Origin: Candidatus Thalassarchaeaceae archaeon
Lineage (GTDB): Archaea > Thermoplasmatota > Poseidoniia > Poseidoniales > Thalassarchaeaceae
Reading direction: 5' to 3'
DNA length: 64,000 nucleotides
NCBI GenBank assembly: GCA_029250605.1
Contig: JAQXEZ010000006.1
Location: forward strand, 11,535 to 75,534
Below the pieces are notes generated by a model. It did no database searches. It was not told where the DNA came from and worked only from the letters and a program-made list of their open reading frames with translations. The translations under genes were made by a program, and so were the position numbers. Shown here piece by piece: positions 1-64,000 of the stretch. Position 1 is the stretch's first letter. Every line of letters starts with the position of its first letter.

Positions 1-70
1 AGGTGACGACCTTTGGAATCTTGAGACATAGTGCCTCACCATTGATGAGTGATGGTTTCCACGACCATTC

Positions 71-619
71 GTGCGAACGGTCTTGATGTCACTAGTTCTA
101 CTCGTCTCGATGGCATCTGCGGCTGCAGCCTCTCAAGGAGGCGTCAATGAGGAGGCTTCGATAGAGGGAACCGGAGTCGAGAGTGTTTTGCACCCCAGTG
201 CCACATCCGCAGGGGAAGTTTTCGAAGTTAGAGTATGGCTAAATGAGGAATCAGCGAGCAACGTCTCGACAGTAACCTGGGTGACTCAGGTATGCATTAA
301 CTCAGGCATCTGCTACCCACCAGAGACACATTCAATGACTGGTGATGGTGATGTTTGGGAGGGCGCAATTGTGCCAGAGGAAACAGTGACCTACGTAAAC
401 TGGAAAATCGAGATTCAATGGGAGGATGGGAACTCCACAAGCATCCCGGAAAATGGATTCGGCTGGAAGGTTTGGTCCGACTGCTGGTACGACAATGGGA
501 TTTGGGGGGGCGAGTCTACCGAATGTCAGGAGGGTGACTCGAGTTTCATACCGGGTTTCGCGTCTCCTTTGGCAATTGCTTCCATATCCTTGGCGACATT
601 GATTATTCGACGTGAGTGA
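71..619 (+). CDS. Small secreted protein with PGF-CTERM (archaeosortase-type) sorting signal
   Basis: 182-aa ORF (GTG 71; first ATG 86). It has a hydrophobic signal-like N-terminus (MSLVLLVSMASAAAASQG). The C-terminus FIPGFASPLAIASISLATLIIRRE (nt 551-616) is a PGF motif, a TM helix and a basic tail. No catalytic motif recognised. Confidence 0.6.
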   Translation: MRTVLMSLVLLVSMASAAAASQGGVNEEASIEGTGVESVLHPSATSAGEVFEVRVWLNEESASNVSTVTWVTQVCINSGICYPPETHSMTGDGDVWEGAIVPEETVTYVNWKIEIQWEDGNSTSIPENGFGWKVWSDCWYDNGIWGGESTECQEGDSSFIPGFASPLAIASISLATLIIRRE

Positions 620-627
620 GAAGGAAC

Positions 628-1305
628 ATGGTAGGGGTCGAAAAGGAGCCTGGCTTCATTGACTTAGACTTCGTCGAGGCCGACAGCGAAACCATGCTTT
701 CCAAGGCGCGCTCATTCTACGAGCAGATGGATCGTCGGAGGACCACTCGGCACTTCTCCAATAGGGAGGTCCCCCGTGAATTGATTGAGCTCGCAATTAG
801 GACAGCAAGCACAGCCCCCTCCGGAGCCCATCTCCAGCCTTGGACATTCGTGGCAATCTCGAACAAGGAGTTGAAGGCGGTAATCCGAGAGGAGGCGGAG
901 AAGGAAGAGGCTAGGTTCTACGAGGAAAGGATACCCGAGGAGTGGGAGGAAGTTCTAGCACCACTTGGTACTGATCAGTTGAAGGAGCACATCACTGAAG
1001 CTCCATGGGTCATTGTTCTGTTCAGGCACTCGAAGAGGGAAAGAGGGGATGGTTTCGCACCTACATACTACTCACAGGAGTCTTGTGGCATTGCAGCCGG
1101 CCTGTTCATCTCCGCAGTCCACAACATGGGTCTGGCGACGCTACCTCACACGCCCTCTCCGATGGGTTTCCTGCGGGAAATACTTCAGAGGCCTAAGCAC
1201 GAGCACGCAATGCTGCTACTCCCTGTCGGTTACCCTGCAGAGGGGGCCAAAGTTCCCGACTTGTCGAGAAAGGCGTTGGATGAGGTCTCGGATTTCCGAG
1301 ATTGA
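628..1305 (+). CDS. Nitroreductase-superfamily flavoprotein, iodotyrosine deiodinase (IYD)-like
   Basis: Start taken at ATG 628 (the ORF opens at GTG 616, overlapping the previous stop). Motifs RRTTRHFS, IRTASTAPSGAHLQPWTFV, LLLPVGYPAEGAKVPDLSRK run nearly collinear with my recollection of the animal/bacterial IYD family. Confidence 0.8.
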   Translation: MVGVEKEPGFIDLDFVEADSETMLSKARSFYEQMDRRRTTRHFSNREVPRELIELAIRTASTAPSGAHLQPWTFVAISNKELKAVIREEAEKEEARFYEERIPEEWEEVLAPLGTDQLKEHITEAPWVIVLFRHSKRERGDGFAPTYYSQESCGIAAGLFISAVHNMGLATLPHTPSPMGFLREILQRPKHEHAMLLLPVGYPAEGAKVPDLSRKALDEVSDFRD

Positions 1306-1334
1306 TTAAGTATCGCTGCGACTCCCGATTACCC

Positions 1335-2309
1335 ATGAAGAGTACCAGAAAGAACGCCTTGGCGATTCTACTAGCCCTACTGATGACTGCCTCTGCCCTA
1401 TCGGGCTGCTCAGGAACCGATGACGATGTGGATGACGAGCCTAGGGATCTCGAGGACTGGGACGTTTTCCTGGTGCAGGGCTCGTCCAATCTCCCTTCAT
1501 GCGATTCAACAACAGAAGGAAGGCTCTACTATGTGTCTTCTGAGTCGGGATTCCAAACCTGCTCGAATGGCTCGTGGCAGTCGATTGATCTAACTGGCCC
1601 GAATGGTGACCAGGGTCCAGCGGGCCCAGCGGGAGCAGACGGAGAAGCGGGTCCAGCGGGCCCAGCGGGGGAAGCCGGGACATCGTTCTCGATTATCGGA
1701 ACCGTGGAGGAAACTTCTGATCTCGGAGAGATATACATCGGCGACTCAGGGGACGCTTTCATGGTAAAATCAACCGTACACATCCACGTTTGGAGTGGCT
1801 CTGAGTGGATTGATCTCGGGAACATCTCAGGCCCTGAGGGCCCTCCCGGGCCACAGGGGAACCCCGGAGCAAATGGTGCTGCGGGCTCGGCGGGAGCTGA
1901 TGGTGAGTCGGGGCCGACGGGACCAGAGGGTCCTGCTGGAGAGGATGGGGCCGCTGGTTCGATGCCTGTGATGATGGAGATGGAAGTCATAGTCTCAGGC
2001 ATGAAGTTCTACATAGATTCCATCCTGCAAGCAGATGTAACTCTCTACAGGGGCTTCACCTACACCTTCGATCAGTCGGCTTCTAGTAACTCCCCCCATC
2101 CTCTTAGAATATCCACCACCAGCGATGGAACGAACGGTGGAGGAATCCAGTACACTGATGGGGTGACATACACGGGGAGCCAGGGTTCGAACGGCCTGCT
2201 GACATTCACGGTTCCTTTGGATGCTCCAGACACACTGTACTACTATTGTCAGAATCATGGAAACATGGGAGGGGAGATTTCTATCCAATCCCTAGGAAGC
2301 GTCTCGTGA
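1335..2309 (+). CDS. Lipoprotein with two collagen-like Gly-X-Y runs, a tail-fibre-like spacer and a C-terminal cupredoxin-like domain
   Basis: Start moved to ATG 1335 (MKSTRKNALAILLALLMTASALSGC, a signal peptide plus lipobox-like LSGC). Gly-X-Y runs lie at nt 1596-1679 (9 triplets) and 1830-1958 (14 triplets). The C-terminus has PHPLRI ... YYYCQNHGNMGG (Cys-x2-His-x2-Met at nt 2247-2267), a type-1 copper ligand-loop pattern like amicyanin. Confidence 0.7.
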   Translation: MKSTRKNALAILLALLMTASALSGCSGTDDDVDDEPRDLEDWDVFLVQGSSNLPSCDSTTEGRLYYVSSESGFQTCSNGSWQSIDLTGPNGDQGPAGPAGADGEAGPAGPAGEAGTSFSIIGTVEETSDLGEIYIGDSGDAFMVKSTVHIHVWSGSEWIDLGNISGPEGPPGPQGNPGANGAAGSAGADGESGPTGPEGPAGEDGAAGSMPVMMEMEVIVSGMKFYIDSILQADVTLYRGFTYTFDQSASSNSPHPLRISTTSDGTNGGGIQYTDGVTYTGSQGSNGLLTFTVPLDAPDTLYYYCQNHGNMGGEISIQSLGSVS

Positions 2310-3269
2310 GTTCTGGCTCTGTCGTGAGGCATCTTCCGGGGGGACAGCAAACACCAATGCCACTCCTGACCCAATGATGAGCAGTCCGCCCATCCAGTCA
2401 GCAGGATCGAGAGTCTCCCCGAAAATTGCAAATCCGTAGAAAGTTGCTACTATTACAGTGAGGTAGGAGAAGGCGCTGACCCATGCAGCATTCGCCTTGT
2501 GGTATGCCATTGTGATTCCGATCTGACCTCCTCCTGCTCCGATCCCTACTCCAACCAGAGAAGCGATTGTTGCGGAATCTAGAGATGGGACATCGGGAGC
2601 GGCTTGGATGATGCTTCCACAGACAGAGAAGGCTGCGAACCAGAACACTACAGTAGCAGGCGAGTCAGTCTTCCTGAGTTCTCTGACGTACATGTATGCC
2701 AGAGCAGCGAAGAATCCGGATCCCAACGCCAAGAGCGCGTCTGGCTCGATGCTACCCAGTTCAGGTGAGATAATCAGGACGATTCCAACAAATGCAGTAA
2801 TGACGAGCATGGCAACGCCGGATGAGACGCGTTCTGCCAGAATCCTTCCCGAAAGCAGCGCTACGAAAAGCGGGCCTGTGTACTGGAGAGTGACGGCTTG
2901 GCCTATGGGGATCCTGCTGAGGGCGGTGAAGTAGAGAATCATCGCCAGAAGTCCTACGGAGCATCTGAGTAGCATTGTCTTCCTGTCATTGACCCTCAAG
3001 CTGATTCCCCGGGATGCCGCGAAAGCGGCCACTGCGAACGCAATCACCGCAGACCTGACCATGATGATCATCCACACATCAGCATGGTCGCTCGTCCATT
3101 TGACCAACGCATTCATTGTCCCAAAGCAGACGCTGCCGAAAATCATCCAGAGGACAGCGGCCTTCGGGGAGTCCGGCATCTCTTCCTCGGTTACGAATGA
3201 GGATAGGTCGGGACCTTCAGTACTGGAGTAGATTTCCCCCAAACCTCTTCCCAGCCCGCTTTTTGCCAT
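2292..3269 (-). CDS. EamA/DMT-family 10-TM transporter with a ParB-like N-terminal GLGRGL peptide
   Basis: Start taken at ATG 3269, 1 nt after the parA stop (3271-3273). The ORF-track start at 3347 would overlap parA by 77 nt. The N-terminus is MAKSGLGRGLGEIYSS, followed by an acidic linker. The rest is a typical duplicated EamA hydrophobic pattern (LQYTGPLFVALLSGRILAERVS..., GLLIIGSGVALVF). Confidence 0.75.
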   Translation of the reverse strand: MAKSGLGRGLGEIYSSTEGPDLSSFVTEEEMPDSPKAAVLWMIFGSVCFGTMNALVKWTSDHADVWMIIMVRSAVIAFAVAAFAASRGISLRVNDRKTMLLRCSVGLLAMILYFTALSRIPIGQAVTLQYTGPLFVALLSGRILAERVSSGVAMLVITAFVGIVLIISPELGSIEPDALLALGSGFFAALAYMYVRELRKTDSPATVVFWFAAFSVCGSIIQAAPDVPSLDSATIASLVGVGIGAGGGQIGITMAYHKANAAWVSAFSYLTVIVATFYGFAIFGETLDPADWMGGLLIIGSGVALVFAVPPEDASRQSQNSRDAS

Positions 3270-3270
3270 C

Positions 3271-4233
3271 TTAAGACAGACCCCAACGATGTTGCAATTC
3301 CGTGGTAATTGCCTGGTAGTCCTTGCCTCCGGCACTGGAGGGGTCATGGAGGTGAATTGGAACTCCGTGGCTTGGTGCCTCTGCCAATCTCACGTTCCTC
3401 CTAATAGCGGGCCTGACGACTAAGTCAGGGAAGTTTTCCAGGACCTCGCCTGCAACTTGTTTGTTCAGCAGTGTCTGCGAGTGCATGGTCAGTAGGACTC
3501 CATCCACCCCCAATCTATCGTTCAGCAGACTCCTGACTTCCCGAATTGTTCCAGCCAATAGGGCCAATCCCTCCAATGCGAAGTATTCGGTCTGAACCGG
3601 AACTAGTACCCCATCGGAGGCCACCAATGCGTTGATTGTCACTAGGCCCAGTGAAGGGGGGGTGTCAATCAGTACGAGGTCGTAGTGAGCAAGCAAGGGT
3701 TCGAGTGCCTCCTTCATCCTCTTCTCCCTCCCGAGTTGCCTCATCATCTCCTGTTCCAAACCAATCAAACTCTTGTCTCCGACTATGATGTGCAGATTAT
3801 CCACTGCTGTAGCGTGCCTGGAGTCGACTGCAGTCTCCGGGGTTAGAATCAGGTCTCGTGTGGTAGTCCTGACCCTACTCTTATCCACGCCTAGCCCGGT
3901 TGCGCAGTTTCCCTGGGAATCAGAGTCAATCACAAGGACCCGGAAACCCCTCAGTGCAAGTTGGGCTGCGATGTTGATGACTGTGGTAGTCTTACCAACT
4001 CCACCCTTTTGGTTGATTACGGTGACTACCCTTGCCCTACCTTCTGGAGTGGGCAATGAAAGCGGGAGCTCCATCGGGCTTCGTGACCTATTTGCCCTGA
4101 TCTCCTCCGCCGAATCGAGAGGTGGTGCAAGGTTTTCGTCTTCCTCCTCCAAGAATTCTACGTCGATTATCAATGGAGCATCACCTACTTCTGGCAGTTC
4201 TTCGTCGCCATCTGAGGAGTTCATCCGAGGCAA
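3271..4233 (-). CDS. parA: ParA/Soj-family partition ATPase with an acidic N-terminal extension of about 68 aa
   Basis: Deviant Walker A VINQKGGVGKTTT, Walker B-like LVLIDTPPSLG and a DSDSQGN motif. The acidic N-terminal region (DGDEELPEVGD...EEEDENL) is not typical of ParA. Confidence 0.9.
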   Translation of the reverse strand: MPRMNSSDGDEELPEVGDAPLIIDVEFLEEEDENLAPPLDSAEEIRANRSRSPMELPLSLPTPEGRARVVTVINQKGGVGKTTTVINIAAQLALRGFRVLVIDSDSQGNCATGLGVDKSRVRTTTRDLILTPETAVDSRHATAVDNLHIIVGDKSLIGLEQEMMRQLGREKRMKEALEPLLAHYDLVLIDTPPSLGLVTINALVASDGVLVPVQTEYFALEGLALLAGTIREVRSLLNDRLGVDGVLLTMHSQTLLNKQVAGEVLENFPDLVVRPAIRRNVRLAEAPSHGVPIHLHDPSSAGGKDYQAITTELQHRWGLS

Positions 4234-4293
4234 CGGCGCTAGGAGCCGTGTTGAACATGACGCTTGCTTGGGGGATGGAAATGCGTGTTTGCT

Positions 4294-6384
4294 TTAGCCC
4301 GTGGAACGGTCGATGAGATACCATAGAACCATCTCACCGGTCTCGGCATCCATTGCCATGTCTAGTGACTTGTCTCTCCCGTCTTCTTCCCAATTCCTTG
4401 TTGTGGCCATTGTCACCTTGCCATCTCCCAGATCTCCAGGAAGGAAGCTAAGGATCTCATTGTCCTCTGTGACAGAAAGCCTGTAGCCAACCTCTGCTTC
4501 TGGGTTCCAGGAGCTCCCGGATTGAATGAATGGGGATAGGTCTGGGTATCGTTCGGGGCTTAGGATTCGTTGTTCCAACAGAGACAACGTCTGTGTGCTA
4601 GGGATTGAGTCGCGGTTCCATGAAACATCGCCCCTATTGTTTGAGCCAGAGGAGATGACATCGCAACCCTCTGGAGACTGACGTAGAACCAACCATCCTG
4701 AGGCATCGTCTTCATCCACCCATGACATATTCCACTCGCCTTCGCCGGTGGGTTTGGACCACGATGCCTTCCAGATGTATCCCCCAGAATCTAAGGCCTC
4801 GGTTGCTTGGTTGTTTGGATGACTTGATTTTAGACAGGTGACGGCCTCTTCGAGATCGAACTGCCTGATGTCGGACTCGTCCCACATGGAATCAACCCAG
4901 TTTCTCTTGGTTGAGGTCCCGGGCCTATCTTCTCCATCTGTGGGGCTTGTTGTGTAGTCACGGTTCCAGTCTATTGGTTTGCTTCCAGGTGAAGAATCAG
5001 TCCGAGAGAATGTTGTGGTGATGGAGAGCGTGCCTTGGGGTAGAATCTCGTCGGACAGCGAACTAACTAGGAAATCACAGTCCTTTGTCTGCAAGTCCTT
5101 GTCTAGGAGAATATCAGACATCTGCTTTACCGGCCAAGAGCTACCGCTCTGAACGTAGATCTGGATCGTTGCATGCCCGAAACATCTTCCGATTTCCTCG
5201 TGTTCGAGGAAAACCGGGTAGACGAGCCCGTGGATATCGTCTCTGAACTCCTTCTTGACCTCCCACTTCCAGTCTGAGTTCCAATTGATGTCGGGGTCCG
5301 ATGACCTCGCTCCCTCCTTGATAACAACGTCACCAAAGAAGCCGTGAAGCTCTATCGGGGTCATGGGGAACGATAGGATTGGGAGGAGTTCCGCCAACCC
5401 TCCGAGACCCCCTGCATCATAGGTTACGGCTCTGAGGTTGGTGGTCACGGAGTCAACGTCGCTGAAAGAGACTGATGTGTGGGTCCTCTTGACCTCTGTC
5501 TTCTCTATCTCCACCCAACTGGTTGAGTCTACCGACAGATCGTTACCCGACATTACCCATCTGATGTTTCCACAATCGGTTTCAGCATCGTCTCTCCAGG
5601 TCCTTCCCTCGAAGTCAACGTCAAGATCCATGCTAATCGTCTTCTCAACTGATAGGAAACCGGACCTCCCCAAGCTATCGGTGGTTTCTACGGCACCCGA
5701 TTCGGGGCCATCTGCTACCAGAACAGTCCCAGTTCCATCCATTTCCATTGAGAATTCTCCACAGGACGGATCTAGGATCCCACCAGCCGAGTCTCTAACT
5801 ATGCTGAGCATCTCCTCACCATTGATGCTGACGCTAGAATCGATTACCTGGAAGTCCATGTTCTCTCCGAATCTCAGTTTCGAGACTGTGAAACCGGAGC
5901 TCCTCTGGAGGAAAACTGTAGCAGCGGCGCCGACGAGGATTGTAACAAGTAGGACAGCAACGACCGCCTTCCATCGATCACCCAGAGAAGATAGGGTAGG
6001 CATTGAGATGACCAGTGATGGCTGATCGTCCTCACCAAGGATAACCGGTTCTAGGGTGGCGGGGGTTTTCTCTGGATCGGGAGAAACTACCTCGGCCTCT
6101 ACGATTTCGGCCTCTACGACCTCTCCTATCCTGGATAGGACCTCGTCCACCTTCTCTCGGGTATCGGGAGGATCGTCATCAACGACAAGAGCATCTTCTC
6201 CCCAAGATTCCTCTTCTGGAGCCTCGTTTGGGTCATCTAGGATTCCTGCATCCTCAAGAATCCTATCGACTAGTACGGACTTCTTTCCCGATACTAGGAG
6301 TCCTCTATCCTTGCAAATCTCCCTTAGCTTCGCTACTGTGTTTGAGGTAAGCGACTCTCGGTCAATTGAAACATCTTCGGTCAT
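4294..6384 (-). CDS. Single-pass membrane protein: N-terminal SAP DNA-binding motif, acidic linker, TM helix, extracytoplasmic domain of about 535 aa with unknown fold
   Basis: Residues 12-44 (LTSNTVAKLREICKDRGLLVSGKKSVLVDRILE, nt 6253-6351) match the SAP helix-extended loop-helix consensus. A TM helix KAVVAVLLVTILVGAAATVFL lies around residues 139-159. Nothing is recognisable in the remainder. Confidence 0.7.
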   Translation of the reverse strand: MTEDVSIDRESLTSNTVAKLREICKDRGLLVSGKKSVLVDRILEDAGILDDPNEAPEEESWGEDALVVDDDPPDTREKVDEVLSRIGEVVEAEIVEAEVVSPDPEKTPATLEPVILGEDDQPSLVISMPTLSSLGDRWKAVVAVLLVTILVGAAATVFLQRSSGFTVSKLRFGENMDFQVIDSSVSINGEEMLSIVRDSAGGILDPSCGEFSMEMDGTGTVLVADGPESGAVETTDSLGRSGFLSVEKTISMDLDVDFEGRTWRDDAETDCGNIRWVMSGNDLSVDSTSWVEIEKTEVKRTHTSVSFSDVDSVTTNLRAVTYDAGGLGGLAELLPILSFPMTPIELHGFFGDVVIKEGARSSDPDINWNSDWKWEVKKEFRDDIHGLVYPVFLEHEEIGRCFGHATIQIYVQSGSSWPVKQMSDILLDKDLQTKDCDFLVSSLSDEILPQGTLSITTTFSRTDSSPGSKPIDWNRDYTTSPTDGEDRPGTSTKRNWVDSMWDESDIRQFDLEEAVTCLKSSHPNNQATEALDSGGYIWKASWSKPTGEGEWNMSWVDEDDASGWLVLRQSPEGCDVISSGSNNRGDVSWNRDSIPSTQTLSLLEQRILSPERYPDLSPFIQSGSSWNPEAEVGYRLSVTEDNEILSFLPGDLGDGKVTMATTRNWEEDGRDKSLDMAMDAETGEMVLWYLIDRSTG

Positions 6385-6491
6385 GCTCTGTGACTCAGTC
6401 CGGCCCTGAGGCTTTCAATCTCTCCGACTTCGTGGGCCTCCGGGGGCATACTCCTCGTGTTGCCACGAATTCCCGAGGGAAAGGGTTGAAG

Positions 6492-7466
6492 ATGACCTCT
6501 TGGACGGCGCAGACCATGGAACCAAGGGTCGTACTCCTCTCGAGAGGCCCCGAGCTGTATAGCACTAGGAGGCTTGCAACCGAGGCCGAGAAGGGTGGAT
6601 GGCTGGTCGACATAATCGACCCCCTTGCACTAACCATAGTGGTCGATGATAATGGAGGGAGGGTCTTCCACAGGGGTTGGCCTGTGGAATGTGAGGCGGT
6701 ACTCCCGAGGATTGGTTACTCCATCACTAGGAGAGGTGTTTCTATAGTGAGGCAATTTGAGCAATCTGGAGTCATCGTTCTAAACTCGAGCCAAGGCATC
6801 CTCAGGAGTAGGGACAAACTTGTTGCATGCCAAATGATGGCCGAGGCTCGAGTACCCGTTCCAATCACTGCTCAAGTTGGAGCTTGGGAAGACACCGACC
6901 GCGCAATTAGAAGGGTCGGAGGCGCTCCTTGCGTGGTCAAGTCAACGGAGGGCACCCATGGATCAGGGGTCTTCTTGGTTAACTCGGCACAGCAGGCAAG
7001 GCAACTAGTCTTCCAGATGCTTGAGAGGGGGATGAGGCCATTGGTTCAGGAATACATCAAGGAATCCCATGGCAGCGACATCCGCGCACTTGTCGTAGGA
7101 GGGGAAGTGGTGGCTTCGATGCGTAGGAAGGCCCATGGCAGCGAGTTCCGTTCCAACTTCCATCTTGGCGGTTCTGTTAGCAATGTAGAATTGTCTTCGG
7201 AGCAGAGAGAGATTGCGATTCGCTCTACAGAAACACTGGGACTTGAGTTGGCTGGGGTCGATATGCTAGAGTCCGATCGAGGACCCCTGGTCCTGGAGGT
7301 CAACTCCAGCCCCGGGCTGGAAGGAATAGAGGGCGCCACGAAGATAAACGTAGCAGAGAAGGTTGCGACACGAATGAACAAACTGTATGAGGACATCTTA
7401 GTGGATGAGAGCGAGGTCGAGGAGGCCCCCAATTCCAACGTAAGCCACCCTGAGCGATCTTTCTGA
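6492..7466 (+). CDS. rimK: RimK-type ATP-grasp ligase (alpha-L-glutamate ligase family)
   Basis: Start moved to ATG 6492 (MTSWTAQTMEPRVVLLSRGPELYSTRRL). ATP-grasp motifs: VVKSTEGTHGSGVFLV, QEYIKESHGSDIRALVVGG, GVDMLESDRGPLVLEVNSSPGLEGIE. It is divergent from the SAP-protein gene. Confidence 0.8.
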   Translation: MTSWTAQTMEPRVVLLSRGPELYSTRRLATEAEKGGWLVDIIDPLALTIVVDDNGGRVFHRGWPVECEAVLPRIGYSITRRGVSIVRQFEQSGVIVLNSSQGILRSRDKLVACQMMAEARVPVPITAQVGAWEDTDRAIRRVGGAPCVVKSTEGTHGSGVFLVNSAQQARQLVFQMLERGMRPLVQEYIKESHGSDIRALVVGGEVVASMRRKAHGSEFRSNFHLGGSVSNVELSSEQREIAIRSTETLGLELAGVDMLESDRGPLVLEVNSSPGLEGIEGATKINVAEKVATRMNKLYEDILVDESEVEEAPNSNVSHPERSF

Positions 7467-7609
7467 GCACTTCGGCGAAGAACAACCCTCCTGTTAACCT
7501 GCTTCAACTGCTCGAGGTTTGGAGAAGCATTCAAGTCCCGATACGTCTCGTTGCCTTCGTCCTACGGGACAGGGATGCACACGCCGTTAGTGGCGGGAGG
7601 CGAGATGGG

Positions 7610-8737
7610 TTGACTGGAGAAGGGGGCCGGAAAGAGATTGACAACCCGCTTAGTGGGCGTTTTGGCAGGAGGTTCGATTCGGATGAGATTGGCCTTGCAG
7701 ACTCGCTTCCATCTAGGTTGAATAGGCTAGCAGACCTGAAATGGCATGATTGCTGGATGCAGCAATTGCGGTCTGAGAAGAAGAGTTCCCACACTATCAG
7801 GGCATACGATGTTGCAGTGAGGTCATTCTCCACCACGTCTCTTCCCGGTGAAGATTCCATGAGTTGGGAGGAAGCGTCAGCCACCCCTGTCAGGTCTTTC
7901 CATCAGTTCGTGGACCCCAACAATGGAAGGATGGATGCGTGGATGAATACTCTGGGAGAGTTGAAACCCTCAACGATCAATGCAAAAATTGCGGCTCTAA
8001 CCCATCTTCTGAAGTGGTTAGGGCACACCGTTCCAGATTGGATACAACGCCCCACGAGGAGCCGTTCACTTCCGAAGACCCTCGGTAGGAGGGAGTTGGC
8101 TAGGCTTAGAAAAGCCGTAAGTGAGTCTGAAGACCCCCTGGCCATGCCGGTCTCCACTCTGATGCTGGACACCGGTCTGAGGGTCTCAGAGCTTTGTGCA
8201 CTCGATATCGACGACATAGACAAGGAGGACCTGTCTGCATTAGTTATTGGAGGAAAGGGGGAGAAGGACCGAACCGTCCTGTTCACGCAATCCTCTGTCG
8301 AGGTGTTAGAATCTTGGGAGCCAATTAGGGAAAGAAGGCTCAGCGATGTCGATGACAACGGACTCAGGGCAGTGTTCGTATCCAGCAGAGGGCGGAGGAT
8401 CAATCCCCGTTCGATTCAGAAAATGATGGACAGGCTTGCCGATGCAGCTGATATTCCAAAGAGTCGTTTGAGCCCCCATACACTGAGGCACACGTTCGCT
8501 ACAGGACTATTGGAGAGGGGAGCAGACCTGGTTACCATCCAGAGGCTCTTGGGGCATTCGAGCATAGCTACCACCAGAGTTTACCTTGAGATAGGGGACC
8601 AAACACTCAGGGAGATATACCATAGGGCTCAGAGGAACCCCCCTGCTTCCGGAGAGCATCAAGTGGAAGAGGAGGAAAAGGAACCCTCTGCCAAGCCGAG
8701 CGAGAAGATAGTTGAGAGGCCAGTCACCAAGCGCTAG
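7610..8737 (+). CDS. Tyrosine recombinase, XerC/D (archaeal XerA)-like
   Basis: The catalytic set is present: LRVSE (Arg), GKGEKDR (Lys), HTLRHTF (His-x-x-Arg), GHSSIATT (His), RVYLE (Tyr). The start (TTG 7610) is uncertain. It has an unusual Glu/Lys-rich C-terminal tail. Confidence 0.85.
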   Translation: MTGEGGRKEIDNPLSGRFGRRFDSDEIGLADSLPSRLNRLADLKWHDCWMQQLRSEKKSSHTIRAYDVAVRSFSTTSLPGEDSMSWEEASATPVRSFHQFVDPNNGRMDAWMNTLGELKPSTINAKIAALTHLLKWLGHTVPDWIQRPTRSRSLPKTLGRRELARLRKAVSESEDPLAMPVSTLMLDTGLRVSELCALDIDDIDKEDLSALVIGGKGEKDRTVLFTQSSVEVLESWEPIRERRLSDVDDNGLRAVFVSSRGRRINPRSIQKMMDRLADAADIPKSRLSPHTLRHTFATGLLERGADLVTIQRLLGHSSIATTRVYLEIGDQTLREIYHRAQRNPPASGEHQVEEEEKEPSAKPSEKIVERPVTKR

Positions 8738-9822
8738 TCTGAGAAGCTCACATTCCAACCGTACTCGTCCAAGTGGAACCAGTTGACGATGAACTCATCA
8801 TCCTTGTACCCGAACCATGCTCGAGTCGGCACGATACTAGTATAGCGCTCATGTTGAACTCGTTTAATCGTGTCAGATATCTCCGAGTCGAGATATCTGA
8901 AGCCTTCCCACAGCCTGCCTTTCTTGATGAGGAATTTCTCATTCGGTGGCTGCTCTTTGAAGTGCATCCCCCTCCAGAGAAAATATGGCCATCCATCCGG
9001 ATCTTCCAGATCTGCAATCTTCCCGAACGAACCCCTCCTCGATGGCCGACTATCCACTAAGTGACTGACAATAGGGAGTTCCGACCCATCCCTGCCCAAT
9101 CTCAGGATGATGTAGGCGCATGTGTGATATGGTGAATGCGGAAATCCATCCTTCGGGAGCATCAGAGGGCGGATGGCACCGAAGTCAATCTCCTGGAAGT
9201 CGGAAGTTAGTCGGACGTATTCTCGCAAACCTTCCTTCCCCCCTTTGTGGAGTACTTCGATTTCCCCGAACTGACTCATCCAATCCTCATCTGCCTTTAT
9301 CTCGAGAATAGCATTATCTAGAGGCCAGTCCCAGAATGTCATTGACCTCTCAATTTGAACCGGCGTGCTCACCCCAGATAGATTCGAGCTCACGCTCCCA
9401 TCGAAGGAGCTCGTGAGTCCAGCGTTAATTCGAGCGATTATTGGAGTGCCAGCATTCCTCACCTCAACATCCGCTTCCAATTGCATAGGCGACTTGAGCC
9501 TCTCACTATCGAATCCGAAAACTATGGAGAACTTGTTTGGCTTGGAGAAGAGCTCCTCACTTGTGATCCTCAGAGCATCGTACCTTTCTCCCCTCTTCTT
9601 GGAAACAATTTCTACGTTGACTAGAGGGGCCCTCCCTCCTTCCAGACCCATCACCTGTGCTGTACAGGTCAAATCTGGAAATCTATCTGAGAGGAAAATC
9701 TGCTCGAAGAAGAAATCAGCCACATATGGGTCGATCTCTATTGAGTTCTCACCGACGTCGACGATGCATTTTATTCGCCCTAGATTCTTACCTGAATCAT
9801 CAGGCACTGATGAATTACCCAT
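8734..9822 (-). CDS. Hypothetical protein (362 aa), no recognisable domain
   Basis: A long ORF with coding-like composition, convergent with the recombinase gene (4-nt overlap). I recognise no motifs. Confidence 0.55.
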   Translation of the reverse strand: MGNSSVPDDSGKNLGRIKCIVDVGENSIEIDPYVADFFFEQIFLSDRFPDLTCTAQVMGLEGGRAPLVNVEIVSKKRGERYDALRITSEELFSKPNKFSIVFGFDSERLKSPMQLEADVEVRNAGTPIIARINAGLTSSFDGSVSSNLSGVSTPVQIERSMTFWDWPLDNAILEIKADEDWMSQFGEIEVLHKGGKEGLREYVRLTSDFQEIDFGAIRPLMLPKDGFPHSPYHTCAYIILRLGRDGSELPIVSHLVDSRPSRRGSFGKIADLEDPDGWPYFLWRGMHFKEQPPNEKFLIKKGRLWEGFRYLDSEISDTIKRVQHERYTSIVPTRAWFGYKDDEFIVNWFHLDEYGWNVSFSD

Positions 9823-9852
9823 CGATTCGGGGTGGGGCTGTGGGTCTTAATC

Positions 9853-10047
9853 TCACCTTCTGGCCGGATTCTTCTTGTTGGTCCTCTTTGCAACCGATTC
9901 TGGCCCCTTCCACTGCCTATTGGCTCCTTCTTGATACCCCGGATGTCCTTCGATTGGGCAGTGCTTCCCTGCCCTGCACCTACTGCAATTGTCGAATGGT
10001 GGCCTCTCGACGACCTTCTGCAGCTTCCCGTACTTCCTGCGTGGCAT
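9853..10047 (-). CDS. Possible small basic Cys/His protein (64 aa)
   Basis: ATG 10047. The sequence is MPRRKYGKLQKVVERPPFDNCSRCRAGKHCPIEGHPGYQ...KRTNKKNPARR, containing CxxC-x4-HC. It is Lys/Arg-rich with AAG/AGG codon choice like neighbouring genes, and ends 30 nt upstream of the 362-aa ORF. The overlapping plus-strand reading is Leu/Pro/Trp-rich and looks like antisense noise. Confidence 0.35.
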   Translation of the reverse strand: MPRRKYGKLQKVVERPPFDNCSRCRAGKHCPIEGHPGYQEGANRQWKGPESVAKRTNKKNPARR

Positions 10048-10125
10048 ACAACTGTTCTAGAATGGGAGGGACTTAGGGATTGCCATACACGGAACGTTGA
10101 ACCATTCGTGCTATTTGTCGGATTC

Positions 10126-10884
10126 ATGCGAGAGGGGGAGGGAGAGGTTCCCGAGCCAGAAGGGGTGAATCCGCAGCGTTCAGTCCTGTATGCACAGGTG
10201 GCTAGTTCGGATCCAAGGATGGCCTTCGACGAAGACGGGGCCATGCAACAGTTCGGCACCAGAGGATCGTTCGGCAAGGTCTACTTGGGTGATGTCGCCA
10301 GGGCATCATTGCGATCTCTTGGGACTCACGATCCACCGGTATTCACCCGGATGCCGAGAGTTGACGAGCAGAACTGGGAACTATCCTGTGAAACGGACGA
10401 GGTCAAGATGACGATTTCCAGCAGTCACTACTGGGGCTTCGGTCTTTTCGCGAGGTGCTTCCTAAACAGGATTGTCATGGAGGGTTCGCTTCCGACTAGG
10501 GCCAGATGCGCAATGGACATCGTTTCCTCCCTGGGCAGAAACCCTTGGGAGCCTATACGGGTAAAGGCGTTCGAGAGAGCCACATCAGGCTCGATGACGG
10601 CGCATACCTCCAGCTGGGACAGCCTGATTTCACTAGCTAGGGAGAGCATGAGCGATGACATCACCAGGCTCCAGGACTCTGTTCATCGAATGAGGGGGGT
10701 GGATGAAGCTGGAGACATGCATCTCGATTCCGCTGATGAGGCCCTGGAACGTGCAAGGGAGGCTCTGTCTGACAAAAACGCCCCCGCGGTCGACAGAGCG
10801 TTGAGCAGAGCTTCCAGCGCAATAGTGAGAGCCGATCCTAATTCTGACTTGGGGAGCATGGAGAGGGAGCTTCTGGGGAACTAG
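10126..10884 (+). CDS. Hypothetical protein (about 252 aa)
   Basis: The ORF-track ORF is 9832-10884. I place the start at ATG 10126 (or 10219) because the first 98 codons look non-coding. The C-terminal third is helical and charged (DSADEALERAREALSDKNAPAVDRALSRASSAI). No family recognised. Confidence 0.45.
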   Translation: MREGEGEVPEPEGVNPQRSVLYAQVASSDPRMAFDEDGAMQQFGTRGSFGKVYLGDVARASLRSLGTHDPPVFTRMPRVDEQNWELSCETDEVKMTISSSHYWGFGLFARCFLNRIVMEGSLPTRARCAMDIVSSLGRNPWEPIRVKAFERATSGSMTAHTSSWDSLISLARESMSDDITRLQDSVHRMRGVDEAGDMHLDSADEALERAREALSDKNAPAVDRALSRASSAIVRADPNSDLGSMERELLGN

Positions 10885-11087
10885 AGTCCCAGAGTATCCC
10901 ACATCCACTTCCAGACGTTGTTTTCGGGGCTTGGCTCGTTGGCCAGATAAACGACTACGCTGAAGACTACGCAGACGAAGTAGACAGTGCCCTTGGAGAT
11001 CTGAATTGCATCCTCCGACTCCTCGTCGAAGTACCTAATCAGACCTGCAGCCTGCTGAATGCCGCTGCCCTTCTTCTCCTTAGCCAT
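10881..11087 (-). CDS. secG: Preprotein translocase subunit Sec61beta (archaeal SecG)
   Basis: MAKEKKGSGIQQAAGLIRYFDEE followed by a single C-terminal TM (VYFVCVVFSVVVYL). This is the archaeal Sec61beta signature AGL[IM]RY.DE. Confidence 0.8.
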   Translation of the reverse strand: MAKEKKGSGIQQAAGLIRYFDEESEDAIQISKGTVYFVCVVFSVVVYLANEPSPENNVWKWMWDTLGL

Positions 11088-11136
11088 CTGAGCACCGCAC
11101 CTACAATCCCTATTTCAAGTCCACGAGAGTGGGAAT

Positions 11137-11505
11137 CTATGGTTCTAGCGTCTCAATGAGGACGCAACCACCATCCAACTCCACGATCATGGAAGCTGCT
11201 CCCATTGCTGTTTCAAGCCCCTCGGTCATCAGAATCTCCCTCCTCATCCCTGCGTCTGACTGGAAGACCAATCGATGGCTGAGCTTGTCCAGTACATCCC
11301 TATCGACGACCTGCCAAGTCCACTCGTTCTGGTCCACCGTCATCAGGGCCTCGATAGGCTTGAGGGGGCCTGTTGCCTTGCCGAAGTTTCGAGCCCTCTT
11401 CACCAAATCGCCTAACTTCATCTTGGTACCGATCTCATCTGTCTTTGTTGGTTCTGAGGACTCGTTTGAGATCCTCCTTCTATATCCGAATCGTGTCATG
11501 TGCAT
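11137..11505 (-). CDS. Hypothetical protein (start uncertain)
   Basis: The ORF extends to 11724 but would overlap the divergent methyltransferase gene. Internal ATGs lie at 11505, 11499 and 11421. No family recognised. Confidence 0.35.
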   Translation of the reverse strand: MHMTRFGYRRRISNESSEPTKTDEIGTKMKLGDLVKRARNFGKATGPLKPIEALMTVDQNEWTWQVVDRDVLDKLSHRLVFQSDAGMRREILMTEGLETAMGAASMIVELDGGCVLIETLEP

Positions 11506-11649
11506 CCCTTGCGACAAATGCCGCAACACTCGAGCGAGTCGAGCGAGGTTTAACCGTTGTTGGTGCTGACTAACCTCAGGAACGCAATATTCCGGTTGTT
11601 TTGGAATCCCAAGGCTCAACGTGCACTTGATGGAGGGGCATTCGGACGC

Positions 11650-13302
11650 ATGGTCGTGGAGAGCAGAGAGAGGAGTTGGAGGGAAGAGGCAGAAAACAGC
11701 GTCCTTCTGAAGGCCGTTTCTCACTGGCGGGAAGACCCCAAGTCATGGTTTGCGGGTTCCTACGACAGGCTCCCAGAGACTCTGAGGGTCAATCCACATA
11801 GTCCGGAGAAGGAATGGGTCGAGTCTTGGCTGGATGAGATTGGGGCCACTAGGATTCCGTGGTTCTCCGGAGCTGGAAGCGCGTGGGAGATGCCATTCGA
11901 GAGGGGGGCAGCGGTCGGTGAAACCAAGAAGATAATGACTGCTCTTCACGACACTGGCAGGGTTACTCGACAGGAGGCGGTGTCTATGCTGCCCGTTCTC
12001 GGTCTCGCCCCTTCTCCAGGAGAGTGCATACTGGACCTTTGTGCCTCCCCTGGTTCCAAAACTACTCAGATTTGCGAGCACCTTGGGGACTCTGGTGCAG
12101 TAATCGCGAACGAAGTAATCAGTGGCAGGGTGAACACCCTCGTGACAAATGTTCAGCGGCATGGTTCCAGATCTGCTGTGGTAGTCCAACATGATGGACG
12201 CCATTTTCCGAAAGTCCCGGGGGACGGTTTCGCCGGAGTCCTGGTTGACGTTCCGTGCACCGGCTCGGGCACCACAAGGAAGAATCCGGATGTTTGGAGC
12301 AAGTGGCGACCCTCTTCCGGACGATCCCTTCACTCACTGCAATTCGATATTCTCAGACGTGCGATAGCAGTCACCAAGTCCGGTGGCAGGATTGTCTACT
12401 CGACCTGCTCACTAGACCCAGTGGAGAACGAAGCTGTTGTGGCCAGGGCATTGGCCGACGGGAAGGTTAGAGCCGTTCCAGCCAGAGAACTACTACCAGG
12501 TGTCCCCTCGGAGGATGGGGTGAGTGACTGGCCATGCCTGGATGATTCCGGCGTGTTGTCAGAATGGGACCCTCTCGAGGAGAACCTGATGCCTCCGCAA
12601 GACGGGGCGATCGCCTCCCAGTTGGGGAACTGCCTCAGGGTATGGAACGATGCTATTGGAGGCGGGGGATTCTTCCTCGCTGTTCTAGAGAAGACGCCCA
12701 AGCCGGGAGTGGGCGTAGAATCGGTTCGAATCCCCGTCCCATCGCCAAAACAGTACGTTGACCCGGATTCGTCCCCGCGCCCGATTAGCCAGAAGCGGAT
12801 AGCTGAACTCGAGAGTGAGTGGGGCTCTTCCCCAAGCAGCATGTGGTCCAGGGGCAAGAGCCTGCTATGGTCTACCGACGAGGTGAGGGGGATTTGGGAA
12901 TCAGACAGAACTCGAAAGAGCGGTAGAGAATTGATTCCAGGAGGGAGATGGAGGCCGCTGAAAGTCATCCACCTCGGCCTGATAGCGGCTAGGCTACGAA
13001 AGGGAAATCTGGATAGGGTCGTTTCCAAGGCATCCCACAGACTACGTGAGGAGGTCTCTGGGCCATTCTTAGACGTCGAAGACAGAGTGATCGATGACAT
13101 CCTCGGAGGGGCAGAGCCTCACCGGGATACTTTGGAGGCACTTGGCGATGAAGGGCGTGGTAGTCGGATTCTGGTTGGCCCGGATGGGCACTGCCTCGCA
13201 GTGTGGGTAGGTAGCAGAGTCACTCCCATGGTGAGCGAGTCAGAGAAGACAGTCATGAGAGCAGCCAGAGGTTTGTCAATCGACCCACAAGAAGAGGAAT
13301 GA
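11650..13302 (+). CDS. NOL1/NOP2/Sun-family RNA cytosine-C5 methyltransferase
   Basis: Start moved to ATG 11650. SAM and catalytic motifs: ILDLCASPGSKTTQI, DVPCTGSGTTRKNPDVW, GGRIVYSTCSLDPVENEAVV. It has a long C-terminal extension. Confidence 0.85.
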   Translation: MVVESRERSWREEAENSVLLKAVSHWREDPKSWFAGSYDRLPETLRVNPHSPEKEWVESWLDEIGATRIPWFSGAGSAWEMPFERGAAVGETKKIMTALHDTGRVTRQEAVSMLPVLGLAPSPGECILDLCASPGSKTTQICEHLGDSGAVIANEVISGRVNTLVTNVQRHGSRSAVVVQHDGRHFPKVPGDGFAGVLVDVPCTGSGTTRKNPDVWSKWRPSSGRSLHSLQFDILRRAIAVTKSGGRIVYSTCSLDPVENEAVVARALADGKVRAVPARELLPGVPSEDGVSDWPCLDDSGVLSEWDPLEENLMPPQDGAIASQLGNCLRVWNDAIGGGGFFLAVLEKTPKPGVGVESVRIPVPSPKQYVDPDSSPRPISQKRIAELESEWGSSPSSMWSRGKSLLWSTDEVRGIWESDRTRKSGRELIPGGRWRPLKVIHLGLIAARLRKGNLDRVVSKASHRLREEVSGPFLDVEDRVIDDILGGAEPHRDTLEALGDEGRGSRILVGPDGHCLAVWVGSRVTPMVSESEKTVMRAARGLSIDPQEEE

Positions 13303-13396
13303 GTGTAATAATCTGCTCAAACGAGCATTGATAATGGCATTTGACTAGCATATGTTCATGGGCCGCGCAAGCAGAACATGATGCCCCGGTGATAGT

Positions 13397-13840
13397 ATGG
13401 ACGACGTAGACAGGAGGATACTCAGAGTTCTAGAGGCCGATGCTAGGACATCTCTCAGGAAAATTGCCGAGGAAGTCGGAGTAGCCCTCGGAACCGTCAG
13501 CAATCGAGTCAGGAGGCTTGAGAGGCTAGGGGTTATCCGAGGGTACACGGTTCTGCTAGACCCGGACAAGGTTGGATGGGGGTTGAGCGTGGTTATCGGG
13601 CTACGGATAGAGAAGGGGAGGCTTATCGAAATCCAAGAGAAGATCGCCAAGGACAACAGGGTCTACGGGGTCTACGACGTAACGGGAGACTACGACTCGA
13701 TGGTTCTCGCTAGAGCCAGGGACAGGGATGACTTGGACAACCTCACGAAGAGCGTGATGAGCATTTCGGGCATCGAGCGCTCCTTCACCCACCTTGTTCT
13801 GAACTCGGTCAAGGAGATGCCTCCCTCGATTCCCGAATGA
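13397..13840 (+). CDS. Lrp/AsnC-family transcriptional regulator
   Basis: N-terminal HTH (DDVDRRILRVLEADARTSLRKIAEEVGVALGTVSNRVRRLERLGVI) followed by a RAM-type C-terminal domain. Confidence 0.85.
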   Translation: MDDVDRRILRVLEADARTSLRKIAEEVGVALGTVSNRVRRLERLGVIRGYTVLLDPDKVGWGLSVVIGLRIEKGRLIEIQEKIAKDNRVYGVYDVTGDYDSMVLARARDRDDLDNLTKSVMSISGIERSFTHLVLNSVKEMPPSIPE

Positions 13841-13846
13841 CCCCCC

Positions 13847-14371
13847 TCATTCCAGATCTGACACCAGACGCCGCACCAAGGGCCCGAGTGACGGTACATG
13901 CGGCAGTAGGGACTCAACTGTCCTACCCTCTGGCTTCATTGCCCTCAATAGGGTGTTTCTGAGGTTTTCATCAACGGGTGAGTCCATTGCCATCAGTCGA
14001 TCTCTGAGAGCTGTCTGGATCCTACCACCAGTCCTATCCCAGTCCATTAGCAGGATTACAGGTGGGCCTCCGTCGGAGGTTCGGACGGTACAGTACTTGG
14101 AGTGCAAGTATGCTACCATCCTAGGGCGATCCCATCCCCTGTTTATCTTCTCAATCGGTCCTGTGAATCCCAACCCTCGGAGGGTTTCCTCGTCCCGATT
14201 TCCCTCCACTACGACGGGGACACCGGACCCCCCTTGGTCAACTGTCCTGTTTCTGACGAGTGCTTCCGCAATCGCTCTCGATGCCTTCTCGAACCTAACG
14301 ACTATGTCTGCAGAGCCCGCTATCCTCTCCCTCTTCGATTCCCAATCCGGTAGTCTGAATTCGTCGGACAT
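13847..14371 (-). CDS. Small Toprim-domain protein
   Basis: VVVEGNRDEETLRGLGF (Toprim Glu) and VILLMDWDRTGG (DxD). The size and layout resemble small archaeal Toprim proteins. Confidence 0.5.
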   Translation of the reverse strand: MSDEFRLPDWESKRERIAGSADIVVRFEKASRAIAEALVRNRTVDQGGSGVPVVVEGNRDEETLRGLGFTGPIEKINRGWDRPRMVAYLHSKYCTVRTSDGGPPVILLMDWDRTGGRIQTALRDRLMAMDSPVDENLRNTLLRAMKPEGRTVESLLPHVPSLGPLVRRLVSDLE

Positions 14372-14514
14372 CTAAACCCCTCCAAGAGCCCATTAGTAGC
14401 GTTTTTGCTCATCCACTTCATTGGCATGATTGACCATAATGTTGGGGCATCAAGCAGAAGACTTACCCGCGACCCTTATGAATTGAATTTACCCGCGTAC
14501 AGTTAGAGATAGCC

Positions 14515-15249
14515 ATGTCAGTGATGACTCCCATCTTCGAAGGTCTGTGGGATCACTACATTTTGTGGTCGGTAATCGTGGGCGCGATTGCTTTCGGGTG
14601 GCTCTATCACCACTCGTTCTGGTTTACCTCAAAGGATGGGGAGAAGTTACCAAACGTGGATGGAATCGAGGTTGGGGTTTTCCCCAAGCACAACGACGAC
14701 ATGCGTCTAGAAGTCGCTTGGACAATCCTGCCATTCTTGCTGATTGTGTGGCTGACCTATTACTCGTGGGAGCCTTTGGATGCCATGTGGACATCGGCGG
14801 ATGGCGGAATACACGGCTACGAATGCGATTACGATGACCCGGAATACACCGGTTCGAATAACGAAATGGACTCGAACGGCATAATCTCGTCTGATTGCTA
14901 CCATGTGATTGAGATCACGGGCCAGCAGTGGTTCTGGAGCTTTGACTGCCTTGAGTTGGAAACCAGCCTCTGTGACACCGGTACCGAGAGTATGGAGGTT
15001 TACGGAAGCGTCCCGGTCCTAAGCCTGAAGAAGGGCGAGACGTATTTCGCGGTCATGGATTCGATTGATGTCACACACGCTCCATGGTTCCAGCACCTGG
15101 GCACCAAGGAGGACACCGTGCCCGGGCAGCAGACCACCCTCTGGCTCCCAATTTCTGATTCAATGACCGAGGAGTCAATGGTTCTCTGCGCGGAGTACTG
15201 CGGGGACGCACATTCGATAATGGCCGCGAAGCTGGTGACGCACAACTGA
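14515..15249 (+). CDS. coxB: Haem-copper oxidase subunit II (CuA cupredoxin)
   Basis: Two N-terminal TM helices. The CuA site is CAEYCGDAHSIM (nt 15187-15222) with an upstream DVTHA His. No fused cytochrome c domain. Confidence 0.9.
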   Translation: MSVMTPIFEGLWDHYILWSVIVGAIAFGWLYHHSFWFTSKDGEKLPNVDGIEVGVFPKHNDDMRLEVAWTILPFLLIVWLTYYSWEPLDAMWTSADGGIHGYECDYDDPEYTGSNNEMDSNGIISSDCYHVIEITGQQWFWSFDCLELETSLCDTGTESMEVYGSVPVLSLKKGETYFAVMDSIDVTHAPWFQHLGTKEDTVPGQQTTLWLPISDSMTEESMVLCAEYCGDAHSIMAAKLVTHN

Positions 15250-15259
15250 GGTTAGAACT

Positions 15260-17596
15260 ATGTCGAAGGCAAGATCAAAGGTGGCAATCATGGCTCTTGT
15301 GGCAATAGCTGCCATGCTTGCATTTCCATCGGCCCAGTCACTACCCGGAGGAATCTCTGGTGTACAGCAGTCAGGCTGCAACTGCCATGGAGCTGTCCCC
15401 TCAGATTCAGTGATGGCATCGATAGATGGCCTTCCGGAGAGCTACAACTACTCTGAAGAGTACGAGATAACCGTCTCCTTCCAAGGAGGCCCCAGCCAGG
15501 AAGGCAACGTGAACCAAGGCGGCTTCCACCTATGGGCGAGCGAAGGCACTCTTTCCGTGAACGACGCGACCGCACAGGTGTACAACCAGAACGAGGCGGG
15601 GCACACGGATGCGGGCAACGACCAGGTGTCGTGGACAGTGATGTGGACGGCACCTGCTACGGATAAAAACGTGGATTTCGTACTCCATGTCAACTCGGTC
15701 AACGGAAACGAAGACGGAGCAGGAGGAGGCACTTCGGGGGACATGTGGAGCAAAGCCGCAGTTTCCCTAGGAGGTCCGATAGAGGTCTTGGAGGCAGCCG
15801 ATCCGTTCGTCGTTCTCGGTGTTCTGATAATCGTCTCCGCGTCACTTCTTGCCATAACCCTCGCATACGTCTTCTACAGAAAGGACCCCGATGCTTTCGA
15901 CTGGGACAACTTCGCACCATGGCTCGCTGATTGGATGACTAGCACCGATCACAAGAGGATAGGCACCCTATACTTCGTCGCTGGACTGTTCTTCCTCGGG
16001 GTGGGCGGCATCATGGCGATGATCATCAGAATCCAACTCGCAGTTCCCGGTAACGACTTCCTAACCCAGGAGCAGTACAACCAGTTCTTCACCCTCCATG
16101 GGACGACCATGATCTTCCTGGCTGCTATGCCTATGATCAACGGCTTCGCAAACTGGATGATTCCACTTCAGCTGGGAGCAGCTGACTTGGCACTACCCAG
16201 GATCAACGCGATGTCATTTTGGTTACAGCCATTCGCAGCCCTTCTGATATTCACAGGTGTCTTCTCGGGCCACGGCGCAGACACGGGATGGACGGGATAC
16301 GCTCCCTACGTGGTAAGCGAGGGAGCTCACCATGGTACGACCATGTGGGCAGCAGGGCAGATCATGCTCGTGGCGTCTTCGACTCTAACTGGGATCAACT
16401 TCCTTACTACCATGGCCGTGATGAGGGCCCCTGGGATGGGATGGATGCAGATGCCTCTCTTCAGCTGGTCTATTCTGGTAGCCAACGTAATGCTATTCCT
16501 CTCAATTCCTGCTTTCGGGGTGGGGCTGATTCAGGTCTACCTGGATAGGGTAGTGGGAACCGCCTTCTACGACATTGCGGCCGGGGGTGACCCATTGCTG
16601 TGGAGTCACCTGTTCTGGTACTTCGGTCACCCAGAGGTCTACGTGGTCGTGGTTCCTTCGTTCGGGATTATCTCAGAGGTTATTGCCACCAGTTCCAGGA
16701 GGTCCGTCTTCGGATACAGATCGATGGTTTACGCGATGGCGGGCATTGGAATAGTTGCCTTCATCGTATACGGCCATCACATGTTCACCAGCGGGATGAG
16801 CCCTACACTCAGATTCGTGACGATGCTAACGACGATGCTGGTTGCCGTACCAACCGGAATCAAGGTGTTCAACTGGCTGATGACAATGCATGGTGGATCA
16901 CTGGTATACAGGACGCATACGCTGTGGGCCCTAGGATTCCTAGTAACCTTCACCCTTGGAGGGATCTCGGGCATGTTCTTCCCCTCGATAGCGATGGACA
17001 CCCACCTGCACGAATCCTACTTCGTAGTGGCTCACTTCCACTACGTCCTAGTTGGGGGGACCGTATTCGGCTTCTTCTCCGGGATCTACTACTGGTGGCC
17101 CAAGGCTACAGGGAAGATGCTGAGCGAGAAGCTCGGTGTGCTCCACTTCCTGACGGCTTTCGTCTCCTACAACGCCCTCTTCTGGCCAATGCACAGGCTG
17201 GGAGTCTGGGGGATGACACGCAGGCACCACACCTACTTCGTGACGACGGAGGAGGCCCTCGGCTCGTTGCCGATGGAAGCGGCGGGCTGGAACATGTTCA
17301 TCTCCGTCGCCGGCTTCCTCTTCTTCTTCTCGAACTTCATACTGGTGTTCAACATGATAGCCTCCTCAATCAGGGGGGAGGATGCTCCTGACGACCCATG
17401 GGGCGGATGGTCCTTCGAGTGGATGACCAGCTCACCACCACCGGCTCACACTCTCTACAAGCTAGATGACGGAAGTTGGGGGATACCCACGCTCAGGGAT
17501 GCCAATGAGCACATAGCGAACGAGCCTGGTTGGCTATCCACGTGGTTCGGGAAGCTATTGGTATCAGATGACGACACAGAGGAGGCGGCACATTGA
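15260..17596 (+). CDS. coxA: Haem-copper oxidase subunit I fused to an N-terminal exported CxxCH domain
   Basis: The canonical subunit I starts near nt 15930 (STDHKRIGTLYF, WFFGHPEVY-like FWYFGHPEVYVVV, HHMF, VAHFHYV). It is preceded by about 220 residues: a signal/anchor, a soluble domain with C-N-C-H (nt 15377-15388), and an extra TM helix. Confidence 0.9.
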   Translation: MSKARSKVAIMALVAIAAMLAFPSAQSLPGGISGVQQSGCNCHGAVPSDSVMASIDGLPESYNYSEEYEITVSFQGGPSQEGNVNQGGFHLWASEGTLSVNDATAQVYNQNEAGHTDAGNDQVSWTVMWTAPATDKNVDFVLHVNSVNGNEDGAGGGTSGDMWSKAAVSLGGPIEVLEAADPFVVLGVLIIVSASLLAITLAYVFYRKDPDAFDWDNFAPWLADWMTSTDHKRIGTLYFVAGLFFLGVGGIMAMIIRIQLAVPGNDFLTQEQYNQFFTLHGTTMIFLAAMPMINGFANWMIPLQLGAADLALPRINAMSFWLQPFAALLIFTGVFSGHGADTGWTGYAPYVVSEGAHHGTTMWAAGQIMLVASSTLTGINFLTTMAVMRAPGMGWMQMPLFSWSILVANVMLFLSIPAFGVGLIQVYLDRVVGTAFYDIAAGGDPLLWSHLFWYFGHPEVYVVVVPSFGIISEVIATSSRRSVFGYRSMVYAMAGIGIVAFIVYGHHMFTSGMSPTLRFVTMLTTMLVAVPTGIKVFNWLMTMHGGSLVYRTHTLWALGFLVTFTLGGISGMFFPSIAMDTHLHESYFVVAHFHYVLVGGTVFGFFSGIYYWWPKATGKMLSEKLGVLHFLTAFVSYNALFWPMHRLGVWGMTRRHHTYFVTTEEALGSLPMEAAGWNMFISVAGFLFFFSNFILVFNMIASSIRGEDAPDDPWGGWSFEWMTSSPPPAHTLYKLDDGSWGIPTLRDANEHIANEPGWLSTWFGKLLVSDDDTEEAAH

Positions 17597-18711
17597 GCCA
17601 AGACGACCACCATCATCCCAGTGCATGGGGACCGCATGACTGGAACCATGGAGCGCCCCACAACTCATGGGCGCCATTCATCCTGAGCATGGGGGTGGCC
17701 ATCTTCCTATTCGCCCTCGCCGGAGCCTTCGAGTGGGGCGAGTTCCAAGGATGGGGCAACGTCCCACTGATATTCGTCGGTCTCGGTGTGGTAGGATTCA
17801 GCCTGCTTGTCTGGTGGAGGCAGGACATGAGCTTCGGAATGAACGGAGAGGTCTTCGAGCCAAAATCGACTGGGACGCCGTTCCAGAACATAGACATCAG
17901 GAAGGTGGCGATGTGGGTTTTCCTTATGTCCGAGATGATGGTCTTCACATCCTTGTTCAGCACCTACATGAGGTACAGGTTCGGGATCCCCAACTGCCAG
18001 ACCGTATTCGAATCCGGTGAGTGGGTGGAGGGGACTGCAGTAACCTGCTTCGAACCAGCCAGCCACCTGATTGCCTCCAGTTGGTTCCACATCGCTCCCG
18101 GGGCCATCAACACATTCGCCCTGATCATCTCCTCCTTCACCATAGTTCAGGCACTTCGCTACGCGAAGATGAAGGACATCGAAGAGGATGTGAGGAGGAG
18201 GAAGATCACTCGCTACCTGGGAACTACCTGGTTCCTCGCCATACTGTTCCTGACCATGAAGATGATCGAGTGGTTCCTGGGCTTCCCTCTACCCGACTTC
18301 TTGCACGAGTTCAACCACGGGGACTCCTCCATCAAGTCCCTGTATGCAGAGGGCTACCTGATCAACGCGGACCACTACCAGCACCACGCATACGACACGC
18401 ACTACCTGGAGTCGCATGGGCATGGCCTTGACCATGATTCGGAGCTCTACGCCATGATGGAGGCCGGTACTCATCCAGGTGGCCACATGATGGCTGACAT
18501 CCAAGTCAGCGCCACCACCTTCTACGTCACCACGGGCACCCACGGCGCCCACGTCTTCGGTGGCATAATCGGGCTTAGCTACATGACCCTGAAGGCCGCC
18601 AAGGGAGGTTACACCCCTGACAACGCGGTCTCCATAGAGTACTTCGGCCTCTACTGGCACTTCGTGGACCTGGTGTGGGTCCTGGTCTTCCCGTTCTTCT
18701 ATCTATACTGA
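17593..18711 (+). CDS. coxC: Haem-copper oxidase subunit III with a His-rich insertion
   Basis: C-terminal signature THGAHVFGGIIGLSYM ... YWHFVDLVWVLVFPFFYLY. At 372 aa it is longer than the lengths I recall for subunit III. Confidence 0.85.
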   Translation: MSQDDHHHPSAWGPHDWNHGAPHNSWAPFILSMGVAIFLFALAGAFEWGEFQGWGNVPLIFVGLGVVGFSLLVWWRQDMSFGMNGEVFEPKSTGTPFQNIDIRKVAMWVFLMSEMMVFTSLFSTYMRYRFGIPNCQTVFESGEWVEGTAVTCFEPASHLIASSWFHIAPGAINTFALIISSFTIVQALRYAKMKDIEEDVRRRKITRYLGTTWFLAILFLTMKMIEWFLGFPLPDFLHEFNHGDSSIKSLYAEGYLINADHYQHHAYDTHYLESHGHGLDHDSELYAMMEAGTHPGGHMMADIQVSATTFYVTTGTHGAHVFGGIIGLSYMTLKAAKGGYTPDNAVSIEYFGLYWHFVDLVWVLVFPFFYLY

Positions 18712-18722
18712 GGTGAAATGAA

Positions 18723-19085
18723 ATGGCGCATTACAAGATTATGGGGCAAGACCCCTACTGGATGAACTTCTACGGACTGATGATACTGACCCTGATAGAG
18801 GTCCTCGCCGTCGGTGCTGACCTCGGCCCGGTGGCAGACTCACTCGGTACCGAGGAGAATGTGGTTACCCTCTGGATCCTTACGATAATCGCGATTCCGA
18901 AGTTCATCATGATCGCTGCTATTTTCATGCACCTCTATGGTGACGAGGACTCGGGGATACTGACCATGACCGCCCTATTCCCTGCCTTCTTCATCCTCAT
19001 CATGGTTCTGTTTGTCGGACTTACCCACCCAGACGCCCCCTCTAGCCTGCCGGACTGGTGCAGGCCAGGCAACTACGGACTCTAG
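18723..19085 (+). CDS. Small membrane subunit, prokaryotic cytochrome oxidase subunit IV-like
   Basis: Three hydrophobic helices with LTLIEVLAV and AAIFMHLYGDE motifs. It is the last gene of the cox operon. Confidence 0.55.
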   Translation: MAHYKIMGQDPYWMNFYGLMILTLIEVLAVGADLGPVADSLGTEENVVTLWILTIIAIPKFIMIAAIFMHLYGDEDSGILTMTALFPAFFILIMVLFVGLTHPDAPSSLPDWCRPGNYGL

Positions 19086-19126
19086 GCTGCAAGGTTCATC
19101 CGTGGTAGTCCTCACGCATACTCACT

Positions 19127-19212
19127 GCAGACGTCGCATAGCCTGGTATTGCGCCGGATTTGAAATCCGGTGTCCTAGTGACTCGGGAGTTCAAATCTCT
19201 CCGTCTGCGCCA
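19127..19212 (+). tRNA. tRNA-Ser (anticodon UGA), CCA encoded
   Basis: Acceptor GCAGACG/CGTCTGC. Anticodon stem CCGGA/TCCGG with loop TTTGAAA. Long variable arm (GTC-CTAGT-GAC). T-arm GGGAG-TTCAAAT-CTCTC. Discriminator G, then CCA. Confidence 0.9.
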
Positions 19213-19236
19213 ATAATACTGTCTCATGGGCGGGAG

Positions 19237-20082
19237 CTAGAACTGAGATGCCGAGGAGACGTATGCGCAGTGGTGACAGAACTCGCCCGCTTCAGGGGGC
19301 TCGGGAAGGTCCAGGCATTCCTTCGCACCTCTGACCAAACCGTCTACCCAATCTAAGTCAATCCTCTCGCCCTCTATCACAGTGCTGGGGTCGGCAGTGT
19401 CGATCTCGATCACCAACGCAGGCTTCAGGGGGATTCCCCGTGGGCTTCCCACAGAGCCATCCCGAAGCAGCGAGGATTCGGAGACGTTGCCGTTCTCGTA
19501 TACGAAGAACCCGCGTGTGGAAACCGGGTGCCCCAATTCCCTCAGGAGCCACTGATAGATTGCCATCTGTCGGACGTAAGACCCTTTGTATATGTCCTCG
19601 AGGAACAAATCTGCAGTCAGTTCTGCCTTTGTCGCCGTTGACTTGTAGTCGACCACGTACCACTCCTCCGAATCGCCGTCCTTCGACATCCAGATATCAT
19701 CGACTGCTCCGAAAACCTGCAATCCGTGACTCTGCACCCTGACTCCCTTGAAGTTCTCCCTCCACTCGTCCATCATATCGTGAGCTAGTGGGACCATGTG
19801 GCCTAGGCCCTTCTCTGACATGTACGGGTGAGGGGTTCCCGCCTCTCTGTGAACATCGAACTCCCTCTTCAGTAGGGTGTCGACTAGCGTGTTGAGGAGG
19901 AAAGATGGGATTCCCGGGGTGTCCACCCCCATGACTCTGTCAAGCCAGAAGCACCTGGGACACGCGTGGAACTTCTCGAGCCTAGAACGGCTGATTGGGA
20001 ACGGTTCTGGGGCCTCTTCCGTTCCGTACTTCGATTTCTGGGTCGAACGCTCCTTCCACTTCTTCCTGTCCTTGGTGACCAC
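19237..20082 (-). CDS. PD-(D/E)XK nuclease, Cas4/RecB-like, with Cys clusters
   Basis: GAVDDIW, VVDYKST (D...D/ExK) and QMAIYQWL (QxxxY). Cys pairs lie at both ends (CPRC near the N-terminus, CHHC at the C-terminus), consistent with an Fe-S or Zn site. Confidence 0.6.
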   Translation of the reverse strand: MVTKDRKKWKERSTQKSKYGTEEAPEPFPISRSRLEKFHACPRCFWLDRVMGVDTPGIPSFLLNTLVDTLLKREFDVHREAGTPHPYMSEKGLGHMVPLAHDMMDEWRENFKGVRVQSHGLQVFGAVDDIWMSKDGDSEEWYVVDYKSTATKAELTADLFLEDIYKGSYVRQMAIYQWLLRELGHPVSTRGFFVYENGNVSESSLLRDGSVGSPRGIPLKPALVIEIDTADPSTVIEGERIDLDWVDGLVRGAKECLDLPEPPEAGEFCHHCAYVSSASQF

Positions 20083-20122
20083 GTGAACTCGTGGGGGGGC
20101 TGTGCTTTGAAGGTGTGTAGAA

Positions 20123-21187
20123 CTACTCGTTAGGAATCGTAGCAGCCCCTCTTACCGTGAGTTGGTCATCATGGTACTGCATTGAGACTGGGGTCGTGAT
20201 GACTGCCTCGCCATCGACGTTAACGAACAGGGGCTCCCCCTCGGAGACATCTAGTTCGTACCTCTTTGCCGACTCCATGGTGACTCCCCACTTACCGACG
20301 TGCTTGCCCTTCTCCAGTGGCCCCATCAGCATCAGCATCCTGATCTTGGACAGGCCCCAGGCCATGACCAGGGAACAGTGGCCCTGCGTCGGCCTGGCTC
20401 CTGGCGCGACTCTGTAGCCGCCTCCGAAAGTCTGGCACTGGCTGAGGCAGAATAGTCCCGAGAGGTCAACATCCATCTTCTCGCCCCCATCGATCGAGAA
20501 CGTGCCACTCTGCTTCTTCCAGAATATCACCGCCTTAATCGCCAGGGCCGTGTACTTAGCCTGACCTCTGATCCACTTGAACTGCCCCTCGTCCTTCAGA
20601 CGGTTGACTACCGAGGTCACGCCGGCATCGCACTCGAGGAAGCTCCATCGGACCAAGTTGCCCTCGACGTCAGGCTGACCGTTACAGGAGAAGTGCTCTG
20701 GAGCTGCCTTGGTGGGGTGCTCTGGAGCTGGAGGCCCCTCGACCCTGACCGAGCCTACCCTGCGATCCTTTCCATTGGTTAGGATGTCGATTGCCCCTTG
20801 CATGTCCTTGAACTTGTTTCCCTTCGGCGTCGGAATCCCGTGTGCCCTCGCGTAGTCGTTCCCACTGCCAATTGGGAGTATGCCGAGGACCTTCTTCGAG
20901 CCCCTGAGTCCAGATGCCACCTCATGCACCGTCCCGTCTCCCCCTATGGCTACGACGAGCCCGTGGTCCTCCTCCCACAGGCTCTGCGCGATGTCCATCG
21001 CGTGCCCCGGGCCCTCCGTGTGGCGGAGGTCGATATCGAAGCCCGCCTCCTTGAGGGCCGGTTCGAACTTGTCCCACTGGCGCACGGAGAGGCCATCGCG
21101 GGCATTGGGATTGAGTATGCAGGCTATGCGAGTCACGCACTCCGAGAGCCCCCTTCCGACTTCAATCCTGCCGAAGCGAGGAATCAT
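20123..21187 (-). CDS. Diacylglycerol-kinase-family lipid kinase (YegS/DAGK catalytic domain)
   Basis: ILNPNARDG, VVAIGGDGTVHEVASGL, LGILPIGSGNDYA. Start placed at ATG 21187, because the ORF-track start at 21292 would overlap ribD. Confidence 0.75.
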   Translation of the reverse strand: MIPRFGRIEVGRGLSECVTRIACILNPNARDGLSVRQWDKFEPALKEAGFDIDLRHTEGPGHAMDIAQSLWEEDHGLVVAIGGDGTVHEVASGLRGSKKVLGILPIGSGNDYARAHGIPTPKGNKFKDMQGAIDILTNGKDRRVGSVRVEGPPAPEHPTKAAPEHFSCNGQPDVEGNLVRWSFLECDAGVTSVVNRLKDEGQFKWIRGQAKYTALAIKAVIFWKKQSGTFSIDGGEKMDVDLSGLFCLSQCQTFGGGYRVAPGARPTQGHCSLVMAWGLSKIRMLMLMGPLEKGKHVGKWGVTMESAKRYELDVSEGEPLFVNVDGEAVITTPVSMQYHDDQLTVRGAATIPNE

Positions 21188-21234
21188 GAGTAGGCCCCAC
21201 GACCGGTCATCACATGCCTGAGGGAGAGTCTCAC

Positions 21235-22287
21235 ATGCGGAGGGCAATCGAATTGGCCGAGAGGGGCCGACACCGAGTGATGCCCAACCCACTAGTCGGG
21301 TGCGTCCTAGTCAAGGACGGGGAGGTGGTCGCAGAGGGATGGCACGACCACATCGGCGGGCTCCATGCAGAGCAGATGGCGATCGCGGACGCTGAAGCCA
21401 AGGGAGTCACAACACGGGGAACCACCGCCTACGTGACGCTAGAGCCATGCAATCACTTCGGCAGGACGCCTCCTTGCACCGAGTCTCTATTGTGGGCAGG
21501 TGTGGAGAAGGTGGTGATTGGGGCAATGGACCCCAATCCGACAGTCAGGGGGGATGGTGCCATTATGCTAATGGAGAATGGCGTTGAAGTAACCACAGGA
21601 CTCCTCGGAGAATCCTGCGAAGAGAAGATGGGTGAATTCATACATTGGTGCAGGGAGAAAAGACCCCTTGTGACTCTGAAGGCATCTACTGACTCCAGAG
21701 GCAGGGTGGATGGGGGCCCCTCCGAACCTGCGAGAAGATTCAGCTCTACCGAGTCTCTTGAGATGTCTCACGCTTTGAGAGCCGACTCCATGGCAATTCT
21801 GGTAGGGGTGGGCACTGTGATCAGGGACAACCCATGCTTGACCGTTAGGGGGCCGGAAATCAATCCTAGGGACCACCCGCTAAGGGTTGTTCTGGACCCA
21901 AGAAACAGAATACCAGAAGGCTGTAGATTGCTATCGGACGGGGAAGCCCAGACCCTGCTGGTGCAGTCTTCTGAATTCGATAACTCACTGGATGCCCCCA
22001 ATGTCAGCCGTGCAGTCATACCAGGTCCAGACATTCCCATACCAAACCTCCTCCATATGCTGGGGGACATGGGAATACAGTCCCTCCTGGTCGAGGGAGG
22101 GGTCGAGACCTGGAAGAGGTTTCTTTCTTCAGAGCTAGTGGATAAGGCGAGAATATGCGTCTCTCCCCTGGAGCTTCCATCAGGCGGACAGGAATTCGAC
22201 ACAGATTTGACCGAGTTTGGGATGGAGAAAACCTCGGGGAGCAACGTCTCGGGCGATACAATTCAGTGGTGGAAGAAGGGGAGATAA
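21235..22287 (+). CDS. ribD: Bifunctional riboflavin biosynthesis protein RibD (deaminase/reductase)
   Basis: MRRAIELAERG..NPLVGCVLV, HAEQMAI, TLEPCNHFGRTPPC (CDA zinc site), and a C-terminal RibD reductase domain (LLVEGGVETWKRF). Confidence 0.85.
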   Translation: MRRAIELAERGRHRVMPNPLVGCVLVKDGEVVAEGWHDHIGGLHAEQMAIADAEAKGVTTRGTTAYVTLEPCNHFGRTPPCTESLLWAGVEKVVIGAMDPNPTVRGDGAIMLMENGVEVTTGLLGESCEEKMGEFIHWCREKRPLVTLKASTDSRGRVDGGPSEPARRFSSTESLEMSHALRADSMAILVGVGTVIRDNPCLTVRGPEINPRDHPLRVVLDPRNRIPEGCRLLSDGEAQTLLVQSSEFDNSLDAPNVSRAVIPGPDIPIPNLLHMLGDMGIQSLLVEGGVETWKRFLSSELVDKARICVSPLELPSGGQEFDTDLTEFGMEKTSGSNVSGDTIQWWKKGR

Positions 22288-22379
22288 TCCCCCTCTATTC
22301 TGTGAATTGTACAGGGTCTACGATTAAATATGACGGGTTAGCGGCGTCCATTTACATGTATAGCGAAAGCACTACACGA

Positions 22380-25300
22380 ATGACTAGAACACTGAGCATC
22401 AGCCTGATAATGCTGGTATCTGCACTTGCGCCTCTGGCGGCACCGGTGTCAGCAACCACTCCGGCATTGCCAGAACCACTCACCCTGGAGATGGATGATA
22501 ATGGAACATGGATCGGTGTCCCGCATCACTCAGATCCAATGACAGACGGCTTCATGGATGCCGGGACCTACGAGTTCAGGTTCACATCCATGAACCTGAC
22601 CTCCAACGACAACTACTCCTTGGAGTGGATGGCCGAGGTCTGCGAGTTTGGCGGTAACTGCTCGGAACCCGTCTTCGAAAATAGGAGCTGGACTGCGATG
22701 AGCGATTCCAGCGCGGAGCATTGGAACCTCACTCTCGGAGTCATGGATTGTGACGTGGAAATCAGCGCCAACCTGCAGAACGAGACGTCCGGTGACGAGT
22801 GGTGGTTTTCATGGAAGATCTACGGGCCATGCGGCAACACCGGAGACATCACCCTGGTAATGGACCTAGACGGGGATGGAACGGATGAATCCGTCGACGG
22901 TTTCGAATTCGACCAGAACATATCTCTCGACGCAGGCAACTACGATGCACACTTCGCGGTGGCAAATCTGACATCCACTGGCTCATACTCTCTGATGTGG
23001 ATCGTTGAGGCGGGAGGGGAACAATTTTCTGAATCGATGGCCAACTGGAGCGGCACCGATCCCGGATCACTGCTCGACTTCGACTTCGACGTACTGCTTA
23101 TGACTTGCGAAATATGGGTCCAAGCAGTTCTGATGGACGACTCAGGAGACGCAATCGGAGCCTTCGTGGCTCTCATGGAGGGTCCATGCATCGACCCCAT
23201 AACGGTGACCGTGTGGGACGAAGACGCTGGAGAGTGGAGGGACCTCGGTGGCTTCAACAACGAAGCCGAGTGGTATTCGTTCTGCTACTGGTCCGATGAG
23301 GACACCTTCTGGTTGTGCGGCGATGATTACGATGGCGACGGCGAGCTAGACTACGATGGAGATTGGTGGTACTACTGCGAGGAGACCAACGATGGGTGGT
23401 TGTGCACCGATTCGTTTGGCCAGAGCGAGGATCACGAGTTCACGGAGAACAACACACTCCTGACCCCGACCATGTTGGAAGAGGGAGTCTATGACGTAAT
23501 GGTGAACATCACCACCCTCAACACGAGCACTCACTACGCAGTGGTCATGGATCAACTTGACCCAGGATACGTGGAGTTCAACAGCACCTCAGAGAACTAC
23601 TCGATTACGGCCGAGCTGGAGGTTTTCCCTCACGACTGCGAAGGAGATATCTTCATCGGAGTCTGGGATGACCCCAGCAACTTCCCCAACGAGCGGCCAA
23701 CCATACACGATGGAGCCATGTTCATGGGGCCGTGCGAGGAACCGGTCTCCCCATTCACCCTGACCTACGACGGTATGGAGTGGGAGATGGACTACGATTA
23801 CATGTCGTTCGAGGACTGCACCGACAACGGTGACCAGTGGGAGTGCGAGGTCGAGTACGACTGGGACGGCGACGGCGAGACCGACGAGTACGGGTACTAC
23901 TACTTCGAACATGAAGACTGCGAGTGGTCCGAGAGCGACATGGTCTGGCACTGCATCATCGGTGGGATGCAACCTCACATCGAGGAGGGCAACCACACGA
24001 TGGTGCTCACGGTGGGGGACCTGATGGTCGGAACCAGCTACAGAGTTGATTGGAACACACAAATCTGTGAGTCCATGACTGGGTGCGACTACGATTCGGA
24101 CTCGTTCGAGTTCAACGCGACCGCCGAGGAGGTGTCCGAGACATTCTACCTGGAGACTGACAACCACACCTGCTCGATAAACATCGGCGTCAACCTGTAT
24201 GCGATGAACGATGACGGCTGGTGGAACTACATCGGCTGGGACAACTTCGGATTCGGAGGACCATGCGAGCAACCGCCCTCCAACATCGACCTGACCTACG
24301 AGCTAAACGGCTCCATGGTCGACTACGAGATGGACTACGATTACATGTCGTTCGAGGACTGCACCGACAACGGTGACCAGTGGGAGTGCGAGGTCGAGTA
24401 CGACTGGGACGGCGACGGCGAGACCGACGAGTACGGGTACTACTACTTCGAACATGAAGAATGCGAGTGGTCCGAGAGCGACATGGTCTGGCACTGCATC
24501 ATCGGTGAGATGCCTCCGACGATCTCAGAGGGAGACCTCGAGATGACCTTCGAGATAGTCGAGCTTGACGCCAATAAGGAATACAGGCTCGAGTGGACAG
24601 TCGTCACAATGGGAATGATGTCATACGATTATTTGCACCAAGGGGAGAATTTCACTGCGACCTCGGATGAGCACTCCGTAGACTACACTCACTGGGTGGA
24701 CAACTCCACCTGCGGGCTGAATGTCCACGCTTCGCTGTACGTGGCCCATGACTGGGACGGCGACGACATCACGGACGACTGGAGTTACATGGACTCCAAC
24801 GACTGGGTCTTCAGCGGGCCCTGCGAGGTGTCTTTCCCGGTGGAAATCACCCTGCAGATCGAGGACGACGGCACGTGGGAGGACGTCGAGGGCGTTGACC
24901 TGGCGGAACTCTTCTCCTCTGACGAAGAAGGCAACGAGGACGAGGGCCCCGAGACCGAGATGATACTTGGCTGGATGGGCTACCAAGTCGAAGATGCAGG
25001 GAACTACGCGATGAACCTGACCCTAGACGGACTCGAGGCTGGTGACCACTACACTCTGGTGTTAGGGGTGGGCCTACCGAACACAGGAGGCAGCACCTTC
25101 GTCTGCGGCAACGGTGACGAGATCCCCTTCGACTACGTCAACGACGAGGAGGAGGACTGCGAGGACGGAGCCGACGAGCAGCAGTACGACGACAACGGCG
25201 ACCCGATCAACTGGTTCGACTGCAACGACGGGTCAGAGGTCTGGATTTACCAGGTCAACGACGGAAATGATGACTGCCCCGACGGAGAGGACGAGGCCGG

Positions 25301-27386
25301 CGGCCAATACGAGCAGGAGATCGAGTTCAACGCTACAAGCGACGTGATGCACGAGGATTTCGATATTGAGTTCAGCGACGACACCTGCCTCGTGTCGGTT
25401 GAGGCCAGAGTGCTCGGCGAGGCCATGGAAGATTTGGATGAGGAGGGCCCGATGCTGGGCATGTTCATTGCCATAATCGGCGGCCCCATGATGAGCGTGG
25501 ACGACGACGGAGACGGAATCCCCGACTGCCTCGCTGACATGGAAGACGGACCCGATGGCCCTGACGACAATGACGGCCCTGACTGGACCTTCGAGGACTT
25601 CACAATCCATCAGGAATTCTCGGCTGATCTGGTGCTTGTCTCTGAGAACCAGTCTGTGGTGGTCCTAGACGCATGGAGCGATCTGGACCCCGAAATCAGG
25701 ATTAAGATCGACTACGACTACTTCAACGGCGACGAGATCCTGAACGCTTCCGAGGCGTTGGATTTCGAGGAGATGTTCATGGAAGGGTGGAACACCGAAG
25801 AGTGCCTCGAGGAAGGAGAGGGTCCCGATGGATTCTACCTGAACGGAGTGACTCCAGATTGCATTATTGTCTACATGGAGATACACCTCACAACCACGGA
25901 CCCAACCGAACCGGCCGGCCTAATGGTTGCCTACGACCTGATATTCGACCTATCGACGATAGGGGATATCTCGGAGTTGACTCTCAGCTACGAAGGAGAC
26001 GACCCCGAAGAGGATGATGGCCTACTAGTGGACTCAACCATGTGTGGTGCACACACCGACGGATCTACTGGATACGCAGTCTCGTCCTGGACCTACAACG
26101 AGACCGAAATGGCCGCCGACGAGTGTGTTGAGCTGAATGCCGGCGAGCATCTCGCCTCCATGGAGATGGTCTTCACTGCTGACGTCGACTCAGACGATGA
26201 CGGATACAACGACAACGACGACAGGTTCCCAGACGACCCAGAGGAGTGGGCCGACTCGGACGACGACGGAGTGGGCGATAACCACGACATGTTCCCGTTC
26301 GATGCCAACGAGACCTGGGACGGGGACGGAGACGGCGTCGGCGACAACGGCGATGCCTTCCCATGGGACGCAAGCGAAAGCGCGGACTCCGATGGGGACG
26401 GATGGGGCGACAACTCCGATGCGTTCCCCGACGACGCTACCGAGTGGGTGGACACAGACGGCGACGGCGTGGGTGACAACGCAGACACCGACGCTGACGG
26501 AGACGGAACCGATGACACCGACGAGGACAGCGACGGGGACGGCGTGAACGACGACCAAGACGACTTCCCGTTCGATGCTAACGAGACCACGGACACAGAT
26601 GGTGACGGAGTGGGCGACAACGGAGACGACTTCCCGAACGACGCCAACGAGACCACCGACACAGACGGCGACGGAACCGGCGACAACTCGGACGACGACG
26701 CAGACGGCGACGGGACCCCGAACGACCTAGACGACTTCCCGCTGAACAGCGGCGAGTCCACGGACAGCGACGGTGACGGCGTCGGCGACGAGGAGGACGT
26801 ATTCCCTAACAACCCGAACGAGTACATCGACTCCGATGGAGACGGAACAGGGGACAACGCGGACACAGACGACGACAACGACGGAACGCCTGACACCTCA
26901 GACGCCTTCCCACTGGATCCGAACGAGTCTAGCGACACCGACGGAGACGGTTACGGAGACGTGGCTGACGCATTCCCCAACGACGCAGGCGAGTGGAGCG
27001 ACTACGACGGCGACGGCGTGGGCGACAACTCGGACGCATTCATGTCCGACCCATACGAGAGCAGGGACTCGGACGGAGACGGGACCGGCGACAACGCGGA
27101 CTGGGCTCCCAACGACCCCAACGAGAAGGTGGACTCGGACGGCGACGGCGTCGGCAACAACGCTGACGCGTTCCCGACCGATGCCAGCGAGACCAAGGAC
27201 ACCGACGGCGACGGAATCGGCGACAACGCAGATGACGATGCCGATGGCGACGGAATCCCAGACGAAGTAGTCGACCCAGTCGACGATGGCGACAGTGGAG
27301 GGATCCTACCAGGGTTCACGGCAATCACAGGCCTGGCATCGGTGCTGGGCGCGGCGATACTAGTCGCCGGAAGACGCAAGGACTGA
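22380..27386 (+). CDS. Giant acidic cell-surface protein (1668 aa) with PGF-CTERM anchor
   Basis: Start at ATG 22380 (MTRTLSISLIMLVSALAPLAAPVSA signal peptide). It has five modules closing with G-P-C plus a sixth degenerate one, and acidic Trp/Tyr/Cys-rich DWDGDGE linkers. It also has two LDLa-like units (25098-25295) and about 18 DxDxDGxGD repeats (26181-27270). The C-terminus is LPGFTAITGLASVLGAAILVAGRRKD. Confidence 0.85.
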   Translation: MTRTLSISLIMLVSALAPLAAPVSATTPALPEPLTLEMDDNGTWIGVPHHSDPMTDGFMDAGTYEFRFTSMNLTSNDNYSLEWMAEVCEFGGNCSEPVFENRSWTAMSDSSAEHWNLTLGVMDCDVEISANLQNETSGDEWWFSWKIYGPCGNTGDITLVMDLDGDGTDESVDGFEFDQNISLDAGNYDAHFAVANLTSTGSYSLMWIVEAGGEQFSESMANWSGTDPGSLLDFDFDVLLMTCEIWVQAVLMDDSGDAIGAFVALMEGPCIDPITVTVWDEDAGEWRDLGGFNNEAEWYSFCYWSDEDTFWLCGDDYDGDGELDYDGDWWYYCEETNDGWLCTDSFGQSEDHEFTENNTLLTPTMLEEGVYDVMVNITTLNTSTHYAVVMDQLDPGYVEFNSTSENYSITAELEVFPHDCEGDIFIGVWDDPSNFPNERPTIHDGAMFMGPCEEPVSPFTLTYDGMEWEMDYDYMSFEDCTDNGDQWECEVEYDWDGDGETDEYGYYYFEHEDCEWSESDMVWHCIIGGMQPHIEEGNHTMVLTVGDLMVGTSYRVDWNTQICESMTGCDYDSDSFEFNATAEEVSETFYLETDNHTCSINIGVNLYAMNDDGWWNYIGWDNFGFGGPCEQPPSNIDLTYELNGSMVDYEMDYDYMSFEDCTDNGDQWECEVEYDWDGDGETDEYGYYYFEHEECEWSESDMVWHCIIGEMPPTISEGDLEMTFEIVELDANKEYRLEWTVVTMGMMSYDYLHQGENFTATSDEHSVDYTHWVDNSTCGLNVHASLYVAHDWDGDDITDDWSYMDSNDWVFSGPCEVSFPVEITLQIEDDGTWEDVEGVDLAELFSSDEEGNEDEGPETEMILGWMGYQVEDAGNYAMNLTLDGLEAGDHYTLVLGVGLPNTGGSTFVCGNGDEIPFDYVNDEEEDCEDGADEQQYDDNGDPINWFDCNDGSEVWIYQVNDGNDDCPDGEDEAGGQYEQEIEFNATSDVMHEDFDIEFSDDTCLVSVEARVLGEAMEDLDEEGPMLGMFIAIIGGPMMSVDDDGDGIPDCLADMEDGPDGPDDNDGPDWTFEDFTIHQEFSADLVLVSENQSVVVLDAWSDLDPEIRIKIDYDYFNGDEILNASEALDFEEMFMEGWNTEECLEEGEGPDGFYLNGVTPDCIIVYMEIHLTTTDPTEPAGLMVAYDLIFDLSTIGDISELTLSYEGDDPEEDDGLLVDSTMCGAHTDGSTGYAVSSWTYNETEMAADECVELNAGEHLASMEMVFTADVDSDDDGYNDNDDRFPDDPEEWADSDDDGVGDNHDMFPFDANETWDGDGDGVGDNGDAFPWDASESADSDGDGWGDNSDAFPDDATEWVDTDGDGVGDNADTDADGDGTDDTDEDSDGDGVNDDQDDFPFDANETTDTDGDGVGDNGDDFPNDANETTDTDGDGTGDNSDDDADGDGTPNDLDDFPLNSGESTDSDGDGVGDEEDVFPNNPNEYIDSDGDGTGDNADTDDDNDGTPDTSDAFPLDPNESSDTDGDGYGDVADAFPNDAGEWSDYDGDGVGDNSDAFMSDPYESRDSDGDGTGDNADWAPNDPNEKVDSDGDGVGNNADAFPTDASETKDTDGDGIGDNADDDADGDGIPDEVVDPVDDGDSGGILPGFTAITGLASVLGAAILVAGRRKD
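23784..23970 (+). repeat. Intragenic direct repeat, copy 1 (187 nt)
   Basis: Identical to 24327-24513 except at 2 positions (23918 c vs 24461 a; 23965 g vs 24508 a). Encodes EMDYDYMSFEDCTDNGDQWECEVEYDWDGDGETDEYGYYYFEHEDCEWSESDMVWHCIIG. Confidence 0.95.
24327..24513 (+). repeat. Intragenic direct repeat, copy 2 (187 nt)
   Basis: Offset is exactly 543 nt (181 codons) from copy 1. The flanking module sequence is much more diverged. Confidence 0.95.
26181..27270 (+). repeat. Array of about 18 thrombospondin-type-3-like Ca-binding repeats (DxDxDGxGDxxD)
   Basis: Read directly from the translation: DSDDDGVGDNHD, DGDGDGVGDNGD, DSDGDGWGDNSD, DTDGDGVGDNAD ... DADGDGIPDEVVD, spaced by FP.D.NE-type linkers. 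Confidence 0.85.
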
Positions 27387-27437
27387 GCGGTCCTCGCCAT
27401 TATTGGCGAGGGCCCTCGGGGCCATGCAGGTGAGGCT

Positions 27438-28538
27438 GTGTCTGGTTCGGTACCCACCGAGTGGACCTTGCCTCGAACGGGAGTCAGCGTACGCAATAGG
27501 ACTGTCCTAGCTGCTATGACCAACAAGCAGTCGGAAGAGGACGGGACCCTCTCTGACGACGAGATAAACTGGCTTCTGATGCGTGCCGAGGGAGGCTTCG
27601 GCATCGTCACGACGGCTGCCAGCCACATCCATACCAGCGGGAAGTCATGGGAGGGTGAGATGGGAGTCTGGGGAGACCACCAGATACCTCGCTTGAAGGA
27701 GCTAGCCGAGGGAATCAGGCTGAGGGGGGCGACCAGCCTCGTACAGATATTCCATGGTGGCCTGAGGGCACCTCGTTCGCTTACGGGGGAGAAACCAGTG
27801 TCAGCGAGCACCAACTTGGAGAAGGGCGTGGAGGAGGAATGCAGAGAACTATCCGACTCCGAGATTCGCGAATTGGCGGTTTCCTTCGGAGAGGCAGCAG
27901 AGAGGTGCGAGAGGGCGGGATTCGATGGGGTGGAGGTTCATGGTGCCCATGGATACCTGATCTGCCAGTTCCTGGGTACGAGGACAAATCGCAGGGAGGA
28001 TCGATGGGGAGGTGGGCTCGAAGGGCGGTCACTCTTCCTGAGGGAGGTACTGAGGGAGATCAGGAGCAGGACTTCGGAGGGCTTCCTGGTATGCGTCAGG
28101 ATCTCCCCCGAGCATGACGTTGGGGTGACCATGGCCGATAGCCTCGACCTCGCTGGGATGATGAGTGACTGGGGCATGGACTTGCTCCACATATCCTGCT
28201 GGGACGCCTTCACCGGGGCACAGGGGGATCCCGATGACCCTAGGACCATCACACGCAGATTCAGGGAGGCTCTGGGGAATGATGTGCCAATCATCTCCAC
28301 CGGTGCGGTATGGGATGGTGAGGATGCCCAGTTCGTGCTGGACGAGGGGGCAGATCTAGTTGGCGTAGCAAGAGTCGCCATCGCGCATTCCAACTGGGCA
28401 TCCGAGGTGGGGGCAGAGGGATATTCTCCAGAAAGGCCCCCTTTCACACCAGAGCATCTGATCGAACAGGGCCTTAGCCAGACCTTCGTGGACTACATGA
28501 GGAGATGGAAGGGCTTCGTCACCGATGGTAGACTGTAG
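27438..28538 (+). CDS. Old Yellow Enzyme-family NADH:flavin oxidoreductase
   Basis: LAAMTN, FDGVEVHGAHGYLICQFLGTRTNRREDRWGG, VGVARVAIAH. GTG start. Confidence 0.8.
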   Translation: MSGSVPTEWTLPRTGVSVRNRTVLAAMTNKQSEEDGTLSDDEINWLLMRAEGGFGIVTTAASHIHTSGKSWEGEMGVWGDHQIPRLKELAEGIRLRGATSLVQIFHGGLRAPRSLTGEKPVSASTNLEKGVEEECRELSDSEIRELAVSFGEAAERCERAGFDGVEVHGAHGYLICQFLGTRTNRREDRWGGGLEGRSLFLREVLREIRSRTSEGFLVCVRISPEHDVGVTMADSLDLAGMMSDWGMDLLHISCWDAFTGAQGDPDDPRTITRRFREALGNDVPIISTGAVWDGEDAQFVLDEGADLVGVARVAIAHSNWASEVGAEGYSPERPPFTPEHLIEQGLSQTFVDYMRRWKGFVTDGRL

Positions 28539-28657
28539 AAGAACTTCCAATACTGGAGACGTATCGTGAAATCATCAAGTCCGACGTGTGATTTGATGGC
28601 GGAACAAGTTTCATACAGTCCGGTCAGGCTTCAACGGAGGACTGAGGTAACAGAACT

Positions 28658-30004
28658 CTAGAAGAGCGCCTCATCTCTGGCGAGGGATCCCATGGGATCC
28701 CATGCTGGAAGGACCACAGGGTCACCATCTAGGCCCGCTGTCATCTCTTCCGTCAGGTAGTCCCTTGGTGCTGCGATTTCGAACATGTGCTCGTCGAACC
28801 AGTTGTCGTTCATCGTGTAGAATCCCTTGACACCGCTCTCCTCGGAGCCCCATGAGTTCTCCACTCTCCACCTTCTGGGGCTGCCATCCACGACATCAAC
28901 CCCAGTGAACAGCATTGCATGCGTCATCATCGTCTGCCCGAATCTCAAACGGTCCGCCTTCTCCATTCCGAACTCAACCCCATACAGGCCCTTGAAATCG
29001 AAAAGCTCAGCATCCCAGAGCCCCTTCTTTCGAGCCATGTGCTTGCCAACATCGCAACCCATCCAAACAGGGATTCCGTCTTCGAGGAGCCTCTGAGTGA
29101 CTCCCTTCATCTCGTCCGAGGGGACGTTGAGGTATACGACTGGAGGTCCTCCAGCAACATTCTGAAGGAAATCCACGGTATACGTCTGGTAGTACTCGTT
29201 CCTCGGATCGTTCACAATGCACACGTAGTTTTCCCAATCGACATCCACATACTCATCCACGAACTCCAATGGGGTCATCTCCCCCTTTCTGTGGAACTCG
29301 TTATCCTTGTCTCGCCACTGCCAGTCGAACTTCTCTGGAGGGGTCCCTAGGTGGATGCACAGGATCCTCCATATCTCTCCCATCCTCGAGTCCTTGTGGC
29401 CCCTGGCCTCCTTCTCCGAGCCACCATTGTCCAATATCGCCCTTATCTCACTGGCAGTCGACCTCAAGACGTCTTTCAGAATTCCGTTCATCGATCTGGT
29501 GCTACTGCTGCTGTGCGACTCTGGGTATGCAGACATGGGGACCAGCCCGTGCTTCCTGATCAGATTCATCGCCATGTTCCATTGGCCACCATCTCCGATC
29601 GGGTCACTGAGAAGGAAGTGAATGGTCCGGTCGTCCACCGGTCGGTCCGACATCTCCAGGATGGCCTCCAGAAAGTGATTGGCTCTCTCCAACTTGTCCC
29701 AGAAGTGAATATGCGCCTGACTGAATTCGAAGTCCTTCACATTCATCTTCTTCATTGCCCCTACCCTGAAGAGATTCAACGTAGCGAACAGCCAACACCG
29801 ACCACTCCTCCTTTGGTTGGTGACGCTCCACTCATCCAATTTCGTGCTGAACGAGAAATCCATGTTCTGCACCAGGTCTCTACGAAGAGTGAGCGTCGAC
29901 AGATCCGCATTGCTGACAGCATTCTGCGCTACCCTTGCCGATGAATCGGACTCGAAAGCCTTCCTGAATTTCTTTATCTGTCCGTCAGTTACTCCCCTTG
30001 CCAT
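28658..30004 (-). CDS. pepC: Aminopeptidase C / bleomycin hydrolase (peptidase C1B)
   Basis: QRRSGRCWLFATLN (catalytic Cys), HAMLFTGVD (His), VENSWG (Asn). Length and N-terminal layout are typical of PepC. Confidence 0.85.
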   Translation of the reverse strand: MARGVTDGQIKKFRKAFESDSSARVAQNAVSNADLSTLTLRRDLVQNMDFSFSTKLDEWSVTNQRRSGRCWLFATLNLFRVGAMKKMNVKDFEFSQAHIHFWDKLERANHFLEAILEMSDRPVDDRTIHFLLSDPIGDGGQWNMAMNLIRKHGLVPMSAYPESHSSSSTRSMNGILKDVLRSTASEIRAILDNGGSEKEARGHKDSRMGEIWRILCIHLGTPPEKFDWQWRDKDNEFHRKGEMTPLEFVDEYVDVDWENYVCIVNDPRNEYYQTYTVDFLQNVAGGPPVVYLNVPSDEMKGVTQRLLEDGIPVWMGCDVGKHMARKKGLWDAELFDFKGLYGVEFGMEKADRLRFGQTMMTHAMLFTGVDVVDGSPRRWRVENSWGSEESGVKGFYTMNDNWFDEHMFEIAAPRDYLTEEMTAGLDGDPVVLPAWDPMGSLARDEALF

Positions 30005-30055
30005 CGTTCAACCCTCATCCACGTGCGGCGCCGGAGAGAGTTAGTAATTGCCCTG

Positions 30056-30925
30056 CTATATCGGAGCAGCTTCGGCGAGACCGGCTGCGATGAGAATCTC
30101 AGCTACCAGGGAAGGGCAGTTCTCGATGTCCCCCTCAGTTAGCGCCACTTCAGTCCCGTCAGCCATGAGAATCGGGTCCTCTACATCCTTGAGGACCCTT
30201 ATTCTGAGAAGTTCCGATGGCTCCTCGCCAACCTCCTCATCCAGCGTCCTCGACTCCGAGGGGGATGCTGCGTGTTCTGGGAATTCGTCCATCTCCCTGA
30301 TCCTGTCCTCCTCATCGAAGTCTGGCTCTTCCCACTCCGGCTCCTGCCTCGGAGAGAGTGGTGTGGTCGCAGGGATATCCTTGCCATCCTCACCAGAGAA
30401 ATCCTCGAGCGTCTCAATCACCTCGTTCACCACTGAAGCTGGGCCAGCTTCAGTAGACCCGAGCATGGAAGACCATGATGTGGAAACCTTGTACTTCTCA
30501 GCAAGATCCCTGATTCCATTGTAGAACACTCTCTCGGATGGGTCGTGCCTGCTCCAGTCAAGGGTTTGGAATCCAACCAAACCGCCGTTCGCCGAGCTGA
30601 GCAGATTTGATGAAACCGCGTGCCTAGTGAAAGAGGTAAGCCGAATCCTAGTCAGATCCCTGACGCACGTCCGTGCAACCCCAAGCCTCCTGGATAGCAA
30701 TTGGGCCTTGGCCGTCATCCCTTCGTCCCTGACCGTCTCCGATAGCTCGGTTTCCATGCTCTGCAATAACTGTCCTACTGCGTCCCAGAAGACCACACCC
30801 TCAGCCATAGCGACGTCAACTGGAGTATCACTGCTCTTCTGCTTCCGAGTCACTTCTATCAGTGTCTTATGCACTCCCTCCAATTCGTTCTTGGAAAGCC
30901 TACGAGGATCAGAACCGACTGCCAT
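30056..30925 (-). CDS. GINS-like replication factor (Gins51-type) with a long acidic insert
   Basis: A-domain-like helices (ARTCVRDLTRIRLTSFTRHA). The C-terminal B-domain-like segment is IRVLKDVEDPILMADGTEVALTEGDIENCPSLVAEILIAAGLAE. The two are separated by a Glu/Asp/Pro-rich region. Confidence 0.45.
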   Translation of the reverse strand: MAVGSDPRRLSKNELEGVHKTLIEVTRKQKSSDTPVDVAMAEGVVFWDAVGQLLQSMETELSETVRDEGMTAKAQLLSRRLGVARTCVRDLTRIRLTSFTRHAVSSNLLSSANGGLVGFQTLDWSRHDPSERVFYNGIRDLAEKYKVSTSWSSMLGSTEAGPASVVNEVIETLEDFSGEDGKDIPATTPLSPRQEPEWEEPDFDEEDRIREMDEFPEHAASPSESRTLDEEVGEEPSELLRIRVLKDVEDPILMADGTEVALTEGDIENCPSLVAEILIAAGLAEAAPI

Positions 30926-31005
30926 GAACGCGACCTATCCAGCATCCCACAGAGGAGATACATCAACAATTCCTTGCCAAAGTAGCAAGACGCTCTATCC
31001 GCGAG

Positions 31006-31013
31006 AATAAAAT
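31006..31013 (+). promoter_or_regulatory. TATA-box-like element upstream of tRNA-Leu
   Basis: AATAAAAT centred about 26-27 nt upstream of tRNA position 1 (31036), the canonical archaeal spacing. Confidence 0.4.
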
Positions 31014-31035
31014 CCAAGCCTTCCTTCGGTAAGGC

Positions 31036-31120
31036 GCAGGTGTACCCGAGTGGTCAAAGGGGGAGGGCTCAAGATCCTCTGCATAGCGCTTCGCAGGTTC
31101 GAATCCTGCCGCCTGCACCA
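31036..31120 (+). tRNA. tRNA-Leu (anticodon CAA), CCA encoded
   Basis: Acceptor GCAGGTG/CGCCTGC. Anticodon stem GAGGG/TCCTC with loop CTCAAGA. Long variable arm. T-arm GCAGG-TTCGAAT-CCTGC. Discriminator A, then CCA. Confidence 0.9.
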
Positions 31121-31128
31121 AATAGTGG

Positions 31129-31842
31129 CTAACCAAGTAGTGCCTTGAGAAGCTCTATCGAACCACTCTTCCCTTTTTGCTCAGTGATGGTGTCGGCAGA
31201 GGACACAACTTCAGGGTAGAAATCACTCACTGCAACTGAGAAGCCAACTAGATCGAACATCGGTAGGTCGTTGGGGGCATCGCCACATGCAATTACTCGC
31301 TTCGGATCGATACCTCTCTGCTCCAAGGCAATCCTCAGGCCTAGAGACTTGTTTAATCCCGGACTGGCGATGTGAACTGCAAACCCGGTTGAGACCACTT
31401 CGAGATCCGACCACTCACTATCTGCAATCAGCGTCTTCATCAACTCAAATGAGTCGGTCTCACTCAGACACCACTCAGTCTCCCTCCATCTGTTCGACTC
31501 TATCCCACTAGGGTCCAGTCCTTCGATTTTGGTCGCCAACCATTCCGCAGCATCCTTCGCCCTGGAACCATCTGAGAGTGATTTAATTTCGTGTCCCTCT
31601 ATACTGTCCCAGACCATCCCTCCATTCTCAGCTACAATAAAACCCGAAGAGCCAATTGATTGCATAATCGGAGTTACGTTCGGCAGAGTCCTTCCGGAAG
31701 CAAGTGACACAGGCATCACTTCTCTGTCAACTCTTCTTGCCAGACTCACCAATTCGTCATGAAACCCATCTCTATCTAGCAGCGTCCCATCAACATCAAA
31801 GACAATCATGTCCCATTCTCCAAGATTGGGTACCTCTACCAT
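31129..31842 (-). CDS. HAD-superfamily phosphatase (Cof/phosphoglycolate phosphatase type)
   Basis: MIVFDVDGTLLDRDG (DxDGT), SGR motif, GDAPNDLPMF. The start is ATG 31842 or 31809. Confidence 0.7.
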   Translation of the reverse strand: MVEVPNLGEWDMIVFDVDGTLLDRDGFHDELVSLARRVDREVMPVSLASGRTLPNVTPIMQSIGSSGFIVAENGGMVWDSIEGHEIKSLSDGSRAKDAAEWLATKIEGLDPSGIESNRWRETEWCLSETDSFELMKTLIADSEWSDLEVVSTGFAVHIASPGLNKSLGLRIALEQRGIDPKRVIACGDAPNDLPMFDLVGFSVAVSDFYPEVVSSADTITEQKGKSGSIELLKALLG

Positions 31843-31923
31843 GTTCCTTCGAATTGGCGTACATTCAAGATACCACCGACAGGGTAGCATCATGTTGAAG
31901 CGATACCAGATATTGGGAGGTCC

Positions 31924-34626
31924 ATGGTAGAGGACTCCGAGGATTTCCTTTACCTCGATGACGAGGAAGGAGACGACTCTTCGAAAAAGTCTGCATCTAG
32001 GAAAATTTCACTCCCCAAAATAGCAATCCCGAAGAGGAATACGACAAGAAATGACCACCCCTCCAGCCCTCAGGTCGTAGATGCTCCAGACTCTGAGGTC
32101 ATTGAGATCTCATTGGATGGCATTTTCCAGTTCGACTGGGGGATCAGGGGTATGGATTGTCCCGATTGTGCAATGAAGGCATCACGAGCAGTCAATCGTC
32201 TACCAGGCATCCAGTCTTGTAGGATCTCAGTTGCTGAGGGTACGGTTGAGATTTCCCAGGACATTTCTGATGGAGCGGTTTCCCGAGCCTCTTCAGTCCT
32301 CACTAGCCTAGGCCATGAACCAGACATAGGGTGGATGAGGGCGGTTGGAGCGAACCCCGAAAGAATAGCTCTGAGCCTAGGAGTAGACAACAGGGGCTTG
32401 AGGAACTCTATACTCAGCATCCCTGGGACCTTGGACGCAAGAATCGACAAGGGGCACATCGATGTCCAGCAGGTTTGGATTTCCGATCCGAAACTAAGGG
32501 CGGCATCTGAGCAGAAGATGTCCGAGGTACTTGGAGAAGGGCATAGACTGTCACCAGTTATTGAATCTGGGTTCAGGAAGGACCAGATCCAACTCCTTGC
32601 AGCGGTTCTGACAATCCCCCTAATCATGCTCGTTGCCTTCGTAGAGTCATCCGAGCAGATTCCCTCAGTAGTGGCTTGGGCCCTAGCACTCGTAGGTGTA
32701 GCCTTTGCAGGAAACCAATTGTTCCAGGAAGCCATAGCCGGACTGAAAAATCGTGTTGTCGGATTCCAGGTTCTAACATCTCTGGCAGTATTAGGTGCAA
32801 TTGCACTTGGTGAGCTGATAGAGGCCCTGATGGTAGTCTCTCTCGTCGCATTCGCATCCCATCTCGAGAACAGGGCATTGATTAGAGCGAGACTATCAAT
32901 GCAAGGGGGACTTGACAGACTCCCACGGAGAGCAAGAGTAGTCTCCAATGACAAACCCTTGGAGATGGGGGGGATCAGATCTCTCAATGTGATCAACACC
33001 GTCCCCTTGGATCCATCCTCTGCCAGAGACTGTGACAACGACCTAGTTCCCGTCGAAGCACTAGAGGTAGGAGAGATGATCGAGGTAAGATCTGGAGAGA
33101 CAGTTCCCGTAGATGGAGTAATCGTAGAAGGAACTGGCGCAATAGACAGGGCACCTCTGACTGGAGAACCAATCCCCATTCCAGTAAAGGTAGGAGATAG
33201 GGTAGAGGCCGGCCTGGTTTTGGCTCGCGGACCTCTCGTCATCAAGTCAGAGGCTACTGGTGATGGCACCAGGCTTTCCAGTTTGATAGACCTAGTTAGA
33301 CATTACAAGGACCAACCAACAAGGACACAGAGTGTAATTGAGAGGTTCACTCTGGTTTGGACTCCTCTTGTCGTATTAGCATCCCCGATTATCGGATTCT
33401 TGTTCACCAATTCTACTGAACAGGCAATTCTGACAACCTTGCTCCTCTGGGTAGTTTCATGCCCTTGCTCTCTCCTACTAGCTTCCCCTGTTCCCCACGC
33501 AGCCGCACTTACTGCTGCCTCTGGTTTCGGATTGATAGCCAGGGGAGGGGATGTTCTAGAATCAGCAGCAGAGGTAAAAATCGCCTTATTGGACAAGACT
33601 GGGACACTTACCAGTGGAAGACCCACAATCTCAGGAATCTCAGTCGCTGAGGGGGTGGACGAATCCAGAGTTCTGAGAATTGCAGCGGGATTGGAGGCTC
33701 GCTCCAACCACCCCTATGCAAGGACGATTATCCAGGAGGCCGAGGGTCGCTCTCTGAATCCAATGAGTGTTACTCAGATCAAGGATGGAGATGCCGGAGT
33801 TATTGGGGTTCACAGGGGCGATTCTGTGATGCTGGGCAGAGCTGACTGGCTTCGCTCACAGGAAGTATCCATCCCAAATGAAATCGAGGAGGCACTAGAA
33901 GACTCCAGGAAAGCAGGAAAGGGCGCAAGCATCCTTTCTGTAGGCGGCTCAGCCGTTGCGGCGATTTCATTCGCTCACGACGATGCCAGAGAAGGAGTCC
34001 TGGATACGGTCAACGAACTGGGTTCCTATGGCGTCAAGGTTGAGATTCTCAGTGGCGACGAGCAGGCAAGTGTCGAGGCCTTCGCTATGGAGATAGGAAT
34101 TGACCCATCACTCTGCAAAGGGGGAGTCGATCCAGAGGGCAAGGCAGAATACGTAACTAAAATCTCCTCAGAGAACCGGACAATGATGGCTGGAGACGGT
34201 TTCAATGACGCCGGTGCGCTTGCGGCAGCTGACATAGGAGTGGCAGTGGGAAGCGGAGACCAGGTCAACCTAGACGCCGCGGATGTCCTAATTCCCGGAC
34301 AGGACCCCAGAGTACTGTCTAGGATGGTGGGACTAGCAAAGAGAACCCGACGAATCGTGTATGCCAACATAGCCATCTCTGTGATAGTCACAATGATTCT
34401 AGTCACTGCAGTTTTGGCGGGCTTCGAGATGAATTTGGCTGCTGGCATAGCCCTTCACGAGGCGAGTGCAATAATCATCATCCTGAACGGAATGTGGGTA
34501 TCTGGAACTGGGACTCAGAGACTATCCTCACTAGTCGACCTAGCTAGGGATATTTTCTCTGATCTCACAGAGATTTGGGCTATTTTGTCTAATAAGAATG
34601 GCGAAGACAGCTCAGCGACCGCTTGA
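31924..34626 (+). CDS. Heavy-metal-translocating P1B-type ATPase
   Basis: HMA domain GMDCPDCAMKASRAV, TM CPC motif VVSCPCSLLLASP, DKTGTLT, GDGFNDAGALAAADIGVAVG. Metal specificity is not assignable by eye. Confidence 0.9.
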   Translation: MVEDSEDFLYLDDEEGDDSSKKSASRKISLPKIAIPKRNTTRNDHPSSPQVVDAPDSEVIEISLDGIFQFDWGIRGMDCPDCAMKASRAVNRLPGIQSCRISVAEGTVEISQDISDGAVSRASSVLTSLGHEPDIGWMRAVGANPERIALSLGVDNRGLRNSILSIPGTLDARIDKGHIDVQQVWISDPKLRAASEQKMSEVLGEGHRLSPVIESGFRKDQIQLLAAVLTIPLIMLVAFVESSEQIPSVVAWALALVGVAFAGNQLFQEAIAGLKNRVVGFQVLTSLAVLGAIALGELIEALMVVSLVAFASHLENRALIRARLSMQGGLDRLPRRARVVSNDKPLEMGGIRSLNVINTVPLDPSSARDCDNDLVPVEALEVGEMIEVRSGETVPVDGVIVEGTGAIDRAPLTGEPIPIPVKVGDRVEAGLVLARGPLVIKSEATGDGTRLSSLIDLVRHYKDQPTRTQSVIERFTLVWTPLVVLASPIIGFLFTNSTEQAILTTLLLWVVSCPCSLLLASPVPHAAALTAASGFGLIARGGDVLESAAEVKIALLDKTGTLTSGRPTISGISVAEGVDESRVLRIAAGLEARSNHPYARTIIQEAEGRSLNPMSVTQIKDGDAGVIGVHRGDSVMLGRADWLRSQEVSIPNEIEEALEDSRKAGKGASILSVGGSAVAAISFAHDDAREGVLDTVNELGSYGVKVEILSGDEQASVEAFAMEIGIDPSLCKGGVDPEGKAEYVTKISSENRTMMAGDGFNDAGALAAADIGVAVGSGDQVNLDAADVLIPGQDPRVLSRMVGLAKRTRRIVYANIAISVIVTMILVTAVLAGFEMNLAAGIALHEASAIIIILNGMWVSGTGTQRLSSLVDLARDIFSDLTEIWAILSNKNGEDSSATA

Positions 34627-34630
34627 TTAA

Positions 34631-35041
34631 GTGGTATTATTTCCCGATTACATGGCACCTCCCGACGTCGAGTCCAGGGTAGCACCCCCTTTGGTCAACT
34701 GCGCCCAGTGTGAGGGGATGCTCCCCCAAGGACTAGGGGAAATCGAATGCGCACTCTGCGGGGCTCTGTGCCGAGTCTCCCACCAACCAACCGTGATTGC
34801 CCTCAAAGAGGAGAAGGTCCAGTGTCCTCATTGCATGACAGCAGTCGAAGCAGGTACCGAAAAGAGGCCAGTAGAACTGTCTTGTGGAGCCTGCTCAGGA
34901 ATTTTCACACTAACTAGAAAGACAGTCAAGGTAGAGGTTCAATGCCCTTCCTGCGAAGCAAATCTGAGAATCAGACCTAGACCAGGGAAGAGGGAATTGT
35001 CGTGCCCGGGGTGCCAGAACGCTTTCTTCGTGACATTCTAG
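34631..35041 (+). CDS. Triple zinc-ribbon protein (six CxxC pairs)
   Basis: CAQC...CALC, CPHC...CGAC and CPSC...CPGC form three repeated ribbon units. It starts 4 nt after the ATPase stop (GTG 34631; ATG 34652). Confidence 0.65.
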   Translation: MVLFPDYMAPPDVESRVAPPLVNCAQCEGMLPQGLGEIECALCGALCRVSHQPTVIALKEEKVQCPHCMTAVEAGTEKRPVELSCGACSGIFTLTRKTVKVEVQCPSCEANLRIRPRPGKRELSCPGCQNAFFVTF

Positions 35042-35096
35042 ATCCGAGAAGCCAATAGCCGTTAGAAACTGGCATTTCTAGTCATTTTCAACCCTC

Positions 35097-36236
35097 TTGT
35101 CTCAAATACCCCAAAAAGGGCGTCGAATCGGGGATGGGCACGTGAGTGAGAGCAAGCCGGCAGACTCGAGCGAGTCAGAGGGTTTGGACGAACTAGATGC
35201 TCTGAGAGCAGAGCATGCACTATCCTCCACAGCAATGGGGGCTGCAGCAAGAGCCCGAGAAAGACTGGATGAAGAGTCAACACTCCGCTCCGGGATCAGG
35301 AGAGAGAGGAGGATGAGAATTTCTGAGATGACGGACAGAGTCTCGGGGATGCAAGGCGCAATGAGGAAGGCTAACGAGATTCTATTCGAAGAGCAATTAC
35401 AGCAGATTGAGGCTGACCTCAGGGACGAGTTGGAGGATGAACTAGAGAGACTAGAGAAGGAGGCATTGGAGAGGGAGGAGAGACTCCTCAGGGAAGAAAT
35501 GCTGCATCGCCTTCGCAGAGAGGAGAACAGACTTCGCGATCAACTAGATCTAGAGAGGGATAGAAGGACTGAGGCCCATTCATCACGGATCAGAGACAGG
35601 CTCAGAGGGGAAATGGAAGTCGAGTTCACTCGACGGAAAGCGTTCCTCGAGGAGAGGCTAGAGCTGGAGGCCAACCAGGGAATGGAGAGAATGGAACGCA
35701 GGGTTGAGATGGATCTCCGAGAAGCAATGGAGTCTGAGGTCCATCGAAAGGCCGAGGCATTTAGGCTAGAGCAGGAAATTAAGATGCGAGACAGCATTGC
35801 CAAGAAGAGGCGGAAGCATGAGGCAAAGATGGAGAAGCAGCTTGAGAGCGAAAGAGAGTCCCTCGAGAAGGAATTGAAATCCGACATCAATGTCAGGACC
35901 AAGGCGCTGCAGGAAGAATCCGAAAGAGCATCCATCGGAGATCTTGACCGGAGGTTTAGGGCTGAGAAGGAGAGTATGGAGGCAGCACTAGGCCTCAGAA
36001 GACAAGAACTGGCTCTAGAGAGCGAGGTCGAGATGGAGCAGAGAGTTGCCGATTTCGTCAAGGAGAGGGAGTCGGAGATGATGTCAAACCTGGAGAAGCA
36101 GATGTCGAAGAGAGGAGACATGTCAAAGAAGGACATCAAGGAGATGCTCAAGACTCTGGAATCGGAAATCCGACTAAAGATGGAGACAGCCCTTCTTGAC
36201 GCAAGGCATAGGGTGATGGACCAATCCGGCTCATAG
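35097..36236 (+). CDS. Glu/Arg/Lys-rich coiled-coil protein
   Basis: More than 300 residues of uninterrupted charged heptad-like sequence (ELERLEKEALEREERLLREEMLHRLRREENRLRDQLDLERDRR...). The start is uncertain (TTG 35097, GTG 35142). Confidence 0.55.
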   Translation: MSQIPQKGRRIGDGHVSESKPADSSESEGLDELDALRAEHALSSTAMGAAARARERLDEESTLRSGIRRERRMRISEMTDRVSGMQGAMRKANEILFEEQLQQIEADLRDELEDELERLEKEALEREERLLREEMLHRLRREENRLRDQLDLERDRRTEAHSSRIRDRLRGEMEVEFTRRKAFLEERLELEANQGMERMERRVEMDLREAMESEVHRKAEAFRLEQEIKMRDSIAKKRRKHEAKMEKQLESERESLEKELKSDINVRTKALQEESERASIGDLDRRFRAEKESMEAALGLRRQELALESEVEMEQRVADFVKERESEMMSNLEKQMSKRGDMSKKDIKEMLKTLESEIRLKMETALLDARHRVMDQSGS

Positions 36237-36241
36237 TAGCC

Positions 36242-37144
36242 CTATGGTTCAGTAATTGCCCTAATTCTCTCATCCGCTTCTCTAGCAAACTCCCAGTATG
36301 ATTGACTAGCGGGATTTGACTTGTTTGGCTTCTGTGCAATTACTATGGGGGCACCCTCCAGGGGAGACTCTGCTATGGCTACTGATCTGGGAATCTGCGA
36401 GTCAAAGACCCTGTCTCCGAAGTGCTTTCGAGCATGCTCGGTTACCGTTTCGCATAACTTGCTCCTCGATTGGACCATAGTCATCAGAATTCCCAACAGG
36501 CCCAGACCGGGATTCACCGATTTCTGCACCTCTCTAATTGAGGAGATCAGTTGACCCATACCTTCCAATGCATAGAACTCGGCTTGGATGGGGATCAAGA
36601 TACAGTCTGCAGCACATAGGGAATTTACAGTAAGCAGACCAAGAGAGGGGGGAGTGTCGATAATTATCACATCGAAATTCTCTTCTGCCTCGAGAAGGGC
36701 TAGTTTGAGCCTATTTTCCCTGCCAACCCTTGTCGCTAGGTCAACTTCGATTCCAGACAGATCCAGATCTGCTGGGAGGATCCACAGGTTTCGGATTCCA
36801 ATGTGCTTGGGGGGTCCCCTCGACTTCTCCGGGTTGTTCTTCTTCCATGCAGATTTCATCGATCTTGAGAGTAGATCCGGCCCAAGTATACAATCCTCCA
36901 GTTTTAGAGAGTGATCGTCTAACCCCCGAGAGAACAACTCGTTCATTGTAGGGCCAACGCTCCTCTTGTCAATACCGAAGGTCGTTGCTACGTTTCCCTT
37001 TGGATCCATATCCACTAGCAAGACCTTTCTACTTCGGATTCCGTAATCTTCACTCCCCAATGCCAGAGAAGAGGCCAGATTAACTGCAGTGGTTGTTCGA
37101 GAACAACCGCCTTTGTGATTCACACAGGCTATCACCACCGCCAT
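36242..37144 (-). CDS. ParA/MinD-family paralog with an atypical Walker A (KGGCSRTT)
   Basis: MAVVIACVNHKGGCSRTTTAVNLA (nt 37091-37114, checked codon by codon). The P-loop GK[ST] Lys is replaced by Arg. DMDPKGN and VIIIDTPPSLG are conserved. Confidence 0.8.
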   Translation of the reverse strand: MAVVIACVNHKGGCSRTTTAVNLASSLALGSEDYGIRSRKVLLVDMDPKGNVATTFGIDKRSVGPTMNELFSRGLDDHSLKLEDCILGPDLLSRSMKSAWKKNNPEKSRGPPKHIGIRNLWILPADLDLSGIEVDLATRVGRENRLKLALLEAEENFDVIIIDTPPSLGLLTVNSLCAADCILIPIQAEFYALEGMGQLISSIREVQKSVNPGLGLLGILMTMVQSRSKLCETVTEHARKHFGDRVFDSQIPRSVAIAESPLEGAPIVIAQKPNKSNPASQSYWEFAREADERIRAITEP

Positions 37145-37182
37145 GTGGGTGACTATGGCATTCGGTTAATTGGGATTCCCGA

Positions 37183-38169
37183 TTACTGTATTACTGGGAC
37201 GTTAACTTCACTGAGGATCTTATTCACGATCCTCCTTCCTGTTACCCCTCTAATCTTCGACTCAGGCTTGAGTACAATCCTGTGACTGACCACATCCAGA
37301 GCGACTCCCTTCACGTCATCAGGTATCACGTAGTCCCTTCCATCAATTGCGGCAGATGCTCTTGATGCTTTGAAAAGACCCTGGCTAGCCCTAGGTGAAG
37401 CTCCGGCCTCTATCCTTGGATCCGCCCGGGTCCTCTGAACGACTTGAACGATGTATCCTAGGATACCCGGATCGATGTGAACGGTCTCCAGGGCCTTCTG
37501 CATCGCCACAACCTTTCGAGGCTCGACGATCTGTTCAACATCGTAGGAGTCCTTACCTCGTAGCTTCCTTCGCTGCAATATCGCCTTCTCTTCATCCATC
37601 GACGGGTATCCCATACTCATCTTCATGAGGAATCGGTCCATCTGAGCCTCGGGGAGAGGATAGGTCCCCTCCTGCTCAATTGGGTTCTGTGTTGCCATTG
37701 TTACGAATGGTGCAGGGAGTTTGTGCGTTATACCCTCAATTGTTACTTGTTTCTCCTCCATAGCCTCGAGGAGAGCGGCCTGAGTCTTCGGAGGGGCTCT
37801 GTTAATCTCGTCTGCTAGGAGTATGTTGGTGAATAGTGGACCGAACCTAGGCCTGAACTCCCCAGTCTTCTGGTCATACATGTAAGTCCCGATGATATCC
37901 GCGGGAAGAAGATCAGGAGTGAACTGAACTCTCTTGAACTTGCAACCCAGTGCTTCAGCGAAAGTATTCGACATCAGAGTCTTTGCCAGGCCTGGATTGT
38001 CTTCAATCAGGATGTTCCCGTTCGCCAGAATTCCAATTGCAACCTTTCGGATGTTTTCCGGCTTGCCAATAATGACCTTCGCAACCTCGCTCATGAGATT
38101 GTTAGCATGCCCTGAGACCGATCTAATGAGGTCCTTCGAGCTAGAACCACCACCCTGAGCAATCGTCAC
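37183..38169 (-). CDS. MoxR-family AAA+ ATPase
   Basis: ILIEDNPGLAKT (Walker A), ILLADEINRAPPKTQAALLEAMEE (Walker B/sensor), ATQNPIEQEGTYPLPEAQMDRF. This is the AAA_3/MoxR layout. Confidence 0.85.
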   Translation of the reverse strand: MTIAQGGGSSSKDLIRSVSGHANNLMSEVAKVIIGKPENIRKVAIGILANGNILIEDNPGLAKTLMSNTFAEALGCKFKRVQFTPDLLPADIIGTYMYDQKTGEFRPRFGPLFTNILLADEINRAPPKTQAALLEAMEEKQVTIEGITHKLPAPFVTMATQNPIEQEGTYPLPEAQMDRFLMKMSMGYPSMDEEKAILQRRKLRGKDSYDVEQIVEPRKVVAMQKALETVHIDPGILGYIVQVVQRTRADPRIEAGASPRASQGLFKASRASAAIDGRDYVIPDDVKGVALDVVSHRIVLKPESKIRGVTGRRIVNKILSEVNVPVIQ

Positions 38170-38247
38170 ACTGAACCCTCTTGTCTCCTAGGCCGATTCC
38201 ATGAGTACTTGAGTGTTAGGTGCCTTTGCACATCCGATAATCTTGTC

Positions 38248-40071
38248 TTATCTGCCCCAGAAGTGGTCGTCCTTCCTGTGAACCGCCAGCAACTCCTCGT
38301 AGACATCCCTCTCCATGGAGGTCATCTCCATCTTCCTTAGTTTCCTAGCATGAGATTCCGGAATGTCAACCAGGAGGACGTCTCCCTCGTCAATCTGCCT
38401 TCCGACGGTAACCCCATCAACCGAAATTGCCACCTCTGCACCCTGCTTTGCTTCCTTTAGGCTCTCTTGTCCCGATCTGATGGATTTTATTCGGCCTACC
38501 TTTACTCCATCTTTGAGAAGACCTTGCCCAATGTGTATTCTTCCACCGAGAACCCTTACCCCAACAACAGCCGGTTTCGAGATTCTGAATGTATGATCGG
38601 GGAGGAGCATAATTCTGCCAGGATATACCACCAATTCTCTTCTCTCTTCTTCAAGTTCAGATTTCCTGGCTTCTACCCATTCTTCTCGTTCTTCCAGAAT
38701 TCTGTAGATAATGTCGGATCCAATGTGCTTTACTCCGGCTTCGGAGGCTGCTACTTCTTCCTCCGCCTCTTCAAGAATCTCTGTGCTGAATGCCATAATC
38801 AATCGGTTTAGTGGATCTGAAGATGCCTCAGCGCTACGAACATCCCTGCGGCTGACCTTACCAATGGATGCCTCCCTAATTGGCACTCCTATCTCCCTGA
38901 GCTCCTTTGCCAGGGCCTCGAGACCTCCAACCGTGTCCGACTTGATGCAGACGCCTTCTTCTTCGAGCTCAATCGAGAGGTTCGCCTCCTCGTCCGCTGC
39001 TGCCATTGCATCATCCCTCTCTTCGTCGGATGAAACTACTCTAAGCGTGGTTCCTACCAGGACTCCCTCCAAGGAGGGTGCGCTAATCTTGATTCCAGCA
39101 GCGGCGTAAGCAGCCTCTGAGTTATCCCATCTGTCACCGGCATCTCGCATTTCACTCATACCTCTTGGCGAGAAGAGGCCCTTCACATGGGTGCTAATCC
39201 CTCCCCTATCACCGACTAGGACTATCTCATCCCCCTTGCGGATAGAACCCCTATGGAGGATCAGGTCCAGCGTCTTACCAAGCCCCCTCTCCTCCTTCAT
39301 CTCCAATACGGTCGCTTCCCCAGAACCGTCAACATCTGTCAACTGATCAGATAGGTATCGTTCTGCTAGACCTATTACAACCGCTAGCAGGTCCTGAATC
39401 CCCTCTCCTTCCCTAGCAGAAACTGGAACCATTGCTATCTCCTTAGTGAAGTCCTTGATTCTCTCATACCTTTCTAGGTTGAAGCCTTCCTCGGCAAACT
39501 GACCTACGAGTTCCCAGTATTTCTGATCGAATAGGCCCTTTACCTCCTTCGTCTGATCCCTCATCGAGATGGCCATCGACCTACCTTCTTGGCACTGCCA
39601 TCCATGGATCCTGTCGACCTTGTTTCCAGCGACAACGAAAGGGGTCTTCGATTGCTTCAGGATTCTCAGTGATTCTCTAGTTTGAGGTCTGCAACCTTCC
39701 ATCACATCAACAATTAGAATCGCAATATCTGCGAGAGAGCCTCCTCGAGCACGTAGCGAGGAGAAGGAATGGTGACCCGGAGTATCAATGAAGAGGAGGC
39801 CTGGTGAGTCGAATGTTTTCCCCCCTAATAGAGGCGCACACAAGTCATTCAGGATTTCCGACGGAACCTCGGTTGCTCCGATATGCTGGGTGATGCCCCC
39901 AGCCTCCCTGTCCATCACCGAGGAGCGACCCTGCTCCCCTAGGGATCTCACGTGATCTAGCAAGGATGTCTTTCCATGGTCAACATGACCTAGGACAGCG
40001 ACGATGGGTTGTCTACGTTCTGACATTTCTCCCACCTCATGCTCCTTCCCCTTCAGAATTGATTTACTCAC
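38248..40071 (-). CDS. infB: Translation initiation factor aIF5B (IF2 homologue)
   Basis: [30 protein letters not shown] 40071 overlaps the ndk stop (GTGA). An alternative ATG lies at 40026. Confidence 0.9.
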
Positions 40072-40523
40072 TCGTAGATGTGCGCCTCTGCGTCACGGGT
40101 CCAGTCGACAAGCCCATCTGGGAACCACAACCCCAACTCGAAGGCGGCCGTGTCCTCCCCATCAGAGCCATGAATCACATTGTGACCGATGTCCATCGCG
40201 AAGTCCCCTCTTATGGTCCCAGGGGCGGCAGTAAGACCGTCGGTAGGCCCGATTATGTTGCGAGCCACGCTGATTGCGTCGACCCCGGTCCATGCCATTG
40301 CTACTACAGGGCCGGATGTGATGAACTCGATGAGGCCAGCGTAGAAGGGACGCTCGTTGTGAACCTCATAGTGCGCTTCTGCTAACTCCATAGGAGGGGT
40401 CAGCTGCCTCAGTCCGACTAGTCGAAGGCCCTTTGTCTCGAATCTGCCAATAATTTCGGCTACCAAGCCTCTCTGTACGCCATCAGGTTTGATCATCACG
40501 AAGGTTGTCTGCATTTCTCCCAT
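40068..40523 (-). CDS. ndk: Nucleoside diphosphate kinase
   Basis: [30 protein letters not shown] (catalytic His). Confidence 0.9.
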
Positions 40524-40604
40524 GTCCCGGTCGAAACACCCTCCCTATTTCAACGAAGTCACCAGAGCAAATGCTTGATGAGCCTAGTATCAAGTCGGAA
40601 TGCC

Positions 40605-41063
40605 ATGAAAATGCAAATACCGTTACTTTTGACGATTTGTCTGTTGCTGCCAGGATGCGTGGATAGCGTAAATGATACAGTGAACCCAGAAAGAGAACTC
40701 TTCGATGACAACACATTCGTCAACGAGGACGAGCACATCAAGCTAACTTGGACAATCGAATCAACATCTACCATTAGGATCGCCTTGGAAAAGCAGGAGG
40801 GCCCGAACATCGACCTCTACACCATGACCGAGGTGAATTACCAGAAGTACGAGGATTGCGACAGCTTCGTCTATCTTGCTGACCTCAGTGATCCAAACAC
40901 CGATGCGGCAAGCCTGGAGGCCACCATCGACGCTGGGACGTACGTCACCGTAATCGACAATACAGACTGCGGAGATGCCCAACCTCCCGGACCACAGGGC
41001 CCCCTCGGAACCAATGATGCGAACGACAGGGCAAGGGTAGACTACAGGATAACTGCTCAGTGA
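40605..41063 (+). CDS. Small secreted lipoprotein, unknown function
   Basis: MKMQIPLLLTICLLLPGCVDS (signal plus lipobox). Acidic mature part. Start at ATG 40605 or 40611. Confidence 0.55.
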   Translation: MKMQIPLLLTICLLLPGCVDSVNDTVNPERELFDDNTFVNEDEHIKLTWTIESTSTIRIALEKQEGPNIDLYTMTEVNYQKYEDCDSFVYLADLSDPNTDAASLEATIDAGTYVTVIDNTDCGDAQPPGPQGPLGTNDANDRARVDYRITAQ

Positions 41064-41074
41064 CGTAGGCAGAC

Positions 41075-41085
41075 TTATTTTTTCT
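41075..41085 (+). terminator. Oligo-T archaeal-type terminator
   Basis: TTATTTTTTCT lies 12 nt after the lipoprotein stop codon. Confidence 0.35.
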
Positions 41086-41102
41086 CCCAGACATGGGGAA
41101 AC

Positions 41103-41387
41103 ATGGTAGTACAACTTCTCGAGGTGTTCTGCTGCTTACTGGATGTCTTCTTCGCCGGGGCCGCCGGTGCGGGCGCATTACCTGCATTCGGTGAATCGAA
41201 AGCCCCTGTCACCCTTTCAAACCATCAGAGGAGCAAGAAGTGCGAATTTGACAGTTGCCGAACCCTCACATTTAGGTCGACTGATTACTGTTGGAAGCAT
41301 CAGGATGGGAAACCTCACGAGTCCGATGGCCCTGCTACAATTCCAACTAATGGGGAAGCTTCCTGGTGGGAGCCGAAAGACGAGTAA
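41103..41387 (+). CDS. Doubtful small protein with a C-x4-C-x11-C-x2-H motif
   Basis: KKCEFDSCRTLTFRSTDYCWKHQ resembles a treble-clef zinc motif. The N-terminal half is hydrophobic. No other support. Confidence 0.25.
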   Translation: MVVQLLEVFCCLLDVFFAGAAGAGALPAFGESKAPVTLSNHQRSKKCEFDSCRTLTFRSTDYCWKHQDGKPHESDGPATIPTNGEASWWEPKDE

Positions 41388-41396
41388 TCCTCGAGA

Positions 41397-41597
41397 TTAA
41401 TTGATGCCGCCCTTCTCGTAGCGACGAGTCCACTTCAGTCGCCTAGCGTTCCTCTTCAGCTTGAGCATGTTCTTGCGGGACTTGCTGTCCTTGAACCAGT
41501 AGACCGAACCATCCCTCTTGACGAACATCATGCCAGTACCGGGCTCAATCTCCTCGTTTGTGAAACTGCAAATCCGCTGCTCTGGCATCATAATCAC
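41397..41597 (-). CDS. rpl24e: Ribosomal protein eL24 (L24e)
   Basis: [34 protein letters not shown]. Confidence 0.9.
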
Positions 41598-41836
41598 CTG
41601 GAGCCTATCCTTCTCGCCTCTCGACCCGTATCTCTGAGCATTAGGATGTCTCCACCATCCCCAGTCACAGGATCAGGTCCTCGAACAGGACCTAGTACGT
41701 TCCTTGTGATGATTCTTCCAACGTCTCTCGGGTTGTCAGAGTCTAGCACTCTTACCTTGACCTGCATCGCCTCTCCAGTTAGGCCTGTTCTGCCTACTAT
41801 CTCGACAACTTCAGCGGGCCATGCTTCGGTTGCCAT
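41594..41836 (-). CDS. rps28e: Ribosomal protein eS28 (S28e), with a short insertion
   Basis: [24 protein letters not shown] ... [10 protein letters not shown] ... [13 protein letters not shown]. An extra GPDPVTGDG-like segment precedes the GDIL motif. Confidence 0.85.
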
Positions 41837-41852
41837 CCTTCAAACCTCCAAA

Positions 41853-42233
41853 TCATGACGAGAGGGTCTCGAAGTGCGACTTTACCTCGTTGAATCGATC
41901 CATGCCCTCTTTCTCGACCTGCATTACCGCAATTGCGGCCGTCCTGGTCCCAGTGCTCATCCCAGCAGCTTCTGCTAGGTATGCCTGATCCTCAACATAG
42001 ATGAATGGGATTTCCTTCTCCTTGCAAATCATCGGTATGTGTGCAAGCAACTCTCCCGGATTTACATTCTCAGCCATTACGACCATCTGCGCAGTTCCTC
42101 TCTCTGCAGACTTGGTGACCTCATTGGCTCCCTTCTTTAGTCGGCCCTTGCCATCCTTGCCTAGGCTCTTGACCATCTCGTAAACTTGCTCTTGTACGTC
42201 TTGGGGTGTTTCGAAAACAATATGTACACTCAT
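41853..42233 (-). CDS. rpl7ae: Ribosomal protein L7Ae
   Basis: Start moved to ATG 42233 (AGGAG lies 8 nt upstream). LKKGANEVTKSAERGTAQMVVMAENVNPGELLAHIPMICKEKEIPFIYV. Confidence 0.9.
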   Translation of the reverse strand: MSVHIVFETPQDVQEQVYEMVKSLGKDGKGRLKKGANEVTKSAERGTAQMVVMAENVNPGELLAHIPMICKEKEIPFIYVEDQAYLAEAAGMSTGTRTAAIAVMQVEKEGMDRFNEVKSHFETLSS

Positions 42234-42277
42234 TGGAACATCTCCTCGTGTTAGTAAGCCGCCGCACGGCATGACCG

Positions 42278-42284
42278 ATATAAA
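42278..42284 (-). promoter_or_regulatory. TATA box (TTTATAT) of the rpl7ae-rps28e-rpl24e operon
   Basis: On the minus strand the sequence reads GCGTTTATATCGG, 45 nt upstream of ATG 42233. This predicts a short leader carrying the AGGAG (42242-42246). Confidence 0.5.
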
Positions 42285-42303
42285 CGCAGCGTATTCCCTC
42301 CAG

Positions 42304-43296
42304 TCAGCCGTTATGTGTGACTTTCTCCATGAGTCTACTCAATCCCCTTGCCAATGCGGGTGCTGCAGACACGCTAGCCCTAGGATTTGGTAGAGAATCA
42401 GTTGTGTATACTCCATCCACATGATTTGCTAGTCGGGACAATGCCCCGCCCGTGAATAGGCCATGCGTGCATGCTGCGTGGACCTCTGTAGCACCCTGTC
42501 TCCTAAGTGCGTCACTAGCCCTGCAAATCGTGCCTCCGGTGCTGATCATGTCATCCACTATCGCTACAACCTTGCCAGAGACGTCTAGATTCTTGGGGGT
42601 GTGCTCAATTGTATGGGCATCAATCCTGGTCTTTTCGAGATAGGAAAAATCGCACCCGATTAGGCCAGCTACCTCCGTCGCTCTGGAGATAGCACCCTTG
42701 TCAGGGCTCAGGATGAAGTCTGGAGACACTCCGTTCTGCAACCTCTCCGCTATCTCCGGCATCGAACTAACGAACTCAATTGGCACGTCCATCCCCTCCA
42801 GGACCTCTGGAGCATGCAGGTCCAGTATTGCAATCCCATCACAATATCTTGAAACAACTTCTGTCACCATTTTCGCCGAAATTGACTCACCTGCGGAGAA
42901 CCTCTTGTCCTGCCTAGCATAACCATAGTAGGGAATTGCCAAGAAAACACCAGGGCCAACGTCTTCGGTATCTCCCGACCACTCCCCCTTCAAGCTAGAA
43001 AGATCCCCTTTCCTAACGTCTCGAATTGCCCCCAGGAGTAACAGAGTCTGCATTATCCCTGAATCGGGGAACGTATTGGATACCAGAACAACTGATTCCG
43101 ATCTGACAGACTCTATTGATTCGGGAGGGATCCTGACATAGGCTTCTCCGTCAGGGAATCTCCTGCTTTCTAGAGCCACGTGCTCCATGTCAAGGATTGG
43201 GGCTAGTTTCTCAGCAATCCCAGCACCTGAGGCGCCGCTAAGAACAGGCATTTGATGACAGGGACAGGAGGTCCCTTCATGATGCTTCTTATTCAT
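42304..43296 (-). CDS. prs: Ribose-phosphate pyrophosphokinase
   Basis: RRFPDGEAYVRI, YYGYARQDKRF, VAIVDDMISTGGTI. The real start is possibly ATG 43251. Confidence 0.85.
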   Translation of the reverse strand: MNKKHHEGTSCPCHQMPVLSGASGAGIAEKLAPILDMEHVALESRRFPDGEAYVRIPPESIESVRSESVVLVSNTFPDSGIMQTLLLLGAIRDVRKGDLSSLKGEWSGDTEDVGPGVFLAIPYYGYARQDKRFSAGESISAKMVTEVVSRYCDGIAILDLHAPEVLEGMDVPIEFVSSMPEIAERLQNGVSPDFILSPDKGAISRATEVAGLIGCDFSYLEKTRIDAHTIEHTPKNLDVSGKVVAIVDDMISTGGTICRASDALRRQGATEVHAACTHGLFTGGALSRLANHVDGVYTTDSLPNPRASVSAAPALARGLSRLMEKVTHNG

Positions 43297-43322
43297 CTAG
43301 AAACCTAGAAAATGGTGAATTT

Positions 43323-43400
43323 TGGTGGGCACGACAGGATTTGAACCTGTGACCTCCCGGTTATCAGCCGGGTGCTCCAGCCAAACTAAGCTACGCGCCC
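43323..43400 (-). tRNA. tRNA-Ile (anticodon GAU), CCA encoded
   Basis: The reverse complement reads GGGCGCGTAGCTTAGTTTGGCTGGAGCACCCGGCTGATAACCGGGAGGTCACAGGTTCAAATCCTGTCGTGCCCACCA. Anticodon loop is CTGATAA. Confidence 0.9.
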
Positions 43401-43453
43401 TTGAGCATCATCGGCACATGGGATTGTGATTTGAAGGCTACTCAAGGATTGAC

Positions 43454-44041
43454 TCACTCTTCTTCGTAACCTTCGTCATTCAATTTCAAGAAACTGGGCA
43501 GAGTCACTAACCTGGAAAAGGTGCACTTCAGAATGACTTCATCAAGTCTAGAAGTAGTCTTTGCCAATTGCCCACAGGGTACTGCTATTGTCTCAGGAAG
43601 GCCATGCCTGGCTCTAACCATGAAATGGGGTTTCACCAGGAGACCCTTGTATGTGCGCTTTATTTTGATAAGCTCCACGACATTGCCAATGTCCATGCCA
43701 TCATTGTCTAGCACTGCTCTATCCATCAACTCATCAGGAGCATAGAGATCTTCTTGGATTCTAACCGTGTTCCTCCACCTTCTCTGCAATTCCCTCATTG
43801 ATTTTGAAAGCTTGATCCCACCGTCTGGTCTAATACTGTGAACCAACTCTTTCGCCAGAGGGGCCAGATCTGCAGGTTTCCTCATGAATTCACTAGCCAC
43901 ATCGTCCTCCACCTTGATCCTCCAGGACCTCACGAACTCGTCTCTAGGATGGAATCTCTCACTAACCACCACTCCTACGTGTTTTTCTCCAACATAGACA
44001 TCTCTGTGTATCATTTCCTGTATTTCGTAATCTTCTACCAT
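43454..44041 (-). CDS. Hypothetical protein (possibly two PRC-barrel-like halves)
   Basis: 195-aa ORF. Segments VYVGEKHVGVVVSE and VLDNDGMDIGNVVELI loosely resemble PRC-barrel strands. This is weak. Confidence 0.4.
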   Translation of the reverse strand: MVEDYEIQEMIHRDVYVGEKHVGVVVSERFHPRDEFVRSWRIKVEDDVASEFMRKPADLAPLAKELVHSIRPDGGIKLSKSMRELQRRWRNTVRIQEDLYAPDELMDRAVLDNDGMDIGNVVELIKIKRTYKGLLVKPHFMVRARHGLPETIAVPCGQLAKTTSRLDEVILKCTFSRLVTLPSFLKLNDEGYEEE

Positions 44042-44099
44042 TTCTCTCCCTCAGGGAGGAGTGCACCCCCGTTGCTTCTCCTGAGCCTCAGACACTGGA

Positions 44100-44280
44100 G
44101 TGGCACTTATATTATTCGTTAATCAAGACTGATAATCCAATTGAAATTTTTGAGTAAGAATGAATTTTTCAATTGGAAAATTGATTTTAGTTTAATTTTT
44201 TTAATGATTATCAGAAAACCGAGTTTTCACGTTCCGACCATTATTTTCGTGAACTCAGACCATTTCCGGAGAATGTTGAT
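44100..44280. promoter_or_regulatory. AT-rich divergent intergenic region with nested inverted repeats
   Basis: Outer inverted repeat: CTGATAATC (44129-44137) / GATTATCAG (44206-44214). Inner inverted repeat: CCAATTGAAA (44137-44146) / TTTCAATTGG (44167-44176). There are several T/A runs. It lies between divergently transcribed genes. Confidence 0.5.
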
Positions 44281-45807
44281 GTGCATCCCTCCTTTGCCCT
44301 GCACGTGGATGGCAAACTAGCTGCCCTAGCCGAAATTCGCTCTCGATCAGGTCAAGCACAGACTAACGGCCTAAAGGACTCAGTTATCTCCGATTTCCTA
44401 GAGACTGATCCATCCCTTAGTAGGGCTATAGAGGAGGCAACTGAAAACTTCCAGAGTCTAATCAACGACATGGGTGATGAACTATTCTCCATGAAAGAGA
44501 GTGATTTAGTTGCATATCTTCAATCTGATTATGTCAACTTCTATTCCGCCGCCACTATTAATCCGTACGTGGCAATTGCTGCTCGAGGGCCTTGGATAGT
44601 TACCTCTCATGGGGCGGTCCTTCACGATAATGGAGGATATGGGATGCTTGGAATGGGGCATGGACCTGATGACGTAATACAGTCAATGCAGCAGAATTGG
44701 GTGATGGCTAATGTCATGACGCCCTCATTCAGCCAGAAGAGACTCTCTGAACGTCTTAGAAAGGAAGTCGGCCATACTAGAGGCAGCTGCCCATTCTCCA
44801 AGTTCGTCTGTTTGAATAGCGGTTCAGAATCTGTAACAATCTCTATTCGAATTGCAGATGCAAACACTCTCAGAGTTACTGGCAAGGGAGGAAGACACGA
44901 GGGCAAACCAACCAAGATGCTGGCGCTAGTTGAGGCATTCCATGGAAGAACGCAAAGGCCTGCTCAGATTTCAGACTCGTGCAGTGAGAAGTACGAGAAG
45001 AATCTAGCCTCATTCCGTGAGAGGGATAACGTAATCTTCGTACCAAGCAACGATCTAGACTCACTCAGATCTGCTTTCGAGCGTGCGGATAAAGAGGGCT
45101 TCTTCATCGAATTGATGGCTATGGAACCCGTGATGGGCGAGGGCAATCCTGGGCTCTGCGTAACTAGGGAGTTCTATGATTTAGCCAGAACTCTTTGTTC
45201 GCAGCATGAGAGTATGCTAATCGTTGACTCAATCCAAGCCGGACTGAGGGGACAAGGATGCCTAAGTATCGTTGATTATGATGGTTTTGAGGACTGTTTG
45301 GTTCCAGACATGGAGACTTGGTCAAAGGCCCTTAATGCCGGCCAATACCCACTCTCAGTCGTCGGTCTCTCCGAGCAGGCAGCTGAATTATACGTCGTAG
45401 GAATTTATGGGAATACTATGACGACGAATCCAAGAGCTTTGGAAACTGCAGTCTCAGTCCTTGACCGAGTAACCCCAGAATTGAGGAATAACATCAAGGA
45501 AAGGGGTGTTGAATTCGTTGCTAAATTGAGAGCACTCGCCGAGGAGATACCTGGTACGATTACTGAGGTTCAAGGAACAGGGCTCCTCCTTTGTGCAGAA
45601 TTAGACCCAGAGAAACTCCCTGTGGTTGGATTCGGATATGTGGAAGAATGGTGCAGGAACAATGGTCTCGGAGTAATCCACGGGGGCCAGAATGCTCTGA
45701 GATTCACCCCCCACTTCTCAATAACTTCCGAGGAGATAGATATGATCGTGGATATTTTGAGGGAAGCACTCCTGAATTTCACGTCTAAGGCTATCGAGGC
45801 TAACTAA
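44281..45807 (+). CDS. Class-III (ornithine/GABA-type) PLP-dependent aminotransferase
   Basis: LNSGSESVTISIRIA, LIVDSIQAGLRGQG and TWSKAL (Schiff-base Lys context). It has an N-terminal extension of about 90 aa. GTG start. Confidence 0.65.
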   Translation: MHPSFALHVDGKLAALAEIRSRSGQAQTNGLKDSVISDFLETDPSLSRAIEEATENFQSLINDMGDELFSMKESDLVAYLQSDYVNFYSAATINPYVAIAARGPWIVTSHGAVLHDNGGYGMLGMGHGPDDVIQSMQQNWVMANVMTPSFSQKRLSERLRKEVGHTRGSCPFSKFVCLNSGSESVTISIRIADANTLRVTGKGGRHEGKPTKMLALVEAFHGRTQRPAQISDSCSEKYEKNLASFRERDNVIFVPSNDLDSLRSAFERADKEGFFIELMAMEPVMGEGNPGLCVTREFYDLARTLCSQHESMLIVDSIQAGLRGQGCLSIVDYDGFEDCLVPDMETWSKALNAGQYPLSVVGLSEQAAELYVVGIYGNTMTTNPRALETAVSVLDRVTPELRNNIKERGVEFVAKLRALAEEIPGTITEVQGTGLLLCAELDPEKLPVVGFGYVEEWCRNNGLGVIHGGQNALRFTPHFSITSEEIDMIVDILREALLNFTSKAIEAN

Positions 45808-45821
45808 ACAGATGCGTTTCC

Positions 45822-46502
45822 ATGCCCAGAAGTGTGCATGTTTCAGGTTCATCAGACGGACTCAGAGAAGCCCTGGAGGCAAGGCTCGAGAGGTCTGGAG
45901 CACGACTCGTCGCCGAACCAGAGAGGGCAGATGTAACGATTCAGATCGACAGCCAGGAGAGCAGTGACATCGCAATCGTCCCTCTAGGTTCTAGATCCCC
46001 CGATTCAGGAATTGTATTCGAATTATCTGATGTCATAATCCCAAATGGCCGAGGGAAATGGGGAAATGCGGTTATGACCGATTGGATTGAGAAAATCATG
46101 AGTGGAAAGAAACCAGATCCGGAATCCAATATCAGATACTGGGTTAACGTACGGGATGTAGTCGACGCGATTTCTACAATTTGCTTGAGTGAGGAAGAAA
46201 ATATGCCCAATGGAAACTATACGATGTGCGGCAGAAGGGCGTGGGAAATGGGAGATGTAACAGACGAAATCAGAGTATTGTGGGATCGTTACAATAATTC
46301 AATCAATCATTCTCATACCATTCAATCATTGTCCGAAGTCCCCAGTCCAGTTAGGGGGCTACATTCGGAGATTGAAGAAAGACCCGACCTAAGCAAACTC
46401 CACGAAGCTCTGATTAGATCCGGAGGAGATGGTTGGCATCCATTGACGCCAATGAGAGTTTCTTTGATGGAAATGATAGCCAGCGCAATAAACTCAACGT
46501 GA
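45822..46502 (+). CDS. Hypothetical protein, possibly a degenerate NAD(P)-binding/epimerase-like fold
   Basis: VHVSGSSDGLREAL and YWVNVRDVVDAI are reminiscent of SDR/epimerase motifs, but the glycine motif is degenerate. Confidence 0.35.
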   Translation: MPRSVHVSGSSDGLREALEARLERSGARLVAEPERADVTIQIDSQESSDIAIVPLGSRSPDSGIVFELSDVIIPNGRGKWGNAVMTDWIEKIMSGKKPDPESNIRYWVNVRDVVDAISTICLSEEENMPNGNYTMCGRRAWEMGDVTDEIRVLWDRYNNSINHSHTIQSLSEVPSPVRGLHSEIEERPDLSKLHEALIRSGGDGWHPLTPMRVSLMEMIASAINST

Positions 46503-46676
46503 GTTTTTGTCACCTTGAACCTTCACTCTAACATCTTGGGCAAAACCTTTGCATGTCTGCATTACCTTTCGAATTCGTGTACCTGCAGCATTATTCCCAG
46601 AGTCATGCTTCTCGGCGTCACCGAGAGCATCGGTCAATTCGTTTATCATGTCCTGAATCATTCCTCTAACTGACAT
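46494..46676 (-). CDS. Small Hc1-like (histone H1-like, chlamydial HctA N-domain type) nucleoid protein
   Basis: The 60-aa QDMINELTDALGDAEKHDSGNNAAGTRIRKVMQTCKGFAQDVR aligns by eye with the Hc1 core (...AEKGNKAAAQRVR...K.A...RK). Confidence 0.45.
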   Translation of the reverse strand: MSVRGMIQDMINELTDALGDAEKHDSGNNAAGTRIRKVMQTCKGFAQDVRVKVQGDKNSR

Positions 46677-46725
46677 ATCATCACATCGAAAAAAGCAGAT
46701 TTATAGCCGTTTCTCCGGCAACCCC

Positions 46726-47736
46726 TCAATCATTCCGAAATAGATCAGATCCGAGTAGTGGAAGAATCAGACTCGCTTCTCCCTCAACGACAATCTGATC
46801 CGCCTCAGGTCTGATTTTCCCCCAAGAAATCGCTTCCTTGAGTCTAGCACCAGATAGTGACCCATCATACTCCGGTGCAGTAGTAATAGAGACAGCCGAA
46901 TCCATTCCAGAGTCCTCCCTGAATTGGTTCCACCAAATTACGTGATGCTTCGAGATACCTCCTCCGATCATTAGTCCATGACTTTCATTTGCAGTCCAAA
47001 TAAGGTCAGATAGAACCTGCTCATCTGCTAGGACGTCTACCATGAAGTCAGGGCTTCTTTGCCTATGCATGAATAATTGTGATCCTATTGAACCATCAGT
47101 GAGGCCTGGGATAACCATTGGGATCCTGTTCTTTGCAACCCAGTGCAATAGTGAACTTTCATCATCTATCCTGTCTCCTATTGCCCAACAAAGTTCCACT
47201 GATCCGAAACCCCTCCAGGGGTTGATACTATCCTTCGCCTTCCTCTCATCCTCAATCTCACTTAGCCAAGGAAGCAGGACCCTCTCTAGTATCTCTCCAT
47301 AGCATTCGTTAGGAATCACTACATTGCCCAATCTGTTCAGGCCTTCTCTGCCCAAGGCAATGTCGTCCAGACTGAAATCACCATGGAAGTAGTCTCTGAA
47401 TGTCCTTGCTATGTCATGATCAAGAGTGCCACATGTGGTGACAACAACGTTGTATGCTCTTCTCTTCAATGCCTCAACGAAGAATCCCCTGGTTCCTGTG
47501 GCACAAAGACAGGCTGGGAATGAAAGCCAATTGAGATTCCCTTCTTCATTAGATTGCAAAATCGCCTTCCTCAGAATATCTCTGGCACGAGACAACTTCG
47601 ATGCTGTGAAACCACCCGCCCTACCCATCTGGTCAATCAGACTGCGAACGTCGGATACGCTTGAGAAGTCATAGTCCTCGACTGGAACATCAAAGTCGTC
47701 TCGTGAGTATCCGCCCATGGGGACCGCACTGGACAC
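46726..47736 (-). CDS. dys: Deoxyhypusine synthase
   Basis: GTLDHDIARTF, IPGLTDGSIG, GGGISKHHVIW. Length is typical. Confidence 0.85.
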   Translation of the reverse strand: MSSAVPMGGYSRDDFDVPVEDYDFSSVSDVRSLIDQMGRAGGFTASKLSRARDILRKAILQSNEEGNLNWLSFPACLCATGTRGFFVEALKRRAYNVVVTTCGTLDHDIARTFRDYFHGDFSLDDIALGREGLNRLGNVVIPNECYGEILERVLLPWLSEIEDERKAKDSINPWRGFGSVELCWAIGDRIDDESSLLHWVAKNRIPMVIPGLTDGSIGSQLFMHRQRSPDFMVDVLADEQVLSDLIWTANESHGLMIGGGISKHHVIWWNQFREDSGMDSAVSITTAPEYDGSLSGARLKEAISWGKIRPEADQIVVEGEASLILPLLGSDLFRND

Positions 47737-47742
47737 TTGGCT

Positions 47743-50013
47743 TCAATTGGTCGCATTATGAAGATTGAAGATTCTGTCCCTCAGGTTAGCCGCTCTCTCG
47801 AAGTCAAGCCTATCCGCCGCTTGCTTCATCTCCTTTTCCAACCTAGAAATGAGAACTGTCTGATCTTCGCCCTCGTCCCCCAATCTTTCAGGGTCCCCGA
47901 CCCATTCAGGCTGGCTGACATTCTCAAGTACTGAATCCGAAGAATTCCAAACCCCTGCACCCAGGCCGAATCTCTTGGCAAGGCCTTCCAAACCCTTCTT
48001 ACCCGGGGGCTTGGCAACCATTCTCCGACCTCCGCTGCTCCCAGTTCCTGCAACACCTGAGAGTAGGTCGGCGATCTCGGTCCCCATTTCAGGGAGTGCC
48101 TTCTGGATGGTCTTTGGTACGACCCCATTCTCTTCGTTGTGCTTTCTCTGGAGGGACCTTCTCTTCACAGTCTGGTTGATTGCTGCCTCCATTGCAGGAG
48201 AGACCGAGTCTGCATACAGAATCACGGATCCATCCACATTCCTAGAAGCCCTTCCTATTGTCTGTAGCAATGATCGTTCGTTTCTGAGGAAACCCTGCTT
48301 GTCAGCATCGAATATTGCAACCAATGAGACTTCGGGAATGTCCAAACCCTCTCTCAGCAAATTGATCCCCACAATCACGTCAATCAGCCCTAGTCTCAGT
48401 GCCTTGATTATCTCTGTACGTTCTAGAGTGTCAATCTCACTGTGTAGATAGTGTGCTTTGACTCCCATTCTCTCCAAGTACTCTGCAACTTCCTCTGCAA
48501 ACTTGATCGTCATCACGGTGACTAGAACCCTCTGATCCCGACTTACTCGATCACCGATTTCGCTTAGCAGATCCTGAACCTGCCCTTCAGTAGACCTCAC
48601 TTCAATCCCGGGGTCAAGAAGCCCAGTCGGACGAATTTCCATCTTCGCTATGCCGTCTATCTCGTCAAGCAACTCCTCCATACTGTGCTTCGATTTGGGT
48701 TTCCCAATCTCGGACTTCTTAGCCCCCCCTCCCCCGTCAACATGAATCAGCCCCTGAGGTACTTCTTGCCCAGTAACCTCTGCCAAGTGCCTCAGTTCCC
48801 TCTCACCTGGAGTCGCGCTGACATACATCATCTGGGGAATCAGTTCCTGGAACTCGTCAACTCGAAGCGGACGGTTGTCATATGCCGACGGCAACCTGAA
48901 TCCATGATCGACCAAGTTCTTCTTCCTGGAGTAGTCCCCACCATACATCCCTCCAACTTGGGGCAGTGTGACGTGCGATTCATCCATGATGACTAGATAT
49001 CTATCCGAACCACCATGGAATTGCTCTCCGTTGCTAGCGAAGAAGTCCAGCAGACAGTACGACCTCTCCCCTCTGGTCCGCCCATCGAAGTGCATGGAAT
49101 AGTTCTCCACTCCCTTGCATGAGCCAACTTCGTTCAGCATTTCTAGATCGAATCTCGTTCTCTGCTCGAGCCTGTGTGCCTCCAAGCCCCCGTCATTTGA
49201 CTCGAACCAGTCTAATCTAGTATCCAATTCGTGCTCAATGTCCTCCAGTGCTTGATTGAACCTCTCCTCGCTCGTCATGTAGAACTGTCTAGGATGAATC
49301 CAAGCCTCTTCGAAGTCATCCAGGGGTTCCCATGAGACTGCCTCGCAGACTTGGATCCTCTCAATTCCTTCCCAACCGAACCTTACCCTGAGTGGGTCGT
49401 CTCTGCTTGGCATCCACACGTCAAGTACCTCGCCCCTGAGTCGAACATCCCCTCTGGCAATCTCACCGGTTGTCCTCCTATACTGCAAATCGACTAGGCC
49501 TCTGACGATTTCCTGGGGGTCTGCTTTCTGGCCAACGTGCAGCCTGAGGTGATTCTGCTGGAATACCTCGGGCGGGTTGAGGCCGTAGATTGTGGAAACG
49601 GTTCCGACCGTGATGACATCGGGTCTGGAAACTAGAGAGGCCACTGTCGAGAACCTCTCCTGTTCGATGCGTTCGTTCATCTGGAGTTCCTTGTCGATGT
49701 ATAGGTCTCGACCGGGGATGTACGCCTCTGGTTGGTAGTAGTCGTAATAGCTAACGAAGTACTCAACCGAGTTTTCTGGGAAAAGTCCCGACATCTCTTG
49801 CCAAATCTGTCTTGCCAGGGTCTTGTTGTGCGAAAGAATCAATGTCGGAAGTTGCAGTTCTTCGATTACCTTGGCCATTGCGAAAGTCTTCCCCGATCCA
49901 GTCACACCAAGGAGAACGCATCTTTCCTGCCCTTCATTCAATTGCTTCACTAACTGGTCAATAGCCTGCTGCTGGTCACCAGCGGTCTCATAATCTGCTT
50001 GAAGTCTGAACAT
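47743..50013 (-). CDS. uvrB: Excinuclease ABC subunit B
   Basis: GDQQQAIDQL, LLGVTGSGKTF, DESHVT, and C-terminal UVR motif LDFERAANLRDRI. About 80 extra residues sit before the UVR domain. Confidence 0.9.
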   Translation of the reverse strand: MFRLQADYETAGDQQQAIDQLVKQLNEGQERCVLLGVTGSGKTFAMAKVIEELQLPTLILSHNKTLARQIWQEMSGLFPENSVEYFVSYYDYYQPEAYIPGRDLYIDKELQMNERIEQERFSTVASLVSRPDVITVGTVSTIYGLNPPEVFQQNHLRLHVGQKADPQEIVRGLVDLQYRRTTGEIARGDVRLRGEVLDVWMPSRDDPLRVRFGWEGIERIQVCEAVSWEPLDDFEEAWIHPRQFYMTSEERFNQALEDIEHELDTRLDWFESNDGGLEAHRLEQRTRFDLEMLNEVGSCKGVENYSMHFDGRTRGERSYCLLDFFASNGEQFHGGSDRYLVIMDESHVTLPQVGGMYGGDYSRKKNLVDHGFRLPSAYDNRPLRVDEFQELIPQMMYVSATPGERELRHLAEVTGQEVPQGLIHVDGGGGAKKSEIGKPKSKHSMEELLDEIDGIAKMEIRPTGLLDPGIEVRSTEGQVQDLLSEIGDRVSRDQRVLVTVMTIKFAEEVAEYLERMGVKAHYLHSEIDTLERTEIIKALRLGLIDVIVGINLLREGLDIPEVSLVAIFDADKQGFLRNERSLLQTIGRASRNVDGSVILYADSVSPAMEAAINQTVKRRSLQRKHNEENGVVPKTIQKALPEMGTEIADLLSGVAGTGSSGGRRMVAKPPGKKGLEGLAKRFGLGAGVWNSSDSVLENVSQPEWVGDPERLGDEGEDQTVLISRLEKEMKQAADRLDFERAANLRDRIFNLHNATN

Positions 50014-50022
50014 CCCAACGCC

Positions 50023-50979
50023 TCAATCAAGCAACCCGTCACTGAAGTAGTCTACGTATGCCATACTGGCGAGCAGAATCCACCCTGTAAGCATGGACGA
50101 ACGGAATAGTATCTTCTGATACCGCTCCATGCTTTCATCAGATTCTGACGCGGACTCTGCAGTTTTCGCCATCACGAAGATGTTTACCAGCGCCATGGAA
50201 ATAACTGACACGATCCAGAGAGTATGTCGAAACCTCCTGGTTTCGGTGAACTCATGCATCCCCGTAAGGAGGAAGCACACCATCCACCCTATGGTCAAAG
50301 CAACGCTAAGATTCCTAGTCGCTACATCTCCATAGCTGGCAGGGAATGAGCGAATCCCCTGTTCCCTGTCTACATCCTTGTCCATTAGGGCGTAGTTGAT
50401 ATCGAAAGCAGATATCCATAGAGCCACTCCCAATGAAATGAAGAAGACCTCAGGGAACCATAGGAACTCAGTCCGACCGTCATGCATTCCTGTGATGGAT
50501 GCCCAACCATGTGTGTCCGCTGCGATAGCGACCCACGCACCTGCTGGAGCAAGCGCCAAACAGAAACCTATCCAGAAGTGACAAATCCACGAGAACCTCT
50601 TCGTATAAGGGTATATTACGAATGCAATCACTGGAAGCCAAGCCATCTTCAAAGCCACTTCGTTCAACATCCATGCAGCGAACAAGAGCATCCCGAGAAA
50701 AACCGCTGAGAGAATCCAAGCAGTCTGCATCGACATCGTACCCGATGGCAAATGCCTGGAGGAAGTTCTGGGATTGGAAGAATCGATTTCTCGATCAATT
50801 ATCCTGTTCAGCGCCATTGCAAGGCCTCTTGCGCCGACTGCTGCAATGATTATCCAGAAGACATCCAGGCTCTCGCTTCCGAATTGGTCGACCGCTAGTA
50901 CGAATCCCATCAGAACGAAGGGTAGGGAGAACAGAGTATGTTCAACCTTGACGAACTCCAGTATCTCATTCAGGCCCAT
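50023..50979 (-). CDS. UbiA-family aromatic prenyltransferase (4-hydroxybenzoate polyprenyltransferase-related)
   Basis: Start at ATG 50979, 1 nt after the ubiD-like stop. FVKVEHTLFSLPF, ARGLAMALNRIIDREIDSSNPRTSSRHLPSG, DKDVDREQGIRS. Confidence 0.8.
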   Translation of the reverse strand: MGLNEILEFVKVEHTLFSLPFVLMGFVLAVDQFGSESLDVFWIIIAAVGARGLAMALNRIIDREIDSSNPRTSSRHLPSGTMSMQTAWILSAVFLGMLLFAAWMLNEVALKMAWLPVIAFVIYPYTKRFSWICHFWIGFCLALAPAGAWVAIAADTHGWASITGMHDGRTEFLWFPEVFFISLGVALWISAFDINYALMDKDVDREQGIRSFPASYGDVATRNLSVALTIGWMVCFLLTGMHEFTETRRFRHTLWIVSVISMALVNIFVMAKTAESASESDESMERYQKILFRSSMLTGWILLASMAYVDYFSDGLLD

Positions 50980-50980
50980 G

Positions 50981-52870
50981 CTACAACCTCTTTGAAAGCC
51001 AGGAATCGATCCTCTGAACGAGTTCAGGGTCATGAAGAGTCACTGCAGGCCATCTTCGAACCGGCAAAGGTCCCCCTTCTGATGGAATGGGAGCAGTCGC
51101 ATCCCATGCAACCCTCGTCTGCGACTCGTCGAAGTGCAGATCTCTTCCGACGTCGAATCTGCAGAATAGCTGCCATAGCAGCCTCCTCCTCCAATCTTCA
51201 CTCTCCAAGTCCGCATCCGAGTCAGTAATGAAAAGCCATCTCAGCCCCTTGGATGCCTCCAATCCCCAAATAGCATTCCTGATTGTAGCGATCCTCTCTC
51301 TCTGGAGATTGGCCATCTGCTCGTTGGCATCCTCCATGCTCTCCTCTGGCTTGGGGCCTCCTTCGATTTCAGTAGTTATCACCATCATAGAAGGACGTAG
51401 CATCCTGGCCTGAGCAACTCCATCAATTGCTGAGGCCGAAATGACCAGTGATTTGCTTACTGGAACCATCTCGACATGTTCTATTGGGTCTCCATCTACT
51501 GGTGATGTCGCATCGACTATCAGTTTGTCATGGATATTCTCCCACGGGGAAGTGTGTGCCAATGAATCAGCTACCATTCCCTTGAGAGTCACTAGGTCAT
51601 CAGGGATGCTGACTTTCATTTCTAGGGCATCAAGCAGGGAGTCGAGATTCTTCACGATATGATCCTCATCAACAACTACTACCACCTTGAGAAACATCAT
51701 CTGACCAGCACCTAGTAGTCCCAACGCGGTCTTCCTTGCCTGACGAGGGAATCTTTGTCTGGAGGAAACGATGGCTAGATTGTGAAAGCCAGTCTCCAGT
51801 GGTAGGAATGTGTCAATAACATCTCGATGTTGGAACTTCAGAACAGGTAACAAAGCATCCCCAATCGCCTCACCGAGATAACCATCCTCCATGGGAGGGA
51901 CTCCTACTATTGTCATCGGAACTGTCGGGTCCTTCTTGTGAGTGATTGCAGTTACGTGCATTACTGGGTACTCGTCTTCAAGCGAGTAGTGTCCGAAATG
52001 ATCGCCGAATGGTCCTTCTGTCCTAGTCTCACCTGGAATTGTGTATCCTTCGATAACGAAGTCACAATCCGCGGGAATCCAGAGGTCGTTAGTTAGGCAT
52101 TTTGTGATCCTCAACCTCTTCCCGCTTAGGAGACCTGCGAATTCGTATTCCGTTAGATTATCCGGTAGTGGTGAGATAGAGCTGAAAATTATCTGTGGCG
52201 GCCCTCCGAGGCAAATTGCCACCGGCATTCTGCCTTCCGAGGAATCTGCATGATCCGCCCCATGTTTGTGCTTCTGCCAATGAAGCCCGACTTCCTTTGG
52301 TCCGAAGACCTGACTCCTGTACATCCCCATGTTGTGTGCTCCGGACTTCGGATCCGCTGTTACAACCAGGGGCAGGGTCATGAATGGCCCCCCGTCATCT
52401 GGCCAAGTGACAGGGATTGGAAGCTTTGTCACATCAGGGTCATCGATCCTTACTTGCTGGCATTTTCCTCTCGAGACCCTATTGGGTGCCATCGAGATTC
52501 CTTGCCTCAGTAGTTTGATTCCAGTCCAAGGCCTCTTCATGATGGCACCTATGTCGGGCTTCATCAGACCAACCATCATTTCCCCAATCTCACTAGGATC
52601 ATCCACCCCCAAAGCTAGGTTTGTCCGCTCCCTAGTGCCAAAGAGATTCATCGCAAGAGGGAATCTACTGATGCTCCCATCCTCCAGTCTTGGTTGATCG
52701 AAGACCACTGCTGGGCCACCCATCTTGACTAAACGGTCTGCTATACAACCAGCTTCGAACCTCACGTCAACGGGATGGCCGACCCTTAGCAACTCGCCCC
52801 TAATCTCTAGGGCTCTGATGAACTCCTCTAGACTCCTCCAGCCCATGGTGATTCGTGATGCCTCTGGCAT
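50981..52870 (-). CDS. UbiD-family (prenyl-FMN-dependent) decarboxylase
   Basis: Long UbiD-like core (GGPFMTLPLVVT, GMYRSQV, GGPPQ...) with a C-terminal extension. It is translationally coupled to the UbiA-like gene. Confidence 0.8.
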   Translation of the reverse strand: MPEASRITMGWRSLEEFIRALEIRGELLRVGHPVDVRFEAGCIADRLVKMGGPAVVFDQPRLEDGSISRFPLAMNLFGTRERTNLALGVDDPSEIGEMMVGLMKPDIGAIMKRPWTGIKLLRQGISMAPNRVSRGKCQQVRIDDPDVTKLPIPVTWPDDGGPFMTLPLVVTADPKSGAHNMGMYRSQVFGPKEVGLHWQKHKHGADHADSSEGRMPVAICLGGPPQIIFSSISPLPDNLTEYEFAGLLSGKRLRITKCLTNDLWIPADCDFVIEGYTIPGETRTEGPFGDHFGHYSLEDEYPVMHVTAITHKKDPTVPMTIVGVPPMEDGYLGEAIGDALLPVLKFQHRDVIDTFLPLETGFHNLAIVSSRQRFPRQARKTALGLLGAGQMMFLKVVVVVDEDHIVKNLDSLLDALEMKVSIPDDLVTLKGMVADSLAHTSPWENIHDKLIVDATSPVDGDPIEHVEMVPVSKSLVISASAIDGVAQARMLRPSMMVITTEIEGGPKPEESMEDANEQMANLQRERIATIRNAIWGLEASKGLRWLFITDSDADLESEDWRRRLLWQLFCRFDVGRDLHFDESQTRVAWDATAPIPSEGGPLPVRRWPAVTLHDPELVQRIDSWLSKRL

Positions 52871-52939
52871 GAGAAGGTTCGCCTCCTAGGGGCCCCTGCA
52901 AACCGACGGATTCTTTGATGGGTGCTCTACCGATAATCC

Positions 52940-54184
52940 GTGGGCGAGGCAGGAACCGTATGTGACGTTCTTGTTGTGGGCGCAGGTCCGGGTGGTGGTA
53001 ACGCTGCTCTACAGTGCTCCCGGCAGGGGCTCTCGACTATCCTAATCGAGGATCACCCAGAGATCGGGACCCCAGTCCACTGCGGCGAGTGCATCTCAGA
53101 GATTGCCTGCCAGAACCTCAATCTGGACCTACCTGACGAAGTGATTAGCAAGAGGGTCAGGGGTATCCGGGTGATATTCCCCGATGGCACTGAGAAGTGC
53201 CTAACAGAGGAGGGGTACGTCTTGGAGAAGCACCTGTTCGAGAGGTGGATAGCCGAGGAAGCGGTTGCCGCCGGCGCTAGCCTCCATCTTCGCCACAAGT
53301 TGCTCTCAATGGAGAGGGTGGAGGGGGATCCATTCGGAGGTTGGATATGCGATGGCAAGGGGGACCAGTTCCCCATCAGAGCCAAGATCGTGATCGATGC
53401 CTCAGGAGTGGCTGCTGTCTGCTCGCGTTTGGTGAAGCCAGATTGTGACGCCCCATTGAACGCAAAGGGCAAGGTCGTCGCAGGGATGCAGTACGAGTTG
53501 CTGGAAGTTCCTACTGATGACTATCTGGACTTCTACATCTGGCCAAAATATGCTGAGAAGGGGTATCTATGGATGATTCCGAAGTGCGAAGGACGTGCAA
53601 ACGTGGGTCTAGTGACAGAGGATAAGCCCAGGACCAAGAAGGCCCTAGACGAGTTCATCGCTGACACCCACTTCTCAGACTTGGAACAATCCCTGCCCCC
53701 CTGGAAAGAGAAGGGCAGTCCGGCTTTCGGCGGGACAATCCCCATCTCCGGTCCATTCGACAGAACCCACCACGATGGACTAATGCTGGTCGGTGACGCT
53801 GCTGGTTTCACTTCCCCCCTATTCGAGGGTGGGTCCCACCTCGCACTGAAATCAGCGGTTTTCGCAGCCCAGACTGCTGCGAAGGCAATCTCGGAAGGAG
53901 ACCTCAGTTCGGAGAGACTGTCAGAGTATACCAGACTGTGGAAGGCAGAGTTCCCACCCTACGACAAAATCCTGAGGGGCAAGACTGCTCTCTTCGAGCT
54001 GTCTGACGATGAGATGTCAGTGATGGCTACATGCTTCCCGGATGAGATGTCAGACATGGGAGCAACGGGGAAGGCCATGGTAGGATTCAGGCTATTGCTT
54101 AGAAGGCCCGGACTATACTTCAAGAGAATCGTCCCAGCGATGCTGGCCTTTGGATACAGCAGGGCGAAGTATTACGGATGGTGA
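52940..54184 (+). CDS. Geranylgeranyl reductase-family flavoprotein
   Basis: DVLVVGAGPGGGNAA (FAD dinucleotide fold), LVGDAAGFTSPLFEGG. Size is typical of the archaeal GGR family. Confidence 0.75.
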   Translation: MGEAGTVCDVLVVGAGPGGGNAALQCSRQGLSTILIEDHPEIGTPVHCGECISEIACQNLNLDLPDEVISKRVRGIRVIFPDGTEKCLTEEGYVLEKHLFERWIAEEAVAAGASLHLRHKLLSMERVEGDPFGGWICDGKGDQFPIRAKIVIDASGVAAVCSRLVKPDCDAPLNAKGKVVAGMQYELLEVPTDDYLDFYIWPKYAEKGYLWMIPKCEGRANVGLVTEDKPRTKKALDEFIADTHFSDLEQSLPPWKEKGSPAFGGTIPISGPFDRTHHDGLMLVGDAAGFTSPLFEGGSHLALKSAVFAAQTAAKAISEGDLSSERLSEYTRLWKAEFPPYDKILRGKTALFELSDDEMSVMATCFPDEMSDMGATGKAMVGFRLLLRRPGLYFKRIVPAMLAFGYSRAKYYGW

Positions 54185-54187
54185 ACA

Positions 54188-56563
54188 ATGCTCACCTTCC
54201 TTGGATACACCCTAATCTTCCTAGCTCTGCTTGTTAGCGTATACCTAGTCTTTCGTCCCGAGGCTAGTTCCGACCCCCTCGTCCGAACAACGTCAATGGC
54301 TGCACAATCAGCGCCATTCCTATTTCTTGCTACATCCTTCCTAATCGAAGCGACGACACTGGACCTAGTCTCTAGATATGTAGGAGACGGACTACCACTT
54401 TTCTATCGTATTTCTGCAGTATGGGGGAGCAGATCCGGACCCCTTCTGATGTGGGCCTCAATGATGAGTGTGATCACATGGGTGATGTCCAGAGATCACA
54501 TGGTCGATAGTACGGCAATTCGAGTCATGCACTCATGGACAGCCTTACTCCTCCTAGTCTCAGCAGGCCTCCGCCCATTCTCCCCTGCCATCCCTGGATC
54601 TGCTGGAGAAATCAGCCCTTTGCTACAGACGGATCTGATGGTTATCCACCCGCCAGTAGTTTTCGTATACTACTCCCTTTGTCTGGCAACCGCTAGCATC
54701 GCCCTGTCTGGTCTGATCATGGCTCGCCCGTCGAAGGAGACGCATGCCTCGATGATTCGATGGGCTCGGTACTCATTCCTAGCGGGCACCGTGGGAATAG
54801 GGCTCGGGGGTCTTTGGGCCTACACGGTTCTGGATTGGGGAGGATACTGGGCATGGGATCCAGTCGAGACCGGCTCCCTGCTTCCATGGCTAGCACTCCT
54901 AGCGATCCTGCACTCCAGGGCCCGGGCTCAGGCATCCAATCCATTTGCATTCACACCTGCATTGGGACTGATATGTGGGGCCCTAGTCATGCATGCGACC
55001 CTGGTGACAAGAGCCAATGGGGTCTGGGCCTCAGTCCATGCCTTCGTTGGCGATGGGGAGAACTCACTTCCGCGAGACCCCTATGTCCGGGTCGTCGAGA
55101 TCATCGACTTCACCGCTGTTGGTTTTGAGGTCTTGGTCTACCTACTCGCAGTCATGGGACTCCTCTGCCTATCTGTTGCTCACGTCCTGAGGGAGCAGAG
55201 AGCCCAAGTGGCCGCGATGGGCTCCCAGACCTTGTTCGAGACGAACAGGACCCTAGCCATCTCTCTGCTAGTCTACTTTGCTGCAGTGGGTCTGTGGATT
55301 GGCTCATCGGCAGTCCTCTTCTTCGGACTTGCCATAATGATTCTATTGATCTTCGGAGATCGAGACGAACCGCCAGTGCATTGGGTCTCCATGGGGGTCC
55401 TGCTGATGCTTTTCTCAGGATGGGGTTGGGTTTCCGAATGGTATCAGTCATTGGCTGGAATAGTACCATTTCTGCTAGTATGGGTCATTCCTGAGGAAGA
55501 GAAGGATGACTTCTCTTGGATAATTGGTGCAATCACTGATGCTAACAAGAGAGCTACTTTCTCTCGCTCGTTCCCGTGGTACCTGTCAATGGCATTTCTC
55601 TTGTTGACATGGATACTATTGACAGTTGAGATTGAGGGTACCAATATTGCAGCGCACGAGTACTACGGAGCCCCTCTGATTTCATTGCTAGCAATTGGTT
55701 TGGCACTGTATGCTTGGGGGGAGAAAATCAGTGGTAAGGCAGGAACCGCATTATTGGTGTTTACGACCATAGTATCGGTACTTCTGGCAGCTAACTCTGG
55801 AAGCCTCGAACTCCCAGGAAACCAGAGTCATCCTATAACCGATAGCATTTCCAGAGGGGCCTTGTCCGTATTCATCCTAACATGGCTAGTCTTCGCAATC
55901 CCCCCAACCCTCGTGAGACTCTGGCACAAATCTAGAGAGATCATTCCAGAACTACTCAGAAGTGGCGGCACATCTCAGCCATCAAAGGCCAGATTACTAG
56001 GGACCCATGTTGCTCATGCTGGAATTCTTATTCTCCTAGTTGGACACGTTCTGACCACCACTCTAGTCGATCGGACAGATCCTTCTCATTTCGTTACCCT
56101 GGAGAAGGATGTCCCCACCGAGCATCAGGGAATGGAGCTAATGTTCACCGAAGTAGAAATCTTCTCTGCCGAAGAAGATGGATATGATTATGAAATTGGG
56201 GATGGTTACGTTGGAGTTGTAATCGAAGTTAGAGACGAAGGTGAGATTCTTGGAACGATAAGGCCTGGAATGCTAAGATTCGATTCCCCATCGGGGGCCG
56301 TATCAGCCAGGTCAGAAGTGGATAGAATGTCCGGGATGACTGGAGACACCATTGTAATTCTAGATCTACTTCAATCCAATGAACTTCTTTCTTCAATGAT
56401 ACTGGGACAGACCGATCAGGTCGAAGAGGTAAGGGTCACAATTCATCACCTTCCGGGGAGCCATCTAGTCTGGTCAGGTTGGCTTCTGGTAATCTTGGGC
56501 AGTGCGCTCTCATCATTACCAAGACCTAGCGTTGGAATGAGAAATAACACACCGTTTGAATGA
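54188..56563 (+). CDS. ccmF: CcmF-like cytochrome c haem lyase/haem-handling membrane protein
   Basis: YRISAVWGSRSGPLLMW, LMVIHPP (P-His1). WWD motif WGGYWAWDPVETGSLLPW (nt 54836-54889), followed by LAILHS (P-His2). Many TM helices. Confidence 0.8.
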   Translation: MLTFLGYTLIFLALLVSVYLVFRPEASSDPLVRTTSMAAQSAPFLFLATSFLIEATTLDLVSRYVGDGLPLFYRISAVWGSRSGPLLMWASMMSVITWVMSRDHMVDSTAIRVMHSWTALLLLVSAGLRPFSPAIPGSAGEISPLLQTDLMVIHPPVVFVYYSLCLATASIALSGLIMARPSKETHASMIRWARYSFLAGTVGIGLGGLWAYTVLDWGGYWAWDPVETGSLLPWLALLAILHSRARAQASNPFAFTPALGLICGALVMHATLVTRANGVWASVHAFVGDGENSLPRDPYVRVVEIIDFTAVGFEVLVYLLAVMGLLCLSVAHVLREQRAQVAAMGSQTLFETNRTLAISLLVYFAAVGLWIGSSAVLFFGLAIMILLIFGDRDEPPVHWVSMGVLLMLFSGWGWVSEWYQSLAGIVPFLLVWVIPEEEKDDFSWIIGAITDANKRATFSRSFPWYLSMAFLLLTWILLTVEIEGTNIAAHEYYGAPLISLLAIGLALYAWGEKISGKAGTALLVFTTIVSVLLAANSGSLELPGNQSHPITDSISRGALSVFILTWLVFAIPPTLVRLWHKSREIIPELLRSGGTSQPSKARLLGTHVAHAGILILLVGHVLTTTLVDRTDPSHFVTLEKDVPTEHQGMELMFTEVEIFSAEEDGYDYEIGDGYVGVVIEVRDEGEILGTIRPGMLRFDSPSGAVSARSEVDRMSGMTGDTIVILDLLQSNELLSSMILGQTDQVEEVRVTIHHLPGSHLVWSGWLLVILGSALSSLPRPSVGMRNNTPFE

Positions 56564-56599
56564 AAAAGGGGGAGCCGGTCGCGAGGCCCCTGAGGTGCT

Positions 56600-57298
56600 A
56601 TGATGGATAATGGCTCAATCGTTCATATTGACTATGATTTGTACAATGCTAGCAATGACAAGCTGATCGAGACAACTAGGGAAGAGGTTGCCAAGGAGCA
56701 CGATTCCCATGACGAGAACAGAGAGTACTCGCCGATGATTACCACTGTTGGTGATGGGCGGTTGATTCCCGGTTTCGAGGCACACCTGACCGAGGCCGAG
56801 TCTGGTAAGGACTACGAGTTCGACATCGAGCCTGAGGAAGCTTATGGGGACAGGGATCAGAACAAGATCGAGACAATCTCACAGAACGTACTCCTTCGTA
56901 GCGTTAGGGATCCGAACACACTCGGAATTGGCGCTCCAGTGGAGATTGGCGGTAGAAACGGGATCCTTCAGTTCATGAGTGCTGGTAGGGCAAGAATAGA
57001 CTACAACCACCCACTTGCAGGCGTCACCCTGAGGTACAGCTACCAGATCGTCAAGGTTGTTGAGGACAGGGAAGAGAAGGTCCAGACGCTAATGAAGATG
57101 AACACCGGCAGGGATGACTTCGAAATCGAATTCGATGGCGATGATCTAACCATGACACTCCCAGAGGAGATGGCATATGATCAGAACTGGGCATTCACCA
57201 AGTTCTCATTGGTCACAACTCTGAGGGAGAATGTCGGAGTGGCCAAGGTAGTCTTCCGAGAGGTACACGAGCCTAGGAAGATCGATGAAGAAGAGTGA
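56600..57298 (+). CDS. FKBP-type peptidyl-prolyl isomerase (long archaeal SlyD-like type)
   Basis: VHIDYDLY, GDGRLIPGFEAHL, EEAYGDRD, HPLAG. Confidence 0.8.
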   Translation: MMDNGSIVHIDYDLYNASNDKLIETTREEVAKEHDSHDENREYSPMITTVGDGRLIPGFEAHLTEAESGKDYEFDIEPEEAYGDRDQNKIETISQNVLLRSVRDPNTLGIGAPVEIGGRNGILQFMSAGRARIDYNHPLAGVTLRYSYQIVKVVEDREEKVQTLMKMNTGRDDFEIEFDGDDLTMTLPEEMAYDQNWAFTKFSLVTTLRENVGVAKVVFREVHEPRKIDEEE

Positions 57299-57302
57299 CT
57301 AG

Positions 57303-58889
57303 CTAGATAATCCACGGAATAATAACCGGGATCAATAGCACTAGAAGAATGAAGATGCTGCTAAGGCTGCTGATTCTATTGGACAGCATCTCTATGCGCA
57401 TCGGATGAGAATTCTTGCTCACCTTCCTCAGGAAGGAGTGAACCCCATCCCGAACCAGATGCCCGCCATCGAAAGGGATCATTGGAATCAGATTAGCGAA
57501 ACCCAGTAGGAAGTTTATCCAGACTAGCCAGAAAAGAAAGTCGAATATCATCAACATCCCATCAGTTCCTAGCATGGATGCAACCGCCCCATCGCCTGCA
57601 ATCAGCATAACTCTCTCCTGTGGAATCATCGTCTGGCCATCATTTGCAATTGGAACATTCAGCATCAAAAGAGGTCTGACGGCCGTGCTTAACACCGTCC
57701 CGAATGCTGAATATTCTCCCTCGACAATATGGGCATAACCATCCACTCCCCCTGTTGAGGACACTAGGTTGGAAACACCCAAGAATGCGTCTCCAGGTTT
57801 AACGCCCCAGAAATCGAGCAATTTGTTGGTATCCTCGATGCACGCTTCGTCTCCATCGCACTCATCGATGTAGTATTGGTATCGATCGCCCATTGTGACC
57901 ACCAATGCCCTCTCAGACCACGACTCACTATCATCAGACCACGATTGAACTGTCAGCAAAGCCTCATCTCCAGCAGCAATGCCATCCATTTCAGTAGTGA
58001 AGTCCGAGTATCCTCCAATTTTACTCCCATCAATGTGGGTTATTGTCTCGAAGGGGAGCAAGCCAGCCTCTTCGGCACCCCCTCCAACAACTATCCCCCT
58101 AGCATGGACGCCTTCGTTTTCTGCAACCATTCCAGTGGCGACAGAAGATAGGAGGATCAGTACGACGTATGTGGCGAATATATTGATCGAAGGTCCCGCC
58201 GCAAAGAGCCTCAACCTCTCTCTCCGGGGCGCTCTTTCCATCTCCGACTCCTCTGGTTCTGCGAATGCTCCTACCGGCAACGGACCCAATTGCAGGACCC
58301 CGAAGCTCCGCAGCCTCATCCCATGCGCTCTTGCCTGGATGCCGTGACTATACTCGTGAATCACAATCGCCATGATTAGAGCTAAGGCCGGCCACCAGAA
58401 CGGCACGAAGCTTGTTACACCCGGAATCAGGAGCAGATCACTCGCGGGAAGAGGGTCATCTGGGGGGTCTATTGCTACTGCTATAGCACTCAGAATCAGT
58501 AGCAGAACCACCATGAACATCACAAAGAAGCAGAGCCAAATCGAGAGTTCCCCGTAACCTCGCCAGAATCTCTTAGGCTTAGAGACGAAGTCTAGCAATC
58601 TCATCCCCCTCTTGGTTCTAATCATCAGAATCACGCCCAGAGCTCTGGTAGCATCGAACCTGTCCAGGACTCCCGTGGACTCAGCGTAAACCAACCCAGA
58701 ATACCACATTCCTAGCAGAATCACCAACCAAATCGGAGCACCTAGGGAGTAGGCAAGGAATAGTAGCAGAAGTGGGACGAGAACTCCCCGGCTCTCTGCT
58801 TCCTCGGCCATAGCAAGGCACGTCCGCCCTTCTTTCTTCAACCTGCTCTCAAACGTAAGAGAGAATACTGTCAACCGTTTCCGAGACAC
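57303..58889 (-). CDS. Site-2 protease-family (M50) membrane metalloprotease with a PDZ-like insert
   Basis: VIHEYSHGIQA (HExxH), multiple TM helices, C-terminal NLIPMIPFDGGH motif. The start is possibly ATG 58811. Confidence 0.8.
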   Translation of the reverse strand: MSRKRLTVFSLTFESRLKKEGRTCLAMAEEAESRGVLVPLLLLFLAYSLGAPIWLVILLGMWYSGLVYAESTGVLDRFDATRALGVILMIRTKRGMRLLDFVSKPKRFWRGYGELSIWLCFFVMFMVVLLLILSAIAVAIDPPDDPLPASDLLLIPGVTSFVPFWWPALALIMAIVIHEYSHGIQARAHGMRLRSFGVLQLGPLPVGAFAEPEESEMERAPRRERLRLFAAGPSINIFATYVVLILLSSVATGMVAENEGVHARGIVVGGGAEEAGLLPFETITHIDGSKIGGYSDFTTEMDGIAAGDEALLTVQSWSDDSESWSERALVVTMGDRYQYYIDECDGDEACIEDTNKLLDFWGVKPGDAFLGVSNLVSSTGGVDGYAHIVEGEYSAFGTVLSTAVRPLLMLNVPIANDGQTMIPQERVMLIAGDGAVASMLGTDGMLMIFDFLFWLVWINFLLGFANLIPMIPFDGGHLVRDGVHSFLRKVSKNSHPMRIEMLSNRISSLSSIFILLVLLIPVIIPWII

Positions 58890-59071
58890 ATGTCTCTTGG
58901 TGCAACTGATTCCTCACGGAGTGCTAATAGAAGGATAGACTCCCTTTCCAGAGAGAGAGAAAGCATCAGCAGGATACTGGCCCAAGCCGGTTTGGATCGG
59001 ATTGAACAAGATATCGAGATGCTGAAGAAAAAACTTGATTCGATTGAAGCACTCCTTTCTGGACGTTCTAA

Positions 59072-59659
59072 CTAGCCTAATGCCGACTCTTTCGCATTGT
59101 TAATCCCTGATTCCGAAACAATACCGCCAGCTCCGTTTGACTTGCAAACCAAAGACAAGAACCGATGAACTGGCATACCCGCATTCCAGTCCAGATGCGG
59201 AGTTCCCCTGCTCGTTAGAGGGAGCGGGGGGATGCTCCTTGAGAGGTGCCTTAGTTTCCCAGTCAAGCCCTCAACCTCAACTCTCATTATCCTCCAACTG
59301 TCGCCCCTGACGCCCTTTAACCTGAATGCGTAAAGGGGGAGGAGGCCACACTTCTCTCCAGTAGATTTCAGTGCCTTGTACTGAACCATCGTCCTACCCG
59401 AGAGGTAAATCCTGTCAACCTTCGAGGTCTTGACTTCGATGGGGAAGCACATGTCCCCCCTCAGAGCGAGTAAATCACCCGTACCCTCCGAACCGCTACC
59501 CGGTGCCCTGACCACTAAGAAAGGCCTCTGCATCACCTTCATCGCCCTAGCTCTCTCAACCTCACTGCATGACCTAGTAACTGCACGAACACCCTTCAAT
59601 TCACCAGCTAGAACCGAGCGCAGTTCTCGCTCATAGCTGGTTCCCACGGGTCTATCCAA
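59072..59659 (-). CDS. hjc: Holliday junction resolvase Hjc-like nuclease with insertion and C-terminal extension
   Basis: GTSYERELRSVL, FLVVRAPGSGS..GDLLAL, FPIEVKTSK (E-x-K). At 195 aa it is longer than the roughly 125-140 aa I recall for Hjc. Confidence 0.55.
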   Translation of the reverse strand: MDRPVGTSYERELRSVLAGELKGVRAVTRSCSEVERARAMKVMQRPFLVVRAPGSGSEGTGDLLALRGDMCFPIEVKTSKVDRIYLSGRTMVQYKALKSTGEKCGLLPLYAFRLKGVRGDSWRIMRVEVEGLTGKLRHLSRSIPPLPLTSRGTPHLDWNAGMPVHRFLSLVCKSNGAGGIVSESGINNAKESALG

Positions 59660-59690
59660 TTCTCAGGGTTATTGAGGACACCGGTCCCAA

Positions 59691-60377
59691 TCACTGAAAC
59701 TTTCCCTTTCTGTAGTCCCTAGTCCTGTCTACACCAGGGAACTGGTCCTCACTTTCTCTGTAGACCGTCTTCATGTTATTTAGAAAATTGTCTTCGTTAG
59801 TAACAATCAGCACCATGTCCACCCCCGGATCTTTTTCCCCATCCATCCATGGGAGGATGATTTCCATAGTCATCCTGGCTCCTTCTCTGTGAGGGTACGC
59901 GAACACGTCCATTCCCAGAGGGGGTAGGACCAGGGTCTTCCTAGGCTTGAGGCTCTCCACCGCTCCGAAAAGAGCATCATATGAATTCCTCATCAATTCC
60001 CTCCTGAAATTATCCTGAGTCGGTCTCCTACAATCAGGACCAACTACGTGCACAAGATTAGATGCGGGTAGGCCAAAGGCAGGTGTAGTCACTGCTTCCC
60101 CCACTACGCATGGTTGTAGATTCGACTTCCTCTTTTCCTTCGCAATGTTTGCACAAGCCTCCCTCAGTTCTTCTCCAGCAGCTTCCTGCATCCTTTCATC
60201 TAGACCTTCTCTTCCAGCGAGCCTGCTATTCGCAGGAATGACCATTACATCTCCTTCGACACCAATGATGTCCCCATAGAGTACACGAACTTGCCCGTGT
60301 CTGCACTCTCTCACGATTACTACGTCGGCCATAAGTGTGCGAAGAGCGGCCATCTGATATGTATCCATCGTAGACAA
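59691..60377 (-). CDS. Macro-domain protein (ADP-ribose binding/hydrolase)
   Basis: DIIGVEGDVMVIPANSRLAGREGLDERMQEAAGEELREAC, HVVGP. Confidence 0.7.
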   Translation of the reverse strand: MSTMDTYQMAALRTLMADVVIVRECRHGQVRVLYGDIIGVEGDVMVIPANSRLAGREGLDERMQEAAGEELREACANIAKEKRKSNLQPCVVGEAVTTPAFGLPASNLVHVVGPDCRRPTQDNFRRELMRNSYDALFGAVESLKPRKTLVLPPLGMDVFAYPHREGARMTMEIILPWMDGEKDPGVDMVLIVTNEDNFLNNMKTVYRESEDQFPGVDRTRDYRKGKFQ

Positions 60378-60427
60378 AATCTTCGAAATTCGGGAACATT
60401 AATCGTCACCGACCTCTTCCCGAGGTC

Positions 60428-60661
60428 ATGTCAACCGGGTACGTTTTGCTTGATGTGGAGCCAGGCACAGAGTATACGGTTTTCGAGAAGGCCTCTTCTC
60501 TTCCCTTTGTTTCTGATGCGAAAGTTCTGTTTGGCGATCATGATATGATTCTCAAAATTGAGGCAGAGAGCATGGGTGAAATTGCGAAACTAGTAGTCGA
60601 TTCTGTTCGTTCAATCCCTGGAGTAACCAATACAAAGACACTGGCATGTGCCGAGTTGTAG
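60428..60661 (+). CDS. Stand-alone Lrp/AsnC ligand-binding (RAM) domain protein
   Basis: 77 aa. GYVLLDVEPGTEYTVFEKASSLPFVSDAKVLFGDHDMILKIEAES...IPGVTNTKT is a typical RAM-domain pattern without an HTH. Confidence 0.7.
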   Translation: MSTGYVLLDVEPGTEYTVFEKASSLPFVSDAKVLFGDHDMILKIEAESMGEIAKLVVDSVRSIPGVTNTKTLACAEL

Positions 60662-60766
60662 AATTCGGAATATCCCAATATATCGCTAACCTTGCCCCAG
60701 TATCCCGAAATTACGGCTCAACTTTATTATCTATGCAGGACCTCATGTAGCCGGAGGAATCCAATT

Positions 60767-61030
60767 ATGGCAGACAAGAAATATTTCGTGTTGATGCAGA
60801 ACGGCAAGGACACTGCTCAAGTGTTCCACAGCAAGCAGCCCAGAGGAGCAGCTCTGAAGGCTGCTTCAAGAGGTGTCACAGACATCCACCTCAGGGAAAG
60901 AGGGACCAACAGAGTTCATGTGTTCTCTGGCTCTAAGAGCAAGGTCCCAAAGGGGGCAAATGCACCCGACTGGCTACCTGACATGATCAATAAGGCCAAC
61001 GTGAAGAAACTACGAATTGACCGAATCTGA
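60767..61030 (+). CDS. Chromosomal protein MC1
   Basis: Start at ATG 60767 (GGAGG at 60753-60757). KYFVLMQNGKDTAQVFHSKQPRGAALKAASRG...HLRERGTNRVHVFSG...PDWLPDMINKANVKK matches the MC1 pattern (GKQPRQAALKAANRG...LRERGTKKVHVF...KP.VKK). Confidence 0.8.
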   Translation: MADKKYFVLMQNGKDTAQVFHSKQPRGAALKAASRGVTDIHLRERGTNRVHVFSGSKSKVPKGANAPDWLPDMINKANVKKLRIDRI

Positions 61031-61108
61031 GAATAGTCGGTATTCCGACAGCAGAAGGTCTTCGTCGTAACTCAGCGTATGCTTTAGAATGAGTCGATAT
61101 GACAATTC

Positions 61109-62038
61109 CTACTCTGATTTGAATCTCTTTCGAGCCCTTTCTGCCCTCTCGGAATCCATCTTCTTTGCTTCTTCGATTCGATCGCGCTCATCCTCTAGAG
61201 CTGCCTTTGCCTTCTTTGTATTTCCAGGATCGGCTGACTTTGAGAAATCGTCGGTAAAGTAGCTCAAAACTCCAGAAGTGAGATTCAATGCTGTATTCAA
61301 CGGGTCTATGATCGGGTCAAAGTATTCGGTCACCACTCTTTCCTTTAGTGGGATGATTGCATTGTCTGTAATCTGAATGCCTGCAGGGCAAACCTCAGTG
61401 CAACACCTGGTAATGTTACAATAACCAATCCCGAAGTCCTCTTTGATCTCTGGTATCCTGCTCTCATTGTCTAGTGGGTGCATTTCTAGGCTGGCAAGGC
61501 GAACGAAGAACCTAGGCCCAGCAAATTCTTCGAACATTTGATGCTCCCTGAGTACGTGGCAGGTGTTCACGCATAGCATGCACTCGATACACGATCTGAA
61601 CTCTTGCAACCTGTCAGCTTCTTCTTGATGGAACACCCAATCGGGCTCTTCGGGTCCATTAATCGGCTTAATCTGACGATCGGTCCTGTAAGCCCACGAA
61701 GTATCGGTAACTAGGTCCTTGGTAAGTGGAAATGCTTGCATCGGCTTAATCAGCACAGGCTCATTGCTGGGGGTCTCTTCTAGGATATCCTCCATTCTAG
61801 TCATACACATTAGTCTCGCCTTTCCATTCACCTCTGCACTGCAAGAACCACATTTCCCAGCTTTACAATTCCAACGGCATGCGAGATCTGGTGCATGTTC
61901 AGCTTGAATTCTGTGGATAACATCCAACACAACCATTCCTTCGTCAAGGTCGACTTTGTAATCAACCATTTTCCCAAATGGGATTCCATCAGAGTCCGGC
62001 TCTCCTCTGAATATCCTAAAAGTCACCTTCTCAGACAT
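61109..62038 (-). CDS. sdhB: Succinate dehydrogenase/fumarate reductase Fe-S subunit with a charged C-terminal extension
   Basis: CRWNCKAGKCGSCSAEVNG (2Fe-2S), CIECMLCVNTC, CTEVCP. About 60 extra C-terminal residues end in a Lys/Glu/Arg-rich helix. Start at ATG 62038. Confidence 0.85.
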   Translation of the reverse strand: MSEKVTFRIFRGEPDSDGIPFGKMVDYKVDLDEGMVVLDVIHRIQAEHAPDLACRWNCKAGKCGSCSAEVNGKARLMCMTRMEDILEETPSNEPVLIKPMQAFPLTKDLVTDTSWAYRTDRQIKPINGPEEPDWVFHQEEADRLQEFRSCIECMLCVNTCHVLREHQMFEEFAGPRFFVRLASLEMHPLDNESRIPEIKEDFGIGYCNITRCCTEVCPAGIQITDNAIIPLKERVVTEYFDPIIDPLNTALNLTSGVLSYFTDDFSKSADPGNTKKAKAALEDERDRIEEAKKMDSERAERARKRFKSE

Positions 62039-62039
62039 T

Positions 62040-63872
62040 TCACTCCTCCTCCTGCAGATCATCAGAATCAAGTAGCGATCTCAATTCTTTCGAAATCTTC
62101 GGATAGGAAACGAAATCAATGTTCATCGAACCATCATCCCCCAGTAGAATCACGCTGTTGATTTTGCCCCAGTGGCTGTCATCAGTTTCGGGAAAATCGT
62201 CTCTCGTATGGGCCCCTCTACTCTCTTCTCGCCTAAGTGCTGCGATTGCACACATTTTACTGACATCCACCATAGCACCAATCTCAAGCGCTTGATGCCA
62301 TCCTGGATTGTACGTTCTCCCACCCCCAGGTGAAGTCAAGACAGACCTAGACCTAAGATCCTCGAGATCGTTGATTGCTTCTTCAAGGAGCTTGCCCGTT
62401 CTAATGATCCCAGCCTTATTCTGCATCATTTCTCTAAGATCGCTAACAACCTTGGCTGGGTTCTCCCCACCTTCTCTGCTTAGCGGTTCCAAGGTCTCTT
62501 CAATAACCTCGTCAATATCAGATTGGTCAATCTCAGAGAAACCATCCTGTTCTTTCGAGTATTTCGCGGCATGCTCACCCGCAATCTTCCCGAATACAAT
62601 CAAGTCGGAAAGAGAGTTACCACCTAGTCGATTTGCACCATGTAATCCGGTTGCGACCTCTCCAGCAGCGAAAAGACCTCCAACTGTCGTCTCTTGGCTG
62701 AAAGGGTCAACTTTGACGCCACCCATTACGTAGTGAGCAGTCGGACCCACCTCCATAGGCTGTTTGGTGATGTCCACTGCAGCGAGTTCCTTGAACTGGT
62801 GGTACATCCCTGGTAACTTCTTCTTCACTTCCTCCGAGTCCCTCCATGAGATGTCCAGGTATGCACCTCCATGCTCCGAGCCTCTCCCTGCTGCCTTCTC
62901 GCTGTTTATCGCCTTAGCCACAACATCTCTGGTCAGAAGCTCGGGGGGCCTCCTCTTAGTCGCTAATTTACCCCCTACGACTTCCTTCACCCAAGCTTCT
63001 GCCTCGCCAATAGAATCGGCAAACTCGTCTGCGTACATATCGGGGACGTAGTTGAACATGAACCTCTCACCCTTCTTATTTTTCAGAACCCCCCCTTCCC
63101 CACGAACTCCCTCGGTAACGAGTATTCCCTTCACAGAAGGTGGCCAGATCATACCTGTAGGATGGAATTGGACGAATTCCATGTCTCCCATTTCAGCACC
63201 CGCCCAATAGGCCAATGCATGCCCTTCACCCGAGTATTCCCATGATCCGGAGCACACTTCCCAGCAGCGAGTGATACCACCTGTGGCCAGAACAATCGTC
63301 TTGGCTTTGAACACATGAAGTGAACCATCATTTCTGTCGTAGGCGAAGCAACCTGAAACCTTGCCATCATTCTTGAAGATTCTACGAACAGTGTATTCCA
63401 TGAAGACCTGCATCCCTTCGTGGATGCCTTTCTGTTGTAGGGTACGAATCAACTCCAGGCCGGTAGCATCTCCAATGTGAGCTAGCCTTGGGTAAGTGTG
63501 GCCTCCGAAGTTCCTTTGACTCGTAAGCCCCTTTGGGGTTCTGTCAAAAACTGCCCCCCACTGTTCCAACTCTCTGATTCTATCAGGAGCCTGCTGGGCG
63601 TGAATCTGAGCCATCCTCCAGTCTCCAAGATATTTTCCTCCTTTCATGGTGTCTCGGAAGTGAGTCTGCCACGAATCCCGTGGATCTTTGTTTGCCAGAG
63701 CAGCTGCAGCCCCCCCCTCTGCCATGACTGTGTGAGCCTTCCCTAGCATTGATTTGCAAATCATGCCAACGCTTACTCCTGCCCGACTTGCCTCAATTGC
63801 GGCCCTAAGTCCGGCCCCTCCAGCACCAATCACGACCACATCAAACTCATGGTGAGTAATGCTTTCTTCCAC
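62040..63872 (-). CDS. sdhA: Succinate dehydrogenase/fumarate reductase flavoprotein subunit
   Basis: DVVVIGAGGAGLRAA, MAEGGAAA, HPTG, RGEGG, HYVMGG, RLGGNSL. GTG start overlapping the upstream stop. Confidence 0.9.
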   Translation of the reverse strand: MEESITHHEFDVVVIGAGGAGLRAAIEASRAGVSVGMICKSMLGKAHTVMAEGGAAAALANKDPRDSWQTHFRDTMKGGKYLGDWRMAQIHAQQAPDRIRELEQWGAVFDRTPKGLTSQRNFGGHTYPRLAHIGDATGLELIRTLQQKGIHEGMQVFMEYTVRRIFKNDGKVSGCFAYDRNDGSLHVFKAKTIVLATGGITRCWEVCSGSWEYSGEGHALAYWAGAEMGDMEFVQFHPTGMIWPPSVKGILVTEGVRGEGGVLKNKKGERFMFNYVPDMYADEFADSIGEAEAWVKEVVGGKLATKRRPPELLTRDVVAKAINSEKAAGRGSEHGGAYLDISWRDSEEVKKKLPGMYHQFKELAAVDITKQPMEVGPTAHYVMGGVKVDPFSQETTVGGLFAAGEVATGLHGANRLGGNSLSDLIVFGKIAGEHAAKYSKEQDGFSEIDQSDIDEVIEETLEPLSREGGENPAKVVSDLREMMQNKAGIIRTGKLLEEAINDLEDLRSRSVLTSPGGGRTYNPGWHQALEIGAMVDVSKMCAIAALRREESRGAHTRDDFPETDDSHWGKINSVILLGDDGSMNIDFVSYPKISKELRSLLDSDDLQEEE

Positions 63873-64000
63873 TCACAAACCCCCAATTAGAACGAAATCG
63901 GTAAAACCGAAATCCTGACAGATCCAGATGTAGAAGTCAGCGAACATTACCCAGAATAGGCTGATTAATGCCCAGTCTTTGTGTCGTTCATTCAACTTGG
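63873..64000 (-). CDS. Partial (3' end only) hydrophobic ORF, probably an SDH membrane-anchor subunit
   Basis: My own minus-strand translation gives ...KLNERHKDWALISLFWVMFADFYIWICQDFGFTDFVLIGGL*. The stop TGA (63873-63875) abuts the sdhA GTG. The function is inferred from position only. Confidence 0.4.
   Translation of the reverse strand, partial: KLNERHKDWALISLFWVMFADFYIWICQDFGFTDFVLIGGL

Follow-up and report, generated by a model that had tools for sequence, protein, structure and literature searches.

Chromosomal ParA ATPases of the Soj type have partners that bear an LGRGL-type motif; the ParB motif has been experimentally defined as L-G-R-G-L-x-x-L-I, and in M. xanthus ParB every hydrophobic residue of it is needed for ParA binding, according to one study (PMC12462528). 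That study also places the ParB-binding hydrophobic pocket of M. xanthus ParA at V116, L150, L152, L155, L187 and L192 (PMC12462528). In the SegAB system, the N-terminal region of the partner contacts the ATPase (bioRxiv 10.1101/2025.04.15.649018), and among membrane proteins with a DNA module, Src1 is an HeH protein of the inner nuclear membrane (PMC4810098). Here we describe an archaeal cluster in which the gene for a bacterial-type ParA lies between those of a SAP-domain membrane protein and of a permease with a putative ParB-type N-terminal peptide. As judged from sequence, this trio appears to couple ParA to the cell envelope in a conserved manner that has not been described before.

We analysed a window of 64 kb, meaning the whole stretch of DNA under study, in which the three ORFs were confirmed, all of them co-directional and on the minus strand. 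They encode a SAP/HeH-domain type-II membrane protein of 696 aa (4294..6384), a Soj-type ParA ATPase and an EamA/DMT-family permease of 325 aa (2292..3269) that bears the peptide, and the EamA start codon lies 1 nt past the ParA stop codon. The preliminary description had named these three parts, and Pfam, AF2 and the motif agree with it, with SAP, AAA_31/CbiA and EamA all matched in domain HMM searches of the three proteins. Marine Group II (Poseidoniales) are abundant marine archaea, and we find the trio in every sufficiently long locus across ~86 Poseidoniales species or lineages; the sample comprised 80 GTDB species representatives together with more divergent lineages, and only adequately long loci were counted. 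The surroundings are syntenic over ~20 kb, in the order RsmB, Xer, RimK, trio, nitroreductase, PUA, S8e, SRP19 and PolB. Across Poseidoniales, identity falls as low as 33% for the SAP protein and to 51-57% for EamA.

Upon examining the ATPase (3271-4233(-)), we observed Pfam matches to AAA_31 (2.7e-54) and CbiA (7.8e-21), and its best PDB matches were M. xanthus ParA (8RAY, 2.7e-58) and T. thermophilus Soj (1WCV, 3.5e-51), compared with 5e-41 for H. pylori Soj, 5e-16 for MinD and 7e-13 for archaeal SegA (7DUT). By these matches the protein is of the bacterial chromosomal Soj type (type Ib partition ATPase), with MinD and SegA both more distant from it. Its deviant Walker A motif, NQKGGVGKTTT, includes the signature lysine and does not vary among 25 aligned orthologs, and the catalytic Asp motif (VIDSDSQGN) and Walker B motif (LVLIDTPPSLG) align to 8RAY and 1WCV and are kept in relatives. 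The core spans aa 66-320 and is preceded by an acidic N-extension of ~60 aa with two conserved motifs, PLIIDVEFxExE and LELPxSxPTPxGRARVV, the first of which is invariant across all lineages; the earlier characterization of a canonical ParA with an acidic N-extension is thus borne out. The putative DNA-binding region RNVRLAEAPSHG, which we take to contain the equivalent of Soj R189, is invariant in the ortholog alignment. The preliminary description had begun this ORF at a TTG at 4233; because of the alignment with relatives, translation probably begins instead at the ATG of position 4224 (MNSSDG..., 317 aa, 3271..4224). A second ParA paralog, which had been overlooked, is found in the window at 36242-37144.

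Two other identities were rejected. For MinD, the C-terminus (...ELQHRWGLS) is without a MinD-type amphipathic membrane-targeting helix, and the NCBIfam MinD models score far under their cutoffs, with minD_arch reaching 61.8 bits where its cutoff is 201.75. For SegAB, the match to SegA is weak and the only gene directly after parA is that of the 325-aa permease, as identified with Pfam, not a small SegB; no small DNA-binding gene was found in that position. Additionally, the window was searched for a conventional ParB, which the preliminary description had reported as missing from it. In agreement, no ParBc/ParB domain was found among the 51 of 53 window ORFs scanned with Pfam, tblastn of the 64-kb window with B. 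subtilis Spo0J returned only noise, and the parS consensus gave a single hit, with 3 mismatches, in the 64 kb, compared with 1.06 expected by chance. Around the trio locus, no repeat cluster was found.

The permease (2292-3269(-)) matches Pfam EamA (5.3e-27) in two stretches or repeats, and NCBIfam 2A78 below its cutoff. Its AF2 model has 10 TM helices with a mean pLDDT of 79.8 (core ~90), and residues 1-32 fall below a pLDDT of 50, with a short helix at 10-16, which is consistent with a disordered N-terminal tail of ~32 aa, presumably on the cytoplasmic side. This tail begins MAKSGLGRGLGEIY and fits the ParA-binding motif of chromosomal ParB, which in its broader form, L-G-(R/K)-G-L-x-x-L-I, sits in a disordered stretch close to the N-terminus, the candidate peptide being MAKSGLGRGLGEIYS at the N-terminal extremity (3225..3269, minus strand; assigned from sequence and motif). 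When the 64-kb window is translated in six frames, GLGRGL appears only once, at EamA residues 5-10; the 10-TM DMT transporter with this N-terminal peptide is as first described. When aligned, L6-G-R8-G-L10-G-E-I13-Y14 of EamA fits L11-G-R13-G-L15-x-x-L18-I19 of M. xanthus ParB, and the peptide lies 4-5 residues from the N-terminus, like that of ParB. Relatives conserve the Arg and the first three of the four hydrophobic positions; at the fourth, Y14, they frequently have A, S or T. The EamA Met at 3269 directly follows a stop codon in 21 of 47 distinct relatives; the ORF extended to 3347 is therefore unused and the start given earlier, 3269, is right.

Next, we consider selection on the peptide. 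The residues L-G-R-x-L are invariant in 47 distinct DNA sequences in which the flanks vary, and the codons used for them include 6 for Leu, 4 for Gly and 5 for Arg, with all synonymous families represented. This combination of invariant residues and freely varying codons indicates that the peptide, where present, is under strong purifying selection at the protein level. The 150 closest EamA representatives from clustering at 50% identity include no carriers of the motif other than Marine Group II orthologs.

The peptide is missing from ~30 of the 80 species representatives and from one deeper lineage (P0245-type). On the ParA tree its state changes at least 5 times, most simply by repeated independent losses, and in every lineage where it changed, ParA, the SAP protein and EamA are intact; the identity of the ParA core is 0.87 without the peptide and 0.85 with it, and all catalytic motifs are kept. 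No GLGRGL-type motif was found elsewhere in the ~17-kb loci of peptide-less species. The preliminary description had cast the peptide as the ParA-activating part. Since it is absent from many lineages in which ParA is equally conserved, it cannot be an obligatory activator, and since ParA, SAP and EamA are retained there, it is accessory and not the sole partner of ParA. This pattern is most in keeping with a role of the peptide as accessory regulator or tether. It follows from the same absences that ParA needs a further function or partner, which it possibly contacts through its own conserved N-terminal PLIIDVEF motif.

Furthermore, we compared the ParB pocket of M. xanthus ParA with its equivalents here, which are Q161, L195, L197, I200, E232 and L237. 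Four of the six are hydrophobic (L195, L197, I200 and L237), the exceptions being Q161, equivalent to V116, and E232, equivalent to L187. At position L197, Leu is present in 51/51 of the lineages with the peptide and Ile in 23/36 of those that lack it, and parsimony requires no fewer than 7 changes on the tree. Positions that are invariant with the peptide and variable without it make up 6/16 of pocket or chemical-shift positions compared with 13/239 of the others (Fisher p = 3.8e-4), a statistic that ignores phylogeny and that weakens to p = 0.15 once the one deep lineage without the peptide is left out. The presence of the peptide thus appears to covary with a ParB-pocket residue of ParA, and an interaction between ParA and the EamA peptide is plausible.

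The third protein carries a SAP domain (PF02037; E = 4e-10, 39.5 bits against a gathering threshold of 23.9) at residues 12-44, and 66 orthologs share the conserved motif LxxxxVxxLRxxCxxxGLxxSGKKxxLxxR. SAP, LEM and HeH are related folds. The domain is followed by an acidic, disordered linker (aa ~50-136) with conserved DDAIDRLLSR-like and EAEVxEAEI motifs, by a single hydrophobic segment (137-162 in the hydropathy scan, 138-159 as the AF2 TM helix) and by a beta-rich, Cys-containing C-terminal domain (aa ~170-696 in AF2), predicted to be an ectodomain. The family comprises 172 matches, all in Poseidoniales; no PDB entry matched by sequence, and a fold search gave no convincing match. It is synteny only that links this protein to ParA, and its adjacency is weak evidence of a functional link because the whole ~20-kb neighbourhood is syntenic; the adjacency could be passive.

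Taking these observations together, we tentatively propose, with somewhat less than even confidence, a Poseidoniales-specific three-gene cluster around a bacterial-type ParA, in which the transporter peptide engages or activates ParA at the membrane. Regarding its origin, we infer that a bacterial parAB operon was acquired, that the ParB body with its CTPase and HTH domains was later lost, and that the first ~15 parB codons, ParA-binding and ATPase-activating, became the N-terminus of the next gene, the EamA/DMT permease. ParA-ATP dimers would bind nucleoid DNA non-specifically, and upon binding the peptide the nucleoid-bound ParA would be transiently tethered to the envelope, with ATP hydrolysis and ParA release stimulated. 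The outcome would be a membrane-proximal zone or gradient of ParA depletion, which could hold the nucleoid and envelope proteins in relative position, and it is in this sense that we infer the DNA positioning that had been attributed to the trio. With the predicted topology, the upstream SAP-domain protein would bind DNA and add a passive, sequence-independent tether between DNA and membrane. A bolder extension, which we regard as quite unlikely, is that Poseidoniales partition or organise their chromosome without a centromere-binding ParB, with ParA cycled by the membrane peptide and DNA tethered by the SAP/HeH protein; if true, these archaea would have a partition machine anchored to the envelope, with a DNA tether that is an architectural analogue of the HeH/LEM proteins of the eukaryotic inner nuclear membrane.

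Nucleoid ParA might instead distribute or space the permease, perhaps along with the SAP protein, like McdA/McdB for carboxysomes and PpfA/TlpT for chemoreceptor clusters, the aim being transporter inheritance or placement and not DNA positioning. Peptide and transporter form one polypeptide, which speaks for this, the repeated loss of the peptide fits a non-essential positioning function, and N-terminal partner peptides are the common logic of ParA/MinD cargo systems in two studies (PMC12462528, PMC12139897). We nevertheless consider it unlikely, since there is no evident need for one DMT permease to be actively positioned, EamA has no clustering or scaffold domain in Pfam or AF2, a monomeric or dimeric membrane protein would be a poor diffusion-ratchet cargo, and the conserved SAP protein is left unexplained. 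ParA could also mainly serve another partner, either a ParB or other centromere-binding protein whose gene lies elsewhere, or the SAP protein through the N-terminal motif of ParA, the EamA peptide then having only a minor part as modulator or competitor, such as that of a membrane sink tuning ParA turnover. The equal constraint on ParA in peptide-less clades and the invariance of PLIIDVEFxExE there as well speak for such an arrangement, the 64 kb analysed are only a part of the genome, and the second ParA paralog demonstrates diversification of the family within it; however, the window holds no ParB domain, the peptide-less loci hold no GLGRGL-type motif elsewhere, a small DNA-binding gene after parA is absent and the peptide is strongly selected where present, so that this account seems improbable. 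Finally, that the peptide is the remnant of a decayed parB fused to EamA by deletion, with no present contact with ParA and with the trio adjacent through inherited synteny, would suit the syntenic region and the absence of the peptide from several separate clades with the other parts visibly unaffected, but is very unlikely, since synonymous change is saturated across the 47 distinct sequences and yet its four key residues never vary, a neutral relic would not have survived the divergence reached by EamA and the SAP protein, and ParA L197 covaries with it.

Compared with known systems, the preferred reading, in which a transporter-borne peptide engages ParA at the membrane, resembles bacterial chromosomal ParABS (M. 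xanthus, T. thermophilus, H. pylori) in a ParA core ~50% identical to 8RAY and 1WCV and in an LGRGLxx(I/V/L/M) motif that lies in a disordered tail, near the N-terminus of the protein encoded directly after parA. It differs in that neither a ParB CTPase/HTH body nor parS is present in the window, a 10-TM DMT permease carries the motif, which is dispensable in many lineages, the host is archaeal and ParA has its acidic N-extension of ~60 aa. Archaeal SegAB (Sulfolobales, some Euryarchaeota) similarly pairs a ParA-family ATPase with a non-ParB partner, whereas SegA is distant (7DUT, 7e-13, against 2.7e-58 for bacterial ParA) and SegB, a small soluble protein, binds DNA site-specifically, with nothing similar after this parA. 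In McdA/McdB, PpfA/TlpT, PomXYZ and MinDE, a surface ATPase is activated by a dedicated partner that is encoded adjacently and acts through a short peptide at its N-terminus (PMC12462528); unlike in these pairs, the motif of the peptide is here nearly canonical for chromosomal ParB and not system-specific, the partner is a polytopic integral transporter and ParA lacks the MinD-type membrane-targeting helix. Bacterial Noc, a ParB paralog with a membrane-binding N-terminal helix, is a fellow member of the class of DNA-to-membrane tethers. Although the SAP protein has a single TM helix, a large beta-rich domain predicted to be extracellular, putative DNA binding and no sequence kinship past the SAP motif with the HeH/LEM inner-nuclear-membrane proteins (Heh1/Src1, Heh2, MAN1), it shares with them the succession of an HeH DNA module, a long disordered linker and a TM segment.

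We found that the three co-directional genes proposed in the preliminary description are all present on the minus strand, and that Pfam matches the family named for each. The SAP protein gene (4294-6384) matches SAP at residues 12-44 (E = 4e-10; 39.5 bits, gathering score 23.9), the ParA gene (3271-4233) matches AAA_31 (2.7e-54) and also CbiA, MipZ and ParA, and the EamA gene (2292-3269) matches EamA (5.3e-27) in two repeats. Together with these repeats, the AF2 model of the EamA protein (pLDDT around 90) bears out the proposed 10-TM DMT permease, with residues 1-32 modelled as disordered (pLDDT < 50) apart from a short helix at 10-16. The N-terminal sequence is MAKSGLGRGLGEIYSS, and the ParB-type peptide in this tail is MAKSGLGRGLGEIYSSTEGP. 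Across the six-frame translation of the whole 64-kb window, GLGRGL occurs a single time, in the EamA tail. Schnabel et al. 2025 (PMC12462528) defined the ParA-binding motif of chromosomal ParB in the M. xanthus protein, where it spans residues 11-19; L11, L15, L18 and I19 are each needed for ParA binding, and R13 (Lys in many other species) touches an adjacent ParA surface. The same study reports that the N-terminal tail holding the motif is disordered and becomes a helix upon binding, and that a ParB 20-mer peptide is sufficient for stimulating the DNA-dependent ATPase. The EamA tail, L6-G-R8-G-L10-G-E-I13-Y14, agrees with this motif in spacing and chemistry, as had been claimed, and it too is disordered and encoded in the parB position, the ParA stop codon and the EamA start codon being 1 nt apart.

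The longest reading frame of the EamA gene (2292-3347, minus strand) runs 26 codons further upstream and overlaps the 3' end of the ParA gene. Comparison with relatives shows that this extension is not translated, many of them having a stop codon just ahead of the MAKSG start. With automated gene calling, the N-terminus of EamA could be annotated wrongly and the peptide hidden. Separately, an apparent ParA-EamA fusion in one relative (locus L055) was rejected as an artefact of ORF extension, with a stop codon between both genes.

Next, we investigated the distribution of the trio. The matches of the EamA, SAP and neighbouring proteins are marine Thermoplasmatota, namely Candidatus Poseidoniales (Marine Group II), mostly Thalassarchaeaceae, and at the level of the EamA protein the window is 97% identical by tblastn to the MAG MED-G35. 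Scanning GTDB species representatives with an EamA alignment yielded 80 loci. Their labels are Marine Group II/Poseidoniales or broader archaeal MAGs in nearly all cases and bacterial in two. Conservation of the gene neighbourhood had been named beforehand as a test, and the order Xer(-), RimK(-), SAP(+), ParA(+), EamA(+) is kept in all adequately long loci of this set, with identities of 34-94% for SAP, 72-99% for ParA and 66-97% for EamA. The same order is found in more divergent lineages, with EamA 54-57% identical in the P0243 and P0394 groups, and ParA 63-67% and SAP 33-37% identical in the P0245 group. Since the entire neighbourhood of about 20 kb is syntenic, and not the trio alone, adjacency is weak evidence for a functional link, above all for SAP.

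Around the trio, the RimK-type ATP-grasp ligase gene (6366-7466, plus strand) is divergent from the SAP gene, and its listed TTG start is probably about 50 codons too far upstream, since its relatives are 316-318 aa long. The Xer-like tyrosine recombinase gene (7610-8737, plus strand), with a SAM-like N-domain and an integrase domain, always adjoins the trio in Poseidoniales. A collagen-triple-helix-repeat protein gene (1302-2309, plus strand; Pfam Collagen 4e-11), whose GPAGP repeats recur with 9-nt periodicity, is convergent with the EamA gene. Of the 80 contigs from species representatives, at least 12 stop within about 1.5 kb downstream of EamA (L020, L026, L028, L036, L041, L043-L045, L053, L067, L084, L085), suggesting that the region is variable or difficult to assemble.

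Upon examining 47 distinct motif-bearing DNA sequences, we observed that motif positions 2, 3, 4 and 6 (L, G, R, L) are invariant, that position 9 is restricted to I, V, M or L, and that the flanks vary. The invariant residues are encoded with all six Leu, four Gly and five Arg codons, and this synonymous variety, alongside the variable flanks, indicates that purifying selection acts on the peptide itself. A stop codon stands immediately ahead of the EamA initiator in 21 of the 47, which pins down where translation starts. Among the 150 nearest EamA cluster representatives at 50% identity, the motif is confined to Marine Group II orthologs.

The motif is lacking in about 30 of the 80 species representatives, which have short EamA N-termini (e.g. 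MSEPVDTPHVAVLWM..., MTEQTSIGQGHIAPNDSPR...), as well as in the deeper P0245-type lineage. In a neighbour-joining tree of ParA, species without the peptide fall into several distinct clades that are nested among those of carriers, and Fitch parsimony requires at least five changes of state. All carriers have the motif followed by a PDLSSF segment, which makes repeated loss far more likely than repeated gain. The peptide-less clades keep ParA, SAP and EamA, and their ParA core is as conserved as that of the carriers (identity 0.87 versus 0.85), with the catalytic motifs all retained; no GLGRGL-type motif was found elsewhere in their loci of about 17 kb. From this we conclude that the peptide is functional yet dispensable, and that ParA must possess a role independent of it. 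Thus, the peptide as the ParA-activating part, as initially described, gains from the motif match and from selection, but an obligatory role does not hold.

The preliminary description had also called the ATPase a canonical deviant-Walker-A ParA, and its Walker A (KGGVGKT), DSDSQGN and IDTPPSLG motifs are intact. Against PDB, the best matches are M. xanthus ParA (8RAY, 2.7e-58), T. thermophilus Soj (1WCV, 3.5e-51) and H. pylori Soj (5e-41), followed by archaeal MinD (~1e-15) and archaeal SegA (7DUT, 7e-13), and the NCBIfam MinD models score far under their cutoffs. As the closest solved structures are all bacterial, the protein is by homology of the bacterial chromosomal Soj type, neither SegA nor MinD. 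The reading frame at 3271-4233 stands, but its start at 4233 probably does not, as the alignment of relatives places it at ATG 4224 (MNSSDG...). The same alignment displays the acidic N-extension of about 60 residues noted earlier, and within residues ~10-65 we find the invariant motifs PLIIDVEFxExE (with D21 and E26 invariant) and LELPxSxPTPxGRARVV, which are kept in every lineage, peptide-less ones included. The extension provides a candidate interaction motif for a further partner. It is conceivable, though improbable in our estimate, that ParA is mainly partnered otherwise, perhaps via this N-terminal motif or a ParB encoded elsewhere, with the peptide as a modulator.

Within the window, as reported earlier, no conventional ParB is apparent: a Pfam scan of 51 of the 53 ORFs found no ParBc/ParB domain and a Spo0J tblastn search of the 64 kb gave no match. 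No site for the parS consensus exceeded chance in the window, and around the trio locus there is no repeat cluster aside from the collagen-gene repeats. A scan of the window for sigma-70 promoters and intrinsic terminators, using bacterial models on an archaeal host, returned no promoters and terminators at chance level. A second Soj-type ParA paralog (36242-37144, minus strand; 300 aa; AAA_31 7e-45; 35% identical to the first) has the Walker A NHKGGCSRTTT, with the P-loop Lys replaced by Arg, and contains about 45 inserted residues. Such a protein may have become a pseudo-ATPase, or it may represent a separate positioning system. Upstream of it lies a MoxR AAA ATPase gene (37183-38169, minus strand), and convergent with it is a gene for a highly charged, E/R/K-rich coiled-coil protein of 379 aa with no Pfam match (35097-36236, plus strand). 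Elsewhere, an ORF of 1743 aa (22155-27386, plus strand) has no Pfam match, and the 26-28 kb interval shows the maximum GC of the window (0.62) with a strong AT skew of 0.30. Ordinary housekeeping genes, namely a Sec61-beta-like protein below the Pfam cutoff (10881-11087, minus strand), a four-gene haem-copper oxidase operon, COX2/COX1/COX3/COX4 (14515-19085, plus strand), a bacterial-type UvrB (47743-50013, minus strand) and an Hjc resolvase (59072-59659, minus strand), are consistent with the chromosome of an aerobic, heterotrophic Marine Group II archaeon rather than with a mobile element.

We also examined the hydrophobic ParA pocket that binds the ParB peptide. Mapped from M. xanthus, V116, L150, L152, L155, L187 and L192 correspond to Q161, L195, L197, I200, E232 and L237, respectively, so that four of the six residues are hydrophobic. 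All 51 lineages with the peptide have Leu at L197, and 23 of the 36 lacking it have Ile; parsimony requires at least seven changes. Among the 255 columns of the ParA core, 19 show no variation in peptide-bearing lineages yet vary in peptide-less ones, and six of these belong to the 16 positions that lie in the pocket or have perturbed chemical shifts (Fisher p = 3.8e-4, ignoring phylogeny; p = 0.15 once the one deep peptide-less lineage is dropped), compared with 1 of 21 columns of the reverse class. Given that the test ignores phylogeny and depends on this lineage, the covariation is suggestive, supporting a physical peptide-pocket interaction short of proof.

For the SAP protein, the claimed placement of SAP on the N-terminus of a single-pass membrane protein agrees with its one hydrophobic segment (residues 137-162). 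The AF2 model, built from 36 homologs, displays three short SAP helices, a disordered linker (50-139), one TM helix (138-159) and a beta-rich C-terminal domain (pLDDT 70-90) with conserved cysteines; the topology is probably type-II, with a cytoplasmic N-terminus and an extracellular C-terminus. Foldseek against PDB gave no convincing match for the model (best TM-scores 0.24-0.32, to RseB/MucB/LmcA-like open beta-barrels), and phmmer against PDB sequences gave zero matches. The acidic linker (residues ~75-135) carries two conserved elements, a DDAIDRLLSR-like one and a repeated EAEVxEAEI, amid variable sequence, and S-x-V-I-x-x-P-S is conserved immediately ahead of the TM helix. The SAP-TM family is small (172 matches, identity down to about 38%) and confined to Poseidoniales.

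Overall, the cluster resembles a bacterial parAB operon that has been domesticated, with ParB reduced to its ParA-interaction peptide, now grafted onto the following gene, which encodes a permease. ParA-ATP dimers would reside on the nucleoid, and the permease tail would engage them at the membrane and switch them off, thereby coupling ParA cycling to the envelope, with the SAP protein as an additional, passive DNA-membrane tether. We advance this whole picture tentatively, at slightly below an even chance, and hold the bare peptide-ParA contact to be the more probable part. Alternatively, the permease is merely cargo, which we think unlikely. That the peptide is a relic without function is more doubtful still, being disfavoured by its invariant residues in varied codons. 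If the domesticated-operon reading holds, a near-canonical ParB peptide on an integral membrane transporter, selected through a whole archaeal order, is a natural experiment that would show the ParB peptide to be a portable module of ParA systems. The predicted contact is open to in vitro test with a 20-residue peptide and one recombinant protein, and the peptide-less clades provide a built-in natural comparison. Marine Group II are among the most abundant uncultured archaea of the surface ocean, and to our knowledge nothing is known of how their chromosome or cells are organised.

Across prokaryotes, ParA/MinD ATPases serve as the general engines of positioning, and the partner bearing the activating peptide defines each system. 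In the literature searched we found no description of this arrangement, which had been thought unlike any described system, nor of ParA/ParB in Marine Group II or archaeal SAP-domain membrane proteins. The SAP-TM protein recalls HeH/LEM inner-nuclear-membrane chromatin tethers in architecture and Noc in function, in both cases as a resemblance only. With SegAB the trio has in common only the idea of an archaeal non-ParB partner. Its ATPase type and motif are those of ParABS, but neither a ParB body nor parS was found in the window. McdAB, PpfA-TlpT, PomXYZ and MinDE share its partner-peptide logic, whereas in the trio a polytopic membrane protein bears a near-canonical ParB motif and the ParA has no membrane-targeting helix. 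As far as we found, the trio would also be the first known example of a ParA of the chromosomal type being coupled directly to a membrane protein of that kind.

Follow-up and report, generated by a model that had tools for sequence, protein, structure and literature searches.

Known ParA partners and the archaeal locus

ATPases of the ParA/MinD family position chromosomes, plasmids and protein machines, and they recognize a short peptide at the N-terminus of their partners. In archaea, the partners in SegAB of Sulfolobus and in AspA-ParB-ParA of pNOB8 are soluble DNA-binding proteins (SegB in the former, ParB and AspA in the latter). In M. xanthus ParB, the ParA-binding motif corresponds to residues 11–19 and includes L11, R13, L15, L18 and I19 (PMC12462528). 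For efficient activation of ParA, a ParB dimer offers two peptides side by side, and the stimulation of the ATPase by the basic residue of the motif is now thought not to be an arginine-finger action (PMC12462528). In McdB, PomX, MinE and ParP/TlpT-type partners, an N-terminal 'luggage tag' peptide links the cargo to a ParA/MinD ATPase encoded by an adjacent gene (bioRxiv 10.1101/2022.06.09.495121).

The window analysed here is a stretch of 64,000 nucleotides from the chromosome of a Candidatus Thalassarchaeaceae archaeon (MGIIb), 97% identical to MED-G35. It contains adjacent genes for a SAP-domain membrane protein, a Soj-type ParA and a membrane protein of the DMT/EamA family (Table 1). The host belongs to marine archaeal species that are globally abundant. 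The first-pass annotation had described a ParB-like start on the parA-adjacent transporter, and this observation is confirmed. The peptide is near-identical to residues 11–19 of M. xanthus ParB and 1–20 of T. thermophilus Spo0J, with the pattern xGLGRGLxx-hydrophobic at the extreme N-terminus. Like the motif of chromosomal ParB/Spo0J proteins, the tail is predicted to be disordered with helix propensity, and it is encoded directly after a Soj-type parA gene across a tight or overlapping junction. In contrast to those proteins, it is followed by a 20-residue linker and a 10-TM DMT transporter instead of CTPase, HTH and dimerization domains, the host is an archaeon, and the cognate ParA has an arginine in place of the conserved Tyr81. 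The DMT protein also offers one tail, whereas a ParB dimer carries two peptides.

A disordered basic/hydrophobic N-terminal peptide on an unrelated carrier, encoded beside the ATPase gene, is a feature shared with the other ParA/MinD partners. However, McdB, PomX, MinE and ParP use their own system-specific peptides on soluble or peripheral carriers, while in the present locus a polytopic integral membrane transporter bears the canonical chromosomal ParB motif itself. As in SegAB and pNOB8 AspA-ParB-ParA, an archaeal ParA-type ATPase has a genetically linked partner, but the genes linked to it here specify two membrane proteins, and a soluble protein for centromere binding was not seen in the locus. 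We found no described case of a canonical ParB motif on a polytopic membrane transporter in the literature searched, nor any work on archaeal SAP-ParA systems, on the ParA of Poseidoniales/MGII or on GLGRGL in proteins other than ParB. The locus presents the chromosomal ParB peptide on an archaeal transporter without the ParB body, in a form that is conserved under selection in dozens of uncultured marine species.

Table 1. Features of the SAP-ParA-DMT locus (positions in the window)
Feature	Position	Strand	Description
SAP-domain membrane protein	4294..6384	-	696 aa; first gene of the SAP-ParA-DMT order
parA	3271..4233	-	Soj-type ParA ATPase, 320 aa; stop TAA 3273-3271
Upstream in-frame ATG of the 351-aa ORF	3345..3347	-	judged not to be the true start; 77-nt overlap with parA
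Spacer g between parA stop and transporter start	3270..3270	-	single nucleotide
DMT/EamA-family 10-TM membrane protein	2292..3269	-	325 aa; true start, as judged by conservation, ATG 3269-3267
N-terminal tail, residues 1-34	3168..3269	-	predicted cytoplasmic and disordered (AF2, loop charge)
ParB-type ParA-interaction motif (by likeness), residues 5-14	3228..3257	-	G-L-G-R-G-L-G-E-I-Y; ParB spacing
Second conserved tail motif, residues 19-26	3192..3215	-	G-P-D-L-S-S-F-V; consensus GP[DN]L[ST]x[FY][VIL]
TM1 of the DMT fold, residues 35-59	3093..3167	-	AF2 helix, pLDDT >90

Gene order and the start of the DMT protein

Read on the minus strand, the junction between the two genes is ...CTG TCT TAA g ATG GCA AAA AGC GGG CTG GGA AGA GGT TTG GGG GAA ATC TAC..., and translation from this ATG gives MAKSGLGRGLGEIYSSTEGPDLSSFVTEEEMPDSPKAAV, followed by TM1. 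The one-nucleotide spacing reported by the first-pass annotation was therefore correct. Across 45 tail-bearing species, the distance between the parA stop and the DMT start ranges from -4 to +3 nt, and translational coupling of the two genes across this tight stop-start junction is probable. A start codon is kept at the same position in 50 species (ATG in 44, TTG in four and GTG in two). In the relatives L001–L004, the DMT start is immediately preceded, in frame, by the parA stop (..HRWSL*LMAKGGLGRGL), which rules out a longer ORF there. These comparisons identify the ATG after the spacer as the real start of the DMT protein, in agreement with the earlier preference for this codon over the one at 3347. 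The 351-aa ORF is an artefact of ORF listing, as its ATG is not conserved and its frame is closed by the parA stop in relatives.

parA is located immediately 5′ of the DMT gene in every locus whose contig extends upstream, and the order SAP-domain membrane protein, Soj-type ParA and DMT protein is held in all loci with enough flanking sequence (51–97% identity). The SAP protein comprises an N-terminal DNA-binding SAP domain (residues 12–44; Pfam, 4e-10), an acidic linker, one TM helix and a large C-terminal domain. The DMT protein contains two EamA repeats (Pfam, 5.3e-27), and its AF2 model (pLDDT 87.5) has 10 TM helices and matches SLC35B1, YddG (5I20) and TPT in Foldseek (prob 1.0, TM 0.6–0.79). 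Two EamA repeats, 10 TM helices and the DMT fold are common to this protein and to YddG, RhtA and the SLC35 family. NCBIfam gave no informative name for the SAP protein, ParA or the DMT protein, the matches of the last being far under the equivalog cut-offs.

The ParB-type motif and its carrier

The first 14 residues of the DMT protein (MAKSGLGRGLGEIY) match the chromosomal ParB motif L-G-R-G-L-x-x-hydrophobic, and the spacing of L6, R8, L10, I13 and Y14 equals that of L11, R13, L15, L18 and I19 in M. xanthus ParB. For comparison, ParB proteins encoded beside the best-matching bacterial Soj genes were used, and matching motifs are present at the N-termini of those from Tsukamurella (MAGQKKGGLGRGLAALIP), Bacteroides (..NALGRGLDALLS), Legionella (..RGLGRNLSVLL) and Priestia (MAKGLGKGINALF). 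The resemblance to ParB N-termini that had been noted from the window alone is thus seen both with the M. xanthus motif and with four real ParBs. As to the accompanying statement that this segment stimulates the ATPase through a basic residue, an arginine-finger mode is now doubted (PMC12462528).

In the six frames of the window, [GAS]LG[RK]GL is expected 0.17 times and was observed once, at the start of the DMT protein; the chance that a particular protein would have the motif within its first 10 residues is ∼1e-5. Elsewhere in the related loci it occurs only once, which was judged to be chance. The N-terminal motif is absent from ∼145 other DMT cluster representatives (non-orthologous or partial) and is exclusively tied to the parA-linked orthologue group, so the parA-unlinked occurrences that the first-pass annotation had regarded as counter-evidence were not seen in this sample.

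In the AF2 model, pLDDT is below 50 over residues 1–30, with a short helix at residues 10–16. The loops on the N-terminal side of the DMT protein contain four K+R residues and those on the other side none, and the N-terminus is therefore predicted to be inside. The tail runs straight into TM1 of the EamA fold, as originally described, and the acidic linker that had been put at ∼30 aa was roughly right: the tail measures 34 residues, and the part separating the motif from TM1 accounts for ∼20. In the DMT protein, Pfam finds only EamA and no ParB/Srx CTPase domain (ParBc, PF02195). HTH and C-terminal dimerization domains are likewise absent, residues 35–325 being occupied by the 10-TM DMT fold. 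When the four ParBs were used in tblastn against 0.86 Mb (the 64-kb window and related loci), no ParB body was detected; at the EamA start only ParB residues ∼4–46 were placed, and the few other matches were equally weak and scattered. PDB searches with phmmer (39-aa tail) and hmmsearch (profile of 19 tail sequences) returned no ParB chains and only chance matches, for example Lin1832 'MRKASLGRGLEDIYQS'. Either the N-terminus is missing from the ParB constructs in the PDB, or the matching stretch is too short.

Conservation and loss of the tail

L6, G7 and L10 are invariant across the 50 species, where they are encoded by six, four and six synonymous codons, respectively. R8 is kept in 49 of the 50 with five synonymous codons, the exception being a decayed tail (L035). 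Position 13 is always I, V, M or L, the fourth hydrophobic position (Y14) is Ala, Ser or Thr in many clades, and residues 2–4 vary freely. Because the L/G/L residues are invariant and the arginine is retained in 49/50 species despite four to six synonymous codons each, codon comparison indicates that the tail peptide is under purifying selection at the protein level. The second motif (GPDLSSFV-type) is present in all tail-bearing species and is lost jointly with the first.

The first-pass annotation had proposed orthologues as a test of the motif, and for the most part they do not contradict it. GLGRGL persists in orthologues as distant as 51% identity, with parA adjoining wherever upstream sequence exists, but ∼40% of the related species have secondarily lost the whole tail while parA is still adjacent. 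The tail is wholly absent in 33 of 84 loci, through at least five independent losses, and the arginine of the motif is lost in two further loci. Loss occurs by whole deletion and not by drift, only 2/84 loci being in decay. From this distribution, the tag looks ancestral and later repeatedly lost. In tail-less species, LG[RK]GL has not moved to another gene in any frame within ∼5 kb on each side, nor is it found at the N-terminus of their SAP protein. Their ParA shows 76% versus 78% identity to the outgroup, with all catalytic residues intact. Since ParA does not decay in the 33 tail-less loci, it does not depend on the tag, and at least five losses with ParA intact make the tag an accessory, dispensable feature. 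The same losses constitute a clean natural experiment on the co-evolution of ParA and its partner.

The neighbouring ParA

The parA gene starts with TTG at 4233, with an ATG three codons in, and its product has an acidic N-terminal extension of ∼65 aa. The protein (Pfam AAA_31, 2.7e-54) is 44–49% identical to bacterial chromosomal Soj, and among PDB entries it is closest to M. xanthus ParA (8RAY, 2.7e-58) and T. thermophilus Soj (1WCV). The deviant Walker A (KGGVGKT) with its signature lysine, Motif 2 (D-x-D...N) and Walker B are present, and none of 75 species departs from K76, K81/T82, D103, D105, N109 or D190. The basic residue for non-specific DNA binding, R282 (R238 in M. xanthus) is Arg or Lys in all species.

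The M. xanthus pocket that receives the ParB motif comprises V116, L150, L152, L155, L187 and L192 together with Y81, E82, D110 and E117. In the ParA of the window, L195/G196/L197, I200, L237, D127 and E162 are kept, among them the equivalents of L150-G151-L152, L155 and L192. Other positions differ: the equivalent of V116 is Gln (Q161), that of D110 is Ser, Thr or Asn (S155 in the window), and the L187 position is occupied by E232, a glutamate that T. thermophilus Soj also has there. Every one of these archaeal ParAs has an arginine, Arg126, in place of M. xanthus Tyr81, a residue called 'invariant' and proposed to contact the arginine of the motif.

Leu197 aligns with L152 of M. xanthus, a proven and essential contact to ParB, and the position is Leu in all 46 tail-bearing species. 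On a neighbor-joining tree, it changed to Ile seven times, only on tail-less branches, although this is one conservative substitution. Position 197 ranks first of 255 columns for a tail-linked pattern, with positions 200 (L155 in M. xanthus) and 236 also listed. The L197I pattern has p ∼0.005 as a single test and ∼0.05 when corrected for 11 pre-listed sites. Most other pocket residues are invariant with and without the tail, the pattern being confined to 197, 200 and 236, and are therefore uninformative on covariation. As read from the alignment and tree, the contact residue at position 197 is constrained only where the tag exists.

Proposed function and alternative explanations

The reading that we favour, with somewhat better than even confidence, is that residues ∼1–14 of the DMT protein are a working copy of the ParB motif and that the transporter is a membrane-anchored ParA partner, that is, a 'tagged cargo'. 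Because the ParB-type peptide sits on a transporter whose gene directly follows parA, a 'ParA address tag' has seemingly moved onto a membrane protein. We infer that this Soj-type parA was most likely once followed by a parB gene and that the tag descends from the 5′ end of that gene. With stop and start only -4 to +3 nt apart, synthesis of ParA and the DMT protein would be coupled. The disordered tail, facing the cytoplasm, would bind the ParA encoded by the preceding gene, at the dimer interface of its DNA-bound, ATP-loaded form. The constraint on ParA L197 in tail-bearing lineages lends such binding indirect support. Together with DNA, it would stimulate ATP hydrolysis by ParA. The cellular outcome may be transient tethering of the nucleoid to the membrane or a spread of the membrane protein across the nucleoid that depends on ParA. 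The repeated loss of the tail, Arg126 and the replacements at the V116 and D110 positions, the variable Y14 and the single tail count against a ParA partner, as does the nature of the L197I signal, one conservative substitution on a neighbor-joining tree. If the tail binds ParA, it would be a natural case of the 'luggage tag' principle sought by synthetic biologists and would give a first handle on nucleoid organization in Marine Group II archaea.

The tail might instead be kept for a purpose that has nothing to do with ParA: it could assist membrane insertion or sorting, regulate transport or bind another protein, and its likeness to ParB would then be convergent or coincidental. The second conserved motif, which has no ParB counterpart, the arginine in ParA at the place of the tyrosine that normally faces the motif arginine, and the indifference of ParA to tail loss all fit such a purpose. 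We consider it unlikely, as the coincidence would have to occur exactly at the expected first codons of parB after a Soj-type parA, at the ∼1e-5 chance given above, with the motif in no other sampled DMT protein and ParA L197 constrained only where the tail exists. A functionless relic, in which the first codons of a lost parB became fused to the next gene, agrees with the position and sequence of the tail and with its repeated loss at no visible cost to ParA. It is more doubtful still: L, G and L are invariant and R is kept in 49/50 species at saturated synonymous change while residues 2–4 vary, a functionless tail would not survive to 51% protein identity, and tails are removed whole rather than drifting (2/84 loci decaying). 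Least credible, and in our judgement very improbable, is that the peptide is an untranslated leader and that the real start is Met31, a residue conserved in the clade of the window and aligned with the start of the tail-less orthologues. The basal clades lack a methionine at position 31, and the peptide combines in-frame amino-acid conservation with synonymous turnover behind a start codon that is itself conserved, the hallmark of translated sequence.

A further alternative, which we regard as a minor possibility about on a par with the ParA-unrelated role, is that MGIIb archaea without a conventional ParB use a split, membrane-anchored substitute. The two tasks of ParB would be divided between the integral membrane proteins whose genes flank parA, with the SAP protein keeping the chromosome at the membrane and the DMT tail binding and firing ParA. 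Together, the products of the three neighbouring genes would then form an archaeal chromosome-segregation or nucleoid-anchoring machine replacing ParB/parS and, if this is true, a new type of ParA-driven architecture by which archaea position or segregate their nucleoid. Several features are in line with this arrangement: the gene order kept at 51–97% identity, the placement of the SAP DNA-binding fold N-terminal (cytoplasmic) to the TM helix, the lack of a ParB-domain gene in the window and in 0.86 Mb of related loci, and a Xer recombinase gene that adjoins the locus. However, the loci all belong to a single archaeal family, which means that the synteny may be inherited rather than functional, and SAP and ParA have remained in the ∼40% of species that lost the tag. 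The 8–30 kb neighbourhood of the locus contains housekeeping genes (cytochrome oxidase, RsmB and RibD) and no Orc1/Cdc6 origin gene.

A ParB-type motif on a membrane transporter

The DMT protein begins with MAKSGLGRGLGEIYSSTEGPDLSSFVTEEEMPDSPKAAV, followed by TM1. In M. xanthus ParB, residues 11-19 form the mapped ParA-binding motif of chromosomal ParB, in which ParA recruitment requires every one of the four hydrophobic residues L11, L15, L18 and I19 as well as a central Arg/Lys (R13), and a 20-residue ParB peptide is enough to stimulate the ATPase when DNA is present (PMC12462528). Residues L6, R8, L10, I13 and Y14 of the archaeal tail (DMT residues 1-34) are spaced identically to L11/R13/L15/L18/I19. 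The likeness to chromosomal ParB N-termini that the first-pass annotation had pointed out is borne out by this spacing and is plain in comparison with parB genes located 3' of the bacterial Soj genes that best match the window ParA (44-49% identity), namely those of Priestia (MAKGLGKGINALF), Legionella (MTIKSRGLGRNLSVLL), Bacteroides (MATQRRNALGRGLDALLS) and Tsukamurella (MAGQKKGGLGRGLAALIP). The pattern [GAS]LG[RK]GL is expected 0.17 times in the six frames of the window and was observed once, at the DMT start; for a single specified protein, the chance that it falls within the first ten residues is ~1e-5. In the search of other DMT proteins that had been proposed with the original claim, the motif was present in 4 of 150 cluster representatives, all four from this orthologue group, and absent from the others. 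The one non-orthologous DMT protein checked for its neighborhood (42% identity) has neither a parA neighbor nor the peptide.

By sequence and fold, the protein is a DMT transporter and not a ParB. A test for ParB/Srx, HTH and dimerisation domains showed it to have none of them, and tblastn with the four ParBs against the window and all fetched loci (0.86 Mb) found no ParB domain; at the first DMT codons, the matches covered only ParB residues ~4-46 and were individually weak but recurrent in many loci. The AlphaFold2 model, built from a 68-sequence alignment, has a mean pLDDT of 87.5 and ten TM helices, and its Foldseek matches (SLC35B1, YddG 5I20 and the triose-phosphate translocator, probability 1.0 each) identify the DMT fold. 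The model has a disordered tail (pLDDT <50 at residues 1-30) that forms a short helix across residues 10-16. It is predicted to face the cytoplasm, because four loop Lys and Arg residues lie on the side of the N-terminus and none on the opposite side; a cytoplasmic N-terminus agrees with the topology of YddG. A second tail motif, GP[DN]L[ST]x[FY][VIL] (GPDLSSFV in the window), is as conserved as the first, is always lost jointly with it and has no ParB counterpart.

Start codon and gene arrangement

The relevant genes are all encoded by the minus strand. The start codon that the first-pass annotation had favored, one nucleotide past the parA stop, is correct, as was its view that the start at 3347 misleads. 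In an 81%-identical relative, the frame of the longer ORF from ATG 3347 is closed by the parA stop immediately upstream (…HRWSL*LMAKGGLGRGL), so this ORF, with its 77-nt overlap with parA, is not real. In 50 species the start codon is located exactly four codons 5' of the motif (ATG in 44, TTG in 4, GTG in 2). In 45 tail-bearing species, the parA stop and the DMT start are separated by -4 to +3 nt, as is typical of translational coupling.

The parA gene is immediately 5' of the DMT gene in all loci whose contig reaches upstream. Where the flank is longer, parA is preceded by the gene for a SAP-domain membrane protein, with RimK and a Xer recombinase farther out; the neighboring genes are chromosomal. 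The DMT gene of the window is 97% identical to that of Marine Group II euryarchaeote MED-G35, and all 80 of the 80 recovered genome loci are from Poseidoniales, many labelled Thalassarchaeaceae/MGIIb.

Features of the parA-DMT locus (window positions)
Feature	Position	Strand	Basis
Collagen-repeat gene	1302-2309	plus	Pfam Collagen, 4e-11
DMT gene, 325 codons	start ATG 3269, end 2292	minus	Pfam EamA, 5.3e-27
DMT Met31	3177-3179	minus	
Second tail motif, DMT residues 19-26	3192-3215	minus	
Single-nt spacer g	3270	minus	between parA stop and DMT ATG
parA stop TAA	3273-3271	minus	sequence read
parA, Soj-type	4233..3271	minus	Pfam AAA_31/CbiA/ParA, 2.7e-54
ParA residue 197	3643-3645	minus	
ParA Arg126	3856-3858	minus	
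ParA N-terminal extension	4038-4233	minus	
SAP-domain membrane protein gene	4294-6384	minus	

Conservation and repeated loss of the tag

Across 50 species, L6, G7 and L10 are invariant despite the use of six, four and six codons, respectively, and R8 is conserved in 49 (with five codons, of both the AGR and the CGN type), the sole exception being a decayed tail (GLGISL, locus L035). Position 13 is always I/V/M/L, and residues 2-4 vary freely. The peptide is also present in the most divergent orthologues found (51-65% identity; MVKKGLGRGLNSL, MAERGLGRGLGSM). The variants LGRSL, LGRNL and LGRKL occur, and LGRNL is also found in bacterial ParBs. The tag is real and under selection.

Among 84 non-redundant loci, the peptide is present in 49, decayed without the Arg in 2 (GLGISL, GLGMGL), and the whole tail is absent from 33, in which the DMT protein begins 10-26 residues before TM1 (e.g. 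MQEQLDAPDSPR). Orthologues without the segment had been named beforehand as evidence against the claim, and these 33 count partly as such; they lower the importance of the tag but not its reality. In a neighbour-joining tree of ParA and the DMT core, the peptide is present in the outgroup and basal clades, and tail-less species form five separate groups (parsimony minimum, five changes); the simplest reading is that the tag is ancestral and has disappeared at least five times. In tail-less genomes, the motif is absent from all frames within ~5 kb. ParA is undecayed in tail-less species (catalytic residues invariant; identity to the outgroup 76% vs 78%) and must thus have a role that is independent of the tag.

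The contact pocket of ParA

ParB-contact residues of M. xanthus ParA were placed on the archaeal ParA by alignment with 8RAY. L150-G151-L152 (L195-G196-L197), L155 (I200), L192 (L237) and E82/E117 (D127/E162) are kept, V116 is changed to Gln161 and D110 to Ser155. Tyr81, reported as invariant in 3800 bacterial ParAs and suggested to stack against the Arg of ParB, is replaced by Arg126 in all 76 archaeal ParAs examined, with or without the tag. With these three changes, the pocket is only partly canonical.

We screened 255 ParA columns for positions invariant in all tail-bearing species yet repeatedly changed in tail-less lineages. Column 197 (L152) ranked top, and columns 200 (L155) and 236 (adjoining L192) were also on the short list. 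All 46 of the 46 tail-bearing species have Leu at residue 197, and each of the seven L-to-I changes lies on a tail-less branch. Because such branches hold 47% of the tree length, the probability of all seven landing on them is ~0.005 as one test, and ~0.05 after allowing for eleven pre-listed contact sites; columns with the converse pattern also exist, L-to-I is conservative and the tree is neighbour-joining. The pattern at 197 is suggestive, not decisive, of a tie between tag and ParA.

Possible role and origin of the tag

In ParABS systems, ATP-bound ParA dimers coat the nucleoid, and the ParB N-terminal peptide docks at the dimer's edge and, with DNA, triggers hydrolysis and release, so that peptide-displaying cargo becomes attached to the ParA carpet and travels along it (PMC12462528). 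Other ParA/MinD systems work on this principle too, using N-terminal peptides of their own carried by partner proteins that are otherwise unrelated, and such a peptide was described by Pulianmackal et al. as a potential 'luggage tag' (bioRxiv 10.1101/2022.06.09.495121). These partners are the closest functional likeness of the DMT protein, which differs from them in carrying the canonical chromosomal ParB motif and in being polytopic and archaeal; no description of a ParB motif on a polytopic membrane protein in an archaeon was found in the searchable literature. The DMT protein may likewise be a ParA partner: at the membrane, the cytoplasmic tail would contact ParA that is bound to the nucleoid, and the outcome would be short-lived contacts between nucleoid and membrane or a ParA-dependent spacing of the DMT protein. 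The tagged protein would moderately surprise a specialist, an appraisal tempered by the repeated losses, and its putative role is easily testable.

The peptide occupies precisely the place at which a parB following a Soj-type parA would start, which points to a possible origin of the tag from parB: the body of ParB may have been lost from an acquired parAB operon, with the first parB codons remaining as a fusion to the next gene. The conserved SAP-ParA-DMT gene order could also be taken to mean that the SAP protein is the DNA-binding half of a split, membrane-anchored substitute for ParB, but this order comes from within one family and is the whole of the argument, and we consider such a split unlikely.

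Additional features of the locus

In 16 species (L021, L022, L024, L025, L034 and others; position 5000/5001 of the loci), the parA stop abuts the DMT start in the same frame (..GLA*MxxRGLGRGL), so that a ribosome reading through the stop would make ParA joined to its own tag; this is no general requirement, because the frames differ by +1 in the window. Met31 shortly precedes the DSPR/TM1 region; it is conserved in the clade of the window and coincides with the start of tail-less orthologues, and an internal start there, yielding a tag-less isoform, is conceivable. In one tail-less clade (L005, L049, L053, L059), the DMT frame 5' of the ATG encodes RFGLGE[TA]LGSE, overlapping the parA 3' end and without a start codon; it appears to result from the conserved ParA C-terminus LEKRWGLKR being read in a different frame.

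The ParA N-terminal extension (~65 residues, acidic), which bacterial Soj does not have, holds a conserved IIDV[ED]F stretch, also present in a distant relative (L010). The SAP protein, whose gene is always just 5' of parA, has one TM helix and a large C-terminal domain, and its cytoplasmic linker contains a conserved short helix, [DE]x[VI]D[DEKR]xL[AS][RK][IVF] (REKVDEVLSRI in the window, DAIDRLLARV in other clades), which could be a protein-contact site. Convergent with the DMT gene and overlapping its 3' end by 18 nt is a gene for a secreted-looking protein with collagen-like GPxG repeats.
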